Assembly: GCF_000189295.2 (NCBI RefSeq) | Contig: NC_016803.1 | Location: forward strand, 2,010,001-2,042,000 | Direction: 5' to 3' | Origin: Pseudodesulfovibrio mercurii | GTDB taxonomy: Bacteria; Desulfobacterota; Desulfovibrionia; Desulfovibrionales; Desulfovibrionaceae | Length of the DNA: 32,000 nucleotides | Shown here: positions 1 through 32,000 of the stretch, piece after piece | Layout of the letters: each line of letters starts with the position of its first letter | Numbering within the stretch: the stretch's first letter is position 1 | Made by a program: the position numbers and the translations under genes | The notes under the pieces: generated by a model | What the model saw: only the letters and a program-made list of their open reading frames with translations | Told to the model about the DNA's origin: nothing | Databases searched by the model: none

Positions 1-1765
1 CGGCCTGGTCGATGAACGGGTCGTTCTCGTCCTTCTCCAAGATGGTCAGCATGTTGCGGATGAGCGGGTGGTCCGGGTTGATCTCCAGGACCTTCTGGGG
101 GATGGACGTGTCCTTGCTCATGACGCGCATGATCTTGTCCATGGACGAGGTCACGTTGCCGTCCGGGTTGGCCAGGCAGACCGGGGACTCGGACAGCCGC
201 GTGGAGGCCTTGACCTCGGTCACGGCGTCGCCGAGCACGTCCTTCATGCGCTTGAGCAGGGTGTCCAGCTCGGTCTTCTGCTCGTCGGACAGGGCCTCGG
301 GCCGCTCGGCCTTTTCCACGTCCTCGAACTTGTCCAGCTTGGCCATGTCCGCGTGCTCGGCCGAGACCAGGGTGCAGCCGTCGAACTCGCGCATGGCGTC
401 CATGACGAACTCGTCGATGGGCTCATAGAGGTACAGGACCTCGACGTGCTTGCGCCGGAAGACCTCCAGGTGCGGGGAGAGGCTGAGCGCCTGGCGGCTC
501 GGGCCGTAGGCGTAGTAGATCTCCTTCTGCCCCTCCTTGGCCCGCGTGATGTAGTCCGCGAACGAGGTCAGCGCCTTGTCGTCGTCCAGGGCCGAGGAGT
601 TGAAGCGCACCAGCCCGGCGAACTTGTCCTTGTTCAGGAAGTCCATGTAGCCCGCCTTGAACAGCTCGCCGTGGGCGCGCCAGAACTCGGCGTAGCGGTC
701 CGCGTCGTCCTTGGCCATCTTGGTCAGGTGGTCGAGCACCTGCTTGACCAGGGTGGAGCTGATCTTGCGCATGAGCAGGTTGTCCTGCAGGGTCTCGCGC
801 GAGATGTTCAGGGGCAGGTCCTCGGTGTCGACCACGCCCTTGACGAAGCCCAGGTACTCGGGGAGCAGGTCCTTGTTCTGCTTCTCGATGAGCACCCGGC
901 GCACGTACAGGTCCAGGCCCCGGTTCTCGCGGCCCAGGCCGAACGGATCGTCGCCGTGCTTGGGGATGAACATGAGCGCGTTGAACTGGACCGGCGCGTC
1001 CACCGAGGTGTGCAGGGTGTCGAAGGGCTCGTCCGGGTCGAAGGTCAGGAACTGGTAGAACTCGGCGTACTGCTCGGGCTTGATCTGGAACTTGGGCTCG
1101 CGCCACAGGGCCTGGATGGTGTTGACCCGCTCGTCGCCCACGAAGATGGGGAAATTGATGAAGTTGGAGTGCTTCTTGACCACCTGCTTGATGTGCGCCA
1201 GGTTGGTGAACTGGGAGGCCACGTCCTCCTTCAGGTGGACCGTGATCTCGGTGCCGTGCGGACGGTCCTCGTCCAGCTCCTGCAACTTGTAGTCGGTGCG
1301 GCCGTCCGAGGTCCAGGTGATGGCCTTGGCGGCGGCGTCCATGGACTTGGTGGTCACATCCACCTCGTCGGCGACCATGTACACGGAATAGAAGCCCACG
1401 CCGAACCGACCGATGAGCGAATCCAGCGACTCCTTGCCCTCCTCGGCAAGCCGGGCCAGCTCGGCCGTGCCCGAGTGGGCGATGGTGCCGATGTTGCGCA
1501 TGAGCTCGTCGCGGGTCATGCCGATGCCGGTGTCGGTCACGGTCAGGGTCTTGGCCTCGGCGTCCGCCGTGATGCGGATCTCCGGGGCCAGCTCGTCGGC
1601 CGCGCCCTCGGCCTGGGTCTTGAACCGGGCCTTTTCCAGGGCGTCGGACGCGTTGGAGATCAGCTCGCGAAGGAATATCTCCTTGTTGGTGTACAGCGAA
1701 TGTACCAGGATATCGAGAAGTTGGCTGACTTCCGCCTTGAATTTATGGGTGGTTTTCTTGCCCAT
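1..1765 (-). CDS. htpG: Molecular chaperone HtpG (Hsp90 family), C-terminally truncated by window edge
   Basis: Absent from the ORF track because it runs off the window. Hand translation of the minus strand from ATG (comp. 1763-1765, GGAGG 8 nt upstream) gives MGKKTTHKFKAEVSQLLDILVHSLYTNKEIFLRELISNASDALEK...TDTGIGMTRDEL..GTIAHSGT, the GHKL ATPase N-terminus of HtpG. The frame stays open to position 1 and reads typical HtpG C-terminal sequence (..NPDHPLIRNML..). Confidence 0.95.
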   Translation of the reverse strand, partial: MGKKTTHKFKAEVSQLLDILVHSLYTNKEIFLRELISNASDALEKARFKTQAEGAADELAPEIRITADAEAKTLTVTDTGIGMTRDELMRNIGTIAHSGTAELARLAEEGKESLDSLIGRFGVGFYSVYMVADEVDVTTKSMDAAAKAITWTSDGRTDYKLQELDEDRPHGTEITVHLKEDVASQFTNLAHIKQVVKKHSNFINFPIFVGDERVNTIQALWREPKFQIKPEQYAEFYQFLTFDPDEPFDTLHTSVDAPVQFNALMFIPKHGDDPFGLGRENRGLDLYVRRVLIEKQNKDLLPEYLGFVKGVVDTEDLPLNISRETLQDNLLMRKISSTLVKQVLDHLTKMAKDDADRYAEFWRAHGELFKAGYMDFLNKDKFAGLVRFNSSALDDDKALTSFADYITRAKEGQKEIYYAYGPSRQALSLSPHLEVFRRKHVEVLYLYEPIDEFVMDAMREFDGCTLVSAEHADMAKLDKFEDVEKAERPEALSDEQKTELDTLLKRMKDVLGDAVTEVKASTRLSESPVCLANPDGNVTSSMDKIMRVMSKDTSIPQKVLEINPDHPLIRNMLTILEKDENDPFIDQA

Positions 1766-1879
1766 GAAAAATACCTCCGTAGGAATGACGTGCGCCCGCC
1801 GGGTACGCGGCTCTCGCGCACCCGGCGGGACTTTTTCATAGAGAGAGTATGTTCGGGAATGGCGTCCCGGGAACCTGTT

Positions 1880-2485
1880 CTAAGTAGATACGGATTTGAT
1901 CTTGTCAAGGAGGTACTTTTCCATTTCGCGCCGATCCTTGCGCAGACGGATCATCTCGGCCTCCATGACCGCAAGCTTTTCCTTGAGCTCCCGGTTCTCG
2001 GCCCGGAGCGCCTCGGTGGCCTCCACGGCCACGCCGATGCGCGAGGCGGCCTCCTCCAGCCCCCGGCGCACCTCGGACACGTCCGGCCCGTCCGCGTTCC
2101 CGGCGTCGAGCACCGAACGGATGCCCTCGCCCACGGACCGGGCGATCTCCAGCCCGATGGCCGCGGCCATGCCCATGACCTGGTCCATGGACCCGGCCGC
2201 CTGGACCGGCGCGGCCGCGCTGGCGGCGACGGGCACCGCGTCCGCCTGCAACGGATAGTCCTGGGACAATTGCTCCATGACGTCGCGGGCCGTGTGGCCC
2301 TCCTTAAGCAGCCGGGAAATGGTCGAGAAAATCTCCACGGCCTCGGGCTTGAAGCGCTTCTGGCGGCCACGCCCCACGCTCGGCAGATGCTGGGCGAACC
2401 GGTTCTTCCAGTAATGCACCGTGGATTCGGGCAGGTCGAGCTCGCGGGCGATCTCGGCCACGGACAACACCTTCTTGCCAGTCAT
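1880..2485 (-). CDS. MerR/HTH_17-like DNA-binding regulator with C-terminal coiled coil
   Basis: 201 aa. The N-terminus LSVAEIARELDLPESTVHYWKNRF is a MerR-type helix-turn-helix. The C-terminal 50 aa (EALRAENRELKEKLAVMEAEMIRLRKDRREMEKYL) look like a coiled coil. GGGAG lies upstream of the ATG. The gene is co-directional with htpG and sits 114 nt upstream of it. Confidence 0.8.
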   Translation of the reverse strand: MTGKKVLSVAEIARELDLPESTVHYWKNRFAQHLPSVGRGRQKRFKPEAVEIFSTISRLLKEGHTARDVMEQLSQDYPLQADAVPVAASAAAPVQAAGSMDQVMGMAAAIGLEIARSVGEGIRSVLDAGNADGPDVSEVRRGLEEAASRIGVAVEATEALRAENRELKEKLAVMEAEMIRLRKDRREMEKYLLDKIKSVST

Positions 2486-2573
2486 GTCGCGCTCCCTTGG
2501 CTTGCTTGCGGTCCTTGTTGTTTTTCATTGGAGTAGCGGAAATATCGATTCCCGACAAGAAAAAACGGATTCC

Positions 2574-2602
2574 ATCATACTCATTTCACACAGATTTTTC
2601 AA
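2574..2602 (-). promoter_or_regulatory. Sigma70-like promoter for the MerR-like gene (and possibly htpG)
   Basis: The minus strand reads TTGAAA (comp. 2597-2602), a 17 nt spacer, then TATGAT (comp. 2574-2579), about 85 nt upstream of the ATG at 2485. The region is locally AT-rich. Confidence 0.45.
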
Positions 2603-2611
2603 AACAACAAC

Positions 2612-2633
2612 CAACCGCAACCTGTTGTGGTTG
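2612..2633. promoter_or_regulatory. Imperfect 10-bp-arm palindrome, candidate operator in the divergent MerR-like / mauE-like intergenic region
   Basis: CAACCGCAAC-ct-GTTGTGGTTG has one mismatch. It starts 10 bp upstream of the -35 of the minus-strand promoter. Confidence 0.3.
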
Positions 2634-2758
2634 ATATTCTTGAATTTTTCTAGACTTTTTACAGAGAATGCCCACGACCGCAGCCGATTTGCACTCGGGC
2701 GCGGAACGCCTTATGGTCGCGTGGCCGCCCCGGCGGACAGGCTTAAAGGGATACGCAC

Positions 2759-3238
2759 ATGCAATCACTGCTCGGCTCCAAAACGCTCTACACCCTGGTC
2801 AGGGTGTGCCTCGGCCTGCTCTTCGTCTACGCCGGGACGCTCAAGCTCATGCACCCCGAAGGGTTCGCCGTGACCATCAACATCTACGGGCTGGTCTCCT
2901 GGAAAATGGCGGGCTTCCTGTCCTACGCCATCCCCACCGTGGAGATCCTGTCCGGGCTCGGCCTGATCCTCGACGTGCGCGGCGCGTTGGCGATCATTGT
3001 CGCACAGTTGTTGGGGTTCATGGTCGTCCTGCTCTACGCCATGTACCTCGGCCTCGACGCCGACTGCGGCTGCTTCGGCAACCCCAAGAACACCGACAAC
3101 GCCCCCACCGGCCCCCTCCACGCCTTCCTCCGCGACGCCGCCATGCTCGCCGCCTGCGCCCTGCTCTACGCCCAACGCCGCACCGCAGGCTTCAGGCCGT
3201 GGGGACTGGGACGGCTGCTCGGGAAGAAAAAGCAGTAG
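2759..3238 (+). CDS. MauE/DoxX-family integral membrane protein
   Basis: 159 aa with four hydrophobic segments. It starts LVRVCLGLLFVYAGTLKLMHPEGF and carries a CGCFG motif, as in methylamine-utilisation MauE-like proteins. Confidence 0.75.
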   Translation: MQSLLGSKTLYTLVRVCLGLLFVYAGTLKLMHPEGFAVTINIYGLVSWKMAGFLSYAIPTVEILSGLGLILDVRGALAIIVAQLLGFMVVLLYAMYLGLDADCGCFGNPKNTDNAPTGPLHAFLRDAAMLAACALLYAQRRTAGFRPWGLGRLLGKKKQ

Positions 3239-3445
3239 GGAAACCGCCTTCGGCGGGATGGGTCGGGTGATTTCGCCTCCGGCGGCCAAAGGGGCGAGCC
3301 CCCTTTGGAATCCCTGGGTCGCCTGCGGCGAAGGTGGGAGCGCGAGGGGATGGGCCGGGCGCGGGCTCGGCGGTGTCCCGAAGTGTTCGCAGCGTTCTGA
3401 AACGGCGGCAAACCCGCAATCATTCCCGTTCTCCTCCCTCTTCAA

Positions 3446-3472
3446 TAAAAAAACCCCGCGATTTCGGGCGGG
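3446..3472 (-). terminator. Rho-independent terminator (minus strand)
   Basis: The minus strand reads CCCCGC-ccgaaatc-GCGGGG followed by TTTTTTT (plus-strand A-run 3446-3452). It lies about 310 nt downstream of the lipoprotein gene stop. Confidence 0.55.
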
Positions 3473-3537
3473 GAAAACGGCGGGTGCTTTTTCGTGAAGA
3501 CGCACGCTCTCCCACCCGTTTTCCCCGCCCGAAATCG
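3457..3537. repeat. Perfect 23-bp inverted repeat with 35-nt spacer
   Basis: 3457-3479 (gcgatttcgggcggggaaaacgg) is the exact reverse complement of 3515-3537. The left arm also contains the terminator hairpin. Confidence 0.9.
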
Positions 3538-3723
3538 CACACCGGCACGGCGGAAGGCGCCCCCCGCCAAGCCTTTCGCCGCCGCACGTCCGAGCGTAGT
3601 GAGGCGAAGGGGTCCAGGGGGCCTTGCTCCCTGGCGGGTCCAGGGCAGCGCCCTGGTCTCCCCGAAGGGGCCCCCCGGAAGGGCCGCCGGAGGCATCACC
3701 CACGCCACACCCTTGCCAACGCC

Positions 3724-3754
3724 AACGAGGCAGGACCTTCACGGCCCTGCCTCG
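3724..3754 (-). terminator. Stem-loop just downstream of the lipoprotein gene (no U-tract)
   Basis: acgaggcagg (3724-3733) pairs with cctgcctcgt (3745-3754), giving a 10 bp stem and an 11 nt loop. It lies 25 nt after the stop at 3780. No T-run follows on the minus strand, so terminator function is uncertain. Confidence 0.3.
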
Positions 3755-3779
3755 TTCGTATGGGGGGGGTATCGGCGAG

Positions 3780-4238
3780 CTACTGGACGAGCTGCCAGGA
3801 GCCGTCGGGCTGGCGGTAGGCCTTGGCGTAGACGGTCTGTCGGGAGCCGTCGGCCATGCGGGCATGGATGGTCACGTCGCGTTCGACGCGGCCGTCGTTG
3901 TATTCGCGCGGCGGTTCGGGGATGGCCTCGTACTGGGTGCGGGTATCGGGGTTGACCCACTCGTTGGCGTAGCCCGAGGGCGTGGATTCGAGGGTATTGG
4001 CCAGGTGCGCCTGGTCGGCCTTTTCCATTTCATTGCCCACGATGTATCCGGCGAGCAGGCCCACGCCCGCGCCGATGGCCGCGCCCGAGATCTTGTTCTT
4101 GAAGGTCAGCGCGCCGAGGGTGGCCCCGGCCAGGGTGCCGATCCCGGCGGCGTTCTGGGTTTGGGTGGTCTGGCAGCCCGCCAGCAGGGTCAGCATCAGC
4201 AACAGCGACGTAGTGGTCTTGAGTAGGGCGTTCTTCAT
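3780..4238 (-). CDS. Glycine-zipper (17 kDa surface-antigen-like) lipoprotein
   Basis: I take the start at the internal ATG (comp. 4236-4238), which has AGGAGG 9 nt upstream. This gives MKNALLKTTTSLLLMLTLLAGC, a lipobox signal peptide. It is followed by the glycine-zipper segment GIGTLAGATLGALTFKNKISGAAIGAGVGLLAGYIVG. The upstream 32 codons in the track look non-coding. Confidence 0.8.
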   Translation of the reverse strand: MKNALLKTTTSLLLMLTLLAGCQTTQTQNAAGIGTLAGATLGALTFKNKISGAAIGAGVGLLAGYIVGNEMEKADQAHLANTLESTPSGYANEWVNPDTRTQYEAIPEPPREYNDGRVERDVTIHARMADGSRQTVYAKAYRQPDGSWQLVQ

Positions 4239-4312
4239 GGTTTTTTCCTCCTTGCAGCCTTGCGGGCCGTTCCTTGTTTCGGCCGCTCGGCCTTGCTCTC
4301 GATGGGAAGAGA

Positions 4313-4327
4313 GCATAGGGTGTGCCA
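4313..4327 (-). promoter_or_regulatory. Sigma54 (-24/-12) type promoter upstream of the lipoprotein gene
   Basis: The minus strand reads TGGCAC-accct-ATGCT. The GG and GC elements have the canonical TGGCAC-N5-TTGC spacing. The site is about 75 nt upstream of the ATG at 4238. Confidence 0.45.
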
Positions 4328-4362
4328 GACGCATCAGCTTGGAATAATGGAATAATTTTTAC

Positions 4363-4395
4363 GTGCGCAACGGCTTGCGCACGCAAACTGCGCAC
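4363..4395. promoter_or_regulatory. TGCGCA-type palindrome plus third half-site; candidate enhancer-binding-protein or regulator site
   Basis: GTGCGCAA-cggc-TTGCGCAC (4363-4382) has perfect 8-bp arms. A third TGCGCAC lies at 4389-4395. The sites are 35-70 bp upstream of the -24 element, in the divergent intergenic region. Confidence 0.3.
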
Positions 4396-4464
4396 CGGGA
4401 TGCAAGAATTGTCCGTGGAGCGGTGCGGCTTCCCCGGCCGGGGCGATCCTGGTACAAGGGGTTC

Positions 4465-5418
4465 ATGACCGGACGTGACGCGCGCATCGACAACGCCAAG
4501 GGCGTGCTCATCATCCTGGTGGTCCTGGGGCACCTGGTCTGGCCGGTGCCGAGCGGCGACCGGCCGGCGGACGGCCTGTATTTCTTCGCGTACCTGTTCC
4601 ACATGCCCATGTTCGCCCTGATTTCGGGCTGGCTGTCGCGGGTGGAGACGGGGTGGGCGGCGCTGGTCCGGAACGGACGACTGCTCCTGGCCCCGTACGT
4701 GATCTTCGTGGCGCTGCACGCGCTCATCCTGCGGCTCATGGGCCAGGAGCCCTACCCCTTTCTCCAGGGATTGTACGGGCTGTGGTACCTGCTCAGCCTG
4801 TTCTGCTGGCGCATGGTCCTGCCCTATGCGCGACGCGTGCCGCTGGCCCTGCCCTTGTCCGTCGCGCTGGCCCTGGCGGCGGGATTCGTGCCGTTCATCG
4901 GCCTGGATTTGAGCCTGTCCCGGACGTTGGTGCTGCTGCCGTTCTTCCTGGCCGGGCACCGGCTCAGGGAAAAGGGTGTCTCGCCCACGGCCGTGTTCGG
5001 CCGACTGACGGGCGGGGCGCTGGTGGCGACCGGACTGCTGCTGGCCGCATGGCTCTCCGGGTATGCTTTCCAGCCCATGCTGTACGGCAACGGGCCGTAT
5101 GCCGCCCTGGGGCCGGGGGTGGGCGTGGGATTTGCCGCCCGCGCCGTGCAGTTGGCGGCGGCCTTCGGCCTGGGACTGGGCGCGCTGGCCCTGACGCCGG
5201 GGGCCGAGAGCCCCCTGACCCGCATCGGCCGCCACTCGCTGCACGTCTACCTGCTGCACACGCTGCTGCTCGTGCCCTACCGCCTGTGGCCCGGCGCCTA
5301 CGGCGTGCTCGGCTCCAGGGCCTGGCTCCTGATACCAGCGGCCGTGCTGCTGGCCTGGCTCCTGGCCAGTCCCCCGGTGGTCAAGGTCACGCGGCGGCTG
5401 GTCGCGCCCCTGGGCTGA
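4465..5418 (+). CDS. Acyltransferase family 3 (OafA-like) membrane protein
   Basis: I take the start at ATG 4465. This gives MTGRDARIDNAKGVLIILVVLGHL.., the typical N-terminus of acyltransferase_3 proteins, followed by about 9 hydrophobic segments. The track start at 4363 is a GTG inside the palindrome. Confidence 0.75.
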   Translation: MTGRDARIDNAKGVLIILVVLGHLVWPVPSGDRPADGLYFFAYLFHMPMFALISGWLSRVETGWAALVRNGRLLLAPYVIFVALHALILRLMGQEPYPFLQGLYGLWYLLSLFCWRMVLPYARRVPLALPLSVALALAAGFVPFIGLDLSLSRTLVLLPFFLAGHRLREKGVSPTAVFGRLTGGALVATGLLLAAWLSGYAFQPMLYGNGPYAALGPGVGVGFAARAVQLAAAFGLGLGALALTPGAESPLTRIGRHSLHVYLLHTLLLVPYRLWPGAYGVLGSRAWLLIPAAVLLAWLLASPPVVKVTRRLVAPLG

Positions 5419-5434
5419 TCCTGTTTCGCCCAAC

Positions 5435-5474
5435 AAAAAAGGCCCCGGTCGTGCGACCGGGGCCTTTTCATTTT
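5435..5474. terminator. Bidirectional rho-independent terminator shared by the acyltransferase gene and ald
   Basis: AAAAAA-GGCCCCGGTC-gtgc-GACCGGGGCC-TTTTCATTTT: a 10 bp GC stem flanked by an A-run and a T-run, lying between convergent genes. Confidence 0.85.
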
Positions 5475-5490
5475 CCGTGTACCGTAAGGG

Positions 5491-6603
5491 CTACATCTGG
5501 GCCAGGGCCTCTTCCGGGGTCATGGACTCGATGTTCAGGGCCGCGCCCACGGCCGGGCAGGTCAGGTTGCCGTCCCAGGTGTTCAGGCCCAGGGCCAGGC
5601 CCGGGTCTTCCTTGAGGGCGGCCACGCCCTTGGCGGCCAGGCGCAGGGCGTAGGGAGCGGTCTGGTTGACCAGGGCGAAGGTGGAGGTGCGGGGCACCGC
5701 GCCGGGCATGTTGGCCACGCCGTAGTGGACCACGCCGTCGATGACGTAGGTCGGGTTGTCGTGGGTGGTGGCGTGGGTGGTCTCGATGCAGCCGCCCTGG
5801 TCCACGGCCACGTCGACGATGACCGCGCCTTCCTTCATCAGGGGCAGCATGTCGCGGGTGATCAGGTTCGGGGTCTTGGCGCCGGGCAGCAGGACCGCGC
5901 CGATGACCAGGTCGGCCCGCTGGACCATCTGGCGGATGTTGGGCTCGGTGGACATCATGGTGGTGATGCGGCCCTGGAAGACGTCGTCCAGGTACTGGAG
6001 GCGCTGGTGGGAAAGGTCGAGGATGGTCACGCGCGCGCCCATGCCCATGGCGATGCGGGCCGCGTTGGTGCCGACCACGCCGCCGCCCAGGACGAGCACT
6101 TCGGCGGGGTACACGCCGGGCACGCCGCCGAGCAGGATGCCGCGGCCGCCCTGGGTCTTCTCCAGGTAGTGCGCGCCCACCTGGGTGGCCATGCGGCCGG
6201 CGACCTCGGACATGGGGGTCAGCAGGGGCAGGGTGCCGTCGGCGGACTTGACGGTCTCGTAGGCCACGGAGGTGGTCCCGGCGTCGAGCAGGGCCTTGGT
6301 CAGCTCGGGAGCGGCGGCCAGGTGCAGGTAGGTGAACAGGATCATGTCCTTGCGCAGGTACTTGAACTCGCTCGGAAGCGGCTCCTTGACCTTGATGACC
6401 ATCTCGGCGGCCCAGGCCTCCTCGGCGGTGACCATCTTGGCGCCCGCGGCGGCGTATTCCTCATCGGTCAGGCCGCTGCCCAGACCGGCGCCGGCCTCGA
6501 CCAGCACCTCGTTGCCCTTGCGGACCAGGGATTCCACCGCACCGGGGGTCATGGCCACGCGGTTTTCCAACGTCTTGATTTCTTTGGGGATACCGATAAT
6601 CAT
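5491..6603 (-). CDS. ald: Alanine dehydrogenase
   Basis: 370 aa. [23 protein letters not shown]..., the NAD-binding [28 protein letters not shown] and ..[11 protein letters not shown].. are all characteristic of AlaDH. AAGGAG lies upstream. Confidence 0.95.
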
Positions 6604-6649
6604 CTGTTGCTCCTTTGCAAAGCTCTCCGCCCTCTCCGGCGGCCCTACG

Positions 6650-7132
6650 TTATTTGGTGAAGGTTTCGATCACAGCGTCGGGCAACAACAGCCACTTGCG
6701 CCGTGATTTCATGACGACGAACGATTCGGAGGCGTTGATGCCGCCGACCTTGGAAAGATCCTGATCCAGGAACTGGTAGAGATCGTCCATGCCTTCCTGG
6801 CAGATGATCTCCACGATGATGTCGTAGCGCCCGGTGACCACGGCCGCCCAGTTGACCCTGGGCAGGGCCCCGATCTGGTCGAGCTTCTCGCCGAGCTGCT
6901 CGTGGCTCATCAGGCTGATGCCCACCAGGGCCACGGTCAGCCCCTTGACGCGCATGGGATTGACCATGCCCGCGACCTTGAGCGCGCCCGCGCGCATCAG
7001 GTTCTTGACCCGCGAGCGCACCGTGGGCGCGGTCACGCCCGTGGCCGCCCCGATCTTGCCGGGCGACAGCTGGCCGTCGCGGGTCAGTTCGGCAACCAGC
7101 CGCTTGTCCTGGGAATCCAATTCGTTTTTCAT
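6650..7132 (-). CDS. Lrp/AsnC-family transcriptional regulator
   Basis: 160 aa. LDSQDKRLVAELTRDGQLSPGKIGAATGVTAPTVRSRVKNL is the HTH, followed by an AsnC/RAM-type C-terminal domain. The gene is directly upstream of ald and co-directional with it. Confidence 0.9.
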   Translation of the reverse strand: MKNELDSQDKRLVAELTRDGQLSPGKIGAATGVTAPTVRSRVKNLMRAGALKVAGMVNPMRVKGLTVALVGISLMSHEQLGEKLDQIGALPRVNWAAVVTGRYDIIVEIICQEGMDDLYQFLDQDLSKVGGINASESFVVMKSRRKWLLLPDAVIETFTK

Positions 7133-7176
7133 TTTTGTCAGTCCATATTTTCGATTTGGAAAGCGTGACAGGGTTC

Positions 7177-7206
7177 TTTTTACCTAAAAGTAAAAAATCT
7201 TGTCAA
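7177..7206 (-). promoter_or_regulatory. Possible sigma70 promoter for the lrp-like / ald unit
   Basis: The minus strand reads TTGACA (comp. 7201-7206), an 18 nt spacer, then TAAAAA (comp. 7177-7182). The -35 is perfect and the -10 is weak. Confidence 0.3.
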
Positions 7207-7393
7207 TGATTTTTTGCCATCAGCAAAACGGGACAAGGCTGTCCCTCCGACGTGCGCCCGGCGGTAGGGGCCCGGTCCCGGAAAGCGGTTCCGGGGCGTG
7301 CCGCAGGGCGATTCCGGGACGGTGGCGAGGGGGATTGCCGGGGCGGTTCGGGCGAGGCCCGACGGCGGCCCCGGGGCGCGTCGCGGGACGCGA

Positions 7394-8818
7394 TCAGACG
7401 GTCAGGGAGCCGACGAGCAGGACCGTGCCGAGCAGGCAGATGGCGGCGGCCCCGCACAGGGACAGTCCGGCGTGAAGGACGTTGAACAGGCGGCGGTTGC
7501 GGCCGGACAGGGTCAGGGCGGCCTTGCGGGCCGAGACCGCGAACCAGGCGAACAGGGTGGTGGTCAGCCCCATGCCCAGGGCCATGACCACCAGGGCGGC
7601 CAGGCCGGTCCAGAGGATGTTCAGGCCGATGGCGAAGGCCAGGATGACGGCCGCGCCCGGACAGGGGATCAGCCCGGTGACGAAGGACACGGCCAGGATG
7701 GAGCGCAGGTTTTCGCCCTCGGGTTCGGCGCGGGCGCAGGCGTCGGCCGCGAGGAGCCCGCCCCGGCGCAGGTCGAACACGGCCTTGACCAGGAGGAACA
7801 GCCCCATGAGGGCGAGGAGCCCGTACCCGGCGGGCTGGATGGCCCGGCTGGCGGCCGCGAACCCGCCCATGCCCGTGGAGAACACGAGATAGGCCGCGCC
7901 CACGGCCAGCACGGCCGAGCCCATATGCACGAAGGTGATGGCGTTGCCCATGAGCGCGCCGGTCATGAGCGATCCGGGGCGGCTCAGGAACCAGGAGCAG
8001 ACCACGGCCTTGCCGTGCCCCGGCCCCACGGCGTGGACCACCCCGTAGACGAAGGACAGCCCCAGGAACATCCACAGGGCCGGGCCCCACGGGTCGTCCG
8101 CAAGTTGGACTCCGAAGGCGTCGAGCCGCGCGGTCAGCGCCTTCTGGGCGGACCGGACCAAGCCCATAAACCGGGCGAGGAGGCCGGGCTCGTCCGTTTC
8201 CCCTTCCGCCACGGCGGGGGACGCGCCGGGGATCGCGCTCACGGACAGGTGCACGGCGTCGGGCACGATATAGCGCCAGTAGGTCTGGTCCCTGGCCGGG
8301 CGCATGGCGTGGCTGACCGCGATGCCGCCCTGGACGTCGAAGCGCACGCCGTTCTCGGCGTAGATCATGTCCGTATAATAGTCCCTGTCGAACACGGCCA
8401 TGCGGAAGTCGGCCAGCCGGTCCACGGGCAGGTCGAGGGGCACGTCGAAGTCGTAGACGAAGCGGTTGCCCTTCAGCCCGGCCCGGAAGTGCTCCACCCG
8501 GACCGGCAGCCGCTCGCCCCCGGCCTCGACCAGGGTGAAATAGTGGTAGTTGGACAGGTACTGGAAGGCCCCGTCGCGCACGGCCGCCTGGCCCTGGGGC
8601 GTGGCCAGGGAGGCCGCGTCCAGGCCCAGGTCGCTCAGGATGGCCCGGGTGAACATCTCGTCGAAGAGCCAGCTCTGGTGCACGCCCGACAGCCCGGCGT
8701 CGTCCAGGCGGAAGGTCAGGGACACGTCCACGTAGACGTGCGGGTGGGCTTCGGCCCGGTCCGGGGCCAGGGCCGGACAACACAGGCTCGCCAGGAGAAG
8801 GATGATGATCGTGCGCAT
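7394..8818 (-). CDS. Fusion protein: periplasmic DUF1007-like domain + NicO/RcnA-like nickel/cobalt transporter permease
   Basis: I take the start at the internal ATG (comp. 8816-8818), giving the signal peptide MRTIIILLLASLCCPALA. AHPHVYVDVSLTF opens a DUF1007-type domain of about 240 aa. A multi-TM domain follows, with the HAVGPGHGK and PCPGA motifs typical of COG2215 NicO-type transporters. There is one uninterrupted frame. Confidence 0.8.
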   Translation of the reverse strand: MRTIIILLLASLCCPALAPDRAEAHPHVYVDVSLTFRLDDAGLSGVHQSWLFDEMFTRAILSDLGLDAASLATPQGQAAVRDGAFQYLSNYHYFTLVEAGGERLPVRVEHFRAGLKGNRFVYDFDVPLDLPVDRLADFRMAVFDRDYYTDMIYAENGVRFDVQGGIAVSHAMRPARDQTYWRYIVPDAVHLSVSAIPGASPAVAEGETDEPGLLARFMGLVRSAQKALTARLDAFGVQLADDPWGPALWMFLGLSFVYGVVHAVGPGHGKAVVCSWFLSRPGSLMTGALMGNAITFVHMGSAVLAVGAAYLVFSTGMGGFAAASRAIQPAGYGLLALMGLFLLVKAVFDLRRGGLLAADACARAEPEGENLRSILAVSFVTGLIPCPGAAVILAFAIGLNILWTGLAALVVMALGMGLTTTLFAWFAVSARKAALTLSGRNRRLFNVLHAGLSLCGAAAICLLGTVLLVGSLTV

Positions 8819-8893
8819 GGTCGGTTCCGGCACAGATAAGGGAGAGCCGGGAAGATGGCAAGCCCGTTTCCCGGCGGAAACGCCCGCAGCACG

Positions 8894-8922
8894 TTGCTTT
8901 TTCGGGAAATGCGTTCTAAATT
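8894..8922 (+). promoter_or_regulatory. Possible sigma70 promoter placing the TSS at or next to the ATG of the SBP gene (leaderless candidate)
   Basis: TTGCTT (8894-8899), a 17 nt spacer, TAAATT (8917-8922), then gcgcc and ATG at 8928. No Shine-Dalgarno sequence is visible. Confidence 0.3.
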
Positions 8923-8927
8923 GCGCC

Positions 8928-9680
8928 ATGTTCCGCGATTCGGCACGTATCTCCCATCAACCGCCCCTGCTGCTCTGTTTCCTGTGGTTCCTGCTGGCCC
9001 TCCCGGTCCCGGCCCAGGCCCAGGCCCTGCGGCTGCGCATCGCGACCCTGGAGCTGGGCGCGTGCGGGCACCTGGAAAAGGGTCGCCCGGTCGGGTTCTG
9101 TTACGAACTCGGCGAGATCCTGGCCCGTGCGGCGGGCATGGAGCCGGTCAACCATCTCGTGCCCCTGGCCAGGGGGCTGGACGAGATCGCCTCGGGCGCG
9201 GCGGACATGATCATCATGCCGCCGGAAGCGGACATCGCCGACCTGGCCGAGGACATCGGCCGGGTCAAGCCCGTGACCATGGTGGCCTGGGCGCGGGTGG
9301 AGACCCCCCTGCGCGACGTCCGCGACCTGGGCGGCAAGACCGTGGCCGTGATCCGGGGCTCGCGGCACGAGCTGGACCAGGCCAAAAAGTTCAAGTTCAT
9401 CCCCTTCCCGTGCAAGAACCACGAGCTCGGCTTCAAGATGCTCATGGCCGGGCGCGTGGACGCCGTGCTCGGCCCGCTCCAGGGGCTGACCGCCGAGGCC
9501 GGGCGGCTGGGCCTGCGCCGCCGCTTCCTGGGAGAGCCGCTGGTCCTGGGACGGGACGACATGCGCGTCTATGCGTCCAGGCGGCTGCCCGAGGACGTGC
9601 GCGGCCGCCTGAAGGCGGCCCTGGACCGGCTCATCGAGGACGGGAGCGTGGCCCGGCTGCGGGACAAGTACCCCCTATAA
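8928..9680 (+). CDS. Periplasmic solute-binding protein, family 3 (amino-acid-ABC-like SBP domain)
   Basis: Starting at ATG 8928 gives the signal peptide ..LLLCFLWFLLALPVPAQAQA. The body (..IASGAADMIIMPP.., GKTVAVIRGS.., LMAGRVDAVLGP) resembles SBP_bac_3. It lies directly upstream of a sensor kinase. Confidence 0.75.
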   Translation: MFRDSARISHQPPLLLCFLWFLLALPVPAQAQALRLRIATLELGACGHLEKGRPVGFCYELGEILARAAGMEPVNHLVPLARGLDEIASGAADMIIMPPEADIADLAEDIGRVKPVTMVAWARVETPLRDVRDLGGKTVAVIRGSRHELDQAKKFKFIPFPCKNHELGFKMLMAGRVDAVLGPLQGLTAEAGRLGLRRRFLGEPLVLGRDDMRVYASRRLPEDVRGRLKAALDRLIEDGSVARLRDKYPL

Positions 9681-9772
9681 CCGTGATGACAGGGTGCGGT
9701 GAGTCGTGTACAGGCTGTCGGGAGGATGCACGATTCGGGAGCCCCCTTCCCCCCATTTTTTCCGGAAAGCAG

Positions 9773-11704
9773 ATGCGAGCAGACAACCCCAAGAGAAAAC
9801 GGCCTCTCCTGACCAGCAGGTCCATCTCGCGGGACCTGACCTTCAGCCTGGTGGTCATCGTCATGATCATCGCCACGGCCCTCGGCGGGTTCATCTACTG
9901 GCAGCAGTCCCAGGAGATGTGGGCCACGGCCGAGAAAAAGGGCGAGGACACCATCTCCTCGGTGGCCGAAATCCTGGCCGTGCCCATCTGGAACCTGGAC
10001 TACGACAACGCCCGGCTCATCGGCTCGGTCTACACCCACGACGACATGGTCCAGGGCATCCGCATCTACGGCTCGCGCAACGAGGTGGTCTTCGCCCACG
10101 AGAAGTTCTCGGGCACGCCCGCGGACTTCAGCCAGGTCCGGCCCATCGTCTTCGAGGGCCGCACCATCGGCCGGGCCGAGATCGACTTCACCCTGGAGCG
10201 CGAGAAGAAGCGCCTGGACGAACAGATGTTCGTCTCGATCATCATCATCGTGGTCTCCATCTCCGTCATCCTGGCCATCACCGGCCTGCTCCTGCGCGTC
10301 TTCCTGAACAAGCCGCTCATGGTCCTCCAGTCCGGCATCGCCCGCGTGGCCAAAGGCGACTTCTCCTACGACTTCGGCGAGGTCTACCACGCGGAACTGC
10401 TGGAGATCGCCAAGCGATTCCGGCGCATGTCCATCGAGATCGAGGGCCGCGAGAACAAGCTCCAGACCATGAACAAGACCCTCCAGGAAGCGGAGGAGAA
10501 ATACCGGTCCATCTTCGAGAACGCCATCGAGGGCATCTTCCAGGCCACCCCGGACGGCGTGCTTCGCCGGGCCAACCCGGCCATGGCCCGCATCTTCGGC
10601 TACGACTCCCTGGACGAGTTCCTGTCCAACGTCCGCTCCCTGAGCTCCCGGATCATGGTCAACCCGGACCACATGCAAGGGTTCTTCGACCGCGTGCGCG
10701 ACCAGGGCGAGGTCAAGCGGTTCGAGGCCGAGTACTACCGCCGCGACGGCAAGACCATCTGGGGCTCCCTCAACGCCCGGGCCATCCACGACGAGCGGGG
10801 CAACTTCGTGTTCGTGGACGGCATCCTCGAGGACATCACCGACCGCAAGAAGGCCGAGCAGGACCTGGCCGACCTGAACCGCCACCTGGAACAGTTGGTC
10901 CGCGAGCGCACCGAGGACCTGGTCAACAAGGCCCGCGAGCTGGAGGAGGCCAACCAGCGGCTGCGCGAACTGGACGAGATGAAGTCCGCCTTCCTCTCCT
11001 CGGTCTCCCACGAGCTGCGCACACCCCTGACCTCCATCCTGGGCTTCGCCAAACTCCTGAACAAGGAGTTCACGCGCAACTTCCTGCCCCTGGTCAGCCC
11101 GGAAGGCGCCCTGGCGCGCAAGGGCAAGCGCATCCGCGAGAACCTGGCCATCATCAGCCACGAGGGCGAACGGTTGACCCGGCTGATCAACGACGTCCTC
11201 GACCTGAACAAGATCGAGTCCGGCTCCATGGGCTGGCGCGACGAGGAGCTGGACATGAACGAGGTCATCGAGGTGGCCGCCAGTTCGGTCTCGGGCATGT
11301 TCGCCCAGACCACCCTGGAGCTGCGCACCGAGATCCAGCCGGGCCTGCCGCACATTGTGGCCGACCGCGACCGCATGCAGCAGGTGCTCATCAACCTGCT
11401 CAACAACGCCTCCAAGTTCACGGAAAAGGGCTCGGTCACCCTGCGCGCCTTCCCGCGCTTCAGCCAGCTGCGCGTGGAGGTGGTGGACACCGGCACCGGC
11501 ATCCACCCCGAGGACCAGTCCCAGATCTTCGAGAAGTTCCACCAGACCCACACCGACGACACCATGGTCAACAAGCCCAAGGGCACCGGCCTGGGCCTGA
11601 CCATCTGCCGCGAGATCATCGAGCACTACGGCGGCCGCATCTGGGTCGAGTCCGAAGTCGGCGTAGGCTCCACCTTCATATTTACTTTGCCTGCGATGCA
11701 ATAA
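9773..11704 (+). CDS. Sensor histidine kinase (2 TM, HAMP, PAS/PAC, HisKA, HATPase_c)
   Basis: I take the start at ATG 9773. There are two TM segments. The HAMP is LNKPLMVLQSGIARVAKGDF, the PAS is YRSIFENAIEGIFQATPDG.., the H-box is FLSSVSHELRTPLTSI, and the N/G boxes are LINLLNNASKFT and GTGLGLTICREIIEHYGGRIWVES. Confidence 0.92.
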   Translation: MRADNPKRKRPLLTSRSISRDLTFSLVVIVMIIATALGGFIYWQQSQEMWATAEKKGEDTISSVAEILAVPIWNLDYDNARLIGSVYTHDDMVQGIRIYGSRNEVVFAHEKFSGTPADFSQVRPIVFEGRTIGRAEIDFTLEREKKRLDEQMFVSIIIIVVSISVILAITGLLLRVFLNKPLMVLQSGIARVAKGDFSYDFGEVYHAELLEIAKRFRRMSIEIEGRENKLQTMNKTLQEAEEKYRSIFENAIEGIFQATPDGVLRRANPAMARIFGYDSLDEFLSNVRSLSSRIMVNPDHMQGFFDRVRDQGEVKRFEAEYYRRDGKTIWGSLNARAIHDERGNFVFVDGILEDITDRKKAEQDLADLNRHLEQLVRERTEDLVNKARELEEANQRLRELDEMKSAFLSSVSHELRTPLTSILGFAKLLNKEFTRNFLPLVSPEGALARKGKRIRENLAIISHEGERLTRLINDVLDLNKIESGSMGWRDEELDMNEVIEVAASSVSGMFAQTTLELRTEIQPGLPHIVADRDRMQQVLINLLNNASKFTEKGSVTLRAFPRFSQLRVEVVDTGTGIHPEDQSQIFEKFHQTHTDDTMVNKPKGTGLGLTICREIIEHYGGRIWVESEVGVGSTFIFTLPAMQ

Positions 11705-11731
11705 GCGGCTTCCGATAGCGGCGCATCTGCA

Positions 11732-11799
11732 CATTTTTTCCGGCCGGGCCAATCCTCACGTAGACGGCTACGCTGCGGTTGGCCCGACCGGAAAAAATG
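11732..11799. repeat. Long imperfect hairpin / inverted repeat downstream of the kinase gene
   Basis: 11732-11752 (cattttttccggccgggccaa) pairs with 11779-11799 (ttggcccgaccggaaaaaatg), 21 bp with one mismatch. The 26-nt loop contains a 5-bp sub-stem (cgtag/ctacg). Confidence 0.8.
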
Positions 11800-11977
11800 C
11801 ACAGCTACACCACTCTCGACAAATCCGCAGGACAGCGGATTTGGACGTTGCGGTCTTTCCGCAACGCCCCGAAGGGGTGAGCCCCAGGACGGGGCGAATC
11901 AAAGCCTAGTGCGCGCACGGGAGAGAGAGCCGCTGTCGGGTGCTGCGCACCCGAATCGCTCCAAAGAGGTAAGACAG

Positions 11978-12015
11978 GGCCTTCGACTCTATGTTGAGTC
12001 GGAGGCCTTTTTGTT
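11978..12015 (+). terminator. Strong rho-independent terminator with no obvious upstream gene
   Basis: GGCCTTCGACTC-tatgtt-GAGTCGGAGGCC forms a 12 bp stem with one G.U pair, followed by TTTTTGTT. The nearest upstream plus-strand CDS ends 270 nt earlier. Confidence 0.7.
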
Positions 12016-12219
12016 GGGGGTGCCCACCCCGCGAAGCTGCGACAAAAAGCTTGAAGGGGGTCCAGGGGGCATCCCCGCATCCTGTCAAGTTGCTTTTTTA
12101 TGCTTATCGGGCGCTTTTGGGCGTCATTCTTCAACAAAACAGGGTGTTGGCGAAAACCGGGGGTATGCTGGTTCGGATTCCCGGGGATGGGCCTCGGGGA
12201 CGAAGCCAGAGAGGTTGCC

Positions 12220-13590
12220 ATGGCAGCACCGTATATGTGTGAGACGAGGCGCGGCCCGGACGGGCGCATTGTGGAGAAAACCGAGACCGTCAGGGGGCGG
12301 AAGTCCGTCTGGGCCTACGCCTATGACGGGGACGGACGGCTGACCGAGGCCAAACTGGACGGGCGGGTCATCTGCCAGTGCTGGTACGACCGGGAGGGCC
12401 GCCGGGTGCGGGACTATCTGCCCGCCACGGCCGGGGCGAATTATCGGGATTACCAGTATACTCAGGACAACCGGCTGATGCGCGCCGGGTCCGGGCAGTA
12501 TTCCCACGACGAGCGCGGCTTCCGGTCCATCTGGTCGGACAGGGGCGTGTACACCCTGTACGAGTACAGCCCGGACTACCGGCTGCTCAAGGCCGAGGAG
12601 GAGGGCCGGAACAAGGCCTTGACCTTTGACCACGACGATGACGGGCGGCGCTCGGCCAAGTACCTGAACGGGCAGTTGGTCGAGGCCTACCGGTGGCTCG
12701 ACTTCGTGCGTCTGGCCGCGTTCCACGACGGGCGGCACGGTTACGAGTTCGCCTACCGCGAGGGCGAGCGCACGCCCTACGCCATGCGCCGGGACGACGG
12801 GACCGTGGCCGGGCTCTTATATGACCAGGTCGGCTCCCTGCGCGTGGTTGCCGACGTGGACGGAAACGTGATAAAGGAGGTCCTGTACGATCCCTTCGGC
12901 GGGATCATCGAGGACACCAACCCGAGCCTGCGCCTGCCCATCGGCTTCGCGGGCGGCCTCCACGACCGGGACCTGGGGTTCGTCCGCTTCGGCTGGCGCG
13001 ACTATGACGTCAGGACCGGCCGCTGGACCGCGCCCGACCCCATCGGGGACAAGGGCGGCGACCCGGACTGGTACGGGTATTGTCTGGACGACCCGGTGAA
13101 CATGCATGACCCCATGGGGTTGTTTGCTTGGATCCCGCTGGCAGGAGCCGCGATTGGTGCAGGCTCCAATGCCTATGACAATTGGGATGATTGGAGAAGC
13201 GGCAAGATGAGCACAGGCGACTATGCCACATCCGTTGGCCTGGGAGCTGTAACCGGCGCAGTGAGCACCATGGGCGGGGGTATAGGTTCAACCCTTCTGC
13301 TTGGTGGCGGCTCTGCCGCCTTGAACGAAGTTGGGAACCAGTACATCAGGACAGGCAAAGTCGATGATGTTGGGAAAGTTGCTGCAGCTGCTGGGAGCGG
13401 AGTAATCGGAGGGGCTGCCGGGAAGATCGGCAAGAGCGTCGGAAAGAACTTCGGCAGGATTACACCTTCCATGACGATCCCCCCCAAACCCCTCAAGGAT
13501 GCGAGCAATCTTGGAAGTGTTGTGAGTTCAACTGTCGGCACGGAGATGACTGACGACTGGCTCAACAAGGCTTTGGACAAGCAAAAATAA
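12220..13590 (+). CDS. Short Rhs/YD-repeat protein: YD repeats + RHS core tip (DPxGL) + glycine-zipper C-terminal (toxin-like) domain
   Basis: I take the start at ATG 12220, with GAGAGG 5 nt upstream. YD repeats are YAYDGDGRLTEA, WYDREGRRV, YQYTQDNRLMRA and FDHDDDGRRSAK. The core tip is GFAGGLHDRDLGFVRFGWRDYDVRTGRWTAPDPIGDKGGDPDWYGYCLDDPVNMHDPMGL and ends at 13122. The tail 13123-13587 is rich in GxxxG (GAAIGAG, GLGAVTGAVSTMGGGIGSTLLLGGG, GSGVIGGAAGKIG). Confidence 0.85.
   Translation: MAAPYMCETRRGPDGRIVEKTETVRGRKSVWAYAYDGDGRLTEAKLDGRVICQCWYDREGRRVRDYLPATAGANYRDYQYTQDNRLMRAGSGQYSHDERGFRSIWSDRGVYTLYEYSPDYRLLKAEEEGRNKALTFDHDDDGRRSAKYLNGQLVEAYRWLDFVRLAAFHDGRHGYEFAYREGERTPYAMRRDDGTVAGLLYDQVGSLRVVADVDGNVIKEVLYDPFGGIIEDTNPSLRLPIGFAGGLHDRDLGFVRFGWRDYDVRTGRWTAPDPIGDKGGDPDWYGYCLDDPVNMHDPMGLFAWIPLAGAAIGAGSNAYDNWDDWRSGKMSTGDYATSVGLGAVTGAVSTMGGGIGSTLLLGGGSAALNEVGNQYIRTGKVDDVGKVAAAAGSGVIGGAAGKIGKSVGKNFGRITPSMTIPPKPLKDASNLGSVVSSTVGTEMTDDWLNKALDKQK
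12912..13101 (+). repeat. Core-tip direct repeat, copy 1 (inside the main Rhs gene)
   Basis: 190 bp, roughly 96 percent identical by eye to 13902-14091. Its distal 162 bp match 14771-14932. Confidence 0.9.
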
Positions 13591-13598
13591 GGAAAGTG

Positions 13599-13826
13599 AT
13601 GTTAGGCATTGTCTTCATGTTTGTTGCAGGTGCAGTATGCATCATTGGCGGGTTATTTTTGATCCGAGAATGGTACTATACCCGGCATACAGACCTTCGC
13701 CCATTTTCATGGAAACGTTGGTTCAACAGAGATGAAGGGCTGAACCCCCTTGAAAAGCTTGTCAACGGAATAATAGGTATAATCATTGGTGCATTTGCGA
13801 CGTTGATCTTCCTGTCTTCCTTGTAG
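13599..13826 (+). CDS. Small 2-TM membrane protein, putative immunity protein for the preceding C-terminal domain
   Basis: 75 aa (ATG 13599; a GTG lies at 13596), starting 9 nt after the Rhs stop. TM1 is GIVFMFVAGAVCIIGGLFLI and TM2 is LVNGIIGIIIGAFATLIFLSSL. G+C is markedly lower than the surroundings. The function is inferred from position only. Confidence 0.55.
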   Translation: MLGIVFMFVAGAVCIIGGLFLIREWYYTRHTDLRPFSWKRWFNRDEGLNPLEKLVNGIIGIIIGAFATLIFLSSL

Positions 13827-13836
13827 ACTCACCGAT

Positions 13837-13874
13837 ACGCCCGAGGAAAAAGCCTCGGGCGTGTTTGATTTGTT
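13837..13874 (+). terminator. Rho-independent terminator closing cassette 1
   Basis: ACGCCCGAGG-aaaaag-CCTCGGGCGT followed by GTTTGATTTGTT. Confidence 0.7.
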
Positions 13875-14520
13875 GTGGCGAGTGTCGGGCGGAATTTTAG
13901 CGGACACCAACCCGAGCCTGCGCCTGCCCCTCGGCTTTGCGGGCGGCCTGCACGACCGGGACCTGGGCTTCGTCCGCTTCGGCTGGCGCGACTATGACGT
14001 CAGGACCGGCCGCTGGACCGCGCCCGACCCTATCGGCGACAAGGGCGGCGACCCGGACTGGTACGGGTATTGTCTGGACGACCCGGTGAACGGGGTTGAT
14101 CCGGCGGGGTTGGAAGGCGGGTTTTGGGATGGGGTCAAGAAAATCGGAGCGGGCTTCGGCAAGCTGTGGGACAAGGCCCCGGCCGGTATCGGTGAGGCCG
14201 TTACCAAGGGCGTGAAGGGGGCTGGCAAGGCATTGAGCAAAACGGCGGACGCCTTTGCCACCAACAAGGATTTGCAAAAATATACGGCGATCGCCTTAGG
14301 TGCGGGGGCTCTCCCCATCGTGGCGGCGACAGGCTCGGCAGTGGTGCCGGCGGCCATCGGAGCCGCCATGCAGCACCCGGACACGCTCGCAACCATGTCA
14401 AAAGCGACTGTCGATTTTGCGAATGGATACTTCGACGAAGGCCCGCCGCCGCCTTCCTGGCCCGGCTATCTCGGAGGGCTACTCGGAAAAGCGAAAGATA
14501 TCCACAAGAAAAAGAAGTGA
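13861..14520 (+). CDS. Orphan Rhs core-tip fragment fused to alternative C-terminal domain (CT2); probably not independently translated
   Basis: The frame reads ..DTNPSLRLPLGFAGGLHDRDLGFVRFGWRDYDVRTGRWTAPDPIGDKGGDPDWYGYCLDDPVNGVDPAGL, then a 135-aa Gly/Ala/Lys-rich tail (14113-14517) with the hydrophobic stretch YTAIALGAGALPIVAATGSAVVPAAIGAAM. The only start is GTG 13861, which lies inside the T-tract of the preceding terminator and has no RBS. Confidence 0.7.
   Translation: MFDLLWRVSGGILADTNPSLRLPLGFAGGLHDRDLGFVRFGWRDYDVRTGRWTAPDPIGDKGGDPDWYGYCLDDPVNGVDPAGLEGGFWDGVKKIGAGFGKLWDKAPAGIGEAVTKGVKGAGKALSKTADAFATNKDLQKYTAIALGAGALPIVAATGSAVVPAAIGAAMQHPDTLATMSKATVDFANGYFDEGPPPPSWPGYLGGLLGKAKDIHKKKK
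13902..14091 (+). repeat. Core-tip direct repeat, copy 2
   Basis: It aligns base for base with 12912-13101 at an offset of 990, with about 7 mismatches. Confidence 0.9.
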
Positions 14521-14522
14521 TT

Positions 14523-14720
14523 ATGAGAGTAAAACCGGTGGAAATGGTGCTGAGTGCCGCGATGATAGTAACAAGCCTGCTGAGCATAACGAATGATTAT
14601 TCCTACTTTAAGGGATTTCCCGTATACTCCTGGGTTGAATACATTATTCTGGGGGGAGGTGTGTTGATCCCCGTCCTGGCTTGGTTCCTCCGGTCACCAA
14701 CTCGGAATAAACAAAAATAA
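14523..14720 (+). CDS. Small 2-TM membrane protein, putative immunity protein for CT2
   Basis: 65 aa from ATG 14523, 2 nt after the CT2 stop (the track uses GTG 14517). It reads MRVKPVEMVLSAAMIVTSLLSI...WVEYIILGGGVLIPVLAWFLRSP. It is a paralogue of the ORF at 15352-15555, sharing the MRVK start and the P.LAW(F/Y)LR.P motif. Confidence 0.55.
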   Translation: MRVKPVEMVLSAAMIVTSLLSITNDYSYFKGFPVYSWVEYIILGGGVLIPVLAWFLRSPTRNKQK

Positions 14721-14726
14721 CGGTAG

Positions 14727-14764
14727 GAAACGCCCTGGGAACCATATTTCCAGGGCGTTTCTTC
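14727..14764 (+). terminator. Stem-loop / weak terminator closing cassette 2
   Basis: GAAACGCCCTGG-gaaccatattt-CCAGGGCGTTTC forms a 12 bp stem followed by TTC. The T-tract is only partial. Confidence 0.5.
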
Positions 14765-14770
14765 ACCCCT

Positions 14771-14932
14771 ATCGGCTTCGCGGGCGGCCTGCACGACCGG
14801 GACCTGGGCTTCGTCCGCTTCGGCTGGCGGGATTACGACGTCAGGACCGGCAAATGGTCCGCGCCGGACCCCATCGGGGACAAGGGCGGCGACCCGGACT
14901 GGTACGGGTATTGTCTGGACGACCCGGTGAAC
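14771..14932 (+). repeat. Core-tip direct repeat, copy 3 (5'-shortened)
   Basis: 162 bp matching 12940-13101 and 13930-14091. Similarity to cassette 2 continues to 15222 (cassette 2 coordinate 14381). Confidence 0.9.
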
Positions 14933-15355
14933 GGGGTTGATCCGGCGGGGTTGGAAGGCGGATTTTGGGATGGCGTGAAGAAAATCGAAGCGGGCTTCGG
15001 CAAGCTGTGGGACAAGGCCCCGGCCGGTATCGGTGAGGCCGTTACCAAGGGCGTGAAGGGGGCTGGCAAGGCATTGAGCAAAACGGCGGACGCCTTTGCC
15101 ACCAACAAGGATTTGCAAAAATATACGGCGATCGCCTTAGGTGCGGGGGCTCTCCCCATCGTGGCGGCGACAGGCTCGGCAGTGGTGCCGGCGGCCATCG
15201 GAGCCGCCATGCAGCATCCGGAAAGATTGGCTGTCGCGTCCAAGGCGGCAACTGATTTTGCAACCGGAGCGTTCGACCCAGGGCCTCCGCCGATGACCAA
15301 GGCGGGTATAGCCGGATACGCCGTGAACAAGGCCTATGAGTGGAGTAAACAATGA
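14771..15355 (+). CDS. Second orphan Rhs core-tip fragment fused to CT3 (chimeric relative of CT2); no start codon upstream of the homology
   Basis: The frame is open from 14711 with no ATG or GTG before IGFAGGLHDRDLGFVRFGWRDYDVRTGKWSAPDPIGDKGGDPDWYGYCLDDPVNGVDPAGL. The tail is 14954-15352. The track's start at 14927 is the Val codon of DPVNG. Confidence 0.7.
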   Translation: MGFAGGLHDRDLGFVRFGWRDYDVRTGKWSAPDPIGDKGGDPDWYGYCLDDPVNGVDPAGLEGGFWDGVKKIEAGFGKLWDKAPAGIGEAVTKGVKGAGKALSKTADAFATNKDLQKYTAIALGAGALPIVAATGSAVVPAAIGAAMQHPERLAVASKAATDFATGAFDPGPPPMTKAGIAGYAVNKAYEWSKQ

Positions 15356-15555
15356 GAGTGAAATTGTCTGAAATTCTGTTGGGGGAATTGCTTGTCGGAG
15401 TCGGTGCGTTGGAAATAGGCGCAGGCAAGGCTGGTGTATATGGCTACCCCCAACCCTTGTGGACGGCCTATCTCCTTGTCGCCATCGGCGTCGCACTCCC
15501 TTTGGTTGCTTGGTATTTGCGGCGGCCGCAGAAAGATGAGGACCAGACGGTTTAA
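15352..15555 (+). CDS. Small 2-TM membrane protein, putative immunity protein for CT3
   Basis: 67 aa. Its ATG overlaps the CT3 stop (ATGA). It reads MRVKLSEILLGELLVGVGALEIGAG...LWTAYLLVAIGVALPLVAWYLRRP. Confidence 0.55.
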   Translation: MRVKLSEILLGELLVGVGALEIGAGKAGVYGYPQPLWTAYLLVAIGVALPLVAWYLRRPQKDEDQTV

Positions 15556-15637
15556 CTGTTGGGCCACCCATTTGCCAAGGAATGGCCAGGTATTACCCGG
15601 CGGCAGAACGACGGCCCGGTCCAGGCTCGCCGCCCCG

Positions 15638-15677
15638 AAAAAACAACGCCCCCGTCCCGATGATTCGGGGCGGGGGC
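15638..15677 (-). terminator. Rho-independent terminator of rng
   Basis: The minus strand reads GCCCCCGCCCCG-aatcat-CGGGACGGGGGC followed by GTTGTTTTTTC, 25 nt after the rng stop. Confidence 0.7.
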
Positions 15678-15700
15678 ATTCGTTGCTTGTCCGGGGACGG

Positions 15701-17167
15701 CTACTCGTCGTATTCGTACTCGATGTCGATGTGGATGGTCTTTTCGTAGCGCTTTTCCAGGTCCGCGAGGATGCCGCGCTTGTTGTTCAGCAGGTAGATG
15801 GCCAGTTCCTCCTCGCAGTCGTACTGGACCTCGTCGGAGCCGGGCTTGCGCAGGTCGCGGTGGATGTCCTTGAGGGCCTGGAGGGCCTGCCATTCCATGT
15901 TCCGGCGGATGCCCGTGCCCTTGCAGCAGGGGCAGGGCTCGGTGGAGATGGCGATGGCCGAGGAGCCCAGCCGCTGGCGGACCAGCTCCATGAGCCCGAA
16001 GGAGGAGATGCGCGAGACGTCGGTCCGGGCGCGGTCGTTCTTCATTTCCGCGCGCATGACCTTCTCCACCTCGCGGCAGTCCTTGGGGTTCTTCATCTCG
16101 ATGAAGTCGATGACCACCTGGCCGCCGATGTCGCGCAGCCGCAGCTGGCGGGCGATCTCGCGGGCGGCCTCCACGTTGGTCTTGAGCGCCATCTTCTGGA
16201 AATTCTTCTCGCCGCCGATCTTGCCGGAGTTGATGTCCACGGCGGTCAGGGCCTCGGTGGCGTCGAAGACCAGCCGCCCGCCCGAGGGCATGGACGCCTC
16301 GCGGGAGTAGATCTCCTCCACCTGCTTGACCAGGTTGAACCGCTCCAGCAGGGACAGCTCGTTGTCCTCGTGCAGCCGGACCAGGTTGTTCTTGCGCGGG
16401 AAGGCCAGCTTGACGAACTGGTGGACCTGCTCATAGGTCTCCTTGTCGTCCACCCAGATCTCGGTGATGTCCAGGGTCAGGTAGTCGCGCACGGCCCGGG
16501 CGGCCAGGCCGAGCTCCTGGTAGACCGGCGCCGGGGCCTTGACCTTCTGGGCGTTGGCCCGGATGTCGGTCCACAGCCGGTTCAGGTACTTGAAGTCGCG
16601 CTCCAGGGCGGCCTTGGACTGGCCCACGGCCGCGGTGCGGGCGATGAGCCCCACGCCCTCGGCGGTCTCGAACCCCTCCAGGGCGGTCTTGAGGCGATCC
16701 CGCTCCTTCTCGTCCTCGATCTTGCGCGAGACCCCGATCTGGCTGCGGCCCACGGTGTAGACGAAGCAGCGGCCGGGCAGGGAGAGGTAGGAGGTCAGGA
16801 ACGCGCCCTTCTTGCCTGTGGGTTCCTTGACCACCTGGACCAGGACCTCCTGGCCGGGCTTGAGCACCTTCTGCATGAGCGGGAAGCGCTGGCCCTTCTT
16901 GGTGGGCACCTCGTTGATGTAGTATTCGGGGTGGACCTCGTCGATCTGCAGAAAGCCGTTGCGCTCGGCCCCGTAGTTGATGAACGCGGCCTGCAACCCG
17001 TTGTCGATGTTGTGGATGTAGCCCTTGTAGATGTTGCCCTTGGTCTTGGCCTGGTGGACCATCTCAACGTAATACTCGTTGACCTTGCCCTCCTCGGCGA
17101 TGACGACCTCGACCTGTTCTCCCGGCAGCACGGAGATGAACATCTTCTGCCGTTTCTTCTTGGTCAT
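15701..17167 (-). CDS. rng: Ribonuclease G (RNase E/G family)
   Basis: I take the start at the internal ATG (comp. 17165-17167), giving MTKKKRQKMFISVLPGEQVEVVIAEEG... The S1 domain is GNIYKGYIHNIDNGLQAAFINYGAERNGFL and the catalytic region is ..AVDINSGK...IGGQVVIDFIEM... At 488 aa it fits Rng rather than Rne. Confidence 0.9.
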   Translation of the reverse strand: MTKKKRQKMFISVLPGEQVEVVIAEEGKVNEYYVEMVHQAKTKGNIYKGYIHNIDNGLQAAFINYGAERNGFLQIDEVHPEYYINEVPTKKGQRFPLMQKVLKPGQEVLVQVVKEPTGKKGAFLTSYLSLPGRCFVYTVGRSQIGVSRKIEDEKERDRLKTALEGFETAEGVGLIARTAAVGQSKAALERDFKYLNRLWTDIRANAQKVKAPAPVYQELGLAARAVRDYLTLDITEIWVDDKETYEQVHQFVKLAFPRKNNLVRLHEDNELSLLERFNLVKQVEEIYSREASMPSGGRLVFDATEALTAVDINSGKIGGEKNFQKMALKTNVEAAREIARQLRLRDIGGQVVIDFIEMKNPKDCREVEKVMRAEMKNDRARTDVSRISSFGLMELVRQRLGSSAIAISTEPCPCCKGTGIRRNMEWQALQALKDIHRDLRKPGSDEVQYDCEEELAIYLLNNKRGILADLEKRYEKTIHIDIEYEYDE

Positions 17168-17213
17168 GGAAACCTCTTGACGAGAAATGTGTGCGTCTGA
17201 TCCCGGCGCGCCC

Positions 17214-18167
17214 TCAGTCTTCGATGACATGGCCCGTTCCGTGGTAAAATGTCTCCCCCCGGTCATCCCGGCGGGTCACTTCGCCCATTTTTTCGAGGGC
17301 TTCCACGGCCTGGCGAACCCTCTCGAGGTCCGCGCCCAGGGCCTGGGCCAGCTGTTCGGCGGTCTGGGGCCTGCGGCTCAGGGAGGCGGTCACGGCAGCG
17401 GTCATCCGCTCCAGGCTCATCTCCTTGCCCGCATGGGCCCGCCGCCCGTCCGGGCGGGTCTCCCCGCCTCCGAGCGCCAGGCGCCAACGGCTTAAAACCT
17501 CCCCGTCCACGGGGCGGACCCCCTTGACCGTGCCGGGACGGGTCAGCGTGACCACGTCCACCCGGTCGGGGGCAAGCCGTTGGCAGAAAATCCGTAGCCT
17601 GCCGAGGTTCTCGTCGGAATCGTTAATTCCTTCGGCAAGCAAAATTTCCAAAAATATCTTTCCCTTGAATTCATTCCTGAAGGCAAGGAGCCCGTCGGCC
17701 ACGGCCTCGGGCGTGATGGCCTCGTCCGGCCGGTTCACCCTGGTGAATTCCTCGGGCACCAGGGAGTCCATGCTGGGCAGGACCACGTCGGCGGCGCACA
17801 GTTCGCGCCGCACCTCGGGGTCGGTCATCAGGCTGGCGTTGGTCAGCACGGCCACGGGGATCCCCGGAAAGAGCGCCTTGGCCCCGAGGATGATCCGCTC
17901 CATGTCCGCGTTCAGGCACGGTTCGCCCAGGCCGCCGAGGGTGATCATGTCCGGCGGCTCCAGCCCTTCCTCCTTCCACTGGGACAGTTCCCGGAGGATG
18001 TCGGCCGCCGGAACGTAGACCCTGCGCTCGCAGGTCCGGTTCCTGGTGGCGCCCACCTCGCAGTAGACGCAGTCCATGGAACAGATGCGGTCGCCGAGCA
18101 GGTCGAGTCCGAGGGAGCGGCCGAGCCGCCCGCTCATGACCGGGCCGAAGACGTATTTGTATGCCAT
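17214..18167 (-). CDS. Radical SAM protein with C-terminal winged-helix-like domain
   Basis: The start is taken at MAYKYVFGPVMSGRLGRSLG. CSMDCVYC is the CX3CX2C cluster motif. The tail is ..TAEQLAQALGADLERVRQAVEALEKMGEV. The longer track start at 18260 is possible but has no better signal. Confidence 0.8.
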   Translation of the reverse strand: MAYKYVFGPVMSGRLGRSLGLDLLGDRICSMDCVYCEVGATRNRTCERRVYVPAADILRELSQWKEEGLEPPDMITLGGLGEPCLNADMERIILGAKALFPGIPVAVLTNASLMTDPEVRRELCAADVVLPSMDSLVPEEFTRVNRPDEAITPEAVADGLLAFRNEFKGKIFLEILLAEGINDSDENLGRLRIFCQRLAPDRVDVVTLTRPGTVKGVRPVDGEVLSRWRLALGGGETRPDGRRAHAGKEMSLERMTAAVTASLSRRPQTAEQLAQALGADLERVRQAVEALEKMGEVTRRDDRGETFYHGTGHVIED

Positions 18168-18341
18168 GTCCTGTCGCGTTCCTTGGAAGGAGTCCTTAAC
18201 CCTTGCCAGCTTATTAAGTACCCGTGCCGTTCTGTCAAGTTCGGGGGACAGTTTCGGCAAAACGGGGAATTAATAATTGGACCACGGGAACGGCCGGGAT
18301 AGGGTGTAACAGAGCCCCCCCTGGTCCCGGAGGAACCGTTC

Positions 18342-20183
18342 GTGCTGGAAATCACCCTGGAAATTCTGAGATTCTGCGTCCTCTCCGTGGCGCTCGGCCT
18401 GTTCATCCACGCCGACCGGACCGTGACCTACGGCCGCCGGGGCTTCCTGCTGATCAAGATCGGCTTCCTGCTCATCCTCTTCGGCATCTTCATGGAAATC
18501 ACCAACAAGCTCGACATCCCGGGCTGGGCCATGGTCGGCGACGTGCACCTGCACATCTACCTGGCCAAGCTCCTGGGCCAGTTGGCCGGATCGATCCTGC
18601 TCCTGGCCGGGCTGTGGTTCTGGCTGCCGTCCATCCGGACCATGGACGAGGTCCGGGATGAGCTGGACCGGGCCCGGAGCGACCTGGAGGAGCACTTCCT
18701 GGCCCGGACCCGCGACCTCGAGCAGGAGGTGGACCGGCGGTGCAAGGCCGAGGCCGAGGGGCGCATCGCGGACGAGCGCCGCCGCATCCTGTTCGAGAAC
18801 AGCCCGGTGGGCATCACCCACGGCTTCGTGGGCGGCCGGTTCGTGGAGCGCAACAAGGCCTACGCCCGCATGCTCGGCTACGACTCCCCCGAGGAGATGG
18901 CCCAGGCCCAGGCCCTGGCGGGCGACACCTTCTCCCACATGGTGGACCCGGCCGACGAGGAGCGCATCGTCAACCTGGCCCGGACCGAGGACGCGGTCCA
19001 GGGGCTGACCGTGCGCATGCGCCGCAAGGACGGGGCCATCCGCTGGATCCGCCTGGACATGGCCATGGCCCGGGACCACCACGGCCAGAACTACTATTTC
19101 TACGCCTTTGCCCTGGACAAGACCGAGAGCCGCGAGCGCGCCGAGGCCCTGGCCCGGTCCAAGCGCCGCCTCAAGGGCATCCTCCACTCCCTGCCCGTGG
19201 GCGTCTTCGTGGTCGATCTCAAACGGCACACCCTGGTTGACGCCAACCCCGAGGCCCTGGCCATGAGCGGCCACACCCGGCAGGAGCTGGTGGGCCAGCC
19301 CTGCGGCGACATCCTGTGCGGGGACACCGACTTATGTCCCTGGCGGACCGAGGATGGCCACGTGGAAGTGGAGGAGAGCTTCCTGGTCCGCAAGGACGGC
19401 ACCCGGCTGCCGGTGCTCAAGAACATGGTCTCCACCGTGGTGGACGGCCGCGAGAGCATGGTGGTCAGCGTCCAGGACATCTCCGAACAGAAACGGCTCG
19501 AAGAGCTGCGCGCGGACGTGGACCGCATCGTGACCCATGACCTCAAGGCGCCGATCATCGGCGTCATCGACGGCTGCCGCCTGCTGCTCATGGAGGAGGA
19601 GCGCCTGGACGGCGAACTGAGCGAGATGCTGCACCTCATCGAGCACCAGGCGGAAAAGGCCCTGCGCCTGATCGGCCTGTCCCTGACCCTGTACCGCATC
19701 GAGGCCGGGACCTACGCCTACGAGCCCGAGCCCACGGACCTCATGGCCGTGATCCGCGAGGCCCTGGGCAACCTGGGCGGCCGGATCGCGGACCGGGGCC
19801 AGACCGTGGCCGTGAGCCTCGACGGCCGCCCGGACGACGGGCGGGACGCCCTGGTGGTGCCCGCCAACCCCCTGCTCCTGGAGACCATGGTCTCCAACCT
19901 GCTGCTCAACGCCGTGGAGGCCGCCCCGGACGGGGGCGCGATCTCGGTGCGCGTCGCCCCGGGCGACCCGACCGTCCTGGTCATCGCCAATCCGGGGGCC
20001 GTGCCCGGGTCCCTGCGCGAGACCTTCTTCGACAAGTACGCCACCCACGGCAAACAGGGCGGCACGGGCCTGGGGACCTATTCGGCCCGGCTGGCGGCCA
20101 CGGCCATGGGCGGGGCCATCGCCCTCGAGGTCTCCGACGCCGAGGACCGGACCACCCTGCGCGTGACCCTGCCCGGCGCGTGA
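18342..20183 (+). CDS. Membrane-bound PAS sensor histidine kinase
   Basis: GTG start with GGAGGA 7 nt upstream. It has about 4 N-terminal TM segments and two PAS-like regions (ILFENSPVGITHG.., LHSLPVGVFVVDL..). The H-box is IVTHDLKAPI and the ATPase boxes are LLLNAVEAAP and GGTGLGTYSARL. Confidence 0.9.
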   Translation: MLEITLEILRFCVLSVALGLFIHADRTVTYGRRGFLLIKIGFLLILFGIFMEITNKLDIPGWAMVGDVHLHIYLAKLLGQLAGSILLLAGLWFWLPSIRTMDEVRDELDRARSDLEEHFLARTRDLEQEVDRRCKAEAEGRIADERRRILFENSPVGITHGFVGGRFVERNKAYARMLGYDSPEEMAQAQALAGDTFSHMVDPADEERIVNLARTEDAVQGLTVRMRRKDGAIRWIRLDMAMARDHHGQNYYFYAFALDKTESRERAEALARSKRRLKGILHSLPVGVFVVDLKRHTLVDANPEALAMSGHTRQELVGQPCGDILCGDTDLCPWRTEDGHVEVEESFLVRKDGTRLPVLKNMVSTVVDGRESMVVSVQDISEQKRLEELRADVDRIVTHDLKAPIIGVIDGCRLLLMEEERLDGELSEMLHLIEHQAEKALRLIGLSLTLYRIEAGTYAYEPEPTDLMAVIREALGNLGGRIADRGQTVAVSLDGRPDDGRDALVVPANPLLLETMVSNLLLNAVEAAPDGGAISVRVAPGDPTVLVIANPGAVPGSLRETFFDKYATHGKQGGTGLGTYSARLAATAMGGAIALEVSDAEDRTTLRVTLPGA

Positions 20184-20253
20184 GCCCCTTTTCCTTGACT
20201 TCCGGCCTTGCGGACCGTACTCAGGGCCATCGCTTTCAGGAGGCCTGACAACC

Positions 20254-21135
20254 ATGATCGAACCCGGACAGCTCATTCTGCTCATCAGCCACAAGGGCAA
20301 GCGCTACCTGCGCAAACTCGAGGCCGGCGGCGAGGTCCACACCCATGACGGCAAGCTGCTCATGGACGAGGTGGCCGAGGCCGGCTTCGGCCAGTACGTC
20401 AAGACCCACCTGGGCAAGTCGTACCTGGTGCTCAAGCCCACCCTGCACGACCTGATCAAGGGGGTGAAGCGCCAGACCCAAATCATGTACCCCAAGGAAA
20501 TCGGCTACCTGATGATGAAGCTGGGCATCGGCCCCGGCTCCACGGTCATCGAGTCCGGCACGGGCTCGGGCGGCCTGACCACGGCGCTCGCCTGGTTCGT
20601 GGGCGACACCGGCAAGGTCATCACCTATGAGCGGCGCGCCGACTTCTACAAGCTGGCGGGCAAGAACCTGGAGCGCGTCGGGCTGGCCCACCGCGTGGAG
20701 CAGGTCAACCGGAACATCGAGGACGGCTTCCTGCACTCGGGCGCGGACGCCCTGTTCCTGGACGTGCGCACCCCCTGGGAATACCTCGGCGCCATCCCCG
20801 ACGCGGTCATCCCCGGCGCCATGTGCGGCTTCCTGCTGCCCACGGTCAACCAGGTGTCCGACCTGCTGCGCGGCCTGGAGGACGGCCCCTTCGCCGAGCT
20901 GGAGGTCCTGGAGATCCTGGTCCGCCGCTGGAAGCCCGTGGCCGACCGGCTGCGTCCGGACGACCGCATGGTCGCCCACACCGGCTTCCTGGTCTTCGCC
21001 CGGTACATGGAGCAGCCCGAGGTCCAGCCCCTGCCCGGGGACGAGCCCGAGGGCATCCCGGACAGCGCCCTGTCCGACGAGGACCCGGACGACGCCCCCG
21101 TGACGGAGGACGACCCCGACGCCCTCGAGGTCTAG
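20254..21135 (+). CDS. trmI: tRNA (adenine-N1)-methyltransferase, TrmI/Gcd14 family
   Basis: 293 aa. RQTQIMYPKEIGYLMMKLGIGPGSTVIESGTGSGGLTTALA is the SAM-binding motif in its TrmI context. CAGGAGG lies upstream. Confidence 0.88.
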   Translation: MIEPGQLILLISHKGKRYLRKLEAGGEVHTHDGKLLMDEVAEAGFGQYVKTHLGKSYLVLKPTLHDLIKGVKRQTQIMYPKEIGYLMMKLGIGPGSTVIESGTGSGGLTTALAWFVGDTGKVITYERRADFYKLAGKNLERVGLAHRVEQVNRNIEDGFLHSGADALFLDVRTPWEYLGAIPDAVIPGAMCGFLLPTVNQVSDLLRGLEDGPFAELEVLEILVRRWKPVADRLRPDDRMVAHTGFLVFARYMEQPEVQPLPGDEPEGIPDSALSDEDPDDAPVTEDDPDALEV

Positions 21136-21148
21136 CCCCGACATTTCA

Positions 21149-21180
21149 AGGCCCGCTCCCCGCAGCGGGCCTTTTTCTTC
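21149..21180 (+). terminator. Rho-independent terminator after trmI
   Basis: AGGCCCGC-tccccgca-GCGGGCCT followed by TTTTCTTC. Confidence 0.75.
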
Positions 21181-21299
21181 CGCCCCGCCGGGCGGGAACC
21201 CGCGCCCCGTGCGCCCCCGGCCCTCCCCTCCCGACGGGCCCGCCGTTTGTAACAAATAATGTTGCCCGCCCCGGCTCGACAACGGCGGCGCGAAGCAGT

Positions 21300-23951
21300 A
21301 TGGTGTTCGCCCGCATTCGGCATGCCGTCCGCCCGTACCGGCCCACGCGGACCACGGCCCTGGAACAACGCCCGCCCACCGAGGACACGCGCTTGAAGAA
21401 CAGACGCACCACCCCCGAGGATCGACTCCGGCAACGCGCCCGCGAGCACGCCGCCCGCCTGCGGGACGGCGATGATCCCGTGGAGTTCTGGGCGGCCTTC
21501 TGCACGCAGGTCCTGGCCGAGGACGACGAGGCGGCCCCGTCCGGCGACGACTGTCCCCCGGACCCCAGGGCGTCGCGGCTGCACACCCTGTTCCTGAGCC
21601 TGCACACCCCGGTCCTGCTGCTCAACGCCGACTTCGAGGTGGAGGTCATGAACCCGGCGGCCGTGGAGCTGACCGGGGCCGGCGACCTGGAGGGCTGGTG
21701 CCGGGGCGAGCACGCGCCCGTGCCCCTGGCCGAACTGGCCCCCTGGCTGGCCCGCGCCCTGGAGGCCGAGGGGCTCGGCGAGGGGGTCGAGGCCTGCAAG
21801 CTGGACGTGCCCGTGGCCCGGCGGCACGGCGAGCGCCATTTCAACGTCTCGGTCTCCCCGACCGCCGATTTTTCCGACCGCCAAGACGGCTACGCCGTGG
21901 TCCTGGACGACATCACCGCCCGGGCCAGGGAGGAGCGCGAACTGGCCCGCGAGCGCAACCGGGCGGCCCACTATCTGGACGTGGTCGGGGCCATGGTCTT
22001 CACCCTGGACGCCGCCGGCAGGATCGACATGGTCAACCGGACCGCCTGCCGCGTGCTCGGGCACGCCGAAGGGGACCTCCTGGGCCGGGACTGGGTGGAC
22101 ACCCTGGTCCCCCTGCCCGACCGGGACGAGATCCGCGACTGCCTGTACCTGGTCCTGTCCGGCCAGGCCGGCGGAGAGGACGAACGCACCTTCCGGGTGC
22201 TCACCCGCGAGGGGAGCGAGCGGACGGTCCAATGGCAGAGCCAGCTCCTGACCACCGGGGGCGGGCTGCCCGTGGGCATGCTCGTGTCGGGCACGGACGT
22301 CACCGAGCAGCGGGCCATCGAGGAGGCCCTGGCCAAGAAGGAGCTGTGGCTGCGCAGCACCTTCGTGGGCCTGGGCGAGGCCGTGCTCATCCTCACCCCC
22401 GGCATGGAGATCCTGGACGCCAACCCCGCGGCCGAGGCCATGTTCCAGAAGACCCAGGCCGAGCTGGCCGGGCTGCCCGTGGGCGACCTGCACGTCAGCG
22501 CGAACCACTACGACGATTTTCTGGCCCGCTCCAGGGCCGCCTTCGAGGCCGGGGAACGCGCCCTGTTCGAGCTGCCCCTGAAACGGCGCAACGGCGAGAT
22601 CTTCCCGGCCGACCAGTCCGTCTCCCTGATCAAGGGCGACGACGGGTCCACCCTGGGCGTGGTCAACGTCATCCGGGACATCTCGGACCGCAAGAACGCC
22701 GAGGCCGATCTCAAGCGCAGCGAGGAAAAATTCCGGCGCATCTTCGAGACCATCGAGGAGGGGTACATGGTCACGGACCTGGCGGGGACCGTGCTCATGG
22801 TCAACCCGGCCACCTGTCGGCTGCTCCAGTTCGAGGAGTCCGAGCTGGTCGGGCGGAACATCGACACCGTGTACCGGCGGCCCGACGACAGCGAGAGCCT
22901 GCGCGAGAGCCTGTTCGCCAGGGGGGCCGTGCGGGGCCTGCAGCTGACCGCCAAACGCAAGGACGGCGCGACCATCGTCATCGAGGCCAACGCCCACCGG
23001 GTCCTCAACCACCAGGACGAGCCCGTGGCCATGGAGGGAACCTTCCGCGACATCACCCGGCGCATGGAGGCGGAAAAGGTCCTGCGCGAGAGCGAGAAGC
23101 AGTACCGCGCCTTTTTCGAGAACAACCACGCCATCATGCTCCTGACCGATCCCAAGTCCGAGCGGATCATCGACGCCAACCCGGCGGCCGAGGACTTCTA
23201 CGGCTATCCCATCGAGGTCATGAAGACCATGAACCTGAGCCAGATCAACGCCCTGGACCGGGACGAGATGTTCGCCGAGATGCGCCGCTCCATGGACGAG
23301 GGCCGGGCCTACTTCATCCTCCGCCACCGGCTGGCCAACGGCGAGATCCGCAACGTGGAGGTCTACTCCGGGCCGATCATGGTCCAGGGGTCCCAGCGCC
23401 TGTACTCGGTCATCCACGACGTGACCAAGCGCATCGAACTGGAGCGGGAGATGAAGCTGCTGGCCACCACGGACGCCCTGACCGGGGCCAACAACCGCCA
23501 CCAGTTCTTCGCCCTGGGCGCGGTGGAGGTCCAGCGGGCCAAGCGGTACGCCCTGCCCCTGACCGTGCTCATGCTCGACATCGACTATTTCAAGTCCATC
23601 AACGACACTTACGGCCACGCGGCCGGAGACCTGGTCCTCAAGGCACTGTCCGCGTCCGTCTCGGCCACCCTGCGCGCCTCGGACATCTTCGGCAGGCTGG
23701 GCGGGGAGGAGTTCGCGGTCATCCTGCCCCAGACCGACATCGACGAGGGGGCCGAGGCGGCCGAGCGGCTGCGGGAAACCCTGGCCGGGCTCGCCGTGGA
23801 GGTGGGGGACGAATCCATCACCTTCACGGTCTCCATGGGGGTGACCCGCATATGCGCCGGGGACAAGACCGTGGAGGATGTCCTCAACCGGGCGGACGAG
23901 GCCCTGTACAAGGCCAAGCGCATGGGCCGGAACCGGGTGGTGCGCGGCTGA
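21300..23951 (+). CDS. Multi-PAS sensor diguanylate cyclase (GGDEF)
   Basis: I take the start at ATG 21300; upstream in-frame sequence overlaps trmI. It has about four PAS/PAC repeats (..DITARAREE.., ..DVTEQRAIEE.., ..DISDRKNAEADL.., ..DITRRMEAEKVL..). The GGDEF domain carries RLGGEEFAV and the D-x-LTG context ATTDALTGANNR. Confidence 0.9.
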   Translation: MVFARIRHAVRPYRPTRTTALEQRPPTEDTRLKNRRTTPEDRLRQRAREHAARLRDGDDPVEFWAAFCTQVLAEDDEAAPSGDDCPPDPRASRLHTLFLSLHTPVLLLNADFEVEVMNPAAVELTGAGDLEGWCRGEHAPVPLAELAPWLARALEAEGLGEGVEACKLDVPVARRHGERHFNVSVSPTADFSDRQDGYAVVLDDITARAREERELARERNRAAHYLDVVGAMVFTLDAAGRIDMVNRTACRVLGHAEGDLLGRDWVDTLVPLPDRDEIRDCLYLVLSGQAGGEDERTFRVLTREGSERTVQWQSQLLTTGGGLPVGMLVSGTDVTEQRAIEEALAKKELWLRSTFVGLGEAVLILTPGMEILDANPAAEAMFQKTQAELAGLPVGDLHVSANHYDDFLARSRAAFEAGERALFELPLKRRNGEIFPADQSVSLIKGDDGSTLGVVNVIRDISDRKNAEADLKRSEEKFRRIFETIEEGYMVTDLAGTVLMVNPATCRLLQFEESELVGRNIDTVYRRPDDSESLRESLFARGAVRGLQLTAKRKDGATIVIEANAHRVLNHQDEPVAMEGTFRDITRRMEAEKVLRESEKQYRAFFENNHAIMLLTDPKSERIIDANPAAEDFYGYPIEVMKTMNLSQINALDRDEMFAEMRRSMDEGRAYFILRHRLANGEIRNVEVYSGPIMVQGSQRLYSVIHDVTKRIELEREMKLLATTDALTGANNRHQFFALGAVEVQRAKRYALPLTVLMLDIDYFKSINDTYGHAAGDLVLKALSASVSATLRASDIFGRLGGEEFAVILPQTDIDEGAEAAERLRETLAGLAVEVGDESITFTVSMGVTRICAGDKTVEDVLNRADEALYKAKRMGRNRVVRG

Positions 23952-24186
23952 GGAAAAGCGTTGCCCGGCGGCCTGTTCCGAGGGGCCGCCAGCCCCTGAT
24001 AACCCTTTTCATCGGCCGGTTTTTCCTTGAAAAAAACTTGACGTTTTCCCATGGGTTTGGAATATGGTTCTGAGTTTTACGTGATGTTTTTCACAATTTA
24101 TCGAAGGCCTGTCCGTGAAATGCCCGCCCGCGCCCTTGAGGCCGGGTCCGCAAGTGGCTCATTTCACGGATTGTTGCGGGTTGTTA

Positions 24187-24714
24187 ATGACTTTTGAATC
24201 CACGTTGGCCGAACGCAAGGCCGAGCTGTCGCAGAAGTGGGCGGAACTGGTCCTCAGGACCTACCCCAAGGAAACCCAGAAAGTCTGGACCCGACAGAAA
24301 GACAGATTCCAGAACCCGGTCGGGGCGGCCATCATCGAGGCCACCGGGGAACTGATGAATCATTTGATCGAGTGGCAGGATGCGGAGCGCATCGCGCGGA
24401 GCCTGGACAAGCTCATCCGCATCCGGGCGGTGCAGGACTTCACGCCATCCCAGGCCATCAGCTTCGTCTTCCTGCTGAAAAAACTCCTTCGCGACGAGTT
24501 CTTTCAGGCCATGAAGAAGGACGGCACCCTGGACGAGCTGCTCCGCTTCGAGGCCAAGGTGGACAACCTGGCCATGATGTCCTTCGACATCTATTGCAAG
24601 AGTCGCGAAGAGGTGTTCCGGTTCCGCGTGGAGGAAGTGAAGCGCTCCCAGAGCAGTCTGCTCAGGAAGGCCGGATTGGTTGCGGACGTTACGGCCGAGA
24701 AATCGGCCGATTAG
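24187..24714 (+). CDS. RsbRD_N-domain-like protein (small soluble helical protein upstream of dsrMKJOP)
   Basis: I take the start at ATG 24187. The 175 aa product reads MTFESTLAERKAELSQKWAELVLRTYPKETQKVWTRQKDRFQNPVG... The pattern resembles the N-terminal domain of RsbR-type proteins. The family assignment is from memory, not from a search. Confidence 0.65.
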   Translation: MTFESTLAERKAELSQKWAELVLRTYPKETQKVWTRQKDRFQNPVGAAIIEATGELMNHLIEWQDAERIARSLDKLIRIRAVQDFTPSQAISFVFLLKKLLRDEFFQAMKKDGTLDELLRFEAKVDNLAMMSFDIYCKSREEVFRFRVEEVKRSQSSLLRKAGLVADVTAEKSAD

Positions 24715-24912
24715 GGACGCGCCGGGTGAGGCGCACGGTGTGAAGCCGGGCGAAGCGTGAAAAGGGGGTGGGGGTTTCGGCCTTTCGGGCGGGAATCCGT
24801 CTTCACCATACAGCTTCGAAACATCTTCGCACCGGCCCCTCGGAGGCATCCCGAAAATGGCAGGCCGTCACGGTAAAACCGGCGGTCCAACCTTCAAGCG
24901 AGGTGACGGTAG

Positions 24913-25959
24913 ATGAATGCTCTTTACTCACTTCTGTTCGTCTTTCTCCTGGTGTTGATCCCGTTGTTCGGGGTTGATGCGGCACACATGAGGACTTTCT
25001 TCGGTGTCTGCATCCCGACGACGGCGTTCATCATCTTCGTTCTCGGCTTTATTTATAAAGTCGTCACCTGGGGCCGGAGCGCCGTGCCGTTCCGCATCCC
25101 CACAACCGGCGGCCAGTTCCAATCCTTCGATCCCGAGCTGTTCAAGCAGAACAAGCTGGACTGTCCCCAGACCGGAGCCCAGACCTTCTTCCGCATGGTC
25201 CTGGAGATTTTCGCCTTCCGCTCCCTGTTCAGGAACACCTCCGTGTCCCTGTACGAAGGCAAGGACTACCCCGTGGTGGCCTACAAATCGAGCAAGTGGC
25301 TGTGGCTCTTCGCCATCACCTTCCACTACTCCTTTTTCATCATCGCCCTGCGGCACCTGCGCCTGTTCCTCGAACCGATCCCGTTCCTCCCGGTGGGCGC
25401 GCTCGAGTTCGTGGACGGCATCCTGCAAATCGGCGCTCCGGTCATGTACCTGAGCGACCTCGGCCTGGTGGCGGGCGTGCTCCTGCTCCTGAGCCGCAGG
25501 CTGATCCTCCCCAGGATCAACTACATCTCCTACGTCTCGGACTACTTCCCGCTGTTCCTGATCCTGTCCATCGCCCTGTCGGGCATCTACATGCGCTACT
25601 ACGCCAAGGTCGATGTCATCGCGATCAAGGAGCTGACCATGGGATTGGTGACGTTCCACTACGTCGTCCCCGAGGCCATCACCGTGTCCTTCTTCATCCA
25701 CGTCTTCCTGGTCAGCGTGCTCATGATCTACTTCCCGTTCAGCAAGCTCATGCACATGCCGGGCGTGTTCCTGTCCCCGACGAGAAACCTGCCGAACGAC
25801 TCGCGCGCCAAGCACCACGTGAACCCCTGGAACGATCCGAACATCAAGGCCCATCCCTACGCGGAATACGAAGAGGAGTTCGGCGTGCCCATGGCCGAGG
25901 CCGGCCTGCCGCTGGACAATCCCGCAAACGGCGTCCCGCACGACGAGACCAAGGCCTAG
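24913..25959 (+). CDS. dsrM: DsrM, NarI-like dihaem b membrane subunit of the DsrMKJOP complex
   Basis: 348 aa polytopic protein, first gene of a five-gene cluster in the canonical MKJOP order. GAGGTG lies upstream. Confidence 0.92.
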   Translation: MNALYSLLFVFLLVLIPLFGVDAAHMRTFFGVCIPTTAFIIFVLGFIYKVVTWGRSAVPFRIPTTGGQFQSFDPELFKQNKLDCPQTGAQTFFRMVLEIFAFRSLFRNTSVSLYEGKDYPVVAYKSSKWLWLFAITFHYSFFIIALRHLRLFLEPIPFLPVGALEFVDGILQIGAPVMYLSDLGLVAGVLLLLSRRLILPRINYISYVSDYFPLFLILSIALSGIYMRYYAKVDVIAIKELTMGLVTFHYVVPEAITVSFFIHVFLVSVLMIYFPFSKLMHMPGVFLSPTRNLPNDSRAKHHVNPWNDPNIKAHPYAEYEEEFGVPMAEAGLPLDNPANGVPHDETKA

Positions 25960-26004
25960 GGTTCACCGCCCGGTGATACTTTCTTTATCCGAGGAGATAA
26001 GAAT

Positions 26005-27675
26005 ATGTCCGTCATTCCCAAAGCAGACGAGCTCTTCAAGAGCATAGATTACAATCCGCCGCTGACCGGCTGGATGGAAACCCCGGTGGACTTCTCGCCC
26101 GGCCATTGGTGCTACCCCGCCAAGCCCGAGAAGATCGCCTACATGGACAAGGAGCTGCCCGGCCTGTGGGGCGAGCCGCGCCAGTGGCTGCCCTCCGACG
26201 CCGACTGGAAGCTGCCCCCGAACTGGAAGGAGACCGTGGTCAACGGCTTCCGCGAGCGGCTCAAGAAGTTCCGCACCCTGCAGCTGTTCATGGACATCTG
26301 CGTGCGCTGCGGCGCCTGCGCCGACAAGTGCCACTACTTCATCGGCTCCGGCGATCCCAAGAACATGCCCGTGCTGCGCGCCGAACTGATGCGTTCGGTC
26401 TATCGCGGCGAGTTCACCCTGGCCGGCAAGATCATGAGCAAGTTCACCGGCTCGCGGGTCATGGAGGAGCACGTCCTGAAGGAGTGGTTCATCTACTTCT
26501 ACCAGTGCACCCAGTGCCGCCGCTGCTCCCTGTTCTGCCCCTACGGCATCGACACCGCCGAGATGACCATGATGGCCAGGGAGCTCATGCACCTGGTCGG
26601 CCTGAACACCAACTGGATCATGGAGCCGGTCTCCAACTGCAACATCACCGGCAACCACCTCGGCATCCAGCCCCACGCCTTCAAGGACATCGTGGACTTC
26701 ATGGTCGACGACATCGAGGAGGTCACCGGCCGGAGGGTCAAGGCGCCCCTGAACGAGAAGGGCCATGAGATCCTGTTCATCACCCCGTCGGGCGACGTGT
26801 TCGCCGACCCGGGCATCTACACCTTCATGGGCTACCTGCTCCTGTTCGACTACCTCGACCTGGACTACACCCTGTCCACCTACGCCTCCGAGGGCGGCAA
26901 CTTCGGCTCGTTCACCAACAACGAGGTCATGAAGAAGCTCAACGCCAAGATGTACGCCGAGGCCGAACGCCTGGGCTGCAAATGGATCCTCGGCGGCGAG
27001 TGCGGCCACATGTGGCGCGTGGTGCACCAGTACATGGACACCATGAACGGCGACAACCAGTGGTCCGGCATGACCACCCCGAAGTCGCCCATCACCGGCA
27101 CGGTCTTCAACAACGCCGCGGCCACCAAGATGCTGCACATCACCGAGTTCACGGCCGACCTGATCAAGCACAACAAGCTGAAGCTCGACCCGAGCCGCAA
27201 CGATCACCTGCGCGTGACCTTCCACGACTCCTGCAACCCGGCCCGCGGCATGGGCCTGCTCGAGGAGCCGCGCTACGTGCTCAAGCACGTGTGCAACAAC
27301 TTCTTCGAGATGCCCCCGGCGACCATCCGCGAGCAGACCTTCTGCTGTGCGGGCGGCTCCGGCCTGAACACCGACGAGATCATGGAAATCCGCCTGCGCG
27401 GCGGCCTGCCCCGCGGCAACGCCCTGCGCTACGTGCAGGAAAAGCACGGCGTCAACCTGATGGCCTGCATCTGCGCCATCGACCGGGCGACCCTGATCCC
27501 GCTGGCCGATTACTGGGCTCCCGGCGTGACCATCGCAGGCACCCACGAGCTGGTCGCCAACGCCCTGGTCCTCGAAGAGGGCGAGGTCCGCACCATGGAC
27601 ATGCGCCAGGAACCCCTCCCCGGCTTCGAGGACGAAGAAGACGACTGGACGCCCCCGACCAAGGAGGATGCATAA
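26005..27675 (+). CDS. dsrK: DsrK, HdrD-like iron-sulfur catalytic subunit
   Basis: CVRCGACADKCHY and CTQCRRCSLFCPY are ferredoxin-type motifs. The CCG domain signature is FCCAGGSG. GAGGAG RBS. Confidence 0.95.
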   Translation: MSVIPKADELFKSIDYNPPLTGWMETPVDFSPGHWCYPAKPEKIAYMDKELPGLWGEPRQWLPSDADWKLPPNWKETVVNGFRERLKKFRTLQLFMDICVRCGACADKCHYFIGSGDPKNMPVLRAELMRSVYRGEFTLAGKIMSKFTGSRVMEEHVLKEWFIYFYQCTQCRRCSLFCPYGIDTAEMTMMARELMHLVGLNTNWIMEPVSNCNITGNHLGIQPHAFKDIVDFMVDDIEEVTGRRVKAPLNEKGHEILFITPSGDVFADPGIYTFMGYLLLFDYLDLDYTLSTYASEGGNFGSFTNNEVMKKLNAKMYAEAERLGCKWILGGECGHMWRVVHQYMDTMNGDNQWSGMTTPKSPITGTVFNNAAATKMLHITEFTADLIKHNKLKLDPSRNDHLRVTFHDSCNPARGMGLLEEPRYVLKHVCNNFFEMPPATIREQTFCCAGGSGLNTDEIMEIRLRGGLPRGNALRYVQEKHGVNLMACICAIDRATLIPLADYWAPGVTIAGTHELVANALVLEEGEVRTMDMRQEPLPGFEDEEDDWTPPTKEDA

Positions 27676-28062
27676 ATGAAAATGTACAATGGATTTGCGA
27701 TCGTCGCAGGGCTGGTCATCTTCTTCGCCATGCTGACCGCGCCGTTTGCGCTCGGGACCATGACCAAGCAGTACAAGGAGCCCGAGCTCAAGCTGCCCAA
27801 GGGCGAGAAGGAGTGCGTCGAGGCCACCGAATGGATGCGCAACAATCACATGCAGCTCCTGAACGAGTGGCGCGACTGGGCCCTGCGTGACGGCAAGAGG
27901 ACCTACACCAACCACGCTGGCAAGGAGTTCACCATCTCCCTGCAGAACACCTGCATGAAGTGCCACAACAGCAAGGCCGACTTCTGCGACAAGTGTCACA
28001 ACGACGCGGGTGTCTCTCCCTATTGCTGGGATTGCCACGTTCAGCCGGAGGGTTTGAAATAA
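27676..28062 (+). CDS. dsrJ: DsrJ, periplasmic trihaem cytochrome c
   Basis: 128 aa with an N-terminal membrane anchor and exactly three CXXCH motifs (CMKCH, CDKCH, CWDCH). The start directly abuts the dsrK stop (TAAATG). Confidence 0.95.
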   Translation: MKMYNGFAIVAGLVIFFAMLTAPFALGTMTKQYKEPELKLPKGEKECVEATEWMRNNHMQLLNEWRDWALRDGKRTYTNHAGKEFTISLQNTCMKCHNSKADFCDKCHNDAGVSPYCWDCHVQPEGLK

Positions 28063-28835
28063 TGAAGAACAGCAGAAGAACCTTCATCAAGCTTGCCGGT
28101 ATCGCTGCCGCCGGCCTGGCCGTGGCCCCGAAAGCGGCCCTGGCCTCGAGCGGCGGACACTCCCCGGTCAAGGCCAACGCCACGGCCGTGCATGCCGAGC
28201 ACTGGGCCATGGTCATCGACACCACCAAGCTGCACACCGCCGAGGCCATCGACAAGCTGGCCGCGGTCTGCCACCACATCCACAACGTGCCCAAGATCGA
28301 GGGCAAGCAGGAAGTGAAGTGGCTGTGGCACGACACCTATGCGCATACCTTCCCCGAGCAGGAGAACCCGCACCTGGCCGAAGAGGTCCACGAGCGCGTC
28401 TTCCCGCTGCTGTGCAACCACTGCGAGAACCCGCCGTGCGTGCGCGTCTGCCCGACCAAGGCGACCTTCCAGCGGCCCGACGGCATCGTGGCCATGGACT
28501 ACCACCGCTGCATCGGCTGCCGCTACTGCATGGCCGGCTGTCCCTACGGCTCCCGTTCGTTCAACTGGGGCGAACCCCGGCTCGGCCTGGACACGGCCAA
28601 GCTGAACCCCGAGTTCCCCACCCGCATGCGCGGCGTCGTCGAGAAGTGCAACTTCTGCGTCGAGCGGCTGGCCGTGGGCAAGCAGCCCGCCTGCGTGGAG
28701 GCCTCGGAGGGCGCCATGTACTTCGGCGACCTGAAGGACCCGGATTCCGAAGTCCGCAAGGTGCTTCGCGAGAAGTTCACCATTCGTCGTAAACCCTCGG
28801 CAGGCACTGAGCCCAGTGTTTACTACATCATTTAG
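28062..28835 (+). CDS. dsrO: DsrO, Tat-exported 4Fe-4S ferredoxin-like subunit
   Basis: ATG 28062 overlaps the dsrJ stop (TAATG). The twin-arginine signal is MKNSRRTFIKLAGIAAAGLAVAPKAALA. Cys clusters are CNHCENPPCVRVCP, CIGCRYCMAGCP and CNFCVERL. Confidence 0.95.
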   Translation: MKNSRRTFIKLAGIAAAGLAVAPKAALASSGGHSPVKANATAVHAEHWAMVIDTTKLHTAEAIDKLAAVCHHIHNVPKIEGKQEVKWLWHDTYAHTFPEQENPHLAEEVHERVFPLLCNHCENPPCVRVCPTKATFQRPDGIVAMDYHRCIGCRYCMAGCPYGSRSFNWGEPRLGLDTAKLNPEFPTRMRGVVEKCNFCVERLAVGKQPACVEASEGAMYFGDLKDPDSEVRKVLREKFTIRRKPSAGTEPSVYYII

Positions 28836-28846
28836 GAGGAATCGGA

Positions 28847-30073
28847 ATGCTTGAATTAGCTCTGAAAGGTTCCAAGAGATACTACGGCTGGATCGCGTTC
28901 CTCCTGGTTCTCATCGGCATCGGCTCCATAGCCTACCTCAATCAGATCCTGGTCGGCCTGAAGATCACCGGCATGAGCCGGGACGTGTCCTGGGGATTCT
29001 ACATCTCCCAGCTCACCTACCTGGTCGGCCTGGCCGCCTCCGGCGTCATGATCGTGCTGCCCAACTACTTCCACTCCTACAAGTCCAACAAGCACATGGT
29101 CATCTTCGGCGAATTCATGGCGATCGCCGCCTGCATCATGTGCATGCTGTTCGTGGCCGTGGACGTCGGGCAGCCCACCCGCATGCTGAACGTCATACTG
29201 CATCCCACCCCGAACTCCATTCTGTTCTGGGACATGACGGTTCTCATGGGCTACCTGTTCCTCAACCTGCTCGTGGGCTGGACCTGCCTGCAGGCTGACC
29301 GGGTCCACCTGCCCCACCCGCAGTGGCTCAAGCCCTTCATCTACATATCGATCCTGTGGGCCTTCTCCATCCACACCGTGACCGCGTTCCTGTACCAGGG
29401 CCTGCCCGGCCGCCACTACTGGCTGACCGCCATCCTGGCCGCCCGCTTCCTGGCGAGCGCGTTCTGCTCCGGTCCCGCGATCCTCTTGCTGGTCCTGATG
29501 ATCACCGAGAAGGTCACGACCTTCAAGATGGCCAAGAACGCCCTGAGCACCCTGGTGAAGATCATCATGTACGCCATGTGCATCAACATGTTCTTCTTCA
29601 TGTTGGAAATCTTCACCTCGTTCTACTCGAACATCCCGGGCCACATGCACCCGATCCTGTACCTGTTCGCCCACGCGGACCCGGGTCTGGTGGCGTTGAT
29701 GTGGACCTTCCTCACGTTTGCGGCGATCTCCATCACCCTGCTGGTGACGCCCAGGTTCCGCAACAACCTGAAACTGCTGCCCTACACCCTGGTCATCCTG
29801 GTCATCGCCACCTGGTTGGACAAGGGCCTGGGCCTGCTGATCGGTGGTTTCAACCCCACCCCGTTCGAGACCGTCACGCCGTACTGGCCCACCGCGCAGG
29901 AATTGCTGGTGTCCATGATGGTCTACGCCATCGGCGCGCTGATCGTGACCGTGCTCTTCAAGATCGCCACGAGCGTCAAGGAAGAGGTTGGCCATTCCCA
30001 GCGGATGGCCTGCGGCTGCTCCACCGAGGACGCCTGCGACTGCACCGAAGAAGAGGCCCCTGCCGAGGCCTGA
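28847..30073 (+). CDS. dsrP: DsrP, NrfD/PsrC-like integral membrane subunit
   Basis: 408 aa with about 10 TM segments, last gene of the cluster. GGAGGA RBS. Confidence 0.93.
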   Translation: MLELALKGSKRYYGWIAFLLVLIGIGSIAYLNQILVGLKITGMSRDVSWGFYISQLTYLVGLAASGVMIVLPNYFHSYKSNKHMVIFGEFMAIAACIMCMLFVAVDVGQPTRMLNVILHPTPNSILFWDMTVLMGYLFLNLLVGWTCLQADRVHLPHPQWLKPFIYISILWAFSIHTVTAFLYQGLPGRHYWLTAILAARFLASAFCSGPAILLLVLMITEKVTTFKMAKNALSTLVKIIMYAMCINMFFFMLEIFTSFYSNIPGHMHPILYLFAHADPGLVALMWTFLTFAAISITLLVTPRFRNNLKLLPYTLVILVIATWLDKGLGLLIGGFNPTPFETVTPYWPTAQELLVSMMVYAIGALIVTVLFKIATSVKEEVGHSQRMACGCSTEDACDCTEEEAPAEA

Positions 30074-30128
30074 TGATCGGCACAGCCTGGCCGAACAACG
30101 TCACCTCGCTAGGCTCAAGGCTGCAACA

Positions 30129-30162
30129 GGGCCGCTCCGGAAACGGAGCGGCCCCTTTTTTG
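30129..30162 (+). terminator. Rho-independent terminator of dsrMKJOP
   Basis: GGGCCGCTCCG-gaaa-CGGAGCGGCCC followed by CTTTTTTG. Confidence 0.88.
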
Positions 30163-30261
30163 TGTCCACCGCCCGGACCGCCTTCCCGGCGCTGGCCCGG
30201 TCCGTCCCATACCTGTTCAGGCATTGTGCGGAAACGCGCAAGGTCGATCCGTGTTGCGCCA

Positions 30262-30287
30262 ATGCCACGGGCATGGCATAGTGCCAT
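30262..30287. promoter_or_regulatory. Overlapping TGCCA/TGGCA palindromes, candidate operator upstream of the FmdE-fusion gene
   Basis: ATGCCA-cgggca-TGGCAT (30262-30279) overlaps ATGGCA-tag-TGCCAT (30273-30287). The site is about 75 bp upstream of ATG 30362. Confidence 0.3.
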
Positions 30288-30361
30288 TCCTTTTTCCGGC
30301 GGCAAATACGGGAAGGGGTCGGCGCGCCGCGCCGGGCACTCAATCGAACTGCGAGGCAAGC

Positions 30362-31987
30362 ATGAACATCGGACAGTACACCTTTGAGGAATTCAAGCAA
30401 AAGGCCAAGGAATTTCACGGCTATCCCGCTCCGGGCCTGCTCATCGGCGGGTACATGGTGGAGGCGGCCAAGGCCCGGCTGCCCGAGGGCACCCTGTTCG
30501 AGGCCATGGTCGAGTCCGGCAAGTGCCTGCCCGACGCGGTCCAGCTCCTGACCCTGTGCTCCACGGGCAACAACTGGATGAAGGTCAAACTGCTCGGGCG
30601 CTACGCCGTGTCCCTGTACGACAAGTTCACGGGCAAGGGGTTCCGGGTGGCCATCGACCAGGAGAAACTCAAGCTCTGGCCCGAGATCCACGACTGGTTC
30701 ATGAAGGAGAAGCCGAAGGCCGAGCAGGACACGGAACGGCTCTTCCGCGAGATCGAGGAGGCCGGGGACACCATCTGCTCCATCCGGCCCGTGACCATCG
30801 CCAAGAAATACCTCGGCCACGGCCACATGACCACCATCGACGTCTGCCCGGTCTGCGGCGAGGCCTACCCCAGTTCGGACGGCTCCATCTGCCGGGGCTG
30901 CCAGGGCGAGGCCCCCTATGAATCCATGGAGGGGGCCGTCTGCGCCGACGACGCCCCGGACCTCAAGGTCATGCCCGTGGAACAGGCCGTGGGCCGGAAG
31001 GCGGTCCACGACATGACCGGCATCCGGCCCGGCGAGTCCAAGGGACCCATCACCAAGGCGGGCGACATTCTCGGCATCGGCGACGTCTGCCGGTTGCAGC
31101 GCATCGGCAAGTTCAACGTCTACGACGCCGAGGCCATCCCCGGCGACGAGTGGGTCCACGAGAACGACGCGGTCAAGGCGTTCGCGAAACGCATGGCCGG
31201 GCCGGGCATCACCTATGACGCCGATCCCGAGGAGGGCAAGATCAACTTCTTCGCCGACCGCGACGGCATGCTGTCCATCGACCTGGACGCCCTCTCCCGG
31301 TTCAACCTCTCCCCGGACGTCATGCTGGCCACCCGGCACGACGGCTCGCTCATGCCCAAGGGCAAGGGCGTGGCCGGGACCAGGGCCATCCCCCTGTACA
31401 TCTCCCGCGACCGGTTCTCGCGCGCCCTGACCGCGCTGGGCGAGGGCCCGGTCCTGTCCGTGCTGCCGCTCAAGGCGGCCAAGGTCGGCATCCTGGTCAC
31501 CGGCACCGAGGTCTTCCAGGGGCTCATCGAGGACAAGTTCATCCCGATCATCTCGTCCAAGGTCATCAAGCTCGGCTGCACCGTGCACATGACCGACATC
31601 GTGCCGGACGAGCGCGAGGCCATCACCAACGCGGCCAAGGCCATGCTCAACGGCGAGTGCGATCTGATCGTGACCACGGCGGGCATGTCCGTGGACCCGG
31701 ACGACGTGACCCGCGCGGCCCTGGTGGACGCCGGGCTGCACGCCGACCACTACGGCGTGCCCATGCTGCCCGGCACCATGACCCTGGTGGGCAAGCTCCG
31801 CAAGGCGGACATCATCGGGGTCCCGGCCTGCGCCCTGTTCTACAAGACCACGGCCTTCGACGTGGTCCTGCCCCGCGTGCTCGCCGGGCAGGAGCTGCGC
31901 CGCAAGGATCTGGCGCGGCTGGGCGAGGGCGGGTTCTGCATGAACTGCAAGACCTGCTCCTTCCCCAAGTGCCCCTTCGGCAAGTAG
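30362..31987 (+). CDS. FmdE-domain protein fused to a MoeA/MogA-like molybdopterin-binding (MoCF) region
   Basis: I take the start at ATG 30362. The N-terminus FHGYPAPGLLIGGYMV..CLPDAVQLLTLCSTGN.. is FmdE-like, with a zinc-ribbon-like CPVCGE..CRGC. The C-terminal AKVGILVTGTEVFQG...CDLIVTTAGMSVDPDD..PMLPGTM is MoCF-biosynthesis-like. Confidence 0.8.
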   Translation: MNIGQYTFEEFKQKAKEFHGYPAPGLLIGGYMVEAAKARLPEGTLFEAMVESGKCLPDAVQLLTLCSTGNNWMKVKLLGRYAVSLYDKFTGKGFRVAIDQEKLKLWPEIHDWFMKEKPKAEQDTERLFREIEEAGDTICSIRPVTIAKKYLGHGHMTTIDVCPVCGEAYPSSDGSICRGCQGEAPYESMEGAVCADDAPDLKVMPVEQAVGRKAVHDMTGIRPGESKGPITKAGDILGIGDVCRLQRIGKFNVYDAEAIPGDEWVHENDAVKAFAKRMAGPGITYDADPEEGKINFFADRDGMLSIDLDALSRFNLSPDVMLATRHDGSLMPKGKGVAGTRAIPLYISRDRFSRALTALGEGPVLSVLPLKAAKVGILVTGTEVFQGLIEDKFIPIISSKVIKLGCTVHMTDIVPDEREAITNAAKAMLNGECDLIVTTAGMSVDPDDVTRAALVDAGLHADHYGVPMLPGTMTLVGKLRKADIIGVPACALFYKTTAFDVVLPRVLAGQELRRKDLARLGEGGFCMNCKTCSFPKCPFGK

Positions 31988-32000
31988 CCGGGACCGAACC

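Follow-up and report, generated by a model that had tools for sequence, protein, structure and literature searches.

The locus at positions 12220-15555 of the window (the whole 32,000-nucleotide stretch of Pseudodesulfovibrio mercurii DNA that was analysed) is best understood, with a probability of about 0.7, as an island of polymorphic toxin and immunity genes belonging to the Rhs/teneurin-like YD-repeat superfamily, in which a mini-Rhs head gene would be followed by displaced, switchable cassettes. It holds one startable YD-repeat/Rhs gene (456 aa) with its 2-TM small gene, then the Rhs core tip twice more, both times without a start, joined to a tail and with another 2-TM small gene behind it (Table 1). 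A head toxin gene accompanied by two unexpressed spare toxin/antidote cassettes is an arrangement already known. The more unusual aspect of the locus is not this orphan array but the membership of its head gene in a mini-Rhs family, in which the toxin carrier corresponds to only the final third of the protein shell in which toxins of this kind are normally enclosed.

The island lies between a histidine-kinase gene, which ends at 11704, and a convergent RNase E/G gene (15701-17266, minus strand; RNase_E_G Pfam match). Tails and immunity genes have a G+C content of 0.44-0.61, as against 0.67-0.70 for shell and core, and the downstream copies are variable modules, not conserved housekeeping genes. 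The host is a mercury-methylating sulfate reducer.

Table 1. Features of the island and its borders (window coordinates)
Feature	Position	Strand	Description
Upstream hairpin and T-tract	11973..12012	+	-33 kcal/mol; insulates island from histidine-kinase gene
Conserved promoter/5' leader	12082..12219	+	Blocks, hairpin, CGAA(A/G)C, then SD GAGAGG
Mini-Rhs head gene	12220-13590	+	456 aa; complete ORF: YD shell, core, tail 1
Mini YD shell, residues 1-222	12220..12885	+	About 24 beta-strands; one of three cocoon layers
Rhs-associated core, residues 223-301	12886..13122	+	TIGR03696 match; ends ...DDPVNMHDPMGL at 13122
Tail 1, predicted C-terminal toxin domain	13123..13590	+	155 aa (coding 13123-13587)
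imm1, presumed cognate immunity gene	13599..13826	+	75 aa, 2-TM
Cassette 1 terminator hairpin	13834..13865	+	-25 kcal/mol, T-tract; GTG 13861 inside
Orphan 2	13888..14520	+	75 core codons (13888-14112) in frame with tail 2 (14113-14517, 135 aa)
imm2	14523..14720	+	65 aa, 2-TM; junction TGAttATG (14518-14525)
Hairpin after cassette 2	14722..14765	+	Inverted repeat, -31 kcal/mol, poor T-tract
Orphan 3	14768..15355	+	62 core codons (14768-14953) fused to tail 3 (14954-15352, 133 aa)
imm3	15352..15555	+	67 aa, 2-TM; ATGA overlap with tail 3 stop (15352-15355)
Strong hairpin between imm3 and RNase E/G gene	15648..15677	.	T-run on minus strand

The head gene and its cognate small gene

The sequence-only reading had recognized YD repeats and a core ending in DPMGL in the first open reading frame, and the profiles bear this out: the frame matches PF25023 (TEN_YD-shell) at 1.3e-20, over profile positions 624-866 of 909, and TIGR03696 (Rhs_assc_core) at 6e-18, over the full length of the model (1-76 of 76). 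The mini shell is, as profile and structure prediction indicate, the equivalent of the last third of a teneurin-like or Rhs cocoon. Its AF2 model has pLDDT values mostly of 82-97 at residues 1-80 and 130-240 and of 53-75 at 81-120, falling below 50 in core and tail, and Foldseek aligns it with teneurin shells (E 5e-19, rmsd 3.0 Å, about 279 columns). Its dN/dS of 0.12-0.41 points to a shell that is under purifying selection. The closest solved relative of the head protein is the teneurin-like protein BiTLP of Bacillus inaquosorum (PDB 9IFO/9PT5; Raoelijaona et al. 2026, PMC13018210), residues 1866-2144 of which align with head residues 15-301 (phmmer, E 1e-37). In the alignment with BiTLP 2069-2145, R2103, D2116 and D2140, whose roles in autoproteolysis are described in the BiTLP passages of that article, fall on R260, D273 and D297, columns invariant in 67 family members; these residues are preserved in all three core copies of the island. 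The predicted autoprotease cleavage site lies between DPMGL and F, after 13122.

Among in-frame starts, ATG 12220 has the best Shine-Dalgarno sequence (duplex -7.2 kcal/mol, versus -0.2 for ATG 12100). It is preceded by a leader comprising the blocks CTGTCAAG (12082-12089) and CGAAAACCGGGGGTATGCT (12151-12169) and a hairpin at 12178-12200, three of whose eight pairs display compensatory changes. The leader is 93% identical over 142 nt to those of the D. caledoniensis and P. karagichevae copies and 75-86% identical over about 55 nt to those of more distant paralogues; upstream of it, at the position of the 11973..12012 hairpin, relatives have a different hairpin. Such a conserved leader precedes head genes only, nothing like it being found 5' of either orphan, and the head gene is, on this comparative view, transcribed from its own promoter/leader.

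The tail of about 155 aa and the tiny 2-TM frame that had been proposed to follow the core are both in place. Tail 1 is 18% Gly, begins with a hydrophobic stretch, FAWIPLAGAAIGAG, and contains 12 small-xxx-small-xxx-small motifs; none of its 19-residue windows exceeds the hydrophobicity threshold. It shows no relationship to tails 2 or 3 (hhalign probability 0.2%), and its homologues are confined to mini-Rhs genes or orphans, all from Desulfovibrionaceae. The imm1 product has hydrophobic segments at 1-26 and 51-75; its gene has the SD AAGGAA (duplex -6.2 kcal/mol), GTG 13596 being an alternative start, and its homologues (43-78% identity) stand directly 3' of tail-1-type tails in three relatives (L004, L022 and L033). 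As had been surmised, neither the tails nor the small ORFs resemble a known family, none of them having a match in Pfam, NCBIfam, PADLOC or the PDB. The tails are Gly/Ala-rich peptides, probably membrane-active to judge by their composition, a reading against which the lack of a sufficiently hydrophobic window in tail 1 counts.

The displaced cassettes

That the core tip recurs twice downstream is correct (tblastn 3e-45 for copy 2 and 2e-37 for copy 3), while the proposed length of 55-65 codons suits the third copy (186 nt, 90% nt identity to the head core tip) and falls short of the second (225 nt, 92% identity to 12898-13122). All three cores match TIGR03696 above its curated cut-off (the orphans at 3e-16 and 2e-14, respectively). 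Both copies continue in frame into tails and 2-TM genes through the junctions originally described; these two tails are not different ones, for they share 81% of their amino acids, their first 88 codons having only 5 base differences before a sharp divergence after about 14376/15217. The imm2 and imm3 products are homologues (31% identity, E 2e-13), and cassettes 2 and 3 are, to judge by these alignments, a diverged pair from one toxin/immunity family.

A hairpin does follow every cassette, but the further claim that each cassette has its own terminator needs refining: a clear plus-strand T-tract is seen only at the first, and the third, with its T-run on the minus strand, serves the convergent RNase E/G gene as terminator as well. 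The hairpins between cassettes count against the reading that we prefer, as they bear on transcription of the orphan immunity genes.

The orphans were rightly said to lack a believable start: neither has a usable SD, to be compared with the head ATG. GTG 13861 is not the sole candidate for copy 2, as had been thought, since TTG 13870, TTG 13873 and GTG 13882 also precede the homology; in the start scan none of the four has a usable SD outside the hairpin. Copy 3, which begins 3 nt past hairpin 14722-14765, has no ATG, GTG or TTG from the in-frame stop 14708-14710 up to GTG 14927, in line with the earlier statement about ATG and GTG. Displaced without leader, SD and start codon, such modules would most likely have silent toxins.

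Relatives support the reading of a Rhs head with orphan modules, as the same tails occur there on full-length genes and tail/small-ORF pairs stay linked. A full-length mini-Rhs gene (L079/P0014) combines a shell 87% identical to that of P. mercurii with a tail-2-type tail (79% identical), followed by an ORF 85% identical to imm2; orphan cassette 2 is, by this homology, the expressed head cassette of that relative. Cassette 3 has a counterpart in metagenome contig L081 (94.5% nt identity), likewise orphaned and accompanied by a chimeric imm3/imm2 gene, and imm3 is 84-86% identical to ORFs of L016 and L081. In all relatives examined the cognate small ORF lies directly downstream of the matching tail, an imm2/3-family ORF standing after each tail-2/3-type tail examined. 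Within this family the tail's C-terminal ~45-60 aa appear to co-vary with the immunity protein, the first ~75-88 aa being nearly constant (immunity divergence correlates with that of the C-part at rho 0.38 and of the N-part at rho 0.03, in only 8 related cassettes). Shells that are 85-89% identical bear unrelated tails and tail 1 is found on shells only 66-81% identical; the phylogenies of shell and tail are, in this comparison, uncoupled.

It is possible, if on balance unlikely, that the downstream cassettes serve mainly for immunity, their 2-TM genes being expressed to resist the toxins of neighbours and their truncated toxin parts being decaying leftovers that are not put to use again. The three small ORFs are intact, with SD-like sequences at imm1 and imm3; L016 has three consecutive imm2/3-family ORFs without tails, and toxin-less orphan immunity genes have been described in other Rhs systems (PMC5727410). 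However, the orphan toxin parts are undecayed: their frames are open to the natural stop, their catalytic residues are kept, and differences between core copies are relatively enriched at synonymous sites (dS 0.18-0.26 versus dN 0.03-0.07). Moreover, the same tails are used on full-length genes elsewhere, and the roles of immunity island and toxin archive are mutually compatible.

There is rather little to recommend translation of the orphans, as free-standing small toxins, from internal near-cognate starts, for which GTG 13861 (copy 2) and GTG 14927, TTG 14951 or GTG 14975 (copy 3) might be proposed. Public annotation does begin a copy 2 gene at GTG 13861 (P0121), but this codon and its SD-like GAGG are buried in the -25 kcal/mol hairpin. 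The SD-like AAGGCGGA 5' of GTG 14975 (-6.8 kcal/mol) is spaced by about 12 nt, which is too long, and the equivalent codon in copy 2 is GTC; gene callers begin several homologues at the equivalent residue (MKKIGAG...), yet their choice is not evidence of translation. Expressed orphans have been reported in Snodgrassella alvi (PMC5727410); here, a strong hairpin and no promoter or leader stand before each copy.

Proposed mechanism and delivery

The preferred reading, a head toxin with displaced spare cassettes, suggests the following course of events. The aspartyl autoprotease of the core would cut after DPMGL (L301), freeing the Gly-rich tail, which would damage a cell membrane, while the 2-TM product of imm1 would neutralise it in the producer's own membrane. 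Cassettes 2 and 3 would be older toxin/immunity modules shifted downstream by C-terminal displacement, a process established for enterobacterial rhs (PMC2935791), when recombination at the conserved core brought in new tail-immunity-terminator modules. An orphan immunity gene may still protect against neighbours bearing the matching toxin. If the head core recombined with the homologous core of an orphan, 990 or 1831 bp would be lost and the head gene would acquire tail 2 or tail 3; reactivation of orphans is likewise established for enterobacterial rhs (Koskiniemi 2014, as cited in PMC5727410). That the cassettes form a toxin-switching archive is what we infer from comparative evidence.

Against this mechanism, about 255 aa of shell cannot enclose a tail of 155 aa, whereas canonical Rhs proteins depend on enclosure to render the toxin both harmless and deliverable. 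In Pseudomonas aeruginosa, Tse5 has a membrane protein, Tsi5, as its immunity partner, and the P. mercurii tails, too, are paired with small, predicted membrane immunity proteins. Tse5-CT (PMC9637101), a membrane-targeting Rhs tail, is likewise small, Gly/Ala-rich and partly hydrophobic; it has no detectable similarity to the tails in sequence or fold.

The head protein has no signal peptide-like region and no PAAR/VgrG-binding region, and no secretion genes were found in the 32-kb window or within 10 kb in six relatives, so that delivery of the tail to a target is unsupported. We may then ask whether the mini-Rhs/immunity pairs, instead of being interbacterial weapons, have their effect within the producing cell, for example in addiction or in abortive infection/defence triggered by the release of a membrane-active peptide. 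A self-cleaving toxin (predicted) paired with a membrane antidote, in modules that are multi-copy, mobile-looking and insulated, one of them adjoining phage genes (L078), would suit such a role. We regard it as improbable: PADLOC has no defence model that fits, the combination of hypervariable tails and orphan arrays is the mark of conflict between cells, and BiTLP, the nearest relative to have been characterised, has a toxic effect only if it acts from beyond the cytoplasmic membrane, the BiTLP passages of PMC13018210 describing its CTD as a hydrophobic peptide that permeabilises E. coli only if directed to the periplasm.

A mini-Rhs family derived from teneurin-like proteins

Returning to the island as a head toxin gene with spare cassettes, the family comparison indicates that this head gene is a complete member of a genus-wide mini-Rhs family, itself derived from teneurin-like YD-shell proteins, and not a stump peculiar to the locus. 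Of a teneurin-like YD shell the mini form retains only the final ~255 aa, and it has no trafficking domain. Homologues of 35-40% identity (Desulfobacterales, Omnitrophota and other phyla) are teneurin-like proteins of 2000-2500 aa, in which the matching region is the C-terminal 300 aa. According to the BiTLP passages of PMC13018210, teneurin-like proteins exceed 2000 aa and carry, besides adhesin domains, an FN-plug and an NHL domain, a complete shell of three layers hiding the CTD, whereas the P. mercurii protein has the last layer only; BiTLP also shares with it the catalytic residues, a CTD of about 15 kDa and an immunity gene downstream. Those passages mention no orphan, truncated or mini forms.

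The island resembles the enterobacterial rhs loci of E. coli, Salmonella and Serratia (Jackson 2009, PMC2935791; Poole 2011, PMC3150448; Koskiniemi 2014) in its head gene ending in a PxxxxDPxGL core before a variable tail and a small cognate gene, in its start-less partial cores, each with tail and immunity gene, and in its uncoupled shell and tail histories. It differs from them in shell size (more than 1000 aa there), in the absence of a PAAR/VgrG-interacting N-terminus and of T6SS linkage, and in its core, which is far nearer teneurin-like proteins (E 1.5e-21) than T6SS Rhs proteins (E 6e-7 to 0.5).

Short Rhs genes are known behind full-length Rhs in S. alvi (Steele 2017, PMC5727410), and 43 short proteins below 100 kDa appear in a T6SS effector survey (bioRxiv 10.1101/2024.02.26.582050). 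They share with the P. mercurii form a partial YD domain, an intact core and a toxin, the lack of a trafficking domain, and AF2 models with a shell too small for enveloping the effector; they are read as orphans beside a complete Rhs gene, whereas mini-Rhs has no complete partner in the genus genomes scanned. The least probable account, that the whole locus is what erosion has left of the 3' end of a once full-length teneurin-like gene, the 456-aa ORF being a long orphan that happens to have an ATG and nothing being a working toxin system, can draw on the survey's classification, on the truncated copies that follow some of the 2000-2500-aa homologues and on the incomplete encapsulation, but it conflicts with the purifying selection on the shell, with the absence of a full-length gene bearing a head-type core from the genomes of other Pseudodesulfovibrio species scanned, and with the same first residue, with Met, SD and conserved leader, in 37 full-length genes of the mini-Rhs family from many species and loci. 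Start-less copies occur at 18 of 30 loci, with scattered truncation points, and intact copies reach three in tandem per locus and at least eight loci in one genome. In P. mercurii the short form is itself the head gene, with conserved start and leader.

A family of short Rhs genes with their own start

Surveys have noticed short Rhs proteins before, and interpreted them as orphaned from a complete gene close by (bioRxiv 10.1101/2024.02.26.582050; PMC5727410). The situation differs here in that the short form is itself the head gene of the island, and no complete gene with a core of this type was found in the genomes of the genus that were scanned, a set to which that of P. mercurii does not belong. 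A database search showed that hundreds of proteins of 340-480 aa in Pseudodesulfovibrio and related Desulfovibrionaceae match the head protein; these mini-Rhs homologues are 52-89% identical to the query over their first ~300 aa, and their C-termini are mutually unrelated. In the genomic loci that were fetched (labelled L0xx, their proteins P0xxx), 37 mini-Rhs genes share one start position (M..PY....R.G.DGRIVEKTE), the truncation points of the downstream fragments are scattered through shell or core, and start-less copies are present in 18 of the 30 loci that have a full-length gene. A single D. caledoniensis genome carries at least eight mini-Rhs loci, and P. thermohalotolerans has three intact mini-Rhs genes in tandem.

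ATG 12220 is the sole in-frame start of the head ORF with a good Shine-Dalgarno sequence (SD). The alternative ATG 12100 was rejected for want of an SD, for its position within a conserved non-coding leader, and because homologues begin at the residue equivalent to 12220. This leader of ~140 nt (Table) accompanies full-length mini-Rhs genes, being 93% identical across species for the closest copies, and its 8-bp hairpin, just 5' of the SD, shows compensatory changes; nothing like it precedes either orphan. It matches no Rfam family and may act as a regulatory RNA or as a site bound by protein. Neither a sigma-70 nor a sigma-54 promoter is claimed for its blocks, since the spacings, read by eye, do not fit. 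Nine comparisons of the shell-coding part gave dN/dS ratios of 0.12-0.41, which indicate purifying selection. Taken together, the shared start residue, this selection and the leader demonstrate that the head gene is initiable, and its sequence marks it as the member of a family and no isolated stump.

One third of a teneurin-like cocoon

A complete Rhs cocoon is closed, made of three layers and roughly 700 to more than 1000 residues long, and it encloses the tail. The head protein falls short of such a closed, three-layer structure: it opens directly in YD repeats and its shell extends over residues 1 to ~255 only, corresponding to positions 624-866 of the 909 in PF25023 (TEN_YD-shell), which it matches above the 50-bit cut-off (1.3e-20). 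The YD repeats and Rhs core that the sequence-only reading had recognized in this ORF are thus both present; of the two models it suggested, TIGR03696 (cut-off 32.5 bits) recovers the core of the head gene (6e-18) and those of copies 2 (3e-16) and 3 (2e-14), PF05593 remaining, together with TIGR01643, just under its cut-off. The core ends in PxxxxDPxGL (motifs DDPVNMHDPMGL and DDPVNGVDPAGL).

Residues 1-255 are modelled by AF2 as ~24 beta-strands, with confidence except for a dip at residues 81-120, and Foldseek matches this shell to those of teneurin, Rhs and TcC (E 5e-19 to 1e-8). The superposition is best on teneurin YD shells, namely on their last part (E 5e-19, rmsd 3.0 Å), and poorer on T6SS Rhs and TcC. 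At the sequence level, residues 15-301 align to positions 1866-2144 of BiTLP, the Bacillus inaquosorum teneurin-like protein that is the closest solved relative (E 1e-37), and the core is likewise far nearer to BiTLP (E 1.5e-21), T6SS Rhs proteins scoring 6e-7 or worse. Homologues with 35-40% identity, found in Desulfobacterales, Syntrophobacterales, Omnitrophota and other groups, are ORFs of 2000-2500 aa, the C-terminal end of which is the mini-Rhs region, and some of them have truncated copies behind them. The alignments and these long homologues make the mini-Rhs protein the last of three teneurin-like cocoon layers together with the core plug, probably descended from a long orphan that acquired its own start. 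The AF2 placement of core and tail has a pLDDT below 50, as would fit a one-third shell unable to house them.

According to PMC13018210, the catalytic residues of the BiTLP autoprotease are R, D and D. R260, D273 and D297 of the head protein align to BiTLP R2103, D2116 and D2140, are invariant in the family and are kept in both orphans; they are putative aspartyl autoprotease residues, and self-cleavage is predicted.

It is worth emphasizing how the protein stands with respect to known classes. Bacterial teneurin-like proteins (TLP) combine an FN-plug, NHL and a full YD-shell in a superfold that bears N-terminal adhesin or secretion domains, whereas the head protein, with its 456 aa, represents no more than the final 280 residues of TLP shell and core taken together, and is a relative of the TLP, not a member. 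Nor does it bear the marks of the T6SS Rhs effectors, a PAAR, VgrG-binding or clade N-terminal domain or a linkage to vgrG, chaperone or T6SS genes: Pfam and NCBIfam reveal no domain beyond YD shell and core, there is no signal peptide-like segment and no PAAR, VgrG-binding or adhesin domain in the head protein, and secretion-system genes are absent from the 32-kb window and from up to 10 kb around the loci L001, L002, L077, L078, L079 and L080.

Tails and their small partners

Tail 1 (155 aa) contains 18% Gly and 12 small-xxx-small zipper motifs, and has a hydrophobic start; tails 2 and 3 (133-135 aa) have much Ala, Gly and Lys, and their residues 58-87 form a hydrophobic stretch of 30 residues. 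That all three might form one superfamily was dismissed on an hhalign probability of 0.2% between tail 1 and tails 2/3. The latter two had been described as different tails, yet they are homologous, with 81% identity; their in-frame fusion to the core copies is as it had been described. Their partners imm2 and imm3 are 31% identical. In agreement with the sequence-only reading, a tiny ORF with two hydrophobic segments (65-75 aa) follows each tail through the junctions reported there, and neither tails nor small ORFs resemble a recognized family, there being no match in PADLOC, nor in Pfam or NCBIfam at E up to 1. A PDB sequence search was equally fruitless, profile matches coming only through 56 core positions in A4, the alignment used as the profile. 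An exhaustive profile search drew in 13,136 Rhs proteins via these core positions; the tail itself was matched by only ~35 clusters, all of 80-550 aa and unannotated. Each tail family is small, its members being restricted to mini-Rhs genes or orphans in Desulfovibrionaceae. Structure prediction, which had been recommended, was run on tail 2: the AF2 model is all-helical with a pLDDT of 54, Foldseek returned nothing below E 3.9, and no conclusion was drawn about the fold.

Variable tails sit on conserved shells with the matching small ORF directly 3' in all relatives examined: homologues of imm1 (43-78% identity) follow tail-1-type tails, and those of imm2/3 follow every tail-2/3-type tail examined. 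The small ORFs are real genes, with a putative immunity role. Tails of the 2/3 family are nearly constant over their first ~75-88 residues and variable over the last ~45-60; in eight cassettes, immunity divergence seems to follow the variable stretch (rho 0.38) rather than the constant one (rho 0.03), a trend that is suggestive only. In a relative's locus, L016, three imm2/3-family ORFs with two hydrophobic segments each stand in a row (15117-15774) with no toxin parts between them, an immunity-only array 3' of a mini-Rhs locus that contains several orphans.

BiTLP ends in a CTD that PMC13018210 describes as a hydrophobic peptide permeabilizing E. coli only from the periplasm. Likeness to this CTD, composition and two-segment partners would make the tails membrane toxins; this is a reading by analogy, with no sequence or fold match to a pore-forming or membrane-active protein. 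Other mini-Rhs proteins (P0039, P0088, P0025, P0069, P0055) have tails with known domains, such as PF22322, PF00277 or the pair PF03734 + PF10908, which we take to be a YkuD-type L,D-transpeptidase and Tlde1. The short shell therefore also serves enzymatic toxins, beyond Gly-rich peptides.

Orphan modules and the exchange of cassettes

The coordinates of the sequence-only reading proved accurate, and its picture of a main gene followed by orphan modules holds: each downstream module is a fragment of the head core, in frame with another tail and an immunity gene, lacking promoter and start, and the same tail types occur on full-length genes in relatives. Some details need correction. The core tip does recur twice, with 92% nucleotide identity over 225 nt and 90% over 186 nt, so that copy 2 has 75 codons, beyond the 55-65 proposed. 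Neither copy has a believable start, although GTG 13861 is not, as thought, the only candidate of copy 2, where other near-cognate codons precede the homology; all are GTG or TTG, inside or just 3' of a hairpin of -25 kcal/mol. Copy 3 was rightly said to have none before the homology, there being no start codon ahead of GTG 14927. The orphans are predicted to be unexpressed. A hairpin behind each cassette is confirmed, with the reservation that the T-run of the last one is on the minus strand, which makes it a terminator of the RNase E/G gene as well.

In relatives, shells 85-89% identical to that of the head gene bear unrelated tails, and tail 1 is found on shells only 66-81% identical. A metagenomic locus (L079, protein P0014) has a full-length gene, its shell 87% identical, with a tail 79% identical to tail 2 and a next ORF 85% identical to imm2, so that the predicted-silent cassette 2 of the window is an expressed-type cassette elsewhere. 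P0021, P0030, P0045, P0057, P0080 and P0092 also carry tails of this family, and a fourth module of P. mercurii itself, outside the window (P0132, 128 aa), shares 67-76% identity but differs in its C-terminal part. When cassettes 2 and 3 of the window are compared, 264 nt with five differences give way abruptly to 75 nt with pS 0.60 and pN 0.28, a jump that marks a recombination breakpoint. A second mosaic breakpoint lies in L081, where cassette 3 recurs as an orphan (94.5% nucleotide identity) with the 3' end of its immunity gene and the hairpin of cassette-2 type. This chimeric gene (686-880) is of imm3 type as far as ...PLVAW and then has the imm2-type C-terminus (LRSPTRNKQK). The exchange pattern in window and relatives matches the C-terminal displacement modelled for enterobacterial rhs (PMC2935791). 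The feature is real, and the comparisons with relatives support its interpretation as a toxin-switching archive; the architecture of an orphan array is already known, and what is added is an uncharacterized variant made of a single-layer head-gene family and two toxin/immunity families.

How one third of a cocoon could work

Rhs, Tc and teneurin proteins are regarded as closed cocoons that conceal a toxin until delivery, and the island raises the question of how a protein with a mere third of one can function. We propose, tentatively and with a probability of about 0.3, that the 456-aa protein represents an autonomous 'single-layer' class of YD-shell toxins, in which one third of a teneurin-like cocoon is combined with an Rhs autoprotease, with no closed container or known trafficking domain. 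The family would go back to a long orphan, from a giant teneurin-like locus, that gained its own promoter and start. Several copies might assemble a closed shell, ~24 strands taken three times making roughly one cocoon, or the fragment might act as a self-cleaving, solubilizing pro-domain for small membrane-active peptide toxins, using an export route unrelated to T6SS.

Pseudodesulfovibrio are environmentally important, mercury-methylating sulfate reducers. Short Rhs genes have been written off as dead orphans. The genus retains dozens of these one-third-shell genes, with conserved starts and leaders, purifying selection and cassette exchange, apparently without a full-length companion. If they are functional, encapsulation would not be obligatory for the superfamily, and the Desulfovibrionaceae would have an export route not yet described; if they are not, the island would be an unremarkable array of Rhs orphans in a new host. 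Two uncharacterized toxin/immunity families come with the locus, and one of them, cleanly split into a constant N-terminal part and a variable C-terminal part that seems to co-vary with an immunity protein of two hydrophobic segments, makes a tractable model of specificity. A literature search brought up nothing on DND132 locus tags, T6SS in Pseudodesulfovibrio, or Rhs and polymorphic toxins in Desulfovibrio.

Setting of the island

The source is a sulfate reducer, as the sequence-only reading had supposed, the 456-aa head protein being identical to a YD repeat protein of Pseudodesulfovibrio mercurii. A PAS histidine-kinase gene and, on the other side, a convergent RNase E/G gene flank the island. 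The remaining genes of the window are of housekeeping or signalling type and encode alanine dehydrogenase, a radical-SAM protein, a GGDEF protein and subunits of an NrfD/Fe-S membrane complex. The G+C content is 0.67-0.70 in shell and cores, 0.56-0.61 in tails, 0.44-0.54 in small ORFs and 0.64 in flanking genes. No tRNA gene was found, and no Rfam family reached its gathering threshold in the window, the upstream region giving only a chance-level match (E 0.96).

Table. Positions of features in and beside the island
Feature	Position	Strand	Description	Copies in relatives' loci
PAS histidine-kinase gene	end 11704	+		
Imperfect inverted repeat	11713-11818		51-nt arms, 75% complementary, 4-nt spacer; A6/T6 runs; directly 3' of histidine-kinase stop	
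Repeat element, ~82-85 nt	11820-11901		several short hairpins; upstream of island	L030 10765-10846; L040 1535-1616; L027 11946-12027; L016 12859-12889
Short conserved block	11920-11966		GAGCCGCTGTCGGGTGCTGCGCACCCGAATCGCTCCA	~120-360 nt upstream of mini-Rhs start in L006, L007, L012, L040
Putative promoter/5' leader	12082-12219	+	blocks CTGTCAAG and CGAAAACCGGGGGTATGCT; hairpin 12178-12200; CGAAAC ahead of SD	L003, L005, L006, L007, L040, upstream of position 10001 (or 9512)
Head gene	12220-13590	+	shell, core, tail 1	
Core-tip copy 2	13888-14112		fused to tail 2	
Core-tip copy 3	14768-14953		fused to tail 3	
Last hairpin	15648-15677			
RNase E/G gene	15701-17266	-		

The inverted repeat behind the histidine-kinase gene looks like a bidirectional terminator. 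Copies of the adjoining ~82-85-nt element lie inside the Rhs core coding sequence, at an identical point, in three or four relatives' loci; the insertion falls between the W-R-D and Y-D codons of GWRDYD, where the +1 frameshift that it causes cuts the gene short. The element may be MITE-like with a site preference, or a single old insertion spread through core recombination. The short conserved block adjoins the alignment start in L008. In P. nedwellii (L078 11901-15021), a mini-Rhs gene adjoins genes for a phage head-tail connector and Bbp19; a resolvase and a Bro-N protein are encoded upstream, and at least this copy is within or beside a prophage.

Follow-up and report, generated by a model that had tools for sequence, protein, structure and literature searches.

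The window analysed here, a 32-kb stretch of the Pseudodesulfovibrio mercurii genome, carries a short array of Rhs-type genes headed by an ORF of 456 aa, hereafter mini-Rhs, which is identical to the P. mercurii "YD repeat protein" (Table 1). The mini-Rhs gene is followed by a presumed immunity gene for a two-TM protein, a terminator-like hairpin, and two orphan modules, each consisting of a core tip, a C-terminal domain (CT), and an immunity gene. The other genes of the window encode HtpG, MerR, MauE, a Gly-zipper lipoprotein, an acyltransferase, AlaDH, AsnC, DUF1007-NicO, an SBP, histidine kinases, RNase G, a radical SAM protein, TrmI, a PAS-GGDEF protein, DsrMKJOP-like products, and FmdE. 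This gene content bears out the first-pass annotation, which had reported no secretion gene in the 32 kb: VgrG, Hcp, Tss, TcA/TcB, PAAR, and type V genes are all absent from the window.

Table 1 Features of the mini-Rhs locus (positions in the window).
Feature	Position	Strand	Remarks
Inverted-repeat element (TTTTTTCCGGCCGGGCCAA...TTGGCCCGACCGGAAAAAA)	11705-11817	.	Directly after the histidine-kinase stop
Variable island with mini-Rhs array	11818-15627	+	Between conserved flanks (histidine kinase and RNase G)
E1, ~85-nt repeat	11818-11905	+	Three hairpins, MITE/REP-like
Terminator-like hairpin and T run	11976-12009	+	Upstream of the cassette
Conserved cassette leader	12081-12219	+	Paralogue homology begins at 12081
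Leader boxes	TGTCAA 12083-12088; GAAAACC 12152-12158; TATGCT 12164-12169		TATGCT is -10-like
Leader hairpin	12168-12209		Inner stem 12178-12200
SD AGAGAGG	12208-12214
Mini-Rhs ORF	12220-13590	+	456 aa
Mini-Rhs residues 1-240	12220-12939	+	YD beta-sheet; last ~third of teneurin-type YD shell
Rhs-associated core	12940-13122	+	TIGR03696; predicted cleavage after L301 (DPMGL)
Autoprotease residues	R260 12997-12999; D273 13036-13038; D297 13108-13110	+	Aligned to the Bacillus inaquosorum teneurin-like protein (BiTLP)
DPMGL (residues 297-301)	13108-13122
CT1, putative toxin domain	13123-13590	+	C-terminal 155 aa, Gly/Ala-rich, weakly hydrophobic; GC falls to 0.57
imm1, presumed CT1 immunity	13596-13826	+	76 aa, two TM (two hydrophobic segments); GC 0.45
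Terminator-like hairpin	13834-13865	+	Closes the mini-Rhs/imm1 unit; precedes the orphan modules
Orphan 1, core tip and CT2	13861-14520	+	Core tip from about residue 218 (13888-14112)
imm2	14517-14720	+	67 aa, two TM
Orphan 2, core tip and CT3	14768-15355	+	Core tip begins near residue 240; first start codon GTG 14927
imm3	15352-15555	+	67 aa, two TM; 31% identical to imm2

The array lies in a variable island. In blastn comparisons with the orthologous loci of P. karagichevae (L006) and D. caledoniensis (L010), the flanking match stops at 11817 and resumes at 15628/15644. The inverted repeat at the left boundary belongs to the conserved flank of both orthologous loci; it recurs ahead of mini-Rhs copies in other genomic contexts and is near-identical upstream of mini-Rhs in L001 (after glnA) and L028. 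Copies of E1 are found in L031 and L009, and in other genomes E1 interrupts the coding sequence of the Rhs core; the insertion site, between the codons of D261 and Y262, is the same in L029, L023, L038, and L001. Rfam searches with the leader and E1 returned no family at the gathering threshold, only chance-level matches (E about 1-3). The histidine kinase was rejected as a conserved neighbour, the kinases that recur beside mini-Rhs being unrelated paralogues except at L006 and L010.

Architecture of the mini-Rhs gene and its array

The mini-Rhs protein consists of a YD sheet of ~240 aa, a 60-aa Rhs core, and a 155-aa Gly/Ala-rich CT. Since DPMGL occupies residues 297-301, 301 aa stand ahead of the cleavage point, in line with the roughly 300 aa estimated earlier. 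Its YD repeats are recognized by Pfam TEN_YD-shell (PF25023) at residues 29-273 (E 1e-20), which matches only model positions 624-866 of 909, and weakly by PF05593 (E 0.002), a family also weakly matched in 47 of 78 family members. NCBIfam Rhs_assc_core (TIGR03696) covers residues 223-301 (E 5e-18), and the sequence carries the expected PxxxxDPxGL site, catalytic Arg, and two Asp. Two further attributes of Rhs/YD-repeat polymorphic toxins are missing. The sheet of ~240 aa falls short of the 700-1000 aa or so of YD repeats in a closed beta-cocoon, and neither the protein nor the window contains an N-terminal delivery element (PAAR, a VgrG-binding clade domain, a signal peptide, or a TcB partner). 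Pfam and NCBIfam detected no PAAR and no other domain before the first YD strand, and a Kyte-Doolittle scan found no hydrophobic segment upstream of residue 298, hence no hydrophobic N-terminus. The first-pass annotation was thus correct in seeing no signal peptide, PAAR, or TM segment there.

The AlphaFold2 (AF2) model places strands across residues 5-232 with pLDDT mostly between 80 and 95. Instead of the closed beta-cocoon whose feasibility had been questioned, it predicts an open sheet; the core is unfolded in the model and of low confidence, so the protease may not fold correctly when no shell surrounds it. Foldseek aligned ~280 columns to shells of 1300-1900 residues, and the module amounts to about 30% of the shell model. 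As modelled, the YD module is too small to enclose cargo. Chance homology is not a concern, with E-values of mini-Rhs homologues reaching 0.

The start codon of mini-Rhs is preceded at 5 nt by an SD sequence (AGAGAGG). A longer in-frame ORF from ATG 12100 was considered and rejected: the extension is non-coding, since at homologous loci the frame is closed by a stop 0-6 nt ahead of the shared Met. When the 700 aa ahead of the corresponding position in 14 long relatives were used as tblastn queries, neither the window nor Pseudodesulfovibrio flanks gave a match. The in-frame stops and the lack of an upstream remnant exclude a frameshifted or decayed longer shell gene, a possibility that the first-pass annotation had itself doubted. 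Judged from the sequence, mini-Rhs is not a recent truncation, as no upstream shell remnant accompanies it.

The leader boxes keep a constant spacing to the ATG in about 30 loci. The leader hairpin was tested as a named structure, its pairs being formed in 82% of cells with covariation above all 500 shuffles; RNAalifold on the MAFFT leader alignment yielded no structure. A sigma-54 site and a canonical sigma-70 -35 element were considered for the boxes and rejected, as their spacing misfits by inspection and a consensus scan gave no sigma-70 site. The leader that accompanies the gene appears promoter-like in sequence.

Homologues of CT1 were found only in Pseudodesulfovibrio mini-Rhs proteins and orphan modules; therefore, they give no hint from other delivery systems. 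A homologue of imm1 always follows CT1, and the pairing is kept in L018, L024, L027, and L033. CT2 is Gly/Ala-rich with one hydrophobic segment and is of a type that full mini-Rhs genes at other loci carry as their main CT (e.g., L005, P0021, and P0045); CT3, its C-terminal tail apart, shares 81-87% identity with CT2. The truncation points of the orphan core tips vary, and both orphans have the ragged 5' end, the lack of an own start, RBS, or promoter, and the position downstream of a main rhs gene that characterize orphan modules. The main gene differs on each count, with its fixed start, its conserved leader, and its place at the head of the array. The GC content falls over the CTs and immunity genes. 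Across 119 proteins of the family there are 27 CT families, which diverge right after DPxGL, and each CT type has its own small TM ORF downstream in several genomes. Mini-Rhs thus shows, at the sequence level, the variable CT and putative cognate downstream immunity gene of a polymorphic toxin. Some family members have Tlde1/YkuD peptidoglycan-acting CTs, which make sense only outside the cytoplasm.

Family conservation and apparent origin from long YD shells

A total of 399 mini-Rhs homologues were found. The best 120 of these 399 are all 311-593 aa long, and 101 of the 120 have the same Met start. The start is shared by about 35 genomic copies, some of which have a stop codon in frame 0-6 nt ahead of it, and by relatives in Salidesulfovibrio and Humidesulfovibrio (42-54% identity). 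Genomes carry up to seven copies, the number in D. caledoniensis. Residues 1-240 show a dN/dS ratio of 0.2-0.3 and the core one of 0.09, and R260, D273, and D297 are invariant in 78 sequences. The sole evidence of transcription comes from a eukaryotic dataset, the Trinity transcriptome of a Metopus contortus culture, in which a homologue occurs as a contaminant. At the orthologous locus, two sister species have degenerate copies, interrupted by a nonsense codon in L006 and lacking 5' sequence through a deletion in L010, which indicates fast turnover.

Mini-Rhs residues 15-301 match BiTLP residues 1866-2144 with an E-value of 1.2e-37, the best among solved structures, and R260/D273/D297 align to BiTLP R2103/D2116/D2140 (PMC13018210). 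The protein corresponds to the last ~290 aa of teneurin-type YD shells. Its N-terminus coincides with an internal point of longer homologues, as the first-pass annotation had suggested might be found: the mini-Rhs start is a landmark conserved in relatives of 1100-3700 aa ('..VNG...SW.LTRDNAGRI..KTE'). In the alignments, the family resembles the final layer of a long teneurin-type YD shell that was severed at this landmark. The earlier reading of the gene as a 5'-truncated remnant therefore survives only as to its likely evolutionary origin and fails for the present gene as a fossil or archive. The latter is contradicted by the start shared in 101 of 120 homologues, the dN/dS of 0.2-0.3, the invariant triad, and the own leader, and also by the terminator-like hairpin and the own orphan modules on the 3' side. 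By these sequence criteria, mini-Rhs is a conserved multi-copy toxin-immunity family of sulfate-reducing bacteria and not a broken gene. The number of members, the copy number, selection on the YD part, the intact protease, and the own leader suggest that about 300 residues of shell and core are maintained as a functional unit.

Proposed function and possible delivery routes

No partner or secretion gene was found within 6-10 kb of about 55 mini-Rhs loci, so that the adjacent T6SS/PAAR partner considered by the first-pass annotation is absent there too, and about 600 kb of flanks contained no shell-type sequence other than mini-Rhs. All-vs-all ORF clustering of 54 loci recovered only the Rhs family, antisense shadows, immunity ORFs, and local synteny. 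A T1SS pair was considered and discarded; it lies inside one mega-array (L017) and does not recur elsewhere. Sister short forms have N-terminal domains of 75-230 aa, for which Pfam gave no match, and no secretion genes are nearby.

We propose that mini-Rhs is probably a working, expressed, self-cleaving polymorphic toxin belonging to a family that spans the Desulfovibrionaceae. Each member combines the last teneurin-type YD layer (about 240 aa) with an aspartyl-protease core of about 60 aa and a small putative toxin that varies among members. Its conserved promoter or leader would drive mini-Rhs jointly with the two-TM immunity gene. The core presumably cleaves after DPxGL and releases the toxin, here a putative membrane-active Gly/Ala-rich peptide. 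Since the sheet is too small to enclose cargo, it may act as a self-cleaving carrier or docking module and not as a cocoon. Toxins would be replaced by C-terminal displacement, leaving the two orphan CT/immunity modules downstream, and the likely purpose is competition among related bacteria. For export, the protein would need a component from another part of the genome, for example a partner shell or a secretion system. A minimal YD/core module that has some other export route or a partner encoded at a distance, the option raised in the first-pass annotation, would be compatible with all the findings. More tentatively, Rhs deployment could be independent of the cocoon: one YD layer and the aspartyl-protease core might suffice as a self-cleaving pro-domain or docking handle, or several copies, or a cap and a shared base, might build a shell in trans, with many interchangeable toxin caps per genome on one export device that is linked neither to T6SS nor to Tc nor to Sec.

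A two-part shell is an unlikely alternative. Mini-Rhs would be its cap, and a separate protein would supply the first two YD layers together with a plug and a delivery domain, much as in TcB/TcC, with several interchangeable caps per base. The mini-Rhs start at the long-shell landmark resembles a layer boundary, the core is disordered in AF2 when modelled alone, many paralogues per genome would fit one common base, and TcB-TcC is a precedent for a two-chain cocoon (PDB 4igl and 4o9x). However, the neighbourhoods and flanks surveyed above contain no candidate base, and a survey of proteins with FN-plug, NHL, and YD-shell lists no Pseudodesulfovibrio, its sole Desulfovibrionaceae entry being Solidesulfovibrio fructosivorans. 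We consider it somewhat less likely still that mini-Rhs docks, by its YD sheet or an adaptor, on a VgrG/PAAR spike from another locus. Rhs proteins are frequent T6SS cargo, and the Tlde1-type CT of some members is a domain known from T6SS effectors, but mini-Rhs has no PAAR, prePAAR, VgrG-binding, or adaptor domain, none of the loci surveyed has a T6SS gene nearby, and structurally the protein is closest to the teneurin-like proteins, which are exported by Sec, and not to T6SS Rhs. In addition, tssB is rare and species-specific in a survey of 2658 Desulfovibrio genomes, and our literature search found nothing on Rhs or T6SS in Pseudodesulfovibrio or ND132.

That mini-Rhs is a long orphan, kept as silent recombination stock for a full-length Rhs elsewhere, is already largely refuted and very improbable. 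A fixed start codon, a conserved SD and leader, purifying selection on the 240 aa outside the core, and downstream orphans with ragged 5' ends belonging to the gene itself are at odds with an archive, and a core-tip pattern scan of species-representative genomes found short copies only, seven of them in one complete genome. Short Rhs proteins have nonetheless been interpreted in this way before (bioRxiv 10.1101/2024.02.26.582050); moreover, some mini-Rhs copies are pseudogenes and a few cores are broken by E1 insertion. Equally improbable is an intracellular toxin-immunity system of the addiction or abortive-infection type, in which a membrane-depolarising peptide would be freed in the producer upon loss of immunity. 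Such a role would agree with the lack of an export signal in mini-Rhs, the hydrophobic CT peptides of the window, and the inner-membrane nature of the immunity proteins. It would leave the Tlde1/YkuD-type CTs inert, as their target, peptidoglycan, is not in the cytoplasm, and the related hydrophobic CTD of BiTLP is toxic only when directed to the periplasm (PMC13018210). Furthermore, orphan arrays and additional immunity genes typify warfare between strains, the mini-Rhs module matched no PADLOC defence model, and IMG/VR contained no relative in viral contigs.

In the current structural view, a closed YD cocoon is both defining and necessary for Rhs, Tc, and teneurin-like toxins, and short Rhs proteins are dismissed as silent stock. 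The mini-Rhs family has hundreds of members and several copies per genome. If confirmed, the self-cleaving toxin proposed here would define a minimal Rhs module, separate the autoproteolytic or carrier role from the encapsulation role, and indicate a delivery route, as yet undescribed, in sulfate-reducing bacteria, in which interbacterial weapons have barely been studied. In practice, mini-Rhs offers a compact, tractable scaffold for determining what an Rhs core needs to fold and cleave.

Comparison with known YD-repeat toxins

The closest known system is that of the teneurin-like proteins (TLPs). BiTLP (PDB 9ifo/9pt5; PMC13018210) shares with mini-Rhs the YD-shell family PF25023, the PxxxxDPxGL site, the R/D/D autoprotease residues, and a small polymorphic CT of ~15 kDa. 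In BiTLP, too, this CT is a hydrophobic peptide active on membranes; in TLPs and mini-Rhs alike, the immunity gene lies immediately downstream. However, TLPs are about 2000 aa or longer, with a signal peptide, adhesion/TIP domains, an FN-plug, and an NHL propeller, and hide the CT in a complete three-layer shell, whereas mini-Rhs lacks these parts and retains only the last ~30% of the shell. It accordingly falls outside the TLPs, whose members combine FN-plug, NHL, and a complete YD-shell, usually with TIP, adhesion, or Sec-signal elements.

The T6SS Rhs effectors (RhsA, Tse15, RhsP, and Tre23-Rhs) resemble mini-Rhs in their YD repeats, aspartyl autoproteolytic core, CT after DPxGL, immunity genes, and orphan arrays formed through C-terminal displacement, and the Tlde1-type CTs of some mini-Rhs members are further common ground. 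Unlike mini-Rhs, they form a closed cocoon of ~1000 aa and have a PAAR or VgrG-binding region at the N-terminus, and no T6SS context was found at mini-Rhs loci. Only the core (residues ~201-301) shows sequence similarity (E 1e-5 to 1e-2), except in RhsP, where the match extends over residues 92-300. A full beta-cage is held to be necessary for T6SS export of Rhs effectors (bioRxiv 10.1101/2024.02.26.582050). The TcC component of Tc (ABC) toxins likewise comprises a C-terminal cocoon part, a core, and a hypervariable toxin, and its cocoon is completed by another chain. TcC, however, provides about 680 aa of shell with adjoining TcB/TcA genes; neither such a half-shell nor TcB/TcA genes were seen in the window or at the roughly 55 loci, and the match between TccC and mini-Rhs is limited to the core, residues 201-301.

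The 'short Rhs proteins' are held to be unexpressed recombination stock (bioRxiv 10.1101/2024.02.26.582050); like mini-Rhs, they and the orphan rhs modules are short, have a partial YD region, and cannot envelop an effector. The two modules at 13861-14520 and 14768-15355 are ordinary orphans. Such orphans have ragged 5' ends and no promoter or start of their own and are presumed silent, whereas the main mini-Rhs gene heads its array, with an N-terminus fixed across genera, its own conserved leader, and a YD part under selection.

Gene, family and leader

The short Rhs/YD protein of the window (mini-Rhs) carries, as the first-pass annotation stated, only about 300 aa before its DPxGL motif: DPMGL ends at residue 301 (13122) and is followed by a 155-aa, Gly/Ala-rich C-terminal toxin domain (CT) with weak hydrophobic segments. 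The same annotation saw no delivery domain and no secretion genes, and both points were borne out: no PAAR domain, signal peptide or TM segment was found ahead of the first YD strand, before which there is nothing, and no secretion component was found among the window's other genes, which are housekeeping or regulatory. A gene for a Gly-zipper outer-membrane lipoprotein (PF13488/PF13441; 3780-4334, minus strand) lies 8 kb upstream and, as far as tested, has no relation to the Gly-rich toxins.

Of the 399 homologues found in a protein search, the best 120 all fall between 311 and 593 aa; they come from numerous species of Pseudodesulfovibrio and Desulfovibrio, whose genomes have several each (seven copies in D. 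caledoniensis). The start Met is shared by 101 of these 120; ten have 10-63 extra annotated residues, located in the open but non-coding leader, and nine are truncated orphans. The start is common to ~35 genomic copies, with in-frame stops 0-6 nt upstream at two loci (L013 and L002), and is unchanged in Salidesulfovibrio and Humidesulfovibrio relatives with 42-54% identity. Mini-Rhs is a family and not an accident. Similarity ends sharply past DPxGL, giving way to 27 CT families, and besides the immunity ORFs no conserved neighbour gene was found among the ORFs of the loci examined.

Close pairs give a Nei-Gojobori dN/dS of ~0.2 for residues 1-240 (the median of 313 pairs is 0.29), and the value for the core is 0.09. 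Autoproteolysis of BiTLP, the teneurin-like protein (TLP) of Bacillus inaquosorum, is driven by an arginine and two aspartates, R2103, D2116 and D2140 (PMC13018210); the aligned R260, D273 and D297 of mini-Rhs are unchanged in all 78 sequences. Judged from its sequence, mini-Rhs is maintained as a protein. The earlier proposal of a 5'-truncated fossil does not hold given the common start, the low dN/dS and the gene's own leader. Nor was a frameshifted longer gene detected: tblastn with the shell sequence ahead of the equivalent point from 14 long relatives matched nothing upstream, and found no shell remnant in the window or at other Pseudodesulfovibrio loci. One pattern scan of species-representative genomes, including the core-tip peptide DPDWYGYC, returned short copies only.

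A conserved non-coding leader accompanies every mini-Rhs gene. Homology between paralogues starts at 12081, 139 nt ahead of the ATG, and the leader (12081-12219) is common to ~30 other loci (e.g., 9866-10000 in both L001 and L002), with no match in Rfam. Its TAnnCT box resembles a -10 hexamer, and the hairpin just before the Shine-Dalgarno sequence shows compensatory changes. In a test of a structure derived from one of the tested sequences, this hairpin pairs in 82% of cells versus 74% in shuffles, with covariation scoring 0.36 versus 0.24 (reached by 0 of 500 shuffles), and every slid register scores lower. Weak evidence for transcription in the family comes from a Trinity transcriptome of a Metopus contortus culture, which contains one homologue (P0049) as an ORF.

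Features of the window and of homologous loci (unprefixed positions are those of the window)
Feature	Position	Description
Mini-Rhs ORF	12220-13590 (+)	456 aa; identical to entry "YD repeat protein [Pseudodesulfovibrio mercurii]"
Teneurin YD-shell	mini-Rhs residues 29-273	Pfam; model positions 624-866 of 909
Rhs-associated core	mini-Rhs residues 223-301	NCBIfam
Two-TM ORF, presumed immunity gene	13596-13826	76 aa; directly after toxin
Terminator-like hairpin	13834-13865	after the 76-aa ORF
Leader elements	relative to ATG	TGTCAA box ~-137; GAAAACC box ~-68; TAnnCT box -56; hairpin ~-45 to -20, then Shine-Dalgarno sequence
E1	11818-11905	~85 nt; three hairpins
E1 copies	L029 6754-6816; L023 7944-; L038 1532-; L001 11664-11781; L009 3427-; L031 11207-11291	
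~110-nt element	11705-11817; L001 9281-9379; L028 5505-5672	19-bp inverted repeat
Type I secretion pair	L017 1559-5445	852-aa ABC transporter with C39-like domain; 450-aa HlyD protein
Remaining window genes		HtpG, MerR, AlaDH, AsnC, DUF1007-NicO, two histidine kinases, RNase G, radical SAM protein, TrmI, PAS-GGDEF protein, DsrMKJOP-like set, FmdE

Toxin-immunity arrays and their turnover

At this locus the mini-Rhs gene heads a classical toxin array. Downstream of the terminator-like hairpin lie two orphan modules, each comprising a core tip, a related Gly/Ala-rich CT and a 67-aa two-TM ORF; the tips begin at different internal points (~residue 218 and ~residue 240). The orphans' CTs are the main CTs of complete genes elsewhere (e.g., L005, P0021 and P0045), and in several other genomes every CT type has a small TM ORF of its own downstream. 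GC content is highest in the shell (0.67), lower in the CT (0.57) and lowest in the immunity genes (0.45-0.48). One genome has extra immunity genes in tandem. At L013 (11117-11774), three tandem two-TM ORFs of the orphans' immunity types adjoin no toxin domain, resembling the immunity-only clusters of other polymorphic toxin systems. CT domains of the family (P0055 309-413, P0039/P0088 326-446, P0025 307-403, P0127 711-785) include serum amyloid A, Tlde1/YkuD, DUF6973 and Ntox44 types. The first is a strong match to a eukaryotic-type domain (PF00277, E 1e-29), unexpected as a toxin domain.

In one MAG, a ~38-kb mega-array (L015/L024/L017/L031; JAEINO010000002.1, ~141-178 kb) contains at least six full and many partial modules. 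Its insertion site lies between DUF1007-NicO and AsnC/AlaDH, the window's syntenic neighbourhood, which suggests a regional hotspot. Within it, directly upstream of a mini-Rhs gene and preceded by an Asp/Gly-rich ORF, lies a type I secretion pair, the only secretion machinery adjoining any copy at the loci examined; the pair does not recur at other mini-Rhs loci and is therefore probably unrelated. DUF1007-NicO and a large sensor kinase adjoin a short YD protein both in the window (7394-13590) and at L056 (5273-10472), where the protein (P0231, 823 aa) is distant and from another lineage; this may be coincidence or old linkage.

Orthologous copies have decayed. That of P. karagichevae (L006 6001-6903), flanked as in the window by histidine kinase and RNase G genes, has a nonsense codon at position 165, and that of D. 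caledoniensis (L010 6001-6732, same flanks) has lost its leader together with the first 57 codons. Intact copies survive elsewhere in both species, and turnover is therefore rapid. In every copy the E1 element is located 3' of GAC/CAC, and its second and third stems show covariation among copies. At four loci it interrupts the Rhs core after the D261 codon and before that for Y262, where the 82 nt it adds shift the frame and introduce a stop. It resembles a target-specific MITE/REP (IS200/IS605-style) that knocks out the autoprotease. The ~110-nt element recurs upstream of mini-Rhs cassettes in different contexts (after a histidine kinase gene; after glnA), and could either mark a cassette boundary or be a terminator/REP of wide distribution.

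Origin, structure and export

BiTLP is by far the best solved-structure match (E 1.2e-37, residues 15-301 on 1866-2144), the alignment stopping exactly at the cleavage site; animal teneurins rank second. With T6SS Rhs and TcC proteins the match is confined to the core, RhsP (residues 92-300) excepted. An exhaustive representative search found relatives of 1100-3700 aa with 37-46% identity in Deferrisomatales, Desulfobacteraceae and other MAGs, and mini-Rhs aligns to their last ~290 residues before DPxGL. As the first-pass annotation had suggested checking, its N-terminus (M..PY.C.L.RD..GRI.EKTE) coincides with a conserved internal landmark of these proteins (..VNG...SW.LTRDNAGRI..KTE). Since the BiTLP shell is described as three sheet layers and mini-Rhs spans the last ~30% of the shell model, the protein would most simply be the third layer plus the core. 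Sister short forms have 75-230-aa N-terminal domains with no Pfam match and stand alone among housekeeping genes. AlphaFold2 with a 78-sequence alignment gave confident strands for residues 5-232 (pLDDT mostly 80-95), with confidence below 40 in the core (242-316) and low in the CT helices. The best Foldseek matches were teneurin and BiTLP shells, over ~280 aligned columns out of 1300-1900 residues; the closed beta-cocoon considered earlier is not possible for a single chain.

Beside the observed architecture, conservation, selection, intact catalytic residues, toxin-immunity pairing and array organization, we propose a pathway in which the leader would drive transcription and the protein would cleave itself after L301. 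The putative membrane-active toxin would be neutralized by the two-TM immunity protein and replaced via C-terminal displacement, and competition among relatives would be its role.

The peptidoglycan-acting Tlde1/YkuD CTs of some members, and the related hydrophobic CTD of BiTLP, toxic only from the periplasmic side (PMC13018210), speak for a toxin that has to leave the cytoplasm; this CT repertoire is a poor match for a purely intracellular role. An attractive possibility is a cocoon split between mini-Rhs and a partner encoded elsewhere, consistent with a start at the landmark and with the predicted disorder of the core, although no partner was seen in flanks of ±6-10 kb and the published TLP survey includes no Pseudodesulfovibrio. 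Export via a T6SS, as cargo, is another possibility, but the literature suggests that this system is uncommon in the bacterial family, and no linkage was seen at mini-Rhs loci in the same flanks. Across these flanks, the species-representative pattern scan and the literature, neither a partner, a T6SS nor a full-length acceptor was seen.

Comparison with known systems

Mini-Rhs is not a TLP, as it has no FN-plug or NHL domain, nor a TcC protein, as no TcA or TcB was found in the window or at ~55 loci; with its fixed start, a leader of its own and selection acting on the YD region, it is not an orphan. Short Rhs proteins were noticed earlier and dismissed as unexpressed stock (bioRxiv 10.1101/2024.02.26.582050), and the family is not described in the literature searched. 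In sequence terms, mini-Rhs is an Rhs polymorphic toxin, with repeats, core, variable CT, immunity gene and orphans, yet it has neither the closed cocoon nor the N-terminal delivery determinant that structural work treats as essential. The points of interest are how a shell-less Rhs protein is exported and whether its core cleaves without a cocoon.

Follow-up and report, generated by a model that had tools for sequence, protein, structure and literature searches.

Rhs loci in which a main gene is followed by orphan rhs-CT/rhsI modules have been described in the enterobacteria, e.g. STM0291/STM0292 in S. Typhimurium, SMA1610-1616 in Serratia marcescens and rhsC in Dickeya dadantii (PMC2935791, PMC3150448, PMC3967940). 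This main-plus-orphan arrangement, with swapping of tips by recombination, is well known. The tip region in these loci displays a lower GC content than the core (Jackson et al., PMC2935791). In Salmonella, recombination between the main rhs gene and an orphan has been observed and selected; the two shared 522 bp with 95% identity, and the recombinants followed a duplication, not a simple deletion (PMC3967940).

A similar organization is present in the CDI systems (cdiA-CT/cdiI, VENN motif), where a conserved delivery part, a short motif, a variable toxin and a cognate immunity gene are followed by downstream orphan modules that bear a stub of upstream homology (PMC3150448). CDI proteins however belong to an unrelated family, with haemagglutinin repeats, two-partner secretion and another motif, and no cdiB-like gene is found in the locus described here. 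The pilE/pilS genes of Neisseria follow a silent-cassette logic as well: one expressed gene stands beside partial copies that lack a promoter and have conserved segments in common with it, and homologous recombination moves variable parts into the expression site. The Neisseria process is a non-reciprocal gene conversion that uses dedicated cis elements and serves antigen variation, whereas the cassettes described here are putative toxin/immunity pairs whose expected recombination products are deletions and duplications, and the locus shows no such dedicated element.

The locus lies in a 32,000-nt stretch of the Pseudodesulfovibrio mercurii genome (NC_016803.1, positions 2,010,001–2,042,000; hereafter the window, with positions counted from its first nucleotide), and all features are on the forward strand. 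It is very probably an Rhs polymorphic toxin locus with one expressed, short main gene carrying a tip (tip1) and two silent orphan cassettes downstream. As in the enterobacteria, partial core fragments of varied length lie behind the main gene on the same strand. Each is close to identical with the core upstream of it and leads into a tip of its own and then a small open reading frame; the core/tip boundary has the form PxxxxDPxGL, the tips of orphans recur on full-length genes of other genomes, and the fragments mostly lack start sites and are in some cases degraded. The differences are that the core is ~291 aa instead of ~1,200–1,400 aa, that the homology blocks are 162–190 nt compared with 522 bp in Salmonella, that PAAR, VgrG, T6SS or chaperone context is absent, that the tips are small Gly/Ala-rich peptides with no family assigned, that an additional exchange junction is present inside the tip, and that the host is a sulfate-reducing member of the Desulfovibrionaceae. 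The repeat array itself adds little to what is known, other than to extend the C-terminal displacement/orphan-cassette logic of enterobacterial Rhs, with the same junction motif, to this family.

The main gene (positions 12220–13590) encodes a 456 aa protein of the Rhs/YD-repeat type, 100% identical to a P. mercurii “YD repeat protein” (P0001). Its core (12220–13122) ends with PVNMHDPMGL at aa positions 292–301, and the C-terminal part, tip1 (13123–13587, 155 aa), has a Gly+Ala+Ser content of 39%. The YD shell is recognized by PF25023 (TEN_YD-shell, E = 1e-20, profile positions 624–866 of 909), and TIGR03696 (Rhs_assc_core) matches over its full profile (1–76) with 65.3 bits. Sequence matches in the PDB are to teneurin-like, teneurin, RhsP and TcC shells; the protein aligns with the final 280 aa of the teneurin-like 9ifo. 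The AF2 model predicts beta-hairpins at residues 1–200 (pLDDT 73–89), and Foldseek matches to this model are Rhs and teneurin structures.

The solved chains of 9ifo (2144 aa) and 6l7i_G (664 aa) and the post-cleavage form 8h8a (1152 aa) all stop within one residue of the position aligned to L301. Since solved Rhs, TcC and teneurin-like chains end at about L301, the tip is the part past the known cleavage point. The aspartates of the core signature (D263, D273, D283, D290, D291 and D297) are invariant in 78 homologs. Autoproteolytic release of the tip after DPxGL would be expected for a protein of this type.

Upstream of the main gene is a conserved leader (12083–12219) with an invariant TGTCAA box, a AAAACCGGG-GTAnnCT box, a hairpin at about 12178–12200 according to RNA folding, and the ribosome binding site GAGAGG. 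Alignment of 14–19 upstream regions shows that the leader is conserved down to 42% protein identity, along with the start codon and ribosome binding site. In related loci almost all full-length genes are preceded by its motif at a distance of ~135 nt; in the window it occurs once, before the main gene.

The 3′ end of the core is present three times: once in the main gene (copy 1, 12912–13101, the last 63 core codons to PVN) and once before each orphan cassette (copy 2, 13902–14091, the core fragment of orphan 1; copy 3, 14771–14932, that of orphan 2). Copies 1 and 2 align without gaps at an offset of 990 and differ at 6 of 190 nt (96.8% identity; about 7 had been estimated by eye). Copy 3 matches the distal 162 bp (12940–13101 vs 14771–14932, offset 1831) with 10 mismatches (93.8%). 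Exact alignment bears out the lengths and divergence that the preliminary description had read by eye. TIGR03696 is found in all three copies at 65, 60 and 52 bits, respectively (cut-off 32.5 bits). Repeats this long and this similar within 32 kb are far beyond chance. The copies of the locus are also mutually closest (96.3% and 93.8%, vs 87%–93% to the cores of other genomes), with copy 3 near-equal in similarity to a core from another genome (L001, 93.2%) and to copy 1 (93.8%). The 5′ edge of copy 2 is blurred by degraded core similarity upstream (GGIL vs GGII at about 13887), and the tblastn match begins at 13861.

All three copies had been proposed to end at the same nucleotide. This applies to comparisons with copy 1, where homology stops after GACCCGGTGAAC at 13101, 14091 and 14932, but not to copies 2 and 3, which remain ~99% identical for a further 290 nt, to 14381 and 15222, across the junction and the first 96 codons of the tip. 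Over the whole stretch shared by copies 2 and 3 (13930–14381 vs 14771–15222), 17 of 452 nt differ, and one run of 228 nt is perfect. The longest perfect runs in the other comparisons are 62 and 54 nt (copies 1 and 2) and 66 nt (copies 1 and 3), and the final 54–66 nt before the junction show no difference among the three copies. The boundary is located two codons before the D of the motif (PVN|MH|DPMGL), not five codons before DPxGL as previously placed.

Cassette 1 is made up of tip1 and a 75 aa open reading frame with two hydrophobic segments (13599–13826, GC 0.44), which from its position and hydropathy is a putative immunity gene. It accompanies tip1 in three related loci (L024, L029, L016) and has no family match in profile searches. 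A terminator hairpin (13834–13865, −25.4 kcal/mol, z = −6.3) closes the cassette directly before copy 2.

Each of the two orphan units (13902–14720 and 14771–15555) starts with a core fragment, passes through DPxGL into a tip of its own and ends with a small membrane open reading frame; a terminator hairpin completes each silent cassette. In orphan 1, the junction codons GVDPAGL and tip2 occupy 14092–14520, with tip2 (135 aa) starting at 14113; a 65 aa hydrophobic open reading frame, the putative immunity gene for tip2, follows at 14523–14720, and homologs of it are found after tip2-family tips in L003, L011 and L013. A strong hairpin (14722–14767, −30.9 kcal/mol, z = −7.2) closes the unit 4 nt before copy 3. 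Orphan 2 has its junction codons and tip3 at 14933–15355 (tip3, 133 aa, from 14954), followed by a 67 aa hydrophobic open reading frame at 15352–15555, the putative immunity gene for tip3, with 31% identity to the tip2 partner. The continuous open frame through copy 3 that had been reported runs from 14711 to the stop codon at 15353–15355. A second exchange junction is seen inside these tips: tip2 and tip3 have their first 96 codons in common, and after AMQHP (14365–14379 in tip2) the variable C-terminal module begins and the DNA is unrelated.

The GC content is 0.68–0.71 in the core, 0.56–0.62 in the tips and 0.44–0.54 in the small open reading frames; this composition, unlike that of the core, points to a lateral origin of tips and small open reading frames. 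Neither has a match in Pfam, NCBIfam, PADLOC or the PDB, and no known toxin or immunity family is matched. The architecture is consistent with each variable tip being neutralized by the product of the next small open reading frame, and the pairs travel together between genomes.

Across 45 related loci this organization is repeated, with 30 full-length genes and 50 core fragments on the same strand. The 5′ starts of these fragments scatter over residues 58–277, and their 3′ ends are at DPxGL. A given tip family can be found at the main gene of one genome and at an orphan of another: in L003 (10904–11308) and L011 (10904–11275) full-length genes carry tips of the tip2/tip3 family, and tip1 belongs to an orphan in L029 and stands at the main position in L024, behind a core cut off by the contig end. 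Two other loci, L004 and L008, occupy the same chromosomal position as the locus described here (HK to RNase G); they share its core and carry unrelated tips. The main gene at this position is broken in both, by an in-frame stop codon in L004 and by a 5′ truncation in L008; such loci can simply decay.

The preliminary description took the common 3′ boundary and a conserved phase as signs of selection for swap-competent junctions. The boundary is however that of the whole family: the motif P-x-x-x-x-DPxG-(L/I/V/M/F) is at about residue 291 in 112 of the best 120 homologs, starting with PVN in all but two among the homologs listed, and of 38 adjacent repeat pairs in related loci, 35 lose homology no more than 36 nt beyond PVN. 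It is shared because the invariant core ends at PVN, under purifying selection on the core protein (dN/dS of 0.06–0.16 in the core fragments, whose differences from the main core are mostly synonymous, as are 5 of the 6 between copies 1 and 2), and because of the displacement mechanism that brings tips in (PMC2935791). As to phase, the offset of 990 is indeed divisible by 3, but 1831 is not, and offsets modulo 3 are distributed 14/17/7 across the 38 pairs. Phase is in any case irrelevant, because recombination inside a coding repeat stays in frame at any genomic offset. A dedicated device, with junction sequence and phase kept specifically for programmed tip switching, is thus very unlikely. 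The wide recurrence of the arrangement would agree with it, as would the identity of the last 54–66 nt in the three copies when other genomes carry synonymous variants there. Apart from boundary and phase, the scattered 5′ ends, the frequency of degraded fragments and the absence from the locus of recombinase genes, inverted repeats and any other signal for switching argue against it. What stands of the earlier proposal is that the repeats, duplicated before alternative tips, can serve as substrates for homologous recombination, with perfect runs of 54–228 nt.

The orphans could also be inert relics, i.e. decaying displaced or duplicated genes that have no present role and are too young to have eroded. 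Fragments that are frameshifted, contain stop codons or lack a tip are indeed found in related loci (e.g. L011 12764–12957, L029 1424–1664 and L004 11764–11847, and others in L033 and L045); since some related orphans are frameshifted or truncated, maintenance is not universal. The broken main genes in L004 and L008 and the lack of leader and start signals at the orphans point in the same direction. Both orphans in the window nevertheless retain an uninterrupted frame of 219 and 214 codons, respectively, that spans core fragment and tip, their core differences are of the mainly synonymous kind noted above, each retains an intact partner open reading frame with a ribosome binding site, and orphan tips in related loci are mostly intact (60–180 aa). 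This explanation is considered rather improbable. Somewhat more doubtful still is that internal promoters or read-through give the orphans an expression of their own, as intracellular toxin–antitoxin-like pairs or an immunity bank, the core fragments being incidental. An orphan Rhs pair in S. Typhimurium is reported to behave as a type II toxin–antitoxin-like module (PMC7043789). The NCBI annotation includes a 219 aa open reading frame at 13861–14520 (DND132_1823) starting with GTG at 13861, plausible ribosome binding sequences precede the immunity open reading frames, and runs of immunity-like open reading frames without toxins are present in L011. But this GTG is inside the terminator stem and lacks a good ribosome binding site, and orphan 2 has no in-frame ATG, GTG or TTG between the stop codon at 14708–14710 and 14927. 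The sole promoter-like match in the region (13759–13786) is not above chance expectation, the leader motif is absent from both orphans, and strong hairpins are upstream of each.

For displaced, silent cassettes, the most likely history is two successive C-terminal displacements. An incoming module of 162 nt of core with the N-terminal part of the tip, a new C-terminal module and an immunity gene would have recombined into the resident gene and pushed the old tip3/immunity pair downstream. Later, a module with 190 nt of core, tip1 and its immunity gene would have displaced tip2 likewise. The last seven codons of the core (xxDPxGL) would move with each tip.

RecA-type recombination at the repeats would fuse the expressed core to tip2 with loss of 990 bp, or to tip3 with loss of 1831 bp, and an exchange of C-terminal modules between tip2 and tip3 would be possible (841 bp). 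Judged by the perfect runs and the Salmonella precedent, such recombination is plausible. A plain deletion also costs the main toxin its immunity gene. Concrete products are thereby predicted for P. mercurii ND132, a model strain for mercury methylation that is genetically tractable.

A more useful lead is the abundance of very short Rhs proteins that lack a recognizable export route. Only about 291 aa precede the PVN motif, in place of a large shell of ~1,000 aa or more, and the best 120 homologs are all 593 aa or shorter. The main protein has no N-terminal delivery domain (PAAR, VgrG-linked, signal or TcB partner), and the window has no PAAR, VgrG or T6SS gene. The profile NF041261 (RHS_core, cut-off 2000) does not match the main gene and gives 14.7 and 9.6 bits with orphans 1 and 2. 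It is possible, as a tentative reading, that these “mini-Rhs” proteins of Pseudodesulfovibrio form a distinct compact class of polymorphic toxins, with the core as carrier and two nested exchange junctions. Such a protein would consist of a ~291 aa YD sheet and core plug without delivery domain, have its own conserved leader and be present in many copies per genome, and its core would act mainly as a self-cleaving carrier of small Gly/Ala-rich, membrane-active peptides. The first junction (PVNxxDPxGL) would swap whole tips, and the AMQHP junction a ~45 aa C-terminal module together with a 65 aa membrane immunity partner; this second tier would have left its footprint in the additional 290 nt of homology that copies 2 and 3 share. 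If the tips are membrane-active peptides freed by Rhs self-cleavage, the locus would offer a minimal system for what the core requires to carry and release them.

The exchange point inside the tips is a further lead. For the EsaG arrays of T7SS/LXG toxins (PMC9484751) and the T6SS immunity arrays of V. cholerae (PMC5361080), homologous recombination between tandem paralogs is reported to shape series of related immunity genes and toxin fragments. These arrays involve other toxin families and secretion systems and have no Rhs core repeat, but they resemble both the tip2/tip3 pair and the toxin-free immunity-like runs of L011.

The open reading frame at positions 12220–13590 (plus strand) has 100% identity to a 456 aa 'YD repeat protein' of Pseudodesulfovibrio mercurii. 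Its amino acid sequence matches the YD shell family PF25023 (E = 1e-20) and the Rhs-associated core TIGR03696 (65 bits), with the latter domain ending in PVNMHDPMGL at residues 292–301. TIGR03696 also matches the two downstream core fragments, with 60 bits (profile positions 13–76) and 52 bits (profile positions 17–76). In solved Rhs, TcC and teneurin-like structures the residue aligned to L301 is the chain end, plus or minus one residue; thus everything past nt position 13122 corresponds to releasable tip. The motif PxxxxDPxG[LIVMF] is found near residue 291 in 112 of 120 protein homologs, nearly always with PVN at its start.

The ~291 aa before the motif are the counterpart of the last 280 aa of a 2144 aa teneurin-like protein, and the top 120 homologs each have a chain length of 593 aa or less. 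Neither a delivery domain in the protein nor secretion genes (PAAR, VgrG, T6SS) near the locus were found. This is a very short Rhs protein for its kind. For the full protein, AF2 gives a model (mean pLDDT 58.9; core plug and tip below 50) that is usable for the YD sheet only, the confident region being the YD hairpins at residues 1–200. The "mini" Rhs form (12220–13122 here, and in the related loci L001–L045 of other genomes) is present in many copies in some genomes, e.g. at least eight loci in D. caledoniensis.

A repeat search shows a family of three direct repeats, spaced 990 and 841 nt apart. Ungapped comparison at fixed offset shows 6 mismatches in 190 nt between copy 1 (12912–13101) and copy 2 (13902–14091), 10 mismatches in 162 nt between 12940–13101 and copy 3 (14771–14932), and 17 mismatches in 452 nt between 13930–14381 and 14771–15222. 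Perfect runs within the repeats are 54–228 nt long, the 228-nt run being between copies 2 and 3, and the role as recombination substrates put forward in the preliminary description is plausible with runs of this length. The final 54 nt before the junction are the same in all three copies, and other genomes show synonymous variants at those sites; the copies inside the locus are the most alike when compared with cores of other genomes. The feature is real and correctly placed, save for one wrong detail, the single 3′ end proposed for all three copies. Similarity to copy 1 ceases directly after GACCCGGTGAAC in both copy 2 and copy 3, and this point is two codons before DPxGL (PVN-MH-DPMGL), not five as first described. 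The single end holds with respect to copy 1, but the homology of copies 2 and 3 runs on past the junction into the tips, whose first 96 codons it covers, to 14381 and 15222, respectively; the two part only after codons A-M-Q-H-P (14365–14379). At its 5′ edge, copy 2 fades gradually, with no sharp stop.

Downstream of every tip lies a small open reading frame with hydrophobic segments, at 13599–13826 for tip1, 14523–14720 for tip2 and 15352–15555 for tip3. Strong hairpins close the first cassette (13834–13865, z = -6.3) and the second (14722–14767, z = -7.2). GC content falls from 0.68–0.71 in the core pieces to 0.56–0.62 in the tips and 0.44–0.54 in the small open reading frames. The tips and small open reading frames show no significant family in Pfam, NCBIfam or PADLOC, tip1 and tip2 queries gave no meaningful match with PDB sequences, and a homolog search with tip2 yielded only short unannotated Desulfovibrionaceae proteins. 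Neither Rfam, at its gathering threshold, nor a tRNA scan gave a match in the window. A membrane target for the tips might be guessed from their Gly/Ala-rich sequence and their hydrophobic partner open reading frames.

Tip2 and tip3 are ~99% identical up to AMQHP (14365–14381 and 15206–15222) and unrelated beyond it. The tips are mosaic, with a shared AMQHP...DFxxG...GPPP module joined to two unrelated N-terminal parts. Tip fragments that have no core and start within the tip are found in three related loci (L011, 14457–14750; L013, 13420–13731; L015, 15433–15741), each followed by a 65 aa immunity-like membrane open reading frame. The end of the copy 2/copy 3 homology at AMQHP appears to be the local trace of a second exchange junction within the tips. 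P0132, a 128 aa P. mercurii protein encoded outside the window, is a tip2/3-family member with a different module after AMQHP; thus at least one further locus with this family must exist in P. mercurii.

A scan of reference genomes yielded 48 related loci; Desulfovibrionaceae-like genomes account for 45 of these, and P. mercurii itself is not represented. A tblastn search of related loci with the 301 aa core shows 30 full-length genes, along with 50 partial fragments on the same strand that extend to DPxGL, the 5′ starts of the latter being spread over residues 58–277; some fragments are frameshifted or tip-less. DNA homology ends 36 nt or less from the PVN codons in 35 of 38 adjacent pairs, and the three exceptional pairs have tip sequence in common, as do window copies 2 and 3. 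Tips move between positions: the full-length genes of L003 and L011 carry tip2/3-family tips, and tip1 occupies an orphan position in L029. L004 (P. karagichevae) and L008 (D. caledoniensis) are at the same chromosomal position (same kinase to RNase G) and have the core in common with the window; their tips show no relation to one another or to the window tips. The main gene is inactivated in both, by an in-frame stop after WLDFVR (10493–10495) in L004 and, in L008 (9806–10000), by loss of the first 57 codons together with the leader. In L009 (~1880–2000), a tRNA-like sequence (GGTTCAAATCCCGTTTCCCGCTCCA) lies directly upstream of one mini-Rhs gene, a hint that insertion may be island-like, beside tRNA genes.

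The flanking genes in the window are ordinary: upstream is a gene for a PAS histidine kinase, and downstream, on the opposite strand, one for RNase G. The first ~300 codons (8855–9800) of the 949 aa kinase open reading frame are Pro/Gly/Arg-rich and of low complexity, as is usual where an open frame in high-GC DNA runs outside a gene. The true kinase start probably lies later; the kinase domains begin after ~9800.

The locus has the arrangement known from enterobacterial rhs loci, where core fragments of varied length are near-identical to the upstream core, carry a different tip each, are mostly silent and lie in a low-GC tract; such fragments arise when incoming tips displace the resident tip (PMC2935791). 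Recombination of the Salmonella main gene with its orphan, over 522 bp with 95% identity, has been detected as well as selected; it followed a duplication that kept the main immunity gene (PMC3967940). The window repeats are shorter than those of Salmonella, yet contain the long perfect runs. The locus represents an Rhs orphan array of the ordinary type, with an unusually small Rhs scaffold, in a lineage that is unstudied. A module of 162 nt of core, the N-terminal part of a tip, a new C-terminal module and an immunity gene would have arrived first, and a module of 190 nt of core with tip1 later. This simple two-step history agrees with every boundary.

The sharp 3′ end and the conserved phase had also been taken as signs of selection for swap-competent junctions. 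The 3′ end coincides with the end of the invariant protein core, and offsets between adjacent copies in related loci are 0, 1 and 2 modulo 3 in 14, 17 and 7 pairs, respectively. Phase is uninformative because any crossover within a coding repeat stays in frame. Differences within the core fragments are mostly synonymous (dN/dS 0.06–0.16), which argues for constraint at the protein level and not for selection on the DNA junction. Selection for swap-competence is not demonstrated. Site-specific switching is rejected: the locus has no recombinase open reading frame, and inverted repeats are found only upstream of the gene or spanning unrelated genes.

The orphans are probably silent, judging from their 5′ sequences. 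The conserved leader of full-length genes is present just once in the window, ahead of the main gene. Orphan 2 has no start codon 5′ of 14927, and the sole start of orphan 1 is a GTG inside the terminator stem, although NCBI annotates a 219 aa open reading frame from this GTG. An orphan promoter is unsupported, with one promoter-like match against 1.4 expected.

A leader of ~140 nt, conserved down to 42% protein identity, is present upstream of almost every full-length mini-Rhs gene, and the window has one copy (12083–12219). It consists of an invariant TGTCAA box, a AAAACCGGG-GTAnnCT box, a hairpin with compensatory (covarying) changes just 5′ of the RBS, and the RBS. The leader has no match in Rfam, and it could be a promoter with a regulator site or a regulatory RNA. 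In three leaders, two of L013 (~7255–7400 and 16945–17090) and one of L015 (~9790–9930), the second box is separated from the hairpin by the same ~140-nt insertion, which may be a small mobile element. Further upstream, after the kinase gene, are an inverted repeat (11713–11818; 51-nt arms, 75% complementary) and a ~180-nt block (11830–12010) with a strong terminator at its end (11976–12009). In L003 and L025, mini-Rhs genes located elsewhere on the chromosome are likewise preceded by parts of both; thus a larger unit may move with the gene or, alternatively, the ~180-nt block may encode a small RNA.

Follow-up and report, generated by a model that had tools for sequence, protein, structure and literature searches.

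Organization of the mini-Rhs unit

The DNA stretch that was analyzed (32 kb; hereafter, the window) encodes on its forward strand a short Rhs protein, denoted here as mini-Rhs, whose C-terminal tail (CT1) is followed by a small open reading frame (ORF). The features of this unit and of its boundaries are:

11976..12019, forward strand: terminator-like hairpin 3' of a PAS histidine-kinase gene (14-bp stem with 8 GC pairs, then a T-run)
12050..12219, forward strand: conserved 5' leader of the mini-Rhs gene, with an RBS and a repeated TCCCGGGGA-like element, as seen in aligned relatives
12220..13122, forward strand: mini-Rhs carrier, comprising ~300 aa of YD-repeat shell and the Rhs-associated core (PF25023, TIGR03696)
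13123..13590, forward strand: CT1, a 155-aa glycine-zipper C-terminal candidate toxin domain, with its stop codon (composition, alignment, AlphaFold2, dN/dS)
13599..13826, forward strand: candidate immunity protein, a 75-aa hairpin of two transmembrane (TM) helices (hydropathy, alignment A2, linkage, dN/dS)
13834..13875, forward strand: terminator-like hairpin that ends the bicistronic unit, ahead of the first orphan module (13-bp stem with 8 GC pairs, then TGATTTGTTG)

The PAS histidine-kinase ORF ends at 11704, and the hairpin at 11976..12019 delimits the toxin unit on its left side. The listed ORF opens with an ATG at 12100, but the true start of the mini-Rhs gene is likely the ATG at 12220, whose position and RBS are both kept in relatives. 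The leader at 12050..12219 has alignable counterparts ahead of mini-Rhs genes in P. cashew (locus L001) and ahead of two tandem copies in locus L007. Screening of the locus and of this leader against Rfam yielded no meaningful family match.

The carrier is ~340 aa in length. It matches the TEN_YD-shell profile PF25023 (E = 1.3e-20) over profile positions 624–866 of 909 only, such that its ~300–320 shell residues correspond to about one third of an Rhs shell, and the ORF matches the Rhs-associated core profile TIGR03696 at aa 263–341 (E = 6.2e-18). The core ends with DPMGL (aa 337–341 of the 12100–13590 ORF; nt 13108–13122). An Rhs-associated core with the PxxxxDPxGL ending thus lies directly upstream of the tail, as in an Rhs C-terminal toxin (CT)/immunity cassette. 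The residues of CT1 are encoded at 13123–13587 and its stop codon at 13588–13590; the small ORF begins at ATG 13599 with an AGGAA RBS, 8 nt after that stop codon.

Base composition changes abruptly across this arrangement. GC content at third codon positions (GC3) is 0.87 for the Rhs core as against 0.59 for CT1 and 0.50 for the small ORF, with a sharp drop at the junction. The sequence-only reading had singled out the small ORF as the most AT-rich in the window, and it does overlap the 228-nt stretch of lowest GC content in the 32 kb (13583–13810; 42.1% versus a mean of 64.9%, z = -3.6). An abrupt change in composition after the Rhs core is typical of swapped CT/immunity cassettes.

The CT1 tail and its family

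CT1 is rich in small residues (G, 28 of 155 residues or 18.1%; A, 19; S, 14) and contains neither Cys nor His. Glycine-zipper motifs, defined as (G/A/S)xxxGxxxG or GxxxGxxx(G/S/T), occur six times, or 3.9 per 100 aa, compared to a mean of 0.34 in the 21 other proteins of the window. When set against shuffles of its own composition, the excess is marginal for zippers (6 versus 2.5 +/- 1.7; p = 0.055), and the corresponding value for plain GxxxG motifs is p = 0.17. Because the excess over shuffles is marginal, the motif count of this single sequence mostly reflects its richness in Gly, Ala, and Ser. The earlier observation that CT1 contains many GxxxG/GxxxA motifs holds.

Conservation across the family was evaluated in an alignment (A3) of 25 sequences that share 25–68% identity. 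Most of the conserved columns are Gly, many of them spaced at i/i+4 (G8/G12, G41/G45, G93/G97, G103/G107, and G131/G135/G139), and four of these are invariant. The family signature is Gly at i/i+4 in every one of the five predicted helices (residues 3–26, 31–50, 54–77, 83–110, and 128–154), and each of the 25 aligned members contains 4–12 zipper motifs. Judged from these alignments, the glycine-zipper motif of CT1 is real in evolutionary terms.

The maximum Kyte-Doolittle mean over 19 residues (KD19) in CT1 is 1.27, with no segment at the classical TM threshold, and the tail looks amphipathic and Gly-rich rather than plainly hydrophobic. An AlphaFold2 model built from the family alignment has five helices and reached a mean pLDDT of 68 and a pTM of 0.40, so its helix packing is unreliable; pLDDT was 80–94 for helices 1–2 and 54–77 for helices 3–4. 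A model built with close homologs only was uninformative (pLDDT 42).

The sequence-only reading had noted no catalytic-looking Cys/His motif and no recognizable nuclease or deaminase signature, and the searches agree. No enzymatic signature was detected in CT1 with Pfam, NCBIfam, a PDB profile search, or Foldseek against the PDB, and the Foldseek comparison of the model, which had been proposed as a check, identified no fold, and hence no enzymatic toxin fold, at E < 1. Sequence-profile searches of the PDB returned matches at chance level only (Tim22, E = 0.26; Tse5-CT, E = 3.9). Nothing rose above threshold in Pfam or NCBIfam for CT1, the 75-aa ORF, or the 25 family members. CT1 did not match the Pfam glycine-zipper families PF13488, PF13441, and PF13436, the nearest approach being one of the 25 family members that touched PF13488 (E = 0.067).

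A profile search with the CT1 family (HMMER) yielded 193 matches at E <= 1e-3, including 45 at E <= 1e-10, and ~100 of the best 150 hits, which are representatives of clusters at 50% identity, match an HMM restricted to the CT. Where upstream sequence is available, almost all family matches directly follow an Rhs core tail. Among the proteins that carry them are full-length Rhs and teneurin-like proteins of 1100–2600 aa, and several distant carriers (P0015, P0051, P0059, P0080, and P0083) combine a full shell with an N-terminal delivery domain. One candidate, P0075, appeared to contain tandem CT1 repeats and was rejected as a low-complexity false positive. No match to two CT1-family members was found by tblastn among 72,556 plasmids. 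The CT1 family is large, specific to Rhs, and without a Pfam or NCBIfam model. The suggestion that CT1 may belong to a new sequence family accordingly stands insofar as neither database models it, but CT1 is not a one-off given its ~100 representatives at 50% clustering.

The features of CT1 can also be read differently. CT1 might be a membrane-located toxin that forms no pore and instead blocks or hijacks a membrane protein or a lipid-linked precursor, with the small TM protein competing for the interface. The conserved polar positions of CT1 (N16, N20, N68, and Q73, of which N68 and Q73 stand out alongside the Gly pairs) and its modest hydrophobicity are compatible with such a role, and the ionophores of contact-dependent inhibition (CDI) require membrane-protein receptors, namely AcrB, SecY, YciB, PuuP/PlaP, and DtpA/B (PMC11630599). 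However, the family signature consists chiefly of Gly at i/i+4, present on all of the helices, which is a hallmark of the self-packing of channel-forming glycine zippers; all of the cited, studied toxins of like layout depolarize cells (PMC9637101, PMC11630599, PMC12744356); and the data indicate no particular target. We thus regard a mode of action that involves no pore as improbable.

The small membrane protein and the carriage of the cassette

The ORF at 13599–13826 had been described as two TM helices joined by a basic and aromatic loop, and this description is borne out. Its two hydrophobic segments have KD19 values of 2.81 (residues 4–22) and 2.2 (residues 55–73), and the intervening loop of 33 residues contains 7 K/R and many aromatic residues. 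Alignment A2 shows the loop (TRHTDLRPFSWKRWFNxDEGLNPxEKLxNG) to be nearly invariant while the TM helices vary. This pattern suggests a specific protein–protein interface, which is a further point in favor of the reading without a pore.

The search for related loci was run with the alignment of this small protein. A small ORF with two or three TM helices lies directly downstream of the CT1-family gene at every locus examined. The 75-aa ORF adjoins an intact CT1 at six loci (the window, L001, L002, L008, L012, and L013). At two others from Pseudodesulfovibrio (L007 and L009), it is intact beside a decayed toxin gene, such that the pair has been co-inherited in eight Pseudodesulfovibrio/Desulfovibrio loci, including the two with a toxin remnant. 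More distant CT1-family genes are followed by other partners, which comprise unrelated 74-aa ORFs with two TM helices (L010 and L011) and 94-aa ORFs with three TM helices by eye (L003–L006). Comparison of the 75-aa family with the 74-aa partners of P0051 and P0059 by hhalign was not significant. The cassette of CT1 and small ORF is found in the array either at the first position or as an orphan, and its linked inheritance, together with a composition that differs from that of the core, is that of an Rhs CT/immunity cassette. In most informative pairs, dN/dS was 0.06–0.25 for CT1 and 0.12–0.34 for the candidate immunity gene, with the exception of one near-identical pair of immunity genes (0.95). 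Judged by these ratios, both genes are under purifying selection.

The linkage also bears on whether CT1 is a toxin at all. A glycine zipper could serve as a non-toxic membrane anchor or translocation module, as does the entry zipper of Tde1, in which case the small ORF would be unrelated. This would be difficult to reconcile with the position of CT1 after the DPxGL cleavage motif, the usual site of an Rhs toxin, and with the lack of any later domain that could be its cargo. Moreover, tail and small ORF move together between the first position and orphan ones, and, as is usual for immunity genes, the small ORF shows polymorphism within the family and can be kept alone. We therefore consider a mere anchoring role to be very improbable.

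How the tail would leave the cell is a separate matter. A profile search of the mini-Rhs revealed neither a full YD-repeat shell nor, at the N-terminus, a domain for delivery such as PAAR or a signal peptide; nothing precedes the part that corresponds to YD-shell positions 624–866. Genes for a type VI secretion system (T6SS) or another secretion system were not detected in the window or within 10 kb on either side of L001, L002, L007, L012, and L013, and a literature search found no report of a T6SS in Pseudodesulfovibrio. With such a truncated-looking carrier and no secretion genes nearby, delivery by a contact-dependent system, as in the toxins named in the sequence-only reading, is putative for CT1, and so is its use as a weapon.

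These same observations would be expected if the cassette were a relic that is not deployed, with a mini-Rhs fragment that is never exported and a small membrane protein that serves as acquired immunity against the toxin of neighbors. Such a history would also accommodate the retention of the immunity gene beside decayed toxins in L007 and L009, the mini-Rhs of P. piezophilus, which is apparently split over two ORFs, and the small size of many family matches (69 of 101 are < 300 aa and thus orphan-like or partial). Nevertheless, the toxin part is under purifying selection and its frame is intact in six loci, and the start, RBS, and ~170-nt leader of the mini-Rhs gene are kept across several species in different neighborhoods. 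In L007, the leader recurs ahead of each gene in a tandem series of at least three mini-Rhs genes whose tails differ, so the mini-Rhs looks like a maintained type of gene rather than debris; P0016 also belongs to this mini-Rhs type and carries an extra N-terminal domain. On balance, we consider it unlikely that the cassette is a relic, though this is the alternative that we take most seriously.

Proposed mechanism and comparison with known systems

Collectively, these observations suggest that the Rhs tail is most likely a toxin that poisons membranes, with the small membrane protein as its antidote; weapons of this kind are already known from bacteria. More specifically, by analogy with characterized systems, 12220–13826 is probably a polymorphic-toxin unit that encodes a membrane-inserting, depolarizing CT1 and a cognate membrane immunity protein. 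All computable evidence supports the functional class that was proposed from the sequence, namely a membrane glycine-zipper effector with a small membrane immunity protein.

What we infer for CT1, namely that it is toxic, inserts into membranes, forms a pore, and is contacted directly by the immunity protein, as well as how it would be delivered, can be put together as follows. CT1, a domain predicted to be all-helical, begins directly after DPMGL, which we take to be the Rhs autoproteolysis motif. Once released, CT1 would partition into the cytoplasmic membrane of a target bacterium, where it may self-associate via its conserved GxxxG faces to form an ion-conducting pore or leak that would dissipate the membrane potential. 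In the inner membrane of the producer, the 75-aa hairpin would neutralize CT1, and two routes can be envisioned. The small-residue TM face of the hairpin (G57/G60/G64/A67) may pack against the zipper helices of CT1, or the invariant basic/aromatic loop may bind the conserved acidic/aromatic stretch NAYDNWDDW of CT1.

A more far-reaching reading, which we hold to be rather doubtful as a whole, is that CT1 represents an Rhs-specific family of five-helix ionophores that is independent of Tse5-CT and the CDI ionophores and is deployed by a self-contained mini-Rhs. This reading jointly covers a large unnamed family, an independent origin, and deployment by the mini-Rhs. It invokes a mini-Rhs type in Pseudodesulfovibrio that has a conserved leader of its own and occurs several times per genome with different tails, and it holds that the mini-Rhs, with ~320 shell residues, could not build a closed Rhs cocoon. 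The mini-Rhs poses the question of how much Rhs shell is needed. If its deployment were true, Rhs toxins would have to be held and released in a manner not yet described, for which a TcB/TcC-like shell partner, lysis, and vesicles are candidates.

The probable toxin/immunity unit has implications of its own. It would extend polymorphic-toxin warfare to the sulfate-reducing Desulfovibrionaceae, in which such warfare has hardly been studied. In addition, the CT1 family pairs with at least three to four unrelated small-TM immunity solutions and thereby offers a data set on glycine-zipper neutralization. Tse5 was the only Rhs-borne membrane-depolarizing toxin found in the literature that we searched; CT1, if the assignment is true, would be a second and apparently unrelated such family with ~100 clusters at 50% identity.

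The sequence-only reading had proposed Tse4 and Ssp6 as comparators. By description, the Tse4/Tsi4 and Ssp6/Sip6 pairs do resemble the unit described here in that they comprise membrane-depolarizing, ion-selective effectors and small membrane immunity proteins (PMC11630599). They are nonetheless a poorer fit, since Tse4 and Ssp6 are stand-alone T6SS cargo effectors whereas CT1 is an Rhs tail, and since Halvorsen et al. found that the AlphaFold2 model of Tse4 is a beta-barrel resembling Ntox25 rather than a helical zipper (PMC11630599). [quoted passage not shown] However, these are LXG/T7SS substrates of Firmicutes whereas CT1 is Rhs-borne, and EsxX also requires the soluble cytoplasmic pair ExiAB, for which no such gene is present at the CT1 locus.

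The CDI ionophores (CdiA-CT EC93 and groups 1–6) are closer. They are five-helix bundles with a glycine zipper that are paired with two-helix CdiI proteins of 72–100 aa (PMC11630599), and by description CT1 resembles them in its five predicted helices and its glycine zipper. Like the partners of the CT1 family, CdiI proteins are small, polymorphic TM immunity proteins, in their case toxin-specific, and both sets belong to polymorphic cassette families (PMC11630599). In contrast, the CDI ionophores are carried by CdiA after VENN and have an N-terminal entry domain, whereas CT1 is Rhs-borne and is a single domain of ~155 aa directly after DPMGL with no entry domain. CdiI is predicted to have its termini in the cytoplasm; for the 75-aa protein, the 7 K/R of its loop suggest the opposite topology by the positive-inside rule.

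The other close parallel in layout is Tse5-CT/Tsi5 of Pseudomonas aeruginosa (RhsP1; PA2684/PA2683). Tse5-CT comprises 149 aa on an Rhs protein, depolarizes cells, and is neutralized by Tsi5, which has two TM helices (PMC9637101). In both systems, the last ~150 aa of an Rhs protein, downstream of the core motif, make up the toxin or candidate toxin, for which a helical structure with TM or amphipathic segments is predicted and no enzymatic signature is seen. Likewise, both Tsi5 and the 75-aa protein are small with two predicted TM helices, with an inner-membrane location that is described for Tsi5 (PMC9637101) and predicted from hydropathy for the 75-aa protein. Homology between the toxins was not detected, either by hmmsearch of A3 against 8cp6_C (E = 3.9) or by hhalign against residues 10–137 (probability 5.8%), and on the latter result a stretch common to Tse5-CT and the CT1 family (C-x-x-I/L-N/D-W/F-K-x-V-G) was dropped as a sign of homology. 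The second half of Tse5-CT (in its aligned part, by eye and uncounted) looks rich in Ala and Lys whereas CT1 is rich in glycine zippers. Furthermore, the N-terminus of Tse5 is PAAR-like, its shell is complete (Pro48–Leu1168), and the protein rides on VgrG4 of the H1-T6SS, none of which applies to the mini-Rhs. Taken together, and by analogy, Tse5-CT/Tsi5 and the CDI ionophores appear to be better comparators than Tse4 and Ssp6, and the best reading of CT1 is that it would act in a mode like theirs.

Locus layout and the predicted downstream membrane protein

The window is chromosomal (65% GC) and derives from a Pseudodesulfovibrio-like sulfate reducer. Its other genes include those for HtpG, alanine dehydrogenase, PAS histidine kinases, RNase G, and DsrMKJOP; the last is an operon (24913-30070) assigned by domain content (nitrate-reductase-gamma-like, 4Fe-4S proteins, and NrfD), consistent with a sulfate-reducing host. 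The nearest relatives of the locus proteins are all in Pseudodesulfovibrio or Desulfovibrio. CT1 lies in a lower-GC insert, the first gene of which (12100-13590) matches only profile positions 624-866 of 909 in the teneurin/Rhs YD-shell model (E = 1.3e-20) and, at aa 263-341, the Rhs-associated core TIGR03696 (E = 6.2e-18).

Features of the lower-GC insert and its flanks
11704: end of the PAS kinase gene, left flank
11976-12019 and 13834-13875: terminator-like hairpins bracketing the mini-Rhs/CT1 gene and the 75-aa ORF
12100-13590: CT1-bearing Rhs ORF with YD-shell and TIGR03696 matches
13108-13122: DPMGL, end of the Rhs core
13123-13587: CT1 tail, 155 residues
13599-13826: 75-aa ORF, starting 8 bases past the CT1 stop codon, with an AGGAA ribosome-binding site
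13861-14520 with 14517-14720: orphan module 1, core tail and new C-terminal domain with a 67-aa hydrophobic ORF
~14711-15355 with 15352-15555: orphan module 2, core tail and new C-terminal domain with a 67-aa hydrophobic ORF
15704-17275, minus strand: RNase G, right flank

The ORF following CT1 had been described as two TM helices joined by a basic/aromatic loop and as AT-richer than the rest of the window, and both descriptions held. Its two hydrophobic segments (Kyte-Doolittle means 2.8 and 2.2) are linked by a 33-residue loop with seven K/R. It lies where GC content is lowest in the window for any stretch of 228 nt (42.1%, z = -3.6). Homologs were found only in Pseudodesulfovibrio and Desulfovibrio; among these the loop (TRHTDLRPFSWKRWFNKDEGLNPxEKLING) is nearly invariant and the TM helices vary.

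In five related loci, L001 (P. cashew), L002, L008, L012, and L013 (P. piezophilus), as in the window, CT1 is intact and the 75-aa ORF comes directly 3' of it; the two often overlap at the CT1 stop codon. The pair sits directly on a mini-Rhs, the short Rhs carrier of CT1, in the window, L008, and L013, and elsewhere (L001, L002, and L012) it forms an orphan module; it therefore moves as a cassette. In L007 (4807-5219), from a metagenome-assembled genome, the small ORF is intact and only the last ~50-55 aa of CT1 are left. Likewise, in L009 (4303-5222) the final ~50 aa of CT1 continue the reading frame of a duplicated Rhs fragment, with the zipper helices deleted and the small ORF intact. An intact small ORF beside CT1 remnants is the pattern expected if an immunity gene is kept as protection.

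Among more distant members of the CT1 family, those in L003-L006 are directly followed by 94-aa ORFs (three-TM by eye), and the full-length carriers P0051 and P0059 by 74-aa two-TM hairpins with basic loops. The 75-aa ORF has no detectable homology to these partners of distant family genes; downstream partners thus keep a common architecture and are polymorphic in sequence. In pairwise comparisons, the toxin has dN/dS values of 0.06-0.25; those of the small ORF are 0.12-0.34 in most informative pairs and 0.95 in one near-identical pair. These ratios indicate that both are real genes under selection.

Composition, conservation, and distribution of CT1

The sequence-only reading had presented the tail after DPMGL as rich in glycine-zipper motifs, with no catalytic-looking Cys/His motif. 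Its composition (18.1% Gly, 12% Ala, 9% Ser, no Cys or His) bears this out, and its six formal glycine-zipper motifs amount to 3.9 per 100 aa, relative to an average of 0.34 per 100 aa in the 21 other window proteins. Because the excess over shuffles of its own composition is only marginal (p = 0.055; plain GxxxG, p = 0.17), the motifs are, judged from one sequence alone, largely a by-product of composition. In the 25-member alignment of the CT1 family (25-68% identity), conserved columns are mostly Gly, many at i/i+4 (G8/G12, G41/G45, G93/G97, G103/G107, and G131/G135/G139), with N68 and Q73 also conserved. As read from this alignment, family conservation settles the question of motif versus composition. 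No CT1 segment reaches the classical TM threshold (Kyte-Doolittle maximum 1.27).

An internal contrast is provided by an unrelated 192-aa protein (3783-4358, minus strand) that ranks second among the window proteins in zipper density and genuinely matches Pfam glycine-zipper models (PF13488, E = 5e-9; PF13441); neither model matches CT1.

AlphaFold2 was uninformative with close homologs only (pLDDT 42). With a broad alignment it predicted five helices (3-26, 31-50, 54-77, 83-110, and 128-154) at a mean pLDDT of 68, with 80-94 over helices 1-2 and values below 50 in the Pro-rich linker 114-131; helix packing is unreliable because pTM is 0.40. Profile search of PDB sequences returned only chance-level matches (Tim22, E = 0.26; 8cp6_C, the 149-aa toxin chain of Tse5, E = 3.9). 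A short common central motif looked suggestive of homology to Tse5-CT, but the hhalign probability is 5.8% and such homology is thus unsupported.

A word-indexed search recovered only six close homologs; every one is short and belongs to Pseudodesulfovibrio or Desulfovibrio. When 1.84 billion cluster representatives were searched in full with an HMMER profile, 193 proteins scored E <= 1e-3, of which 45 reached E <= 1e-10, and an HMM of the tail only matches about 100 of the top 150. P0075, a candidate multi-repeat CT1 protein, was rejected as a low-complexity false positive. Hits that extend upstream of the CT1 domain nearly always do so into an Rhs core tail with DPxG at its end. CT1 had been read as lacking a recognizable nuclease or deaminase signature and as possibly a new sequence family. 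Both readings stand: Pfam and NCBIfam have no model for it, Foldseek of the model against the PDB found no fold at E < 1, and the profile searches point to a large, unnamed, Rhs-specific family.

Eleven carriers exceed 1000 aa. A Pfam scan covered five of them, and PAAR and VgrG domains are absent from all five.

Domains of the five scanned long carriers
P0015 and P0051: Rhs proteins with DUF6531 and a transglutaminase-like domain
P0059: Rhs protein with DUF6531, a transglutaminase-like domain, and RHS repeats
P0080: Bacteroidota-style DUF6443/CHU_C protein
P0083: teneurin-like, with TTR, FN-plug, NHL, and YD-shell domains

The N-termini of P0015 and P0059 resemble signal peptides, judged by eye.

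The mini-Rhs carrier and neighboring modules

Delivery is what does not fit the toxin reading. The true start of the window mini-Rhs is likely ATG 12220, given that the start position, ribosome-binding site, and ~170-nt leader are conserved in P. cashew and L007. This start leaves ~320 shell residues, as compared to a repeat domain of Pro48-Leu1168 in Tse5 (PMC9637101), and the protein is too short for a closed Rhs cocoon. It has no PAAR domain or signal peptide, and secretion genes were found neither in the window nor within +/-10 kb in L001, L002, L007, L012, and L013.

Mini-Rhs genes
Window: 12220-13122
L001: 8115-9377
L007: ~3204, ~7420, and ~9380
L009: ~2479
L013: 8771-10004

Even so, the mini-Rhs has the look of a gene type that is being maintained, with several tandem copies per genome. 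L007 has a tandem series of at least three, all preceded by one and the same leader (the two copies with readable tails differ), and P0016 is a mini-Rhs of the window type with an extra N-terminal domain. Similar YD-shell genes of 400-420 aa, orphans by usual naming, occur in Rhs arrays on unrelated contigs. The Pseudodesulfovibrio mini-Rhs may be exported, may depend on a partner shell protein, or may be a recombination reservoir. The leader (~12050-12219) is conserved in three species (alignment A4). Its features are GTCAAG...TTATGC and, immediately ahead of the ribosome-binding site, two copies of a TCCCGGGGA-like element; it has no Rfam family match and may be a promoter/operator or an RNA element. 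This carrier, outside the CT1/75-aa coordinates, is a more unusual element than CT1 itself.

Other modules were also observed. CT2 and CT3, of the two window orphan modules, share ~98 near-identical, Ala/Gly/Lys-rich residues after DPAGL (one substitution) and then diverge. The 67-aa ORFs behind them differ from each other, and their hydrophobic stretches resemble two TM helices by eye. If these ORFs are truly two-TM, all three toxins of the array would have small membrane partners. Rfam returned only sub-threshold noise for the final ~45 nt of ORF 14517-14720 together with the following spacer. The second mini-Rhs of L007 (~7420-8900) has the tail YGNWGGKNYSGG...YKRHDLAY, which we take to resemble a phospholipase-A2-type motif. 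L006 (4869-5523) encodes an orphan toxin of another Gly-rich type (138 aa, LIAGGLLGGAFGGAFGYFG...), paired with a hydrophobic ORF of 78 aa. A CT1-family orphan lies just downstream of it; upstream is a 1430-aa gene cut off by the end of the contig, presumably the main Rhs gene of the array. In L010 (12400-17327), the full-length carrier P0051 is followed by an array that includes transposase fragments. Also in this array are a second orphan rich in Gly/Ala (230 aa), paired with a 2-TM ORF of 74 aa; a 72-aa fragment whose match to the CT1 family is confined to the C-terminal end; a mini-Rhs-like gene of 402 aa; and two 2-TM ORFs of 84 aa that are paralogs.

Proposed action and characterized parallels

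Collectively, these observations suggest that CT1 and the 75-aa ORF very probably form a toxin/immunity cassette. The cassette combines a ~150-aa all-helical glycine-zipper Rhs tail lacking an enzymatic signature with a tiny polytopic membrane partner, both polymorphic. Because this layout is common to three experimentally characterized systems, Tse5-CT/Tsi5, the CDI ionophores, and the T7SS toxins EsxX and TelE (PMC12744356), we infer a membrane-pore mechanism; by analogy, CT1 is probably a membrane-depolarizing pore former. CT1 would be freed by cleavage after DPMGL, insert into the cytoplasmic membrane of the target, and oligomerize via its conserved small-residue faces, and the resulting ion-conducting leak would collapse the membrane potential. 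The 75-aa protein would block CT1 inside the membrane, and its loop should be cytoplasmic by the positive-inside rule. We would guess that the conserved acidic/aromatic NAYDNWDDW of CT1 complements the basic/aromatic RPFSWKRWF loop of the immunity protein, both in charge and in character.

The toxin family is new to curated databases, and its functional kind is already known. The earlier placement of CT1 among membrane-acting glycine-zipper effectors is supported, with Tse5-CT and the CDI ionophores as better comparators than those named in that reading. Tse5-CT depolarizes cells and forms pores in bilayers, and its immunity protein, Tsi5, has two TM helices and resides in the inner membrane (PMC9637101). 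The CDI ionophores are predicted five-helix bundles with a glycine zipper, countered by CdiI hairpins of 72-100 aa that contact helices 1, 4, and 5 (PMC11630599). The predicted topology of CdiI is opposite to that expected for the 75-aa protein.

Follow-up and report, generated by a model that had tools for sequence, protein, structure and literature searches.

[quoted passage not shown] In known orphan rhs-CT/rhsI and cdiA-CT/cdiI arrays, the end of the core with its DPxGL motif is kept and the delivery part is missing. In the rhs-CT/rhsI arrays, a small immunity ORF comes next, the modules lie in tandem behind a main gene encoding a ~1400-aa Rhs protein, and the common core is a recombination substrate that can load an orphan onto the main gene. 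Homology between these orphans is found only upstream of the demarcating motif, and their C-terminal regions (CTs) are mutually unrelated (Poole et al. 2011, PMC3150448). [quoted passage not shown] 2020, PMC7043789).

How membrane-inserting toxins are neutralized by small membrane immunity proteins, such as Tsi5 and the ionophore-family CdiI, is poorly understood. To our knowledge, the same holds for the neutralization mode of Tsi4 and of the colicin immunity proteins. The colicin pore domain is a ~200-aa ten-helix globule with amphipathic helices around a hydrophobic helical pair; its uptake proceeds through Tol or Ton, and its immunity proteins are integral membrane proteins with 3–4 transmembrane segments that recognize particular pore-domain helices within the membrane. 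Glycine-zipper membrane-depolarizing toxins of the Tse4, Ssp6, TelE and EsxX type carry repeated GxxxG in a hydrophobic region. According to passages of the report on CDI ionophore toxins (CT-EC93 family), these toxins are helical and act in the membrane, with polymorphism clustering in those helices that are expected to touch the immunity protein; the CdiI proteins are small hairpins of two helices, very hydrophobic and with both ends in the cytoplasm, share only ~30% identity within a group and protect in a cognate-specific manner (Halvorsen et al. 2024, PMC11630599). Passages on Tse5-CT of Pseudomonas aeruginosa describe a ~150-aa Rhs C-terminal fragment with no predicted enzymatic function, which contains predicted transmembrane and amphipathic helices and depolarizes cells, and assign two predicted transmembrane regions to Tsi5 (PMC9637101, PMC10684867).

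Here, we analyzed a 32,000-nt stretch of the Pseudodesulfovibrio mercurii genome (the window; NC_016803.1, positions 2,010,001–2,042,000 of the forward strand). Two neighboring cassettes in it form a mosaic that arose by recombination and that recurs in relatives, where toxin tail and immunity protein co-vary. These cassettes are probably paralogous orphan modules with a recently homogenized 5' part and an ancient tail and immunity gene, encoding a predicted membrane toxin and a two-transmembrane (2-TM) immunity protein with specificity set by the tail.

Results

Organization of the locus

The locus consists of a gene for a 456-aa "mini-Rhs" protein followed by two orphan Rhs-CT/immunity cassettes (DND132_1823 and DND132_1824), with the following features (positions in the window).

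12220..13590, + strand: main mini-Rhs gene (P0075, 'YD repeat protein', 456 aa), with Pfam TEN_YD-shell and TIGR03696 Rhs_assc_core
13117–13590, + strand: CT1, putative Gly-rich toxin of the main gene, following the core end DPMGL and unrelated to CT2
13596..13826, + strand: I1, small protein after CT1, predicted 2-TM, unrelated to I2 and I3
13834..13865, + strand: terminator-like hairpin at the end of cassette 1 (fold –25.4 kcal/mol, z –4.6)
13902..14112, + strand: core tip of cassette 2, an Rhs core fragment ending DPAGL, 96.8% identical to the main gene over 190 bp
14113..14520, + strand: CT2, putative toxin domain, 135 aa plus stop
14148..14375, + strand: identical tract, copy A, 228 bp, equal to 14989–15216 (BLASTN comparison)
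14452..14517, + strand: T2 of CT2, hypervariable C-terminal segment, residues 114–135 after GPPP, the segment that tracks the immunity class
14523..14720, + strand: I2, immunity-type protein, 65 aa, predicted 2-TM, with its ATG 2 nt past the CT2 stop
14722..14767, + strand: strong hairpin at the end of cassette 2, with a conserved counterpart behind the L046 immunity gene (fold –31.2 kcal/mol, z –6.4)
14767..14953, + strand: core tip of cassette 3, ending DPAGL, 93.4% identical to the main gene over 166 bp
14954..15355, + strand: CT3, putative toxin domain, 133 aa plus stop (DND132_1824 / WP_148266973)
14989..15216, + strand: identical tract, copy B, 228 bp, equal to 14148–14375
15293..15352, + strand: T2 of CT3, hypervariable C-terminal segment
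15352..15555, + strand: I3, immunity-type protein WP_041915761, 67 aa, predicted 2-TM, with its ATG overlapping the CT3 stop (ATGA)

Cassettes 2 and 3 (C2 and C3) follow a common plan of core tip, ~135-aa putative helical toxin, 65–67-aa predicted 2-TM protein and closing hairpin. Both have the layout of orphan modules: a DPxGL core fragment without the N-terminal delivery part sits behind a main rhs gene, and next comes a small ORF, which begins at +2 nt from the toxin stop for I2 and with a –4 nt overlap for I3. The annotated ORF of DND132_1823 starts at GTG 13861; no canonical start codon is apparent in the orphan cassettes, and an internal (V/M)KKIG start is the gene start in the RefSeq re-annotation and in several homologues. 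A promoter scan of the orphan cassettes returned 1 site versus 1.3 expected by chance, hence no evident promoter, and an Rfam scan of 11600–15750 returned nothing above the gathering score.

The defining Rhs motif PxxxxDPxGL is present at the core end (DPVNMHDPMGL and DPVNGVDPAGL), and the TIGR03696 Rhs_assc_core profile matches the main gene, C2 and C3 with E values of 6e-18, 3e-16 and 8e-14, respectively. The main gene comprises ~300 aa of YD-shell and Rhs core, matches the Pfam TEN_YD-shell profile only at positions 624–866 of 909, and at 456 aa falls short of the full YD-repeat shell (~1000 aa or more) that encloses a toxin. Its N-terminus is conserved across genera, and the best 120 of 709 mini-Rhs homologues are all 267–502 aa long. 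The 496-aa ORF was considered as a truncated Rhs and rejected, given that its true start lies at 12220 and that the N-terminus is conserved in hundreds of ~450-aa homologues. An AF2 model of the mini-Rhs was of low confidence (pLDDT 48). Among the large ORFs of the window, many lack any Pfam match, no PAAR, VgrG or T6SS Pfam family was detected, and those with a match are housekeeping genes (alanine dehydrogenase, RNase E/G, radical SAM and NrfD).

A recently homogenized block ends inside the toxin domain

BLASTN aligned 13931–14381 with 14772–15222 at an offset of 841 bp (451 bp, 96.45% identity, 16 mismatches, 0 gaps). The similarity that an earlier note on this DNA had drawn from 13930/14771 to 14381/15222 therefore ends where it was placed and begins one position later, since 13930 is mismatched. 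The mismatches lie at 15 positions within 13938–14147 and at 14376, and exact alignment confirms that the longest run without a mismatch is the 228-bp block 14148–14375 = 14989–15216 singled out in that note, as well as its translations and the core-tip differences R to K (codon 14011) and T to S (codon 14017). A run of at least 228 bp is not expected if 16 mismatches are placed randomly in 451 sites (permutation, P = 1.2e-4). From 14382 on, nucleotide identity is ~40–60%.

Between cassettes 2 and 3, dS amounts to 0.20 for the core tip and 0.048 for the toxin N-part, falls to 0 within the identical block (0 synonymous differences in 76 codons) and reaches ~1.9 in the tail, and the immunity genes are saturated. 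The step from 0 in the block to ~1.9 in the tail and saturation in the immunity genes marks a recombination breakpoint between recently homogenized and anciently diverged DNA, in agreement with the recent gene conversion of the effector part that had been proposed. The outgroup cassette of a related strain (L046/L047) differs from the sequence common to C2 and C3 at 8/228 block sites, so the homogenization is younger than that strain split. L046 is ~95.5% identical to C3 in the tail and immunity body, and its last ~12 immunity codons and hairpin are C2-like. In addition, the core tips of the main gene, C2 and C3 form a three-way patchwork.

A predicted membrane-active toxin domain and its small partner

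CT2 and CT3 are members of one family over their full length (81% identity overall). Their last 47 residues, described before as unrelated, align without gaps at 23/47 identical residues (49%, E 4e-14) and share the family-wide motifs DF.xG.FDPGPPP and then G..G; judged by this alignment, the two tails are anciently diverged homologues, with dS ~1.9 and dN/dS ~0.3. Saturated dS and a dN/dS of ~0.3 led us to reject rapid positive selection on a recent duplicate as the source of the divergence between the tails.

CT2 is composed of amphipathic Lys/Gly-rich helices (residues 1–50), a hydrophobic Ala/Gly segment (57–84) and a helix–GPPP–helix tail (87–135). The amphipathic character of the N-part (muH 0.47–0.60 over residues 1–44) and the 28-residue hydrophobic segment had both been recognized earlier. 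In CT2 and CT3 this segment contains only small-xxx-small motifs (ATGSAVVPAAIGA) and no GxxxGxxxG, and thus no glycine zipper; CT1 of the main gene contains many GxxxG motifs. Modeled with AF2 from an alignment of 28 sequences, CT2 comes out as all-helical with an overall pLDDT of 57, the tail hairpin being the most confident part of the model (pLDDT 70–82). From its hydropathy and amphipathicity, the CT2/CT3 domain looks membrane-active, which would be compatible with dissipation of the membrane potential.

Searches of Pfam, NCBIfam and PDB sequences assigned no family to the toxin part or the small ORFs. None of 28 family members matched Pfam, including the colicin pore-forming domain, at E ≤ 0.1, and a PDB sequence search with the CT2-family profile at E ≤ 10 returned only three unrelated chains from a set that presumably includes the deposited Tse5 chains. 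Against 1.84e9 representatives, the same profile returned 44 proteins, none longer than 504 aa and therefore none a CdiA. The domain is unannotated, confined to Desulfovibrionaceae and restricted to short ORFs, none of them above 555 aa; in L047, an intact mini-Rhs of 444 aa (P0200) ends in a CT3-type toxin.

I2 and I3 have two predicted transmembrane segments each and share 20/65 residues (31%, E 2e-13), including MRVK and P.LAW(F/Y)LR.P, in line with their earlier description as paralogues. In six-frame HMM scans of related loci, a member of this small-ORF family begins 0–27 nt past the toxin stop in 34/34 unique toxin/immunity pairs, and tandem copies of the small ORF without a toxin are common. 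A homologue search with the immunity proteins gave 4 clusters only, as their short length and high divergence defeat the word index. Hydropathy, an all-helical but low-confidence AF2 model, the toxin-less small-ORF arrays and analogy suggest that the toxin inserts into the membrane and that the small proteins are immunity proteins that neutralize it there.

The mosaic recurs in relatives and the toxin C-terminus co-varies with the immunity protein

The same mosaic is present in three other contigs (L002, L014 and L006), whose tandem pairs have a nucleotide identity of 0.87–1.00 in the N-part, versus identities of 0.32–0.49 in T2 and 25–44% in the immunity proteins. The 3' boundary of the variable island lies inside the immunity gene, near AW(F/Y)LR, and in L002 the island spans only ~240 bp between flanks of at least 95% identity over most of both sides. 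Across these loci, the N-part groups by genome, and T2 and the immunity protein group by class. The N-part of L014:803 is identical to that of its own neighbor (1.00) and 0.88 identical to that of L004:5218, with which T2 and the immunity protein are 100% identical.

Co-variation was analyzed in 34 unique toxin/immunity pairs out of 45 related loci. The Mantel correlation (r) of immunity distance with toxin distance is 0.19 for the N-part, 0.21 for H2 (residues 70–86), 0.30 for T1 and 0.65 for T2. The partial Mantel r is 0.62 for T2 once the remaining toxin regions are controlled for (p 0.0005, from phylogenetically non-independent metagenomic pairs and a test known as liberal) and 0.12 for those regions once T2 is controlled for; the first 27 residues of the tail contribute little signal of their own (0.09). 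T2 clusters agree with immunity classes at an ARI of 0.84 (null maximum 0.38), and no pair combines T2 identity of at least 0.6 with immunity identity below 0.5. The co-variation of tail and small ORF proposed earlier is thus borne out across homologues, but the ~45 aa to which it was assigned are too wide, as the immunity class appears to track mainly the last ~20 toxin residues after GPPP. This signal is confounded by physical linkage: if crossovers are confined to the conserved sequence upstream, T2 is co-inherited with the immunity gene whatever their function, and their co-variation could arise from adjacency alone.

Discussion

The P. mercurii cassettes resemble known orphan arrays in the retained DPxGL core end, the missing delivery part, the adjoining small ORF, the tandem position behind a main gene and a common core open to recombination. 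They differ in that homology runs ~270 bp beyond DPxGL into the toxin, CT2 and CT3 belong to the same toxin family, the variable unit is a sub-domain island of toxin tail and immunity body, and the main gene encodes a ~450-aa mini-Rhs. Unlike in Salmonella, exact homology here connects two orphans, inside the toxin domain. As in pore-forming colicins, amphipathic helices and a hydrophobic segment are combined with a predicted membrane immunity partner; unlike colicins, which are taken up through Tol or Ton, the domain has no Pfam colicin match, its partners are predicted 2-TM proteins and it is carried on Rhs. CDI ionophore/CdiI and Tse5-CT/Tsi5 pairs are the closest analogues, with toxicity, protection and depolarization predicted here from sequence. 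By comparison with the CDI ionophores, the profile search detected no sequence relationship to CT-EC93, the scaffold is Rhs instead of CdiA, and variation is concentrated in one C-terminal segment; a mosaic with perfect-identity flanks is absent from the passages of PMC11630599. Tse5 is a full-length, T6SS-delivered Rhs, unlike the mini-Rhs, and the passages on it in PMC9637101 and PMC10684867 contain neither tail-restricted polymorphism nor an orphan mosaic.

Purifying selection alone, acting without recombination, might be thought to keep the effector part identical, as the N-part is the most conserved protein region of the toxin family. It was rejected and is effectively refuted by synonymous sites, since the block has no synonymous change next to a core tip at 0.20 and a tail at ~1.9, and the orthologous block of L046 carries its 8 substitutions and the N-part reaches only 73–92% nucleotide identity between genomes. 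That the orphan cassettes are decaying, non-functional remnants, or their identity an assembly artefact, so that the mosaic has no biological meaning, is improbable: the missing clear promoter and canonical start codon and the restriction of the toxin domain to short ORFs would fit, but neither toxin frame and neither immunity ORF is disrupted, immunity starts are coupled to toxin stops, tail dN/dS is ~0.3, a CT3-type module sits on the intact main mini-Rhs of L047, and the mosaic recurs in independent assemblies, the source record itself being a single 3.86-Mb contig. A possible, though not the favored, history is a recent tandem duplication of the cassette, after which the tail and immunity gene of one copy were replaced, with foreign DNA or another, third and diverged copy of the same genome as the donor. 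A third P. mercurii family member elsewhere (WP_148266967; P0012), compared at the protein level, is the same as CT3 along 63 residues, and its divergence sets in at another point, tail and immunity body act as a unit with breakpoints on both sides in L046/L047, and G+C is lower in the variable island (0.49–0.51) than in its flanks (0.63–0.69). However, substitutions private to C2 number ~7 in the 218 bp that precede the block (13930–14147) and 0 in the 228-bp block itself, which fits a conversion tract over an older copy better than a single recent 5' duplication; replacement and conversion predict the same present structure and are not mutually exclusive.

It is unlikely that T2 and the small ORF co-vary solely through adjacency downstream of the only stretch that permits crossovers, with specificity residing in another part such as the hydrophobic segment, whose second half is variable, or with broad cross-protection. 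All breakpoints seen do fall either on the 5' side of T2, in conserved sequence, or close to the 3' end of the immunity gene, H2 is likewise variable (mean p-distance 0.48), some immunity proteins are 75–82% identical despite T2 tails only 19–38% identical, and passages of PMC11630599 record partial cross-protection in some CDI ionophore immunity pairs. Yet CT2 equals CT3 through H2 and their immunity proteins are only 31% identical, so that, on the premise that every toxin requires its own immunity protein, the discriminating residues would lie after position 88. Furthermore, the common part of the tandem toxins of L014 and L006 reaches ~GPPP and their immunity classes differ nonetheless, and T2 similarity predicts immunity similarity without exception. 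The evidence points to the last ~20–45 toxin residues as the part recognized by the antidote.

The sequences themselves show the mosaic, its origin by recombination, its recurrence and the co-variation; in the favored reading, recently homogenized paralogous modules with an ancient tail and immunity gene, we further infer that the domain is toxic and acts on the membrane, that the small protein confers immunity, and where specificity lies. Recent intragenomic recombination (gene conversion or double crossover) has probably homogenized the 5' ~450 bp, that is, the core tip and the first two-thirds of the toxin, with the 228-bp perfect tract stopping where usable homology stops and ancient divergence retained in the last ~45 toxin codons and the immunity gene. 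Concerted evolution within each genome acts on the core tip and toxin N-part, and in some genomes also on the immunity 3' end and the intercassette hairpin. A ~240–300-bp island, comprising the last ~20–25 toxin codons and the first ~50 immunity codons, persists as distinct classes common to several genomes. The toxin may enter the cytoplasmic membrane of the target through its amphipathic helices and Ala/Gly-rich hydrophobic segment and dissipate the membrane potential, and the cognate 2-TM protein may neutralize it inside the membrane, with the toxin C-terminal helix after the GPPP turn as the main recognition element, together with the immunity protein's TM1 and loop. Through the repeats, an orphan module could also be fused to the mini-Rhs gene by deletion. 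A further-reaching proposal, which we regard as doubtful, is that the island is a dedicated, switchable specificity cassette on a mini-Rhs, the C-terminal toxin helix and TM1/loop carrying the whole recognition code of a new membrane-toxin family. Its flanks would be kept identical by gene conversion, so that intragenomic recombination could re-assort or switch specificity, as with pilin or shufflon cassettes, and a ~450-aa scaffold too short for a closed Rhs cocoon would imply a different mode of toxin delivery.

Should the functional inferences fail, an ordinary orphan-array rearrangement remains. The locus adds an unannotated Desulfovibrionaceae toxin domain, a large family of ~450-aa mini-Rhs proteins, and concerted evolution that continues inside a toxin domain instead of ending at the DPxGL boundary. 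The cassettes are natural chimeras, in which CT2 and CT3 do not differ until after residue 87 of ~135 and their partners are only 31% identical, and the relatives narrow the toxin difference to ~20 residues past the GPPP turn. One relative's immunity gene is itself a natural chimera of an I3 body and an I2 C-terminus, which together with CT2, CT3 and the relatives makes a compact set for mapping specificity.

Organization of the mini-Rhs gene and its orphan cassettes

In this window of Pseudodesulfovibrio mercurii, the gene preceding cassettes 2 and 3 (C2 and C3) encodes an Rhs-type protein, as its ORF matches Pfam TEN_YD-shell and TIGR03696 Rhs_assc_core.

12220–13590, plus strand: main gene, mini-Rhs protein of 456 aa (P0075), with its true start at 12220
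13117–13826: Gly-rich C-terminal domain of the main gene with many GxxxG motifs (CT1), then a 76-aa predicted two-transmembrane protein (I1)
15640–15690: strong GC-rich hairpin between I3, the small protein gene of C3, and the convergent RNase E/G gene (15701–17266, minus strand)

The N-terminus of the main protein (MxxPYxCxxRRGPDGRI...) is conserved across genera, and the best 120 of its 709 homologues at E <= 1e-10 are all 267–502 aa long and mostly from Pseudodesulfovibrio or Desulfovibrio, several genomes holding more than one. The start at 12220, the conserved N-terminus and the similarly short homologues identify the main gene as a genuine mini-Rhs polymorphic-toxin scaffold; the conserved N-terminus and the size of the best homologues rule out a truncated Rhs gene. 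Across the 709 matches, the mini-Rhs family (~370–500 aa) combines this N-terminus with just ~300 aa of YD shell and diverse C-terminal domains, and its members look too short for a closed Rhs cocoon. No delivery partner for the ~450-aa mini-Rhs is visible among the Pfam matches of the large ORFs in the window. CT1 and I1, which show no relation to the toxin domains (CT2 and CT3) and small immunity-type proteins (I2 and I3) of the cassettes, are probably a second membrane-targeting toxin/immunity pair.

C2 and C3 each open with a core tip, an Rhs core fragment with DPAGL at its end and 96.8% (C2) or 93.4% (C3) identity to the main gene. A ~135-aa toxin domain (CT2, DND132_1823; CT3, DND132_1824/WP_148266973) comes next, then a 65–67-aa ORF with its start codon coupled to the stop codon of the toxin. 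Strong hairpins close C2 (-31.2 kcal/mol) and cassette 1 (-25.4 kcal/mol), and the hairpin at 15640–15690 is probably a terminator common to the I3 and RNase E/G genes. A core fragment, a toxin and a small ORF in this order form the classic orphan rhs-CT/rhsI module (PMC3150448), and by its sequence layout the locus would be classed as an orphan Rhs-CT/immunity array. Unlike such arrays, its homology extends ~270 bp beyond DPxGL into the toxin, its variable unit is a sub-domain island across the toxin/immunity gene junction, and its scaffold is a mini-Rhs of ~450 aa. In addition, toxin ORFs are annotated from an internal (V/M)KKIG codon at window position 14974 (GTG) and in the homologues P0009, P0010, P0012, P0018, P0032 and P0203; by analogy with Salmonella Rhs toxin-antitoxin modules, orphan toxins may possibly be translated internally.

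Recombination origin of cassettes 2 and 3

Exact alignment of the cassettes reproduced almost to the base the similarity reported in the earlier note: 13931–14381 matches 14772–15222 without gaps over 451 bp (offset 841 bp; 96.45% identity, 16 mismatches). The 228-bp block noted as perfectly identical is indeed mismatch-free, the longest such run being exactly 14148–14375 = 14989–15216. Fifteen mismatches lie within 13938–14147 and one at 14376, and identity drops sharply from 14382 on; a run of at least 228 has P = 1.2e-4 if 16 mismatches are placed randomly in 451 sites. The described core-tip differences are real (R to K at codon 14011, T to S at 14017), as is the diverged paralogy of I2 and I3 (31% identity over 65 residues, E 2e-13). 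By comparison, the tails, the last ~45 toxin residues, had been called unrelated and are not: those of CT2 and CT3 align ungapped with 23/47 identical residues (E 4e-14). The variable island of tail and immunity gene (14350–14800, 15250–15550) has a G+C content of 0.49–0.56, compared with 0.63–0.69 in the flanks and remaining window, a difference for which the codon content of transmembrane proteins would partly account.

Nei–Gojobori estimates for C2 versus C3 give dS of 0.20 in the core tip, 0.048 in the toxin N-part (0 within the 228-bp block) and about 1.9 in the tail (dN/dS about 0.3), and dS is saturated in the immunity genes. Purifying selection as the sole cause cannot erase synonymous differences and hence leave a block with dS of 0, and a young duplicate diverging rapidly under adaptation could not have reached dS saturation. 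With both alternatives excluded, the identity step is a junction between recently homogenised and anciently diverged DNA, and C2 and C3 are very probably a recombination mosaic. Of the proposal that recent gene conversion homogenised the effector part, the junction is thus borne out by dS, and conversion itself is favoured less firmly. C2 has ~7 substitutions of its own in the 218 bp preceding the block and none inside it; this sequence pattern favours a conversion tract over an older copy, which may have run in either direction, rather than one recent duplication. Furthermore, the three core tips form a three-way patchwork of common variants.

In a closely related strain (L046/L047), an intact mini-Rhs of 444 aa ends in a CT3-type module, which departs from C2 and C3 at 8 of 228 block positions where these two agree. 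It is ~95.5% identical to C3 over the tail and immunity body and resembles C2 in the ~12 final immunity codons and the hairpin after them, so that the tail and immunity body behave as a module that can be exchanged, with a breakpoint at either end. Its immunity gene (L046 690–890, L047 about 7335–7540) is a natural chimera of an I3-like body and an I2-like C-terminus (..AWMLRSPTRNKQK), followed by an I2-type hairpin, indicating that the last ~12 immunity residues probably play no part in specificity. WP_148266967 (P0012), encoded at another place in the P. mercurii genome, is a third member of the toxin family; at the protein level it matches CT3 perfectly over 63 residues, among them the Glu of KKIEAG that is specific to CT3. 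Unlike the CT2/CT3 breakpoint, its departure from CT3 falls where the hydrophobic segment enters its second half. This sequence suggests that concerted evolution may reach dispersed copies too.

Recurrence of the mosaic and toxin–immunity co-variation

Scanning 45 related loci in six frames with HMMs returned 61 toxin-domain and 74 immunity-family matches. In 34/34 unique toxin/immunity pairs an immunity-family member begins 0–27 nt past the toxin stop codon, and tandem immunity copies without a toxin are common. The same mosaic occurs in tandem cassettes of three other contigs (L002, L014 and L006), with N-part nucleotide identity of 0.87–1.00, identity of 0.32–0.49 in T2, the toxin part after GPPP, and immunity proteins 25–44% identical. 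The variable island of L002 measures just ~240 bp, with >=95% identity across most of both flanks. By N-part sequence the cassettes cluster according to their genome; by T2 and immunity sequence they fall into classes that span genomes.

Comparison of immunity distance with toxin-region distance over the 34 unique pairs, of which the metagenomic ones are not independent, gave Mantel r of 0.19 for the N-part (residues 1–69), 0.21 for H2 (70–86), 0.30 for T1 (87–113) and 0.65 for T2 (114 to the end). Partial Mantel r is 0.62 for T2 given the rest and 0.12 for the rest given T2. T2 clusters agree with immunity classes (ARI 0.84; null maximum 0.38), no pairs combine similar T2 with dissimilar immunity, and within the immunity protein TM1 is the best correlate of T2 (r 0.67). 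The co-variation of the C-terminal ~45 residues with the small ORF claimed in the earlier note therefore holds across the pairs, but maps to ~20 residues.

Linkage alone would yield much of this signal, since T2 adjoins the immunity gene and homologous crossovers are possible only upstream of both. The argument that is independent of linkage, and the strongest of this kind for tail specificity, is that CT2 and CT3 do not differ before residue 88 although their partners are only 31% identical: if each partner is needed against its own toxin, discrimination must sit in the tail. Together, these sequence relationships make it somewhat probable that immunity specificity is encoded in the toxin tail.

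Toxin domain and proposed mechanism

The amphipathic Lys/Gly-rich region and hydrophobic Ala/Gly-rich segment recognised earlier are both present, at toxin residues 1–50 (strongly amphipathic, muH 0.47–0.60) and 57–84 (with prolines inside), followed by the tail (87–135). AF2 models the domain as all-helical, with low confidence overall (pLDDT 57) and the best confidence in the helix–GPPP–helix hairpin of the tail (pLDDT 70–82). Both I2 and I3 are predicted to form a hairpin of two helices in the membrane, and their terminal charges suggest that both termini may be cytoplasmic.

By analogy with known systems, the toxin would most likely enter the cytoplasmic membrane and dissipate the membrane potential, although we give depolarisation itself about an even chance. 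Binding of the toxin by the two-helix partner would take place within the bilayer, recognition being mainly between the post-GPPP helix and TM1 plus the loop of the immunity protein. Deletions between the repeats could fuse an orphan module to the mini-Rhs, a type of event documented in Salmonella (PMC7043789), and the CT3-type module of L047 sits in the fused position. We liken the pairs, known here from sequence, to two described systems. According to PMC9637101, Tse5-CT is an Rhs CT of 149 aa with cell-depolarising activity, and its immunity protein Tsi5 has two predicted transmembrane regions. For CDI ionophores, PMC11630599 describes CdiI partners as 72–100-aa two-helix hairpins with ~30% identity within a group, protecting against the cognate toxin only, and toxin polymorphism at predicted contact helices. 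The concept of a polymorphic membrane toxin with two-helix immunity is thus already established for CDI, which limits the novelty of the mechanistic reading. The overall explanation, mosaic orphan toxin/immunity cassettes whose function is read from sequence, is likely. The finding is of value mainly as a small collection of natural chimeras with which to map the recognition of a membrane toxin by a membrane immunity protein, and the locus also draws attention to a toxin domain and a mini-Rhs family that are both unstudied.

The toxin part after DPAGL has no relative in Pfam, NCBIfam or PDB-sequence searches. Its family comprises 38 clusters at 90% identity, none above 228 aa, and 44 representatives among 1.84e9 proteins, none above 504 aa; all named members are from Desulfovibrionaceae. 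In the fetched loci, the domain ends a mini-Rhs of ~440–555 aa or stands as an orphan fragment. Distant relatives (P0042, P0046, P0055, P0056 and P0065) carry 100–200-aa low-complexity or charged N-termini without an Rhs core, and the toxin domain is therefore not confined to Rhs scaffolds. A Pseudodesulfovibrio sp. MAG (L002, 5693–10803) holds a long array of at least four toxin-family copies, each with its own immunity-family gene, and three more toxin-less immunity genes in tandem; its immunity 3' ends are homogenised across different classes. Two immunity-family domains lie inside one 196-aa stop-to-stop frame in L022 (1680–2267), L023, L025 and L030, which points either to fusion of tandem immunity proteins or to loss of a stop codon.
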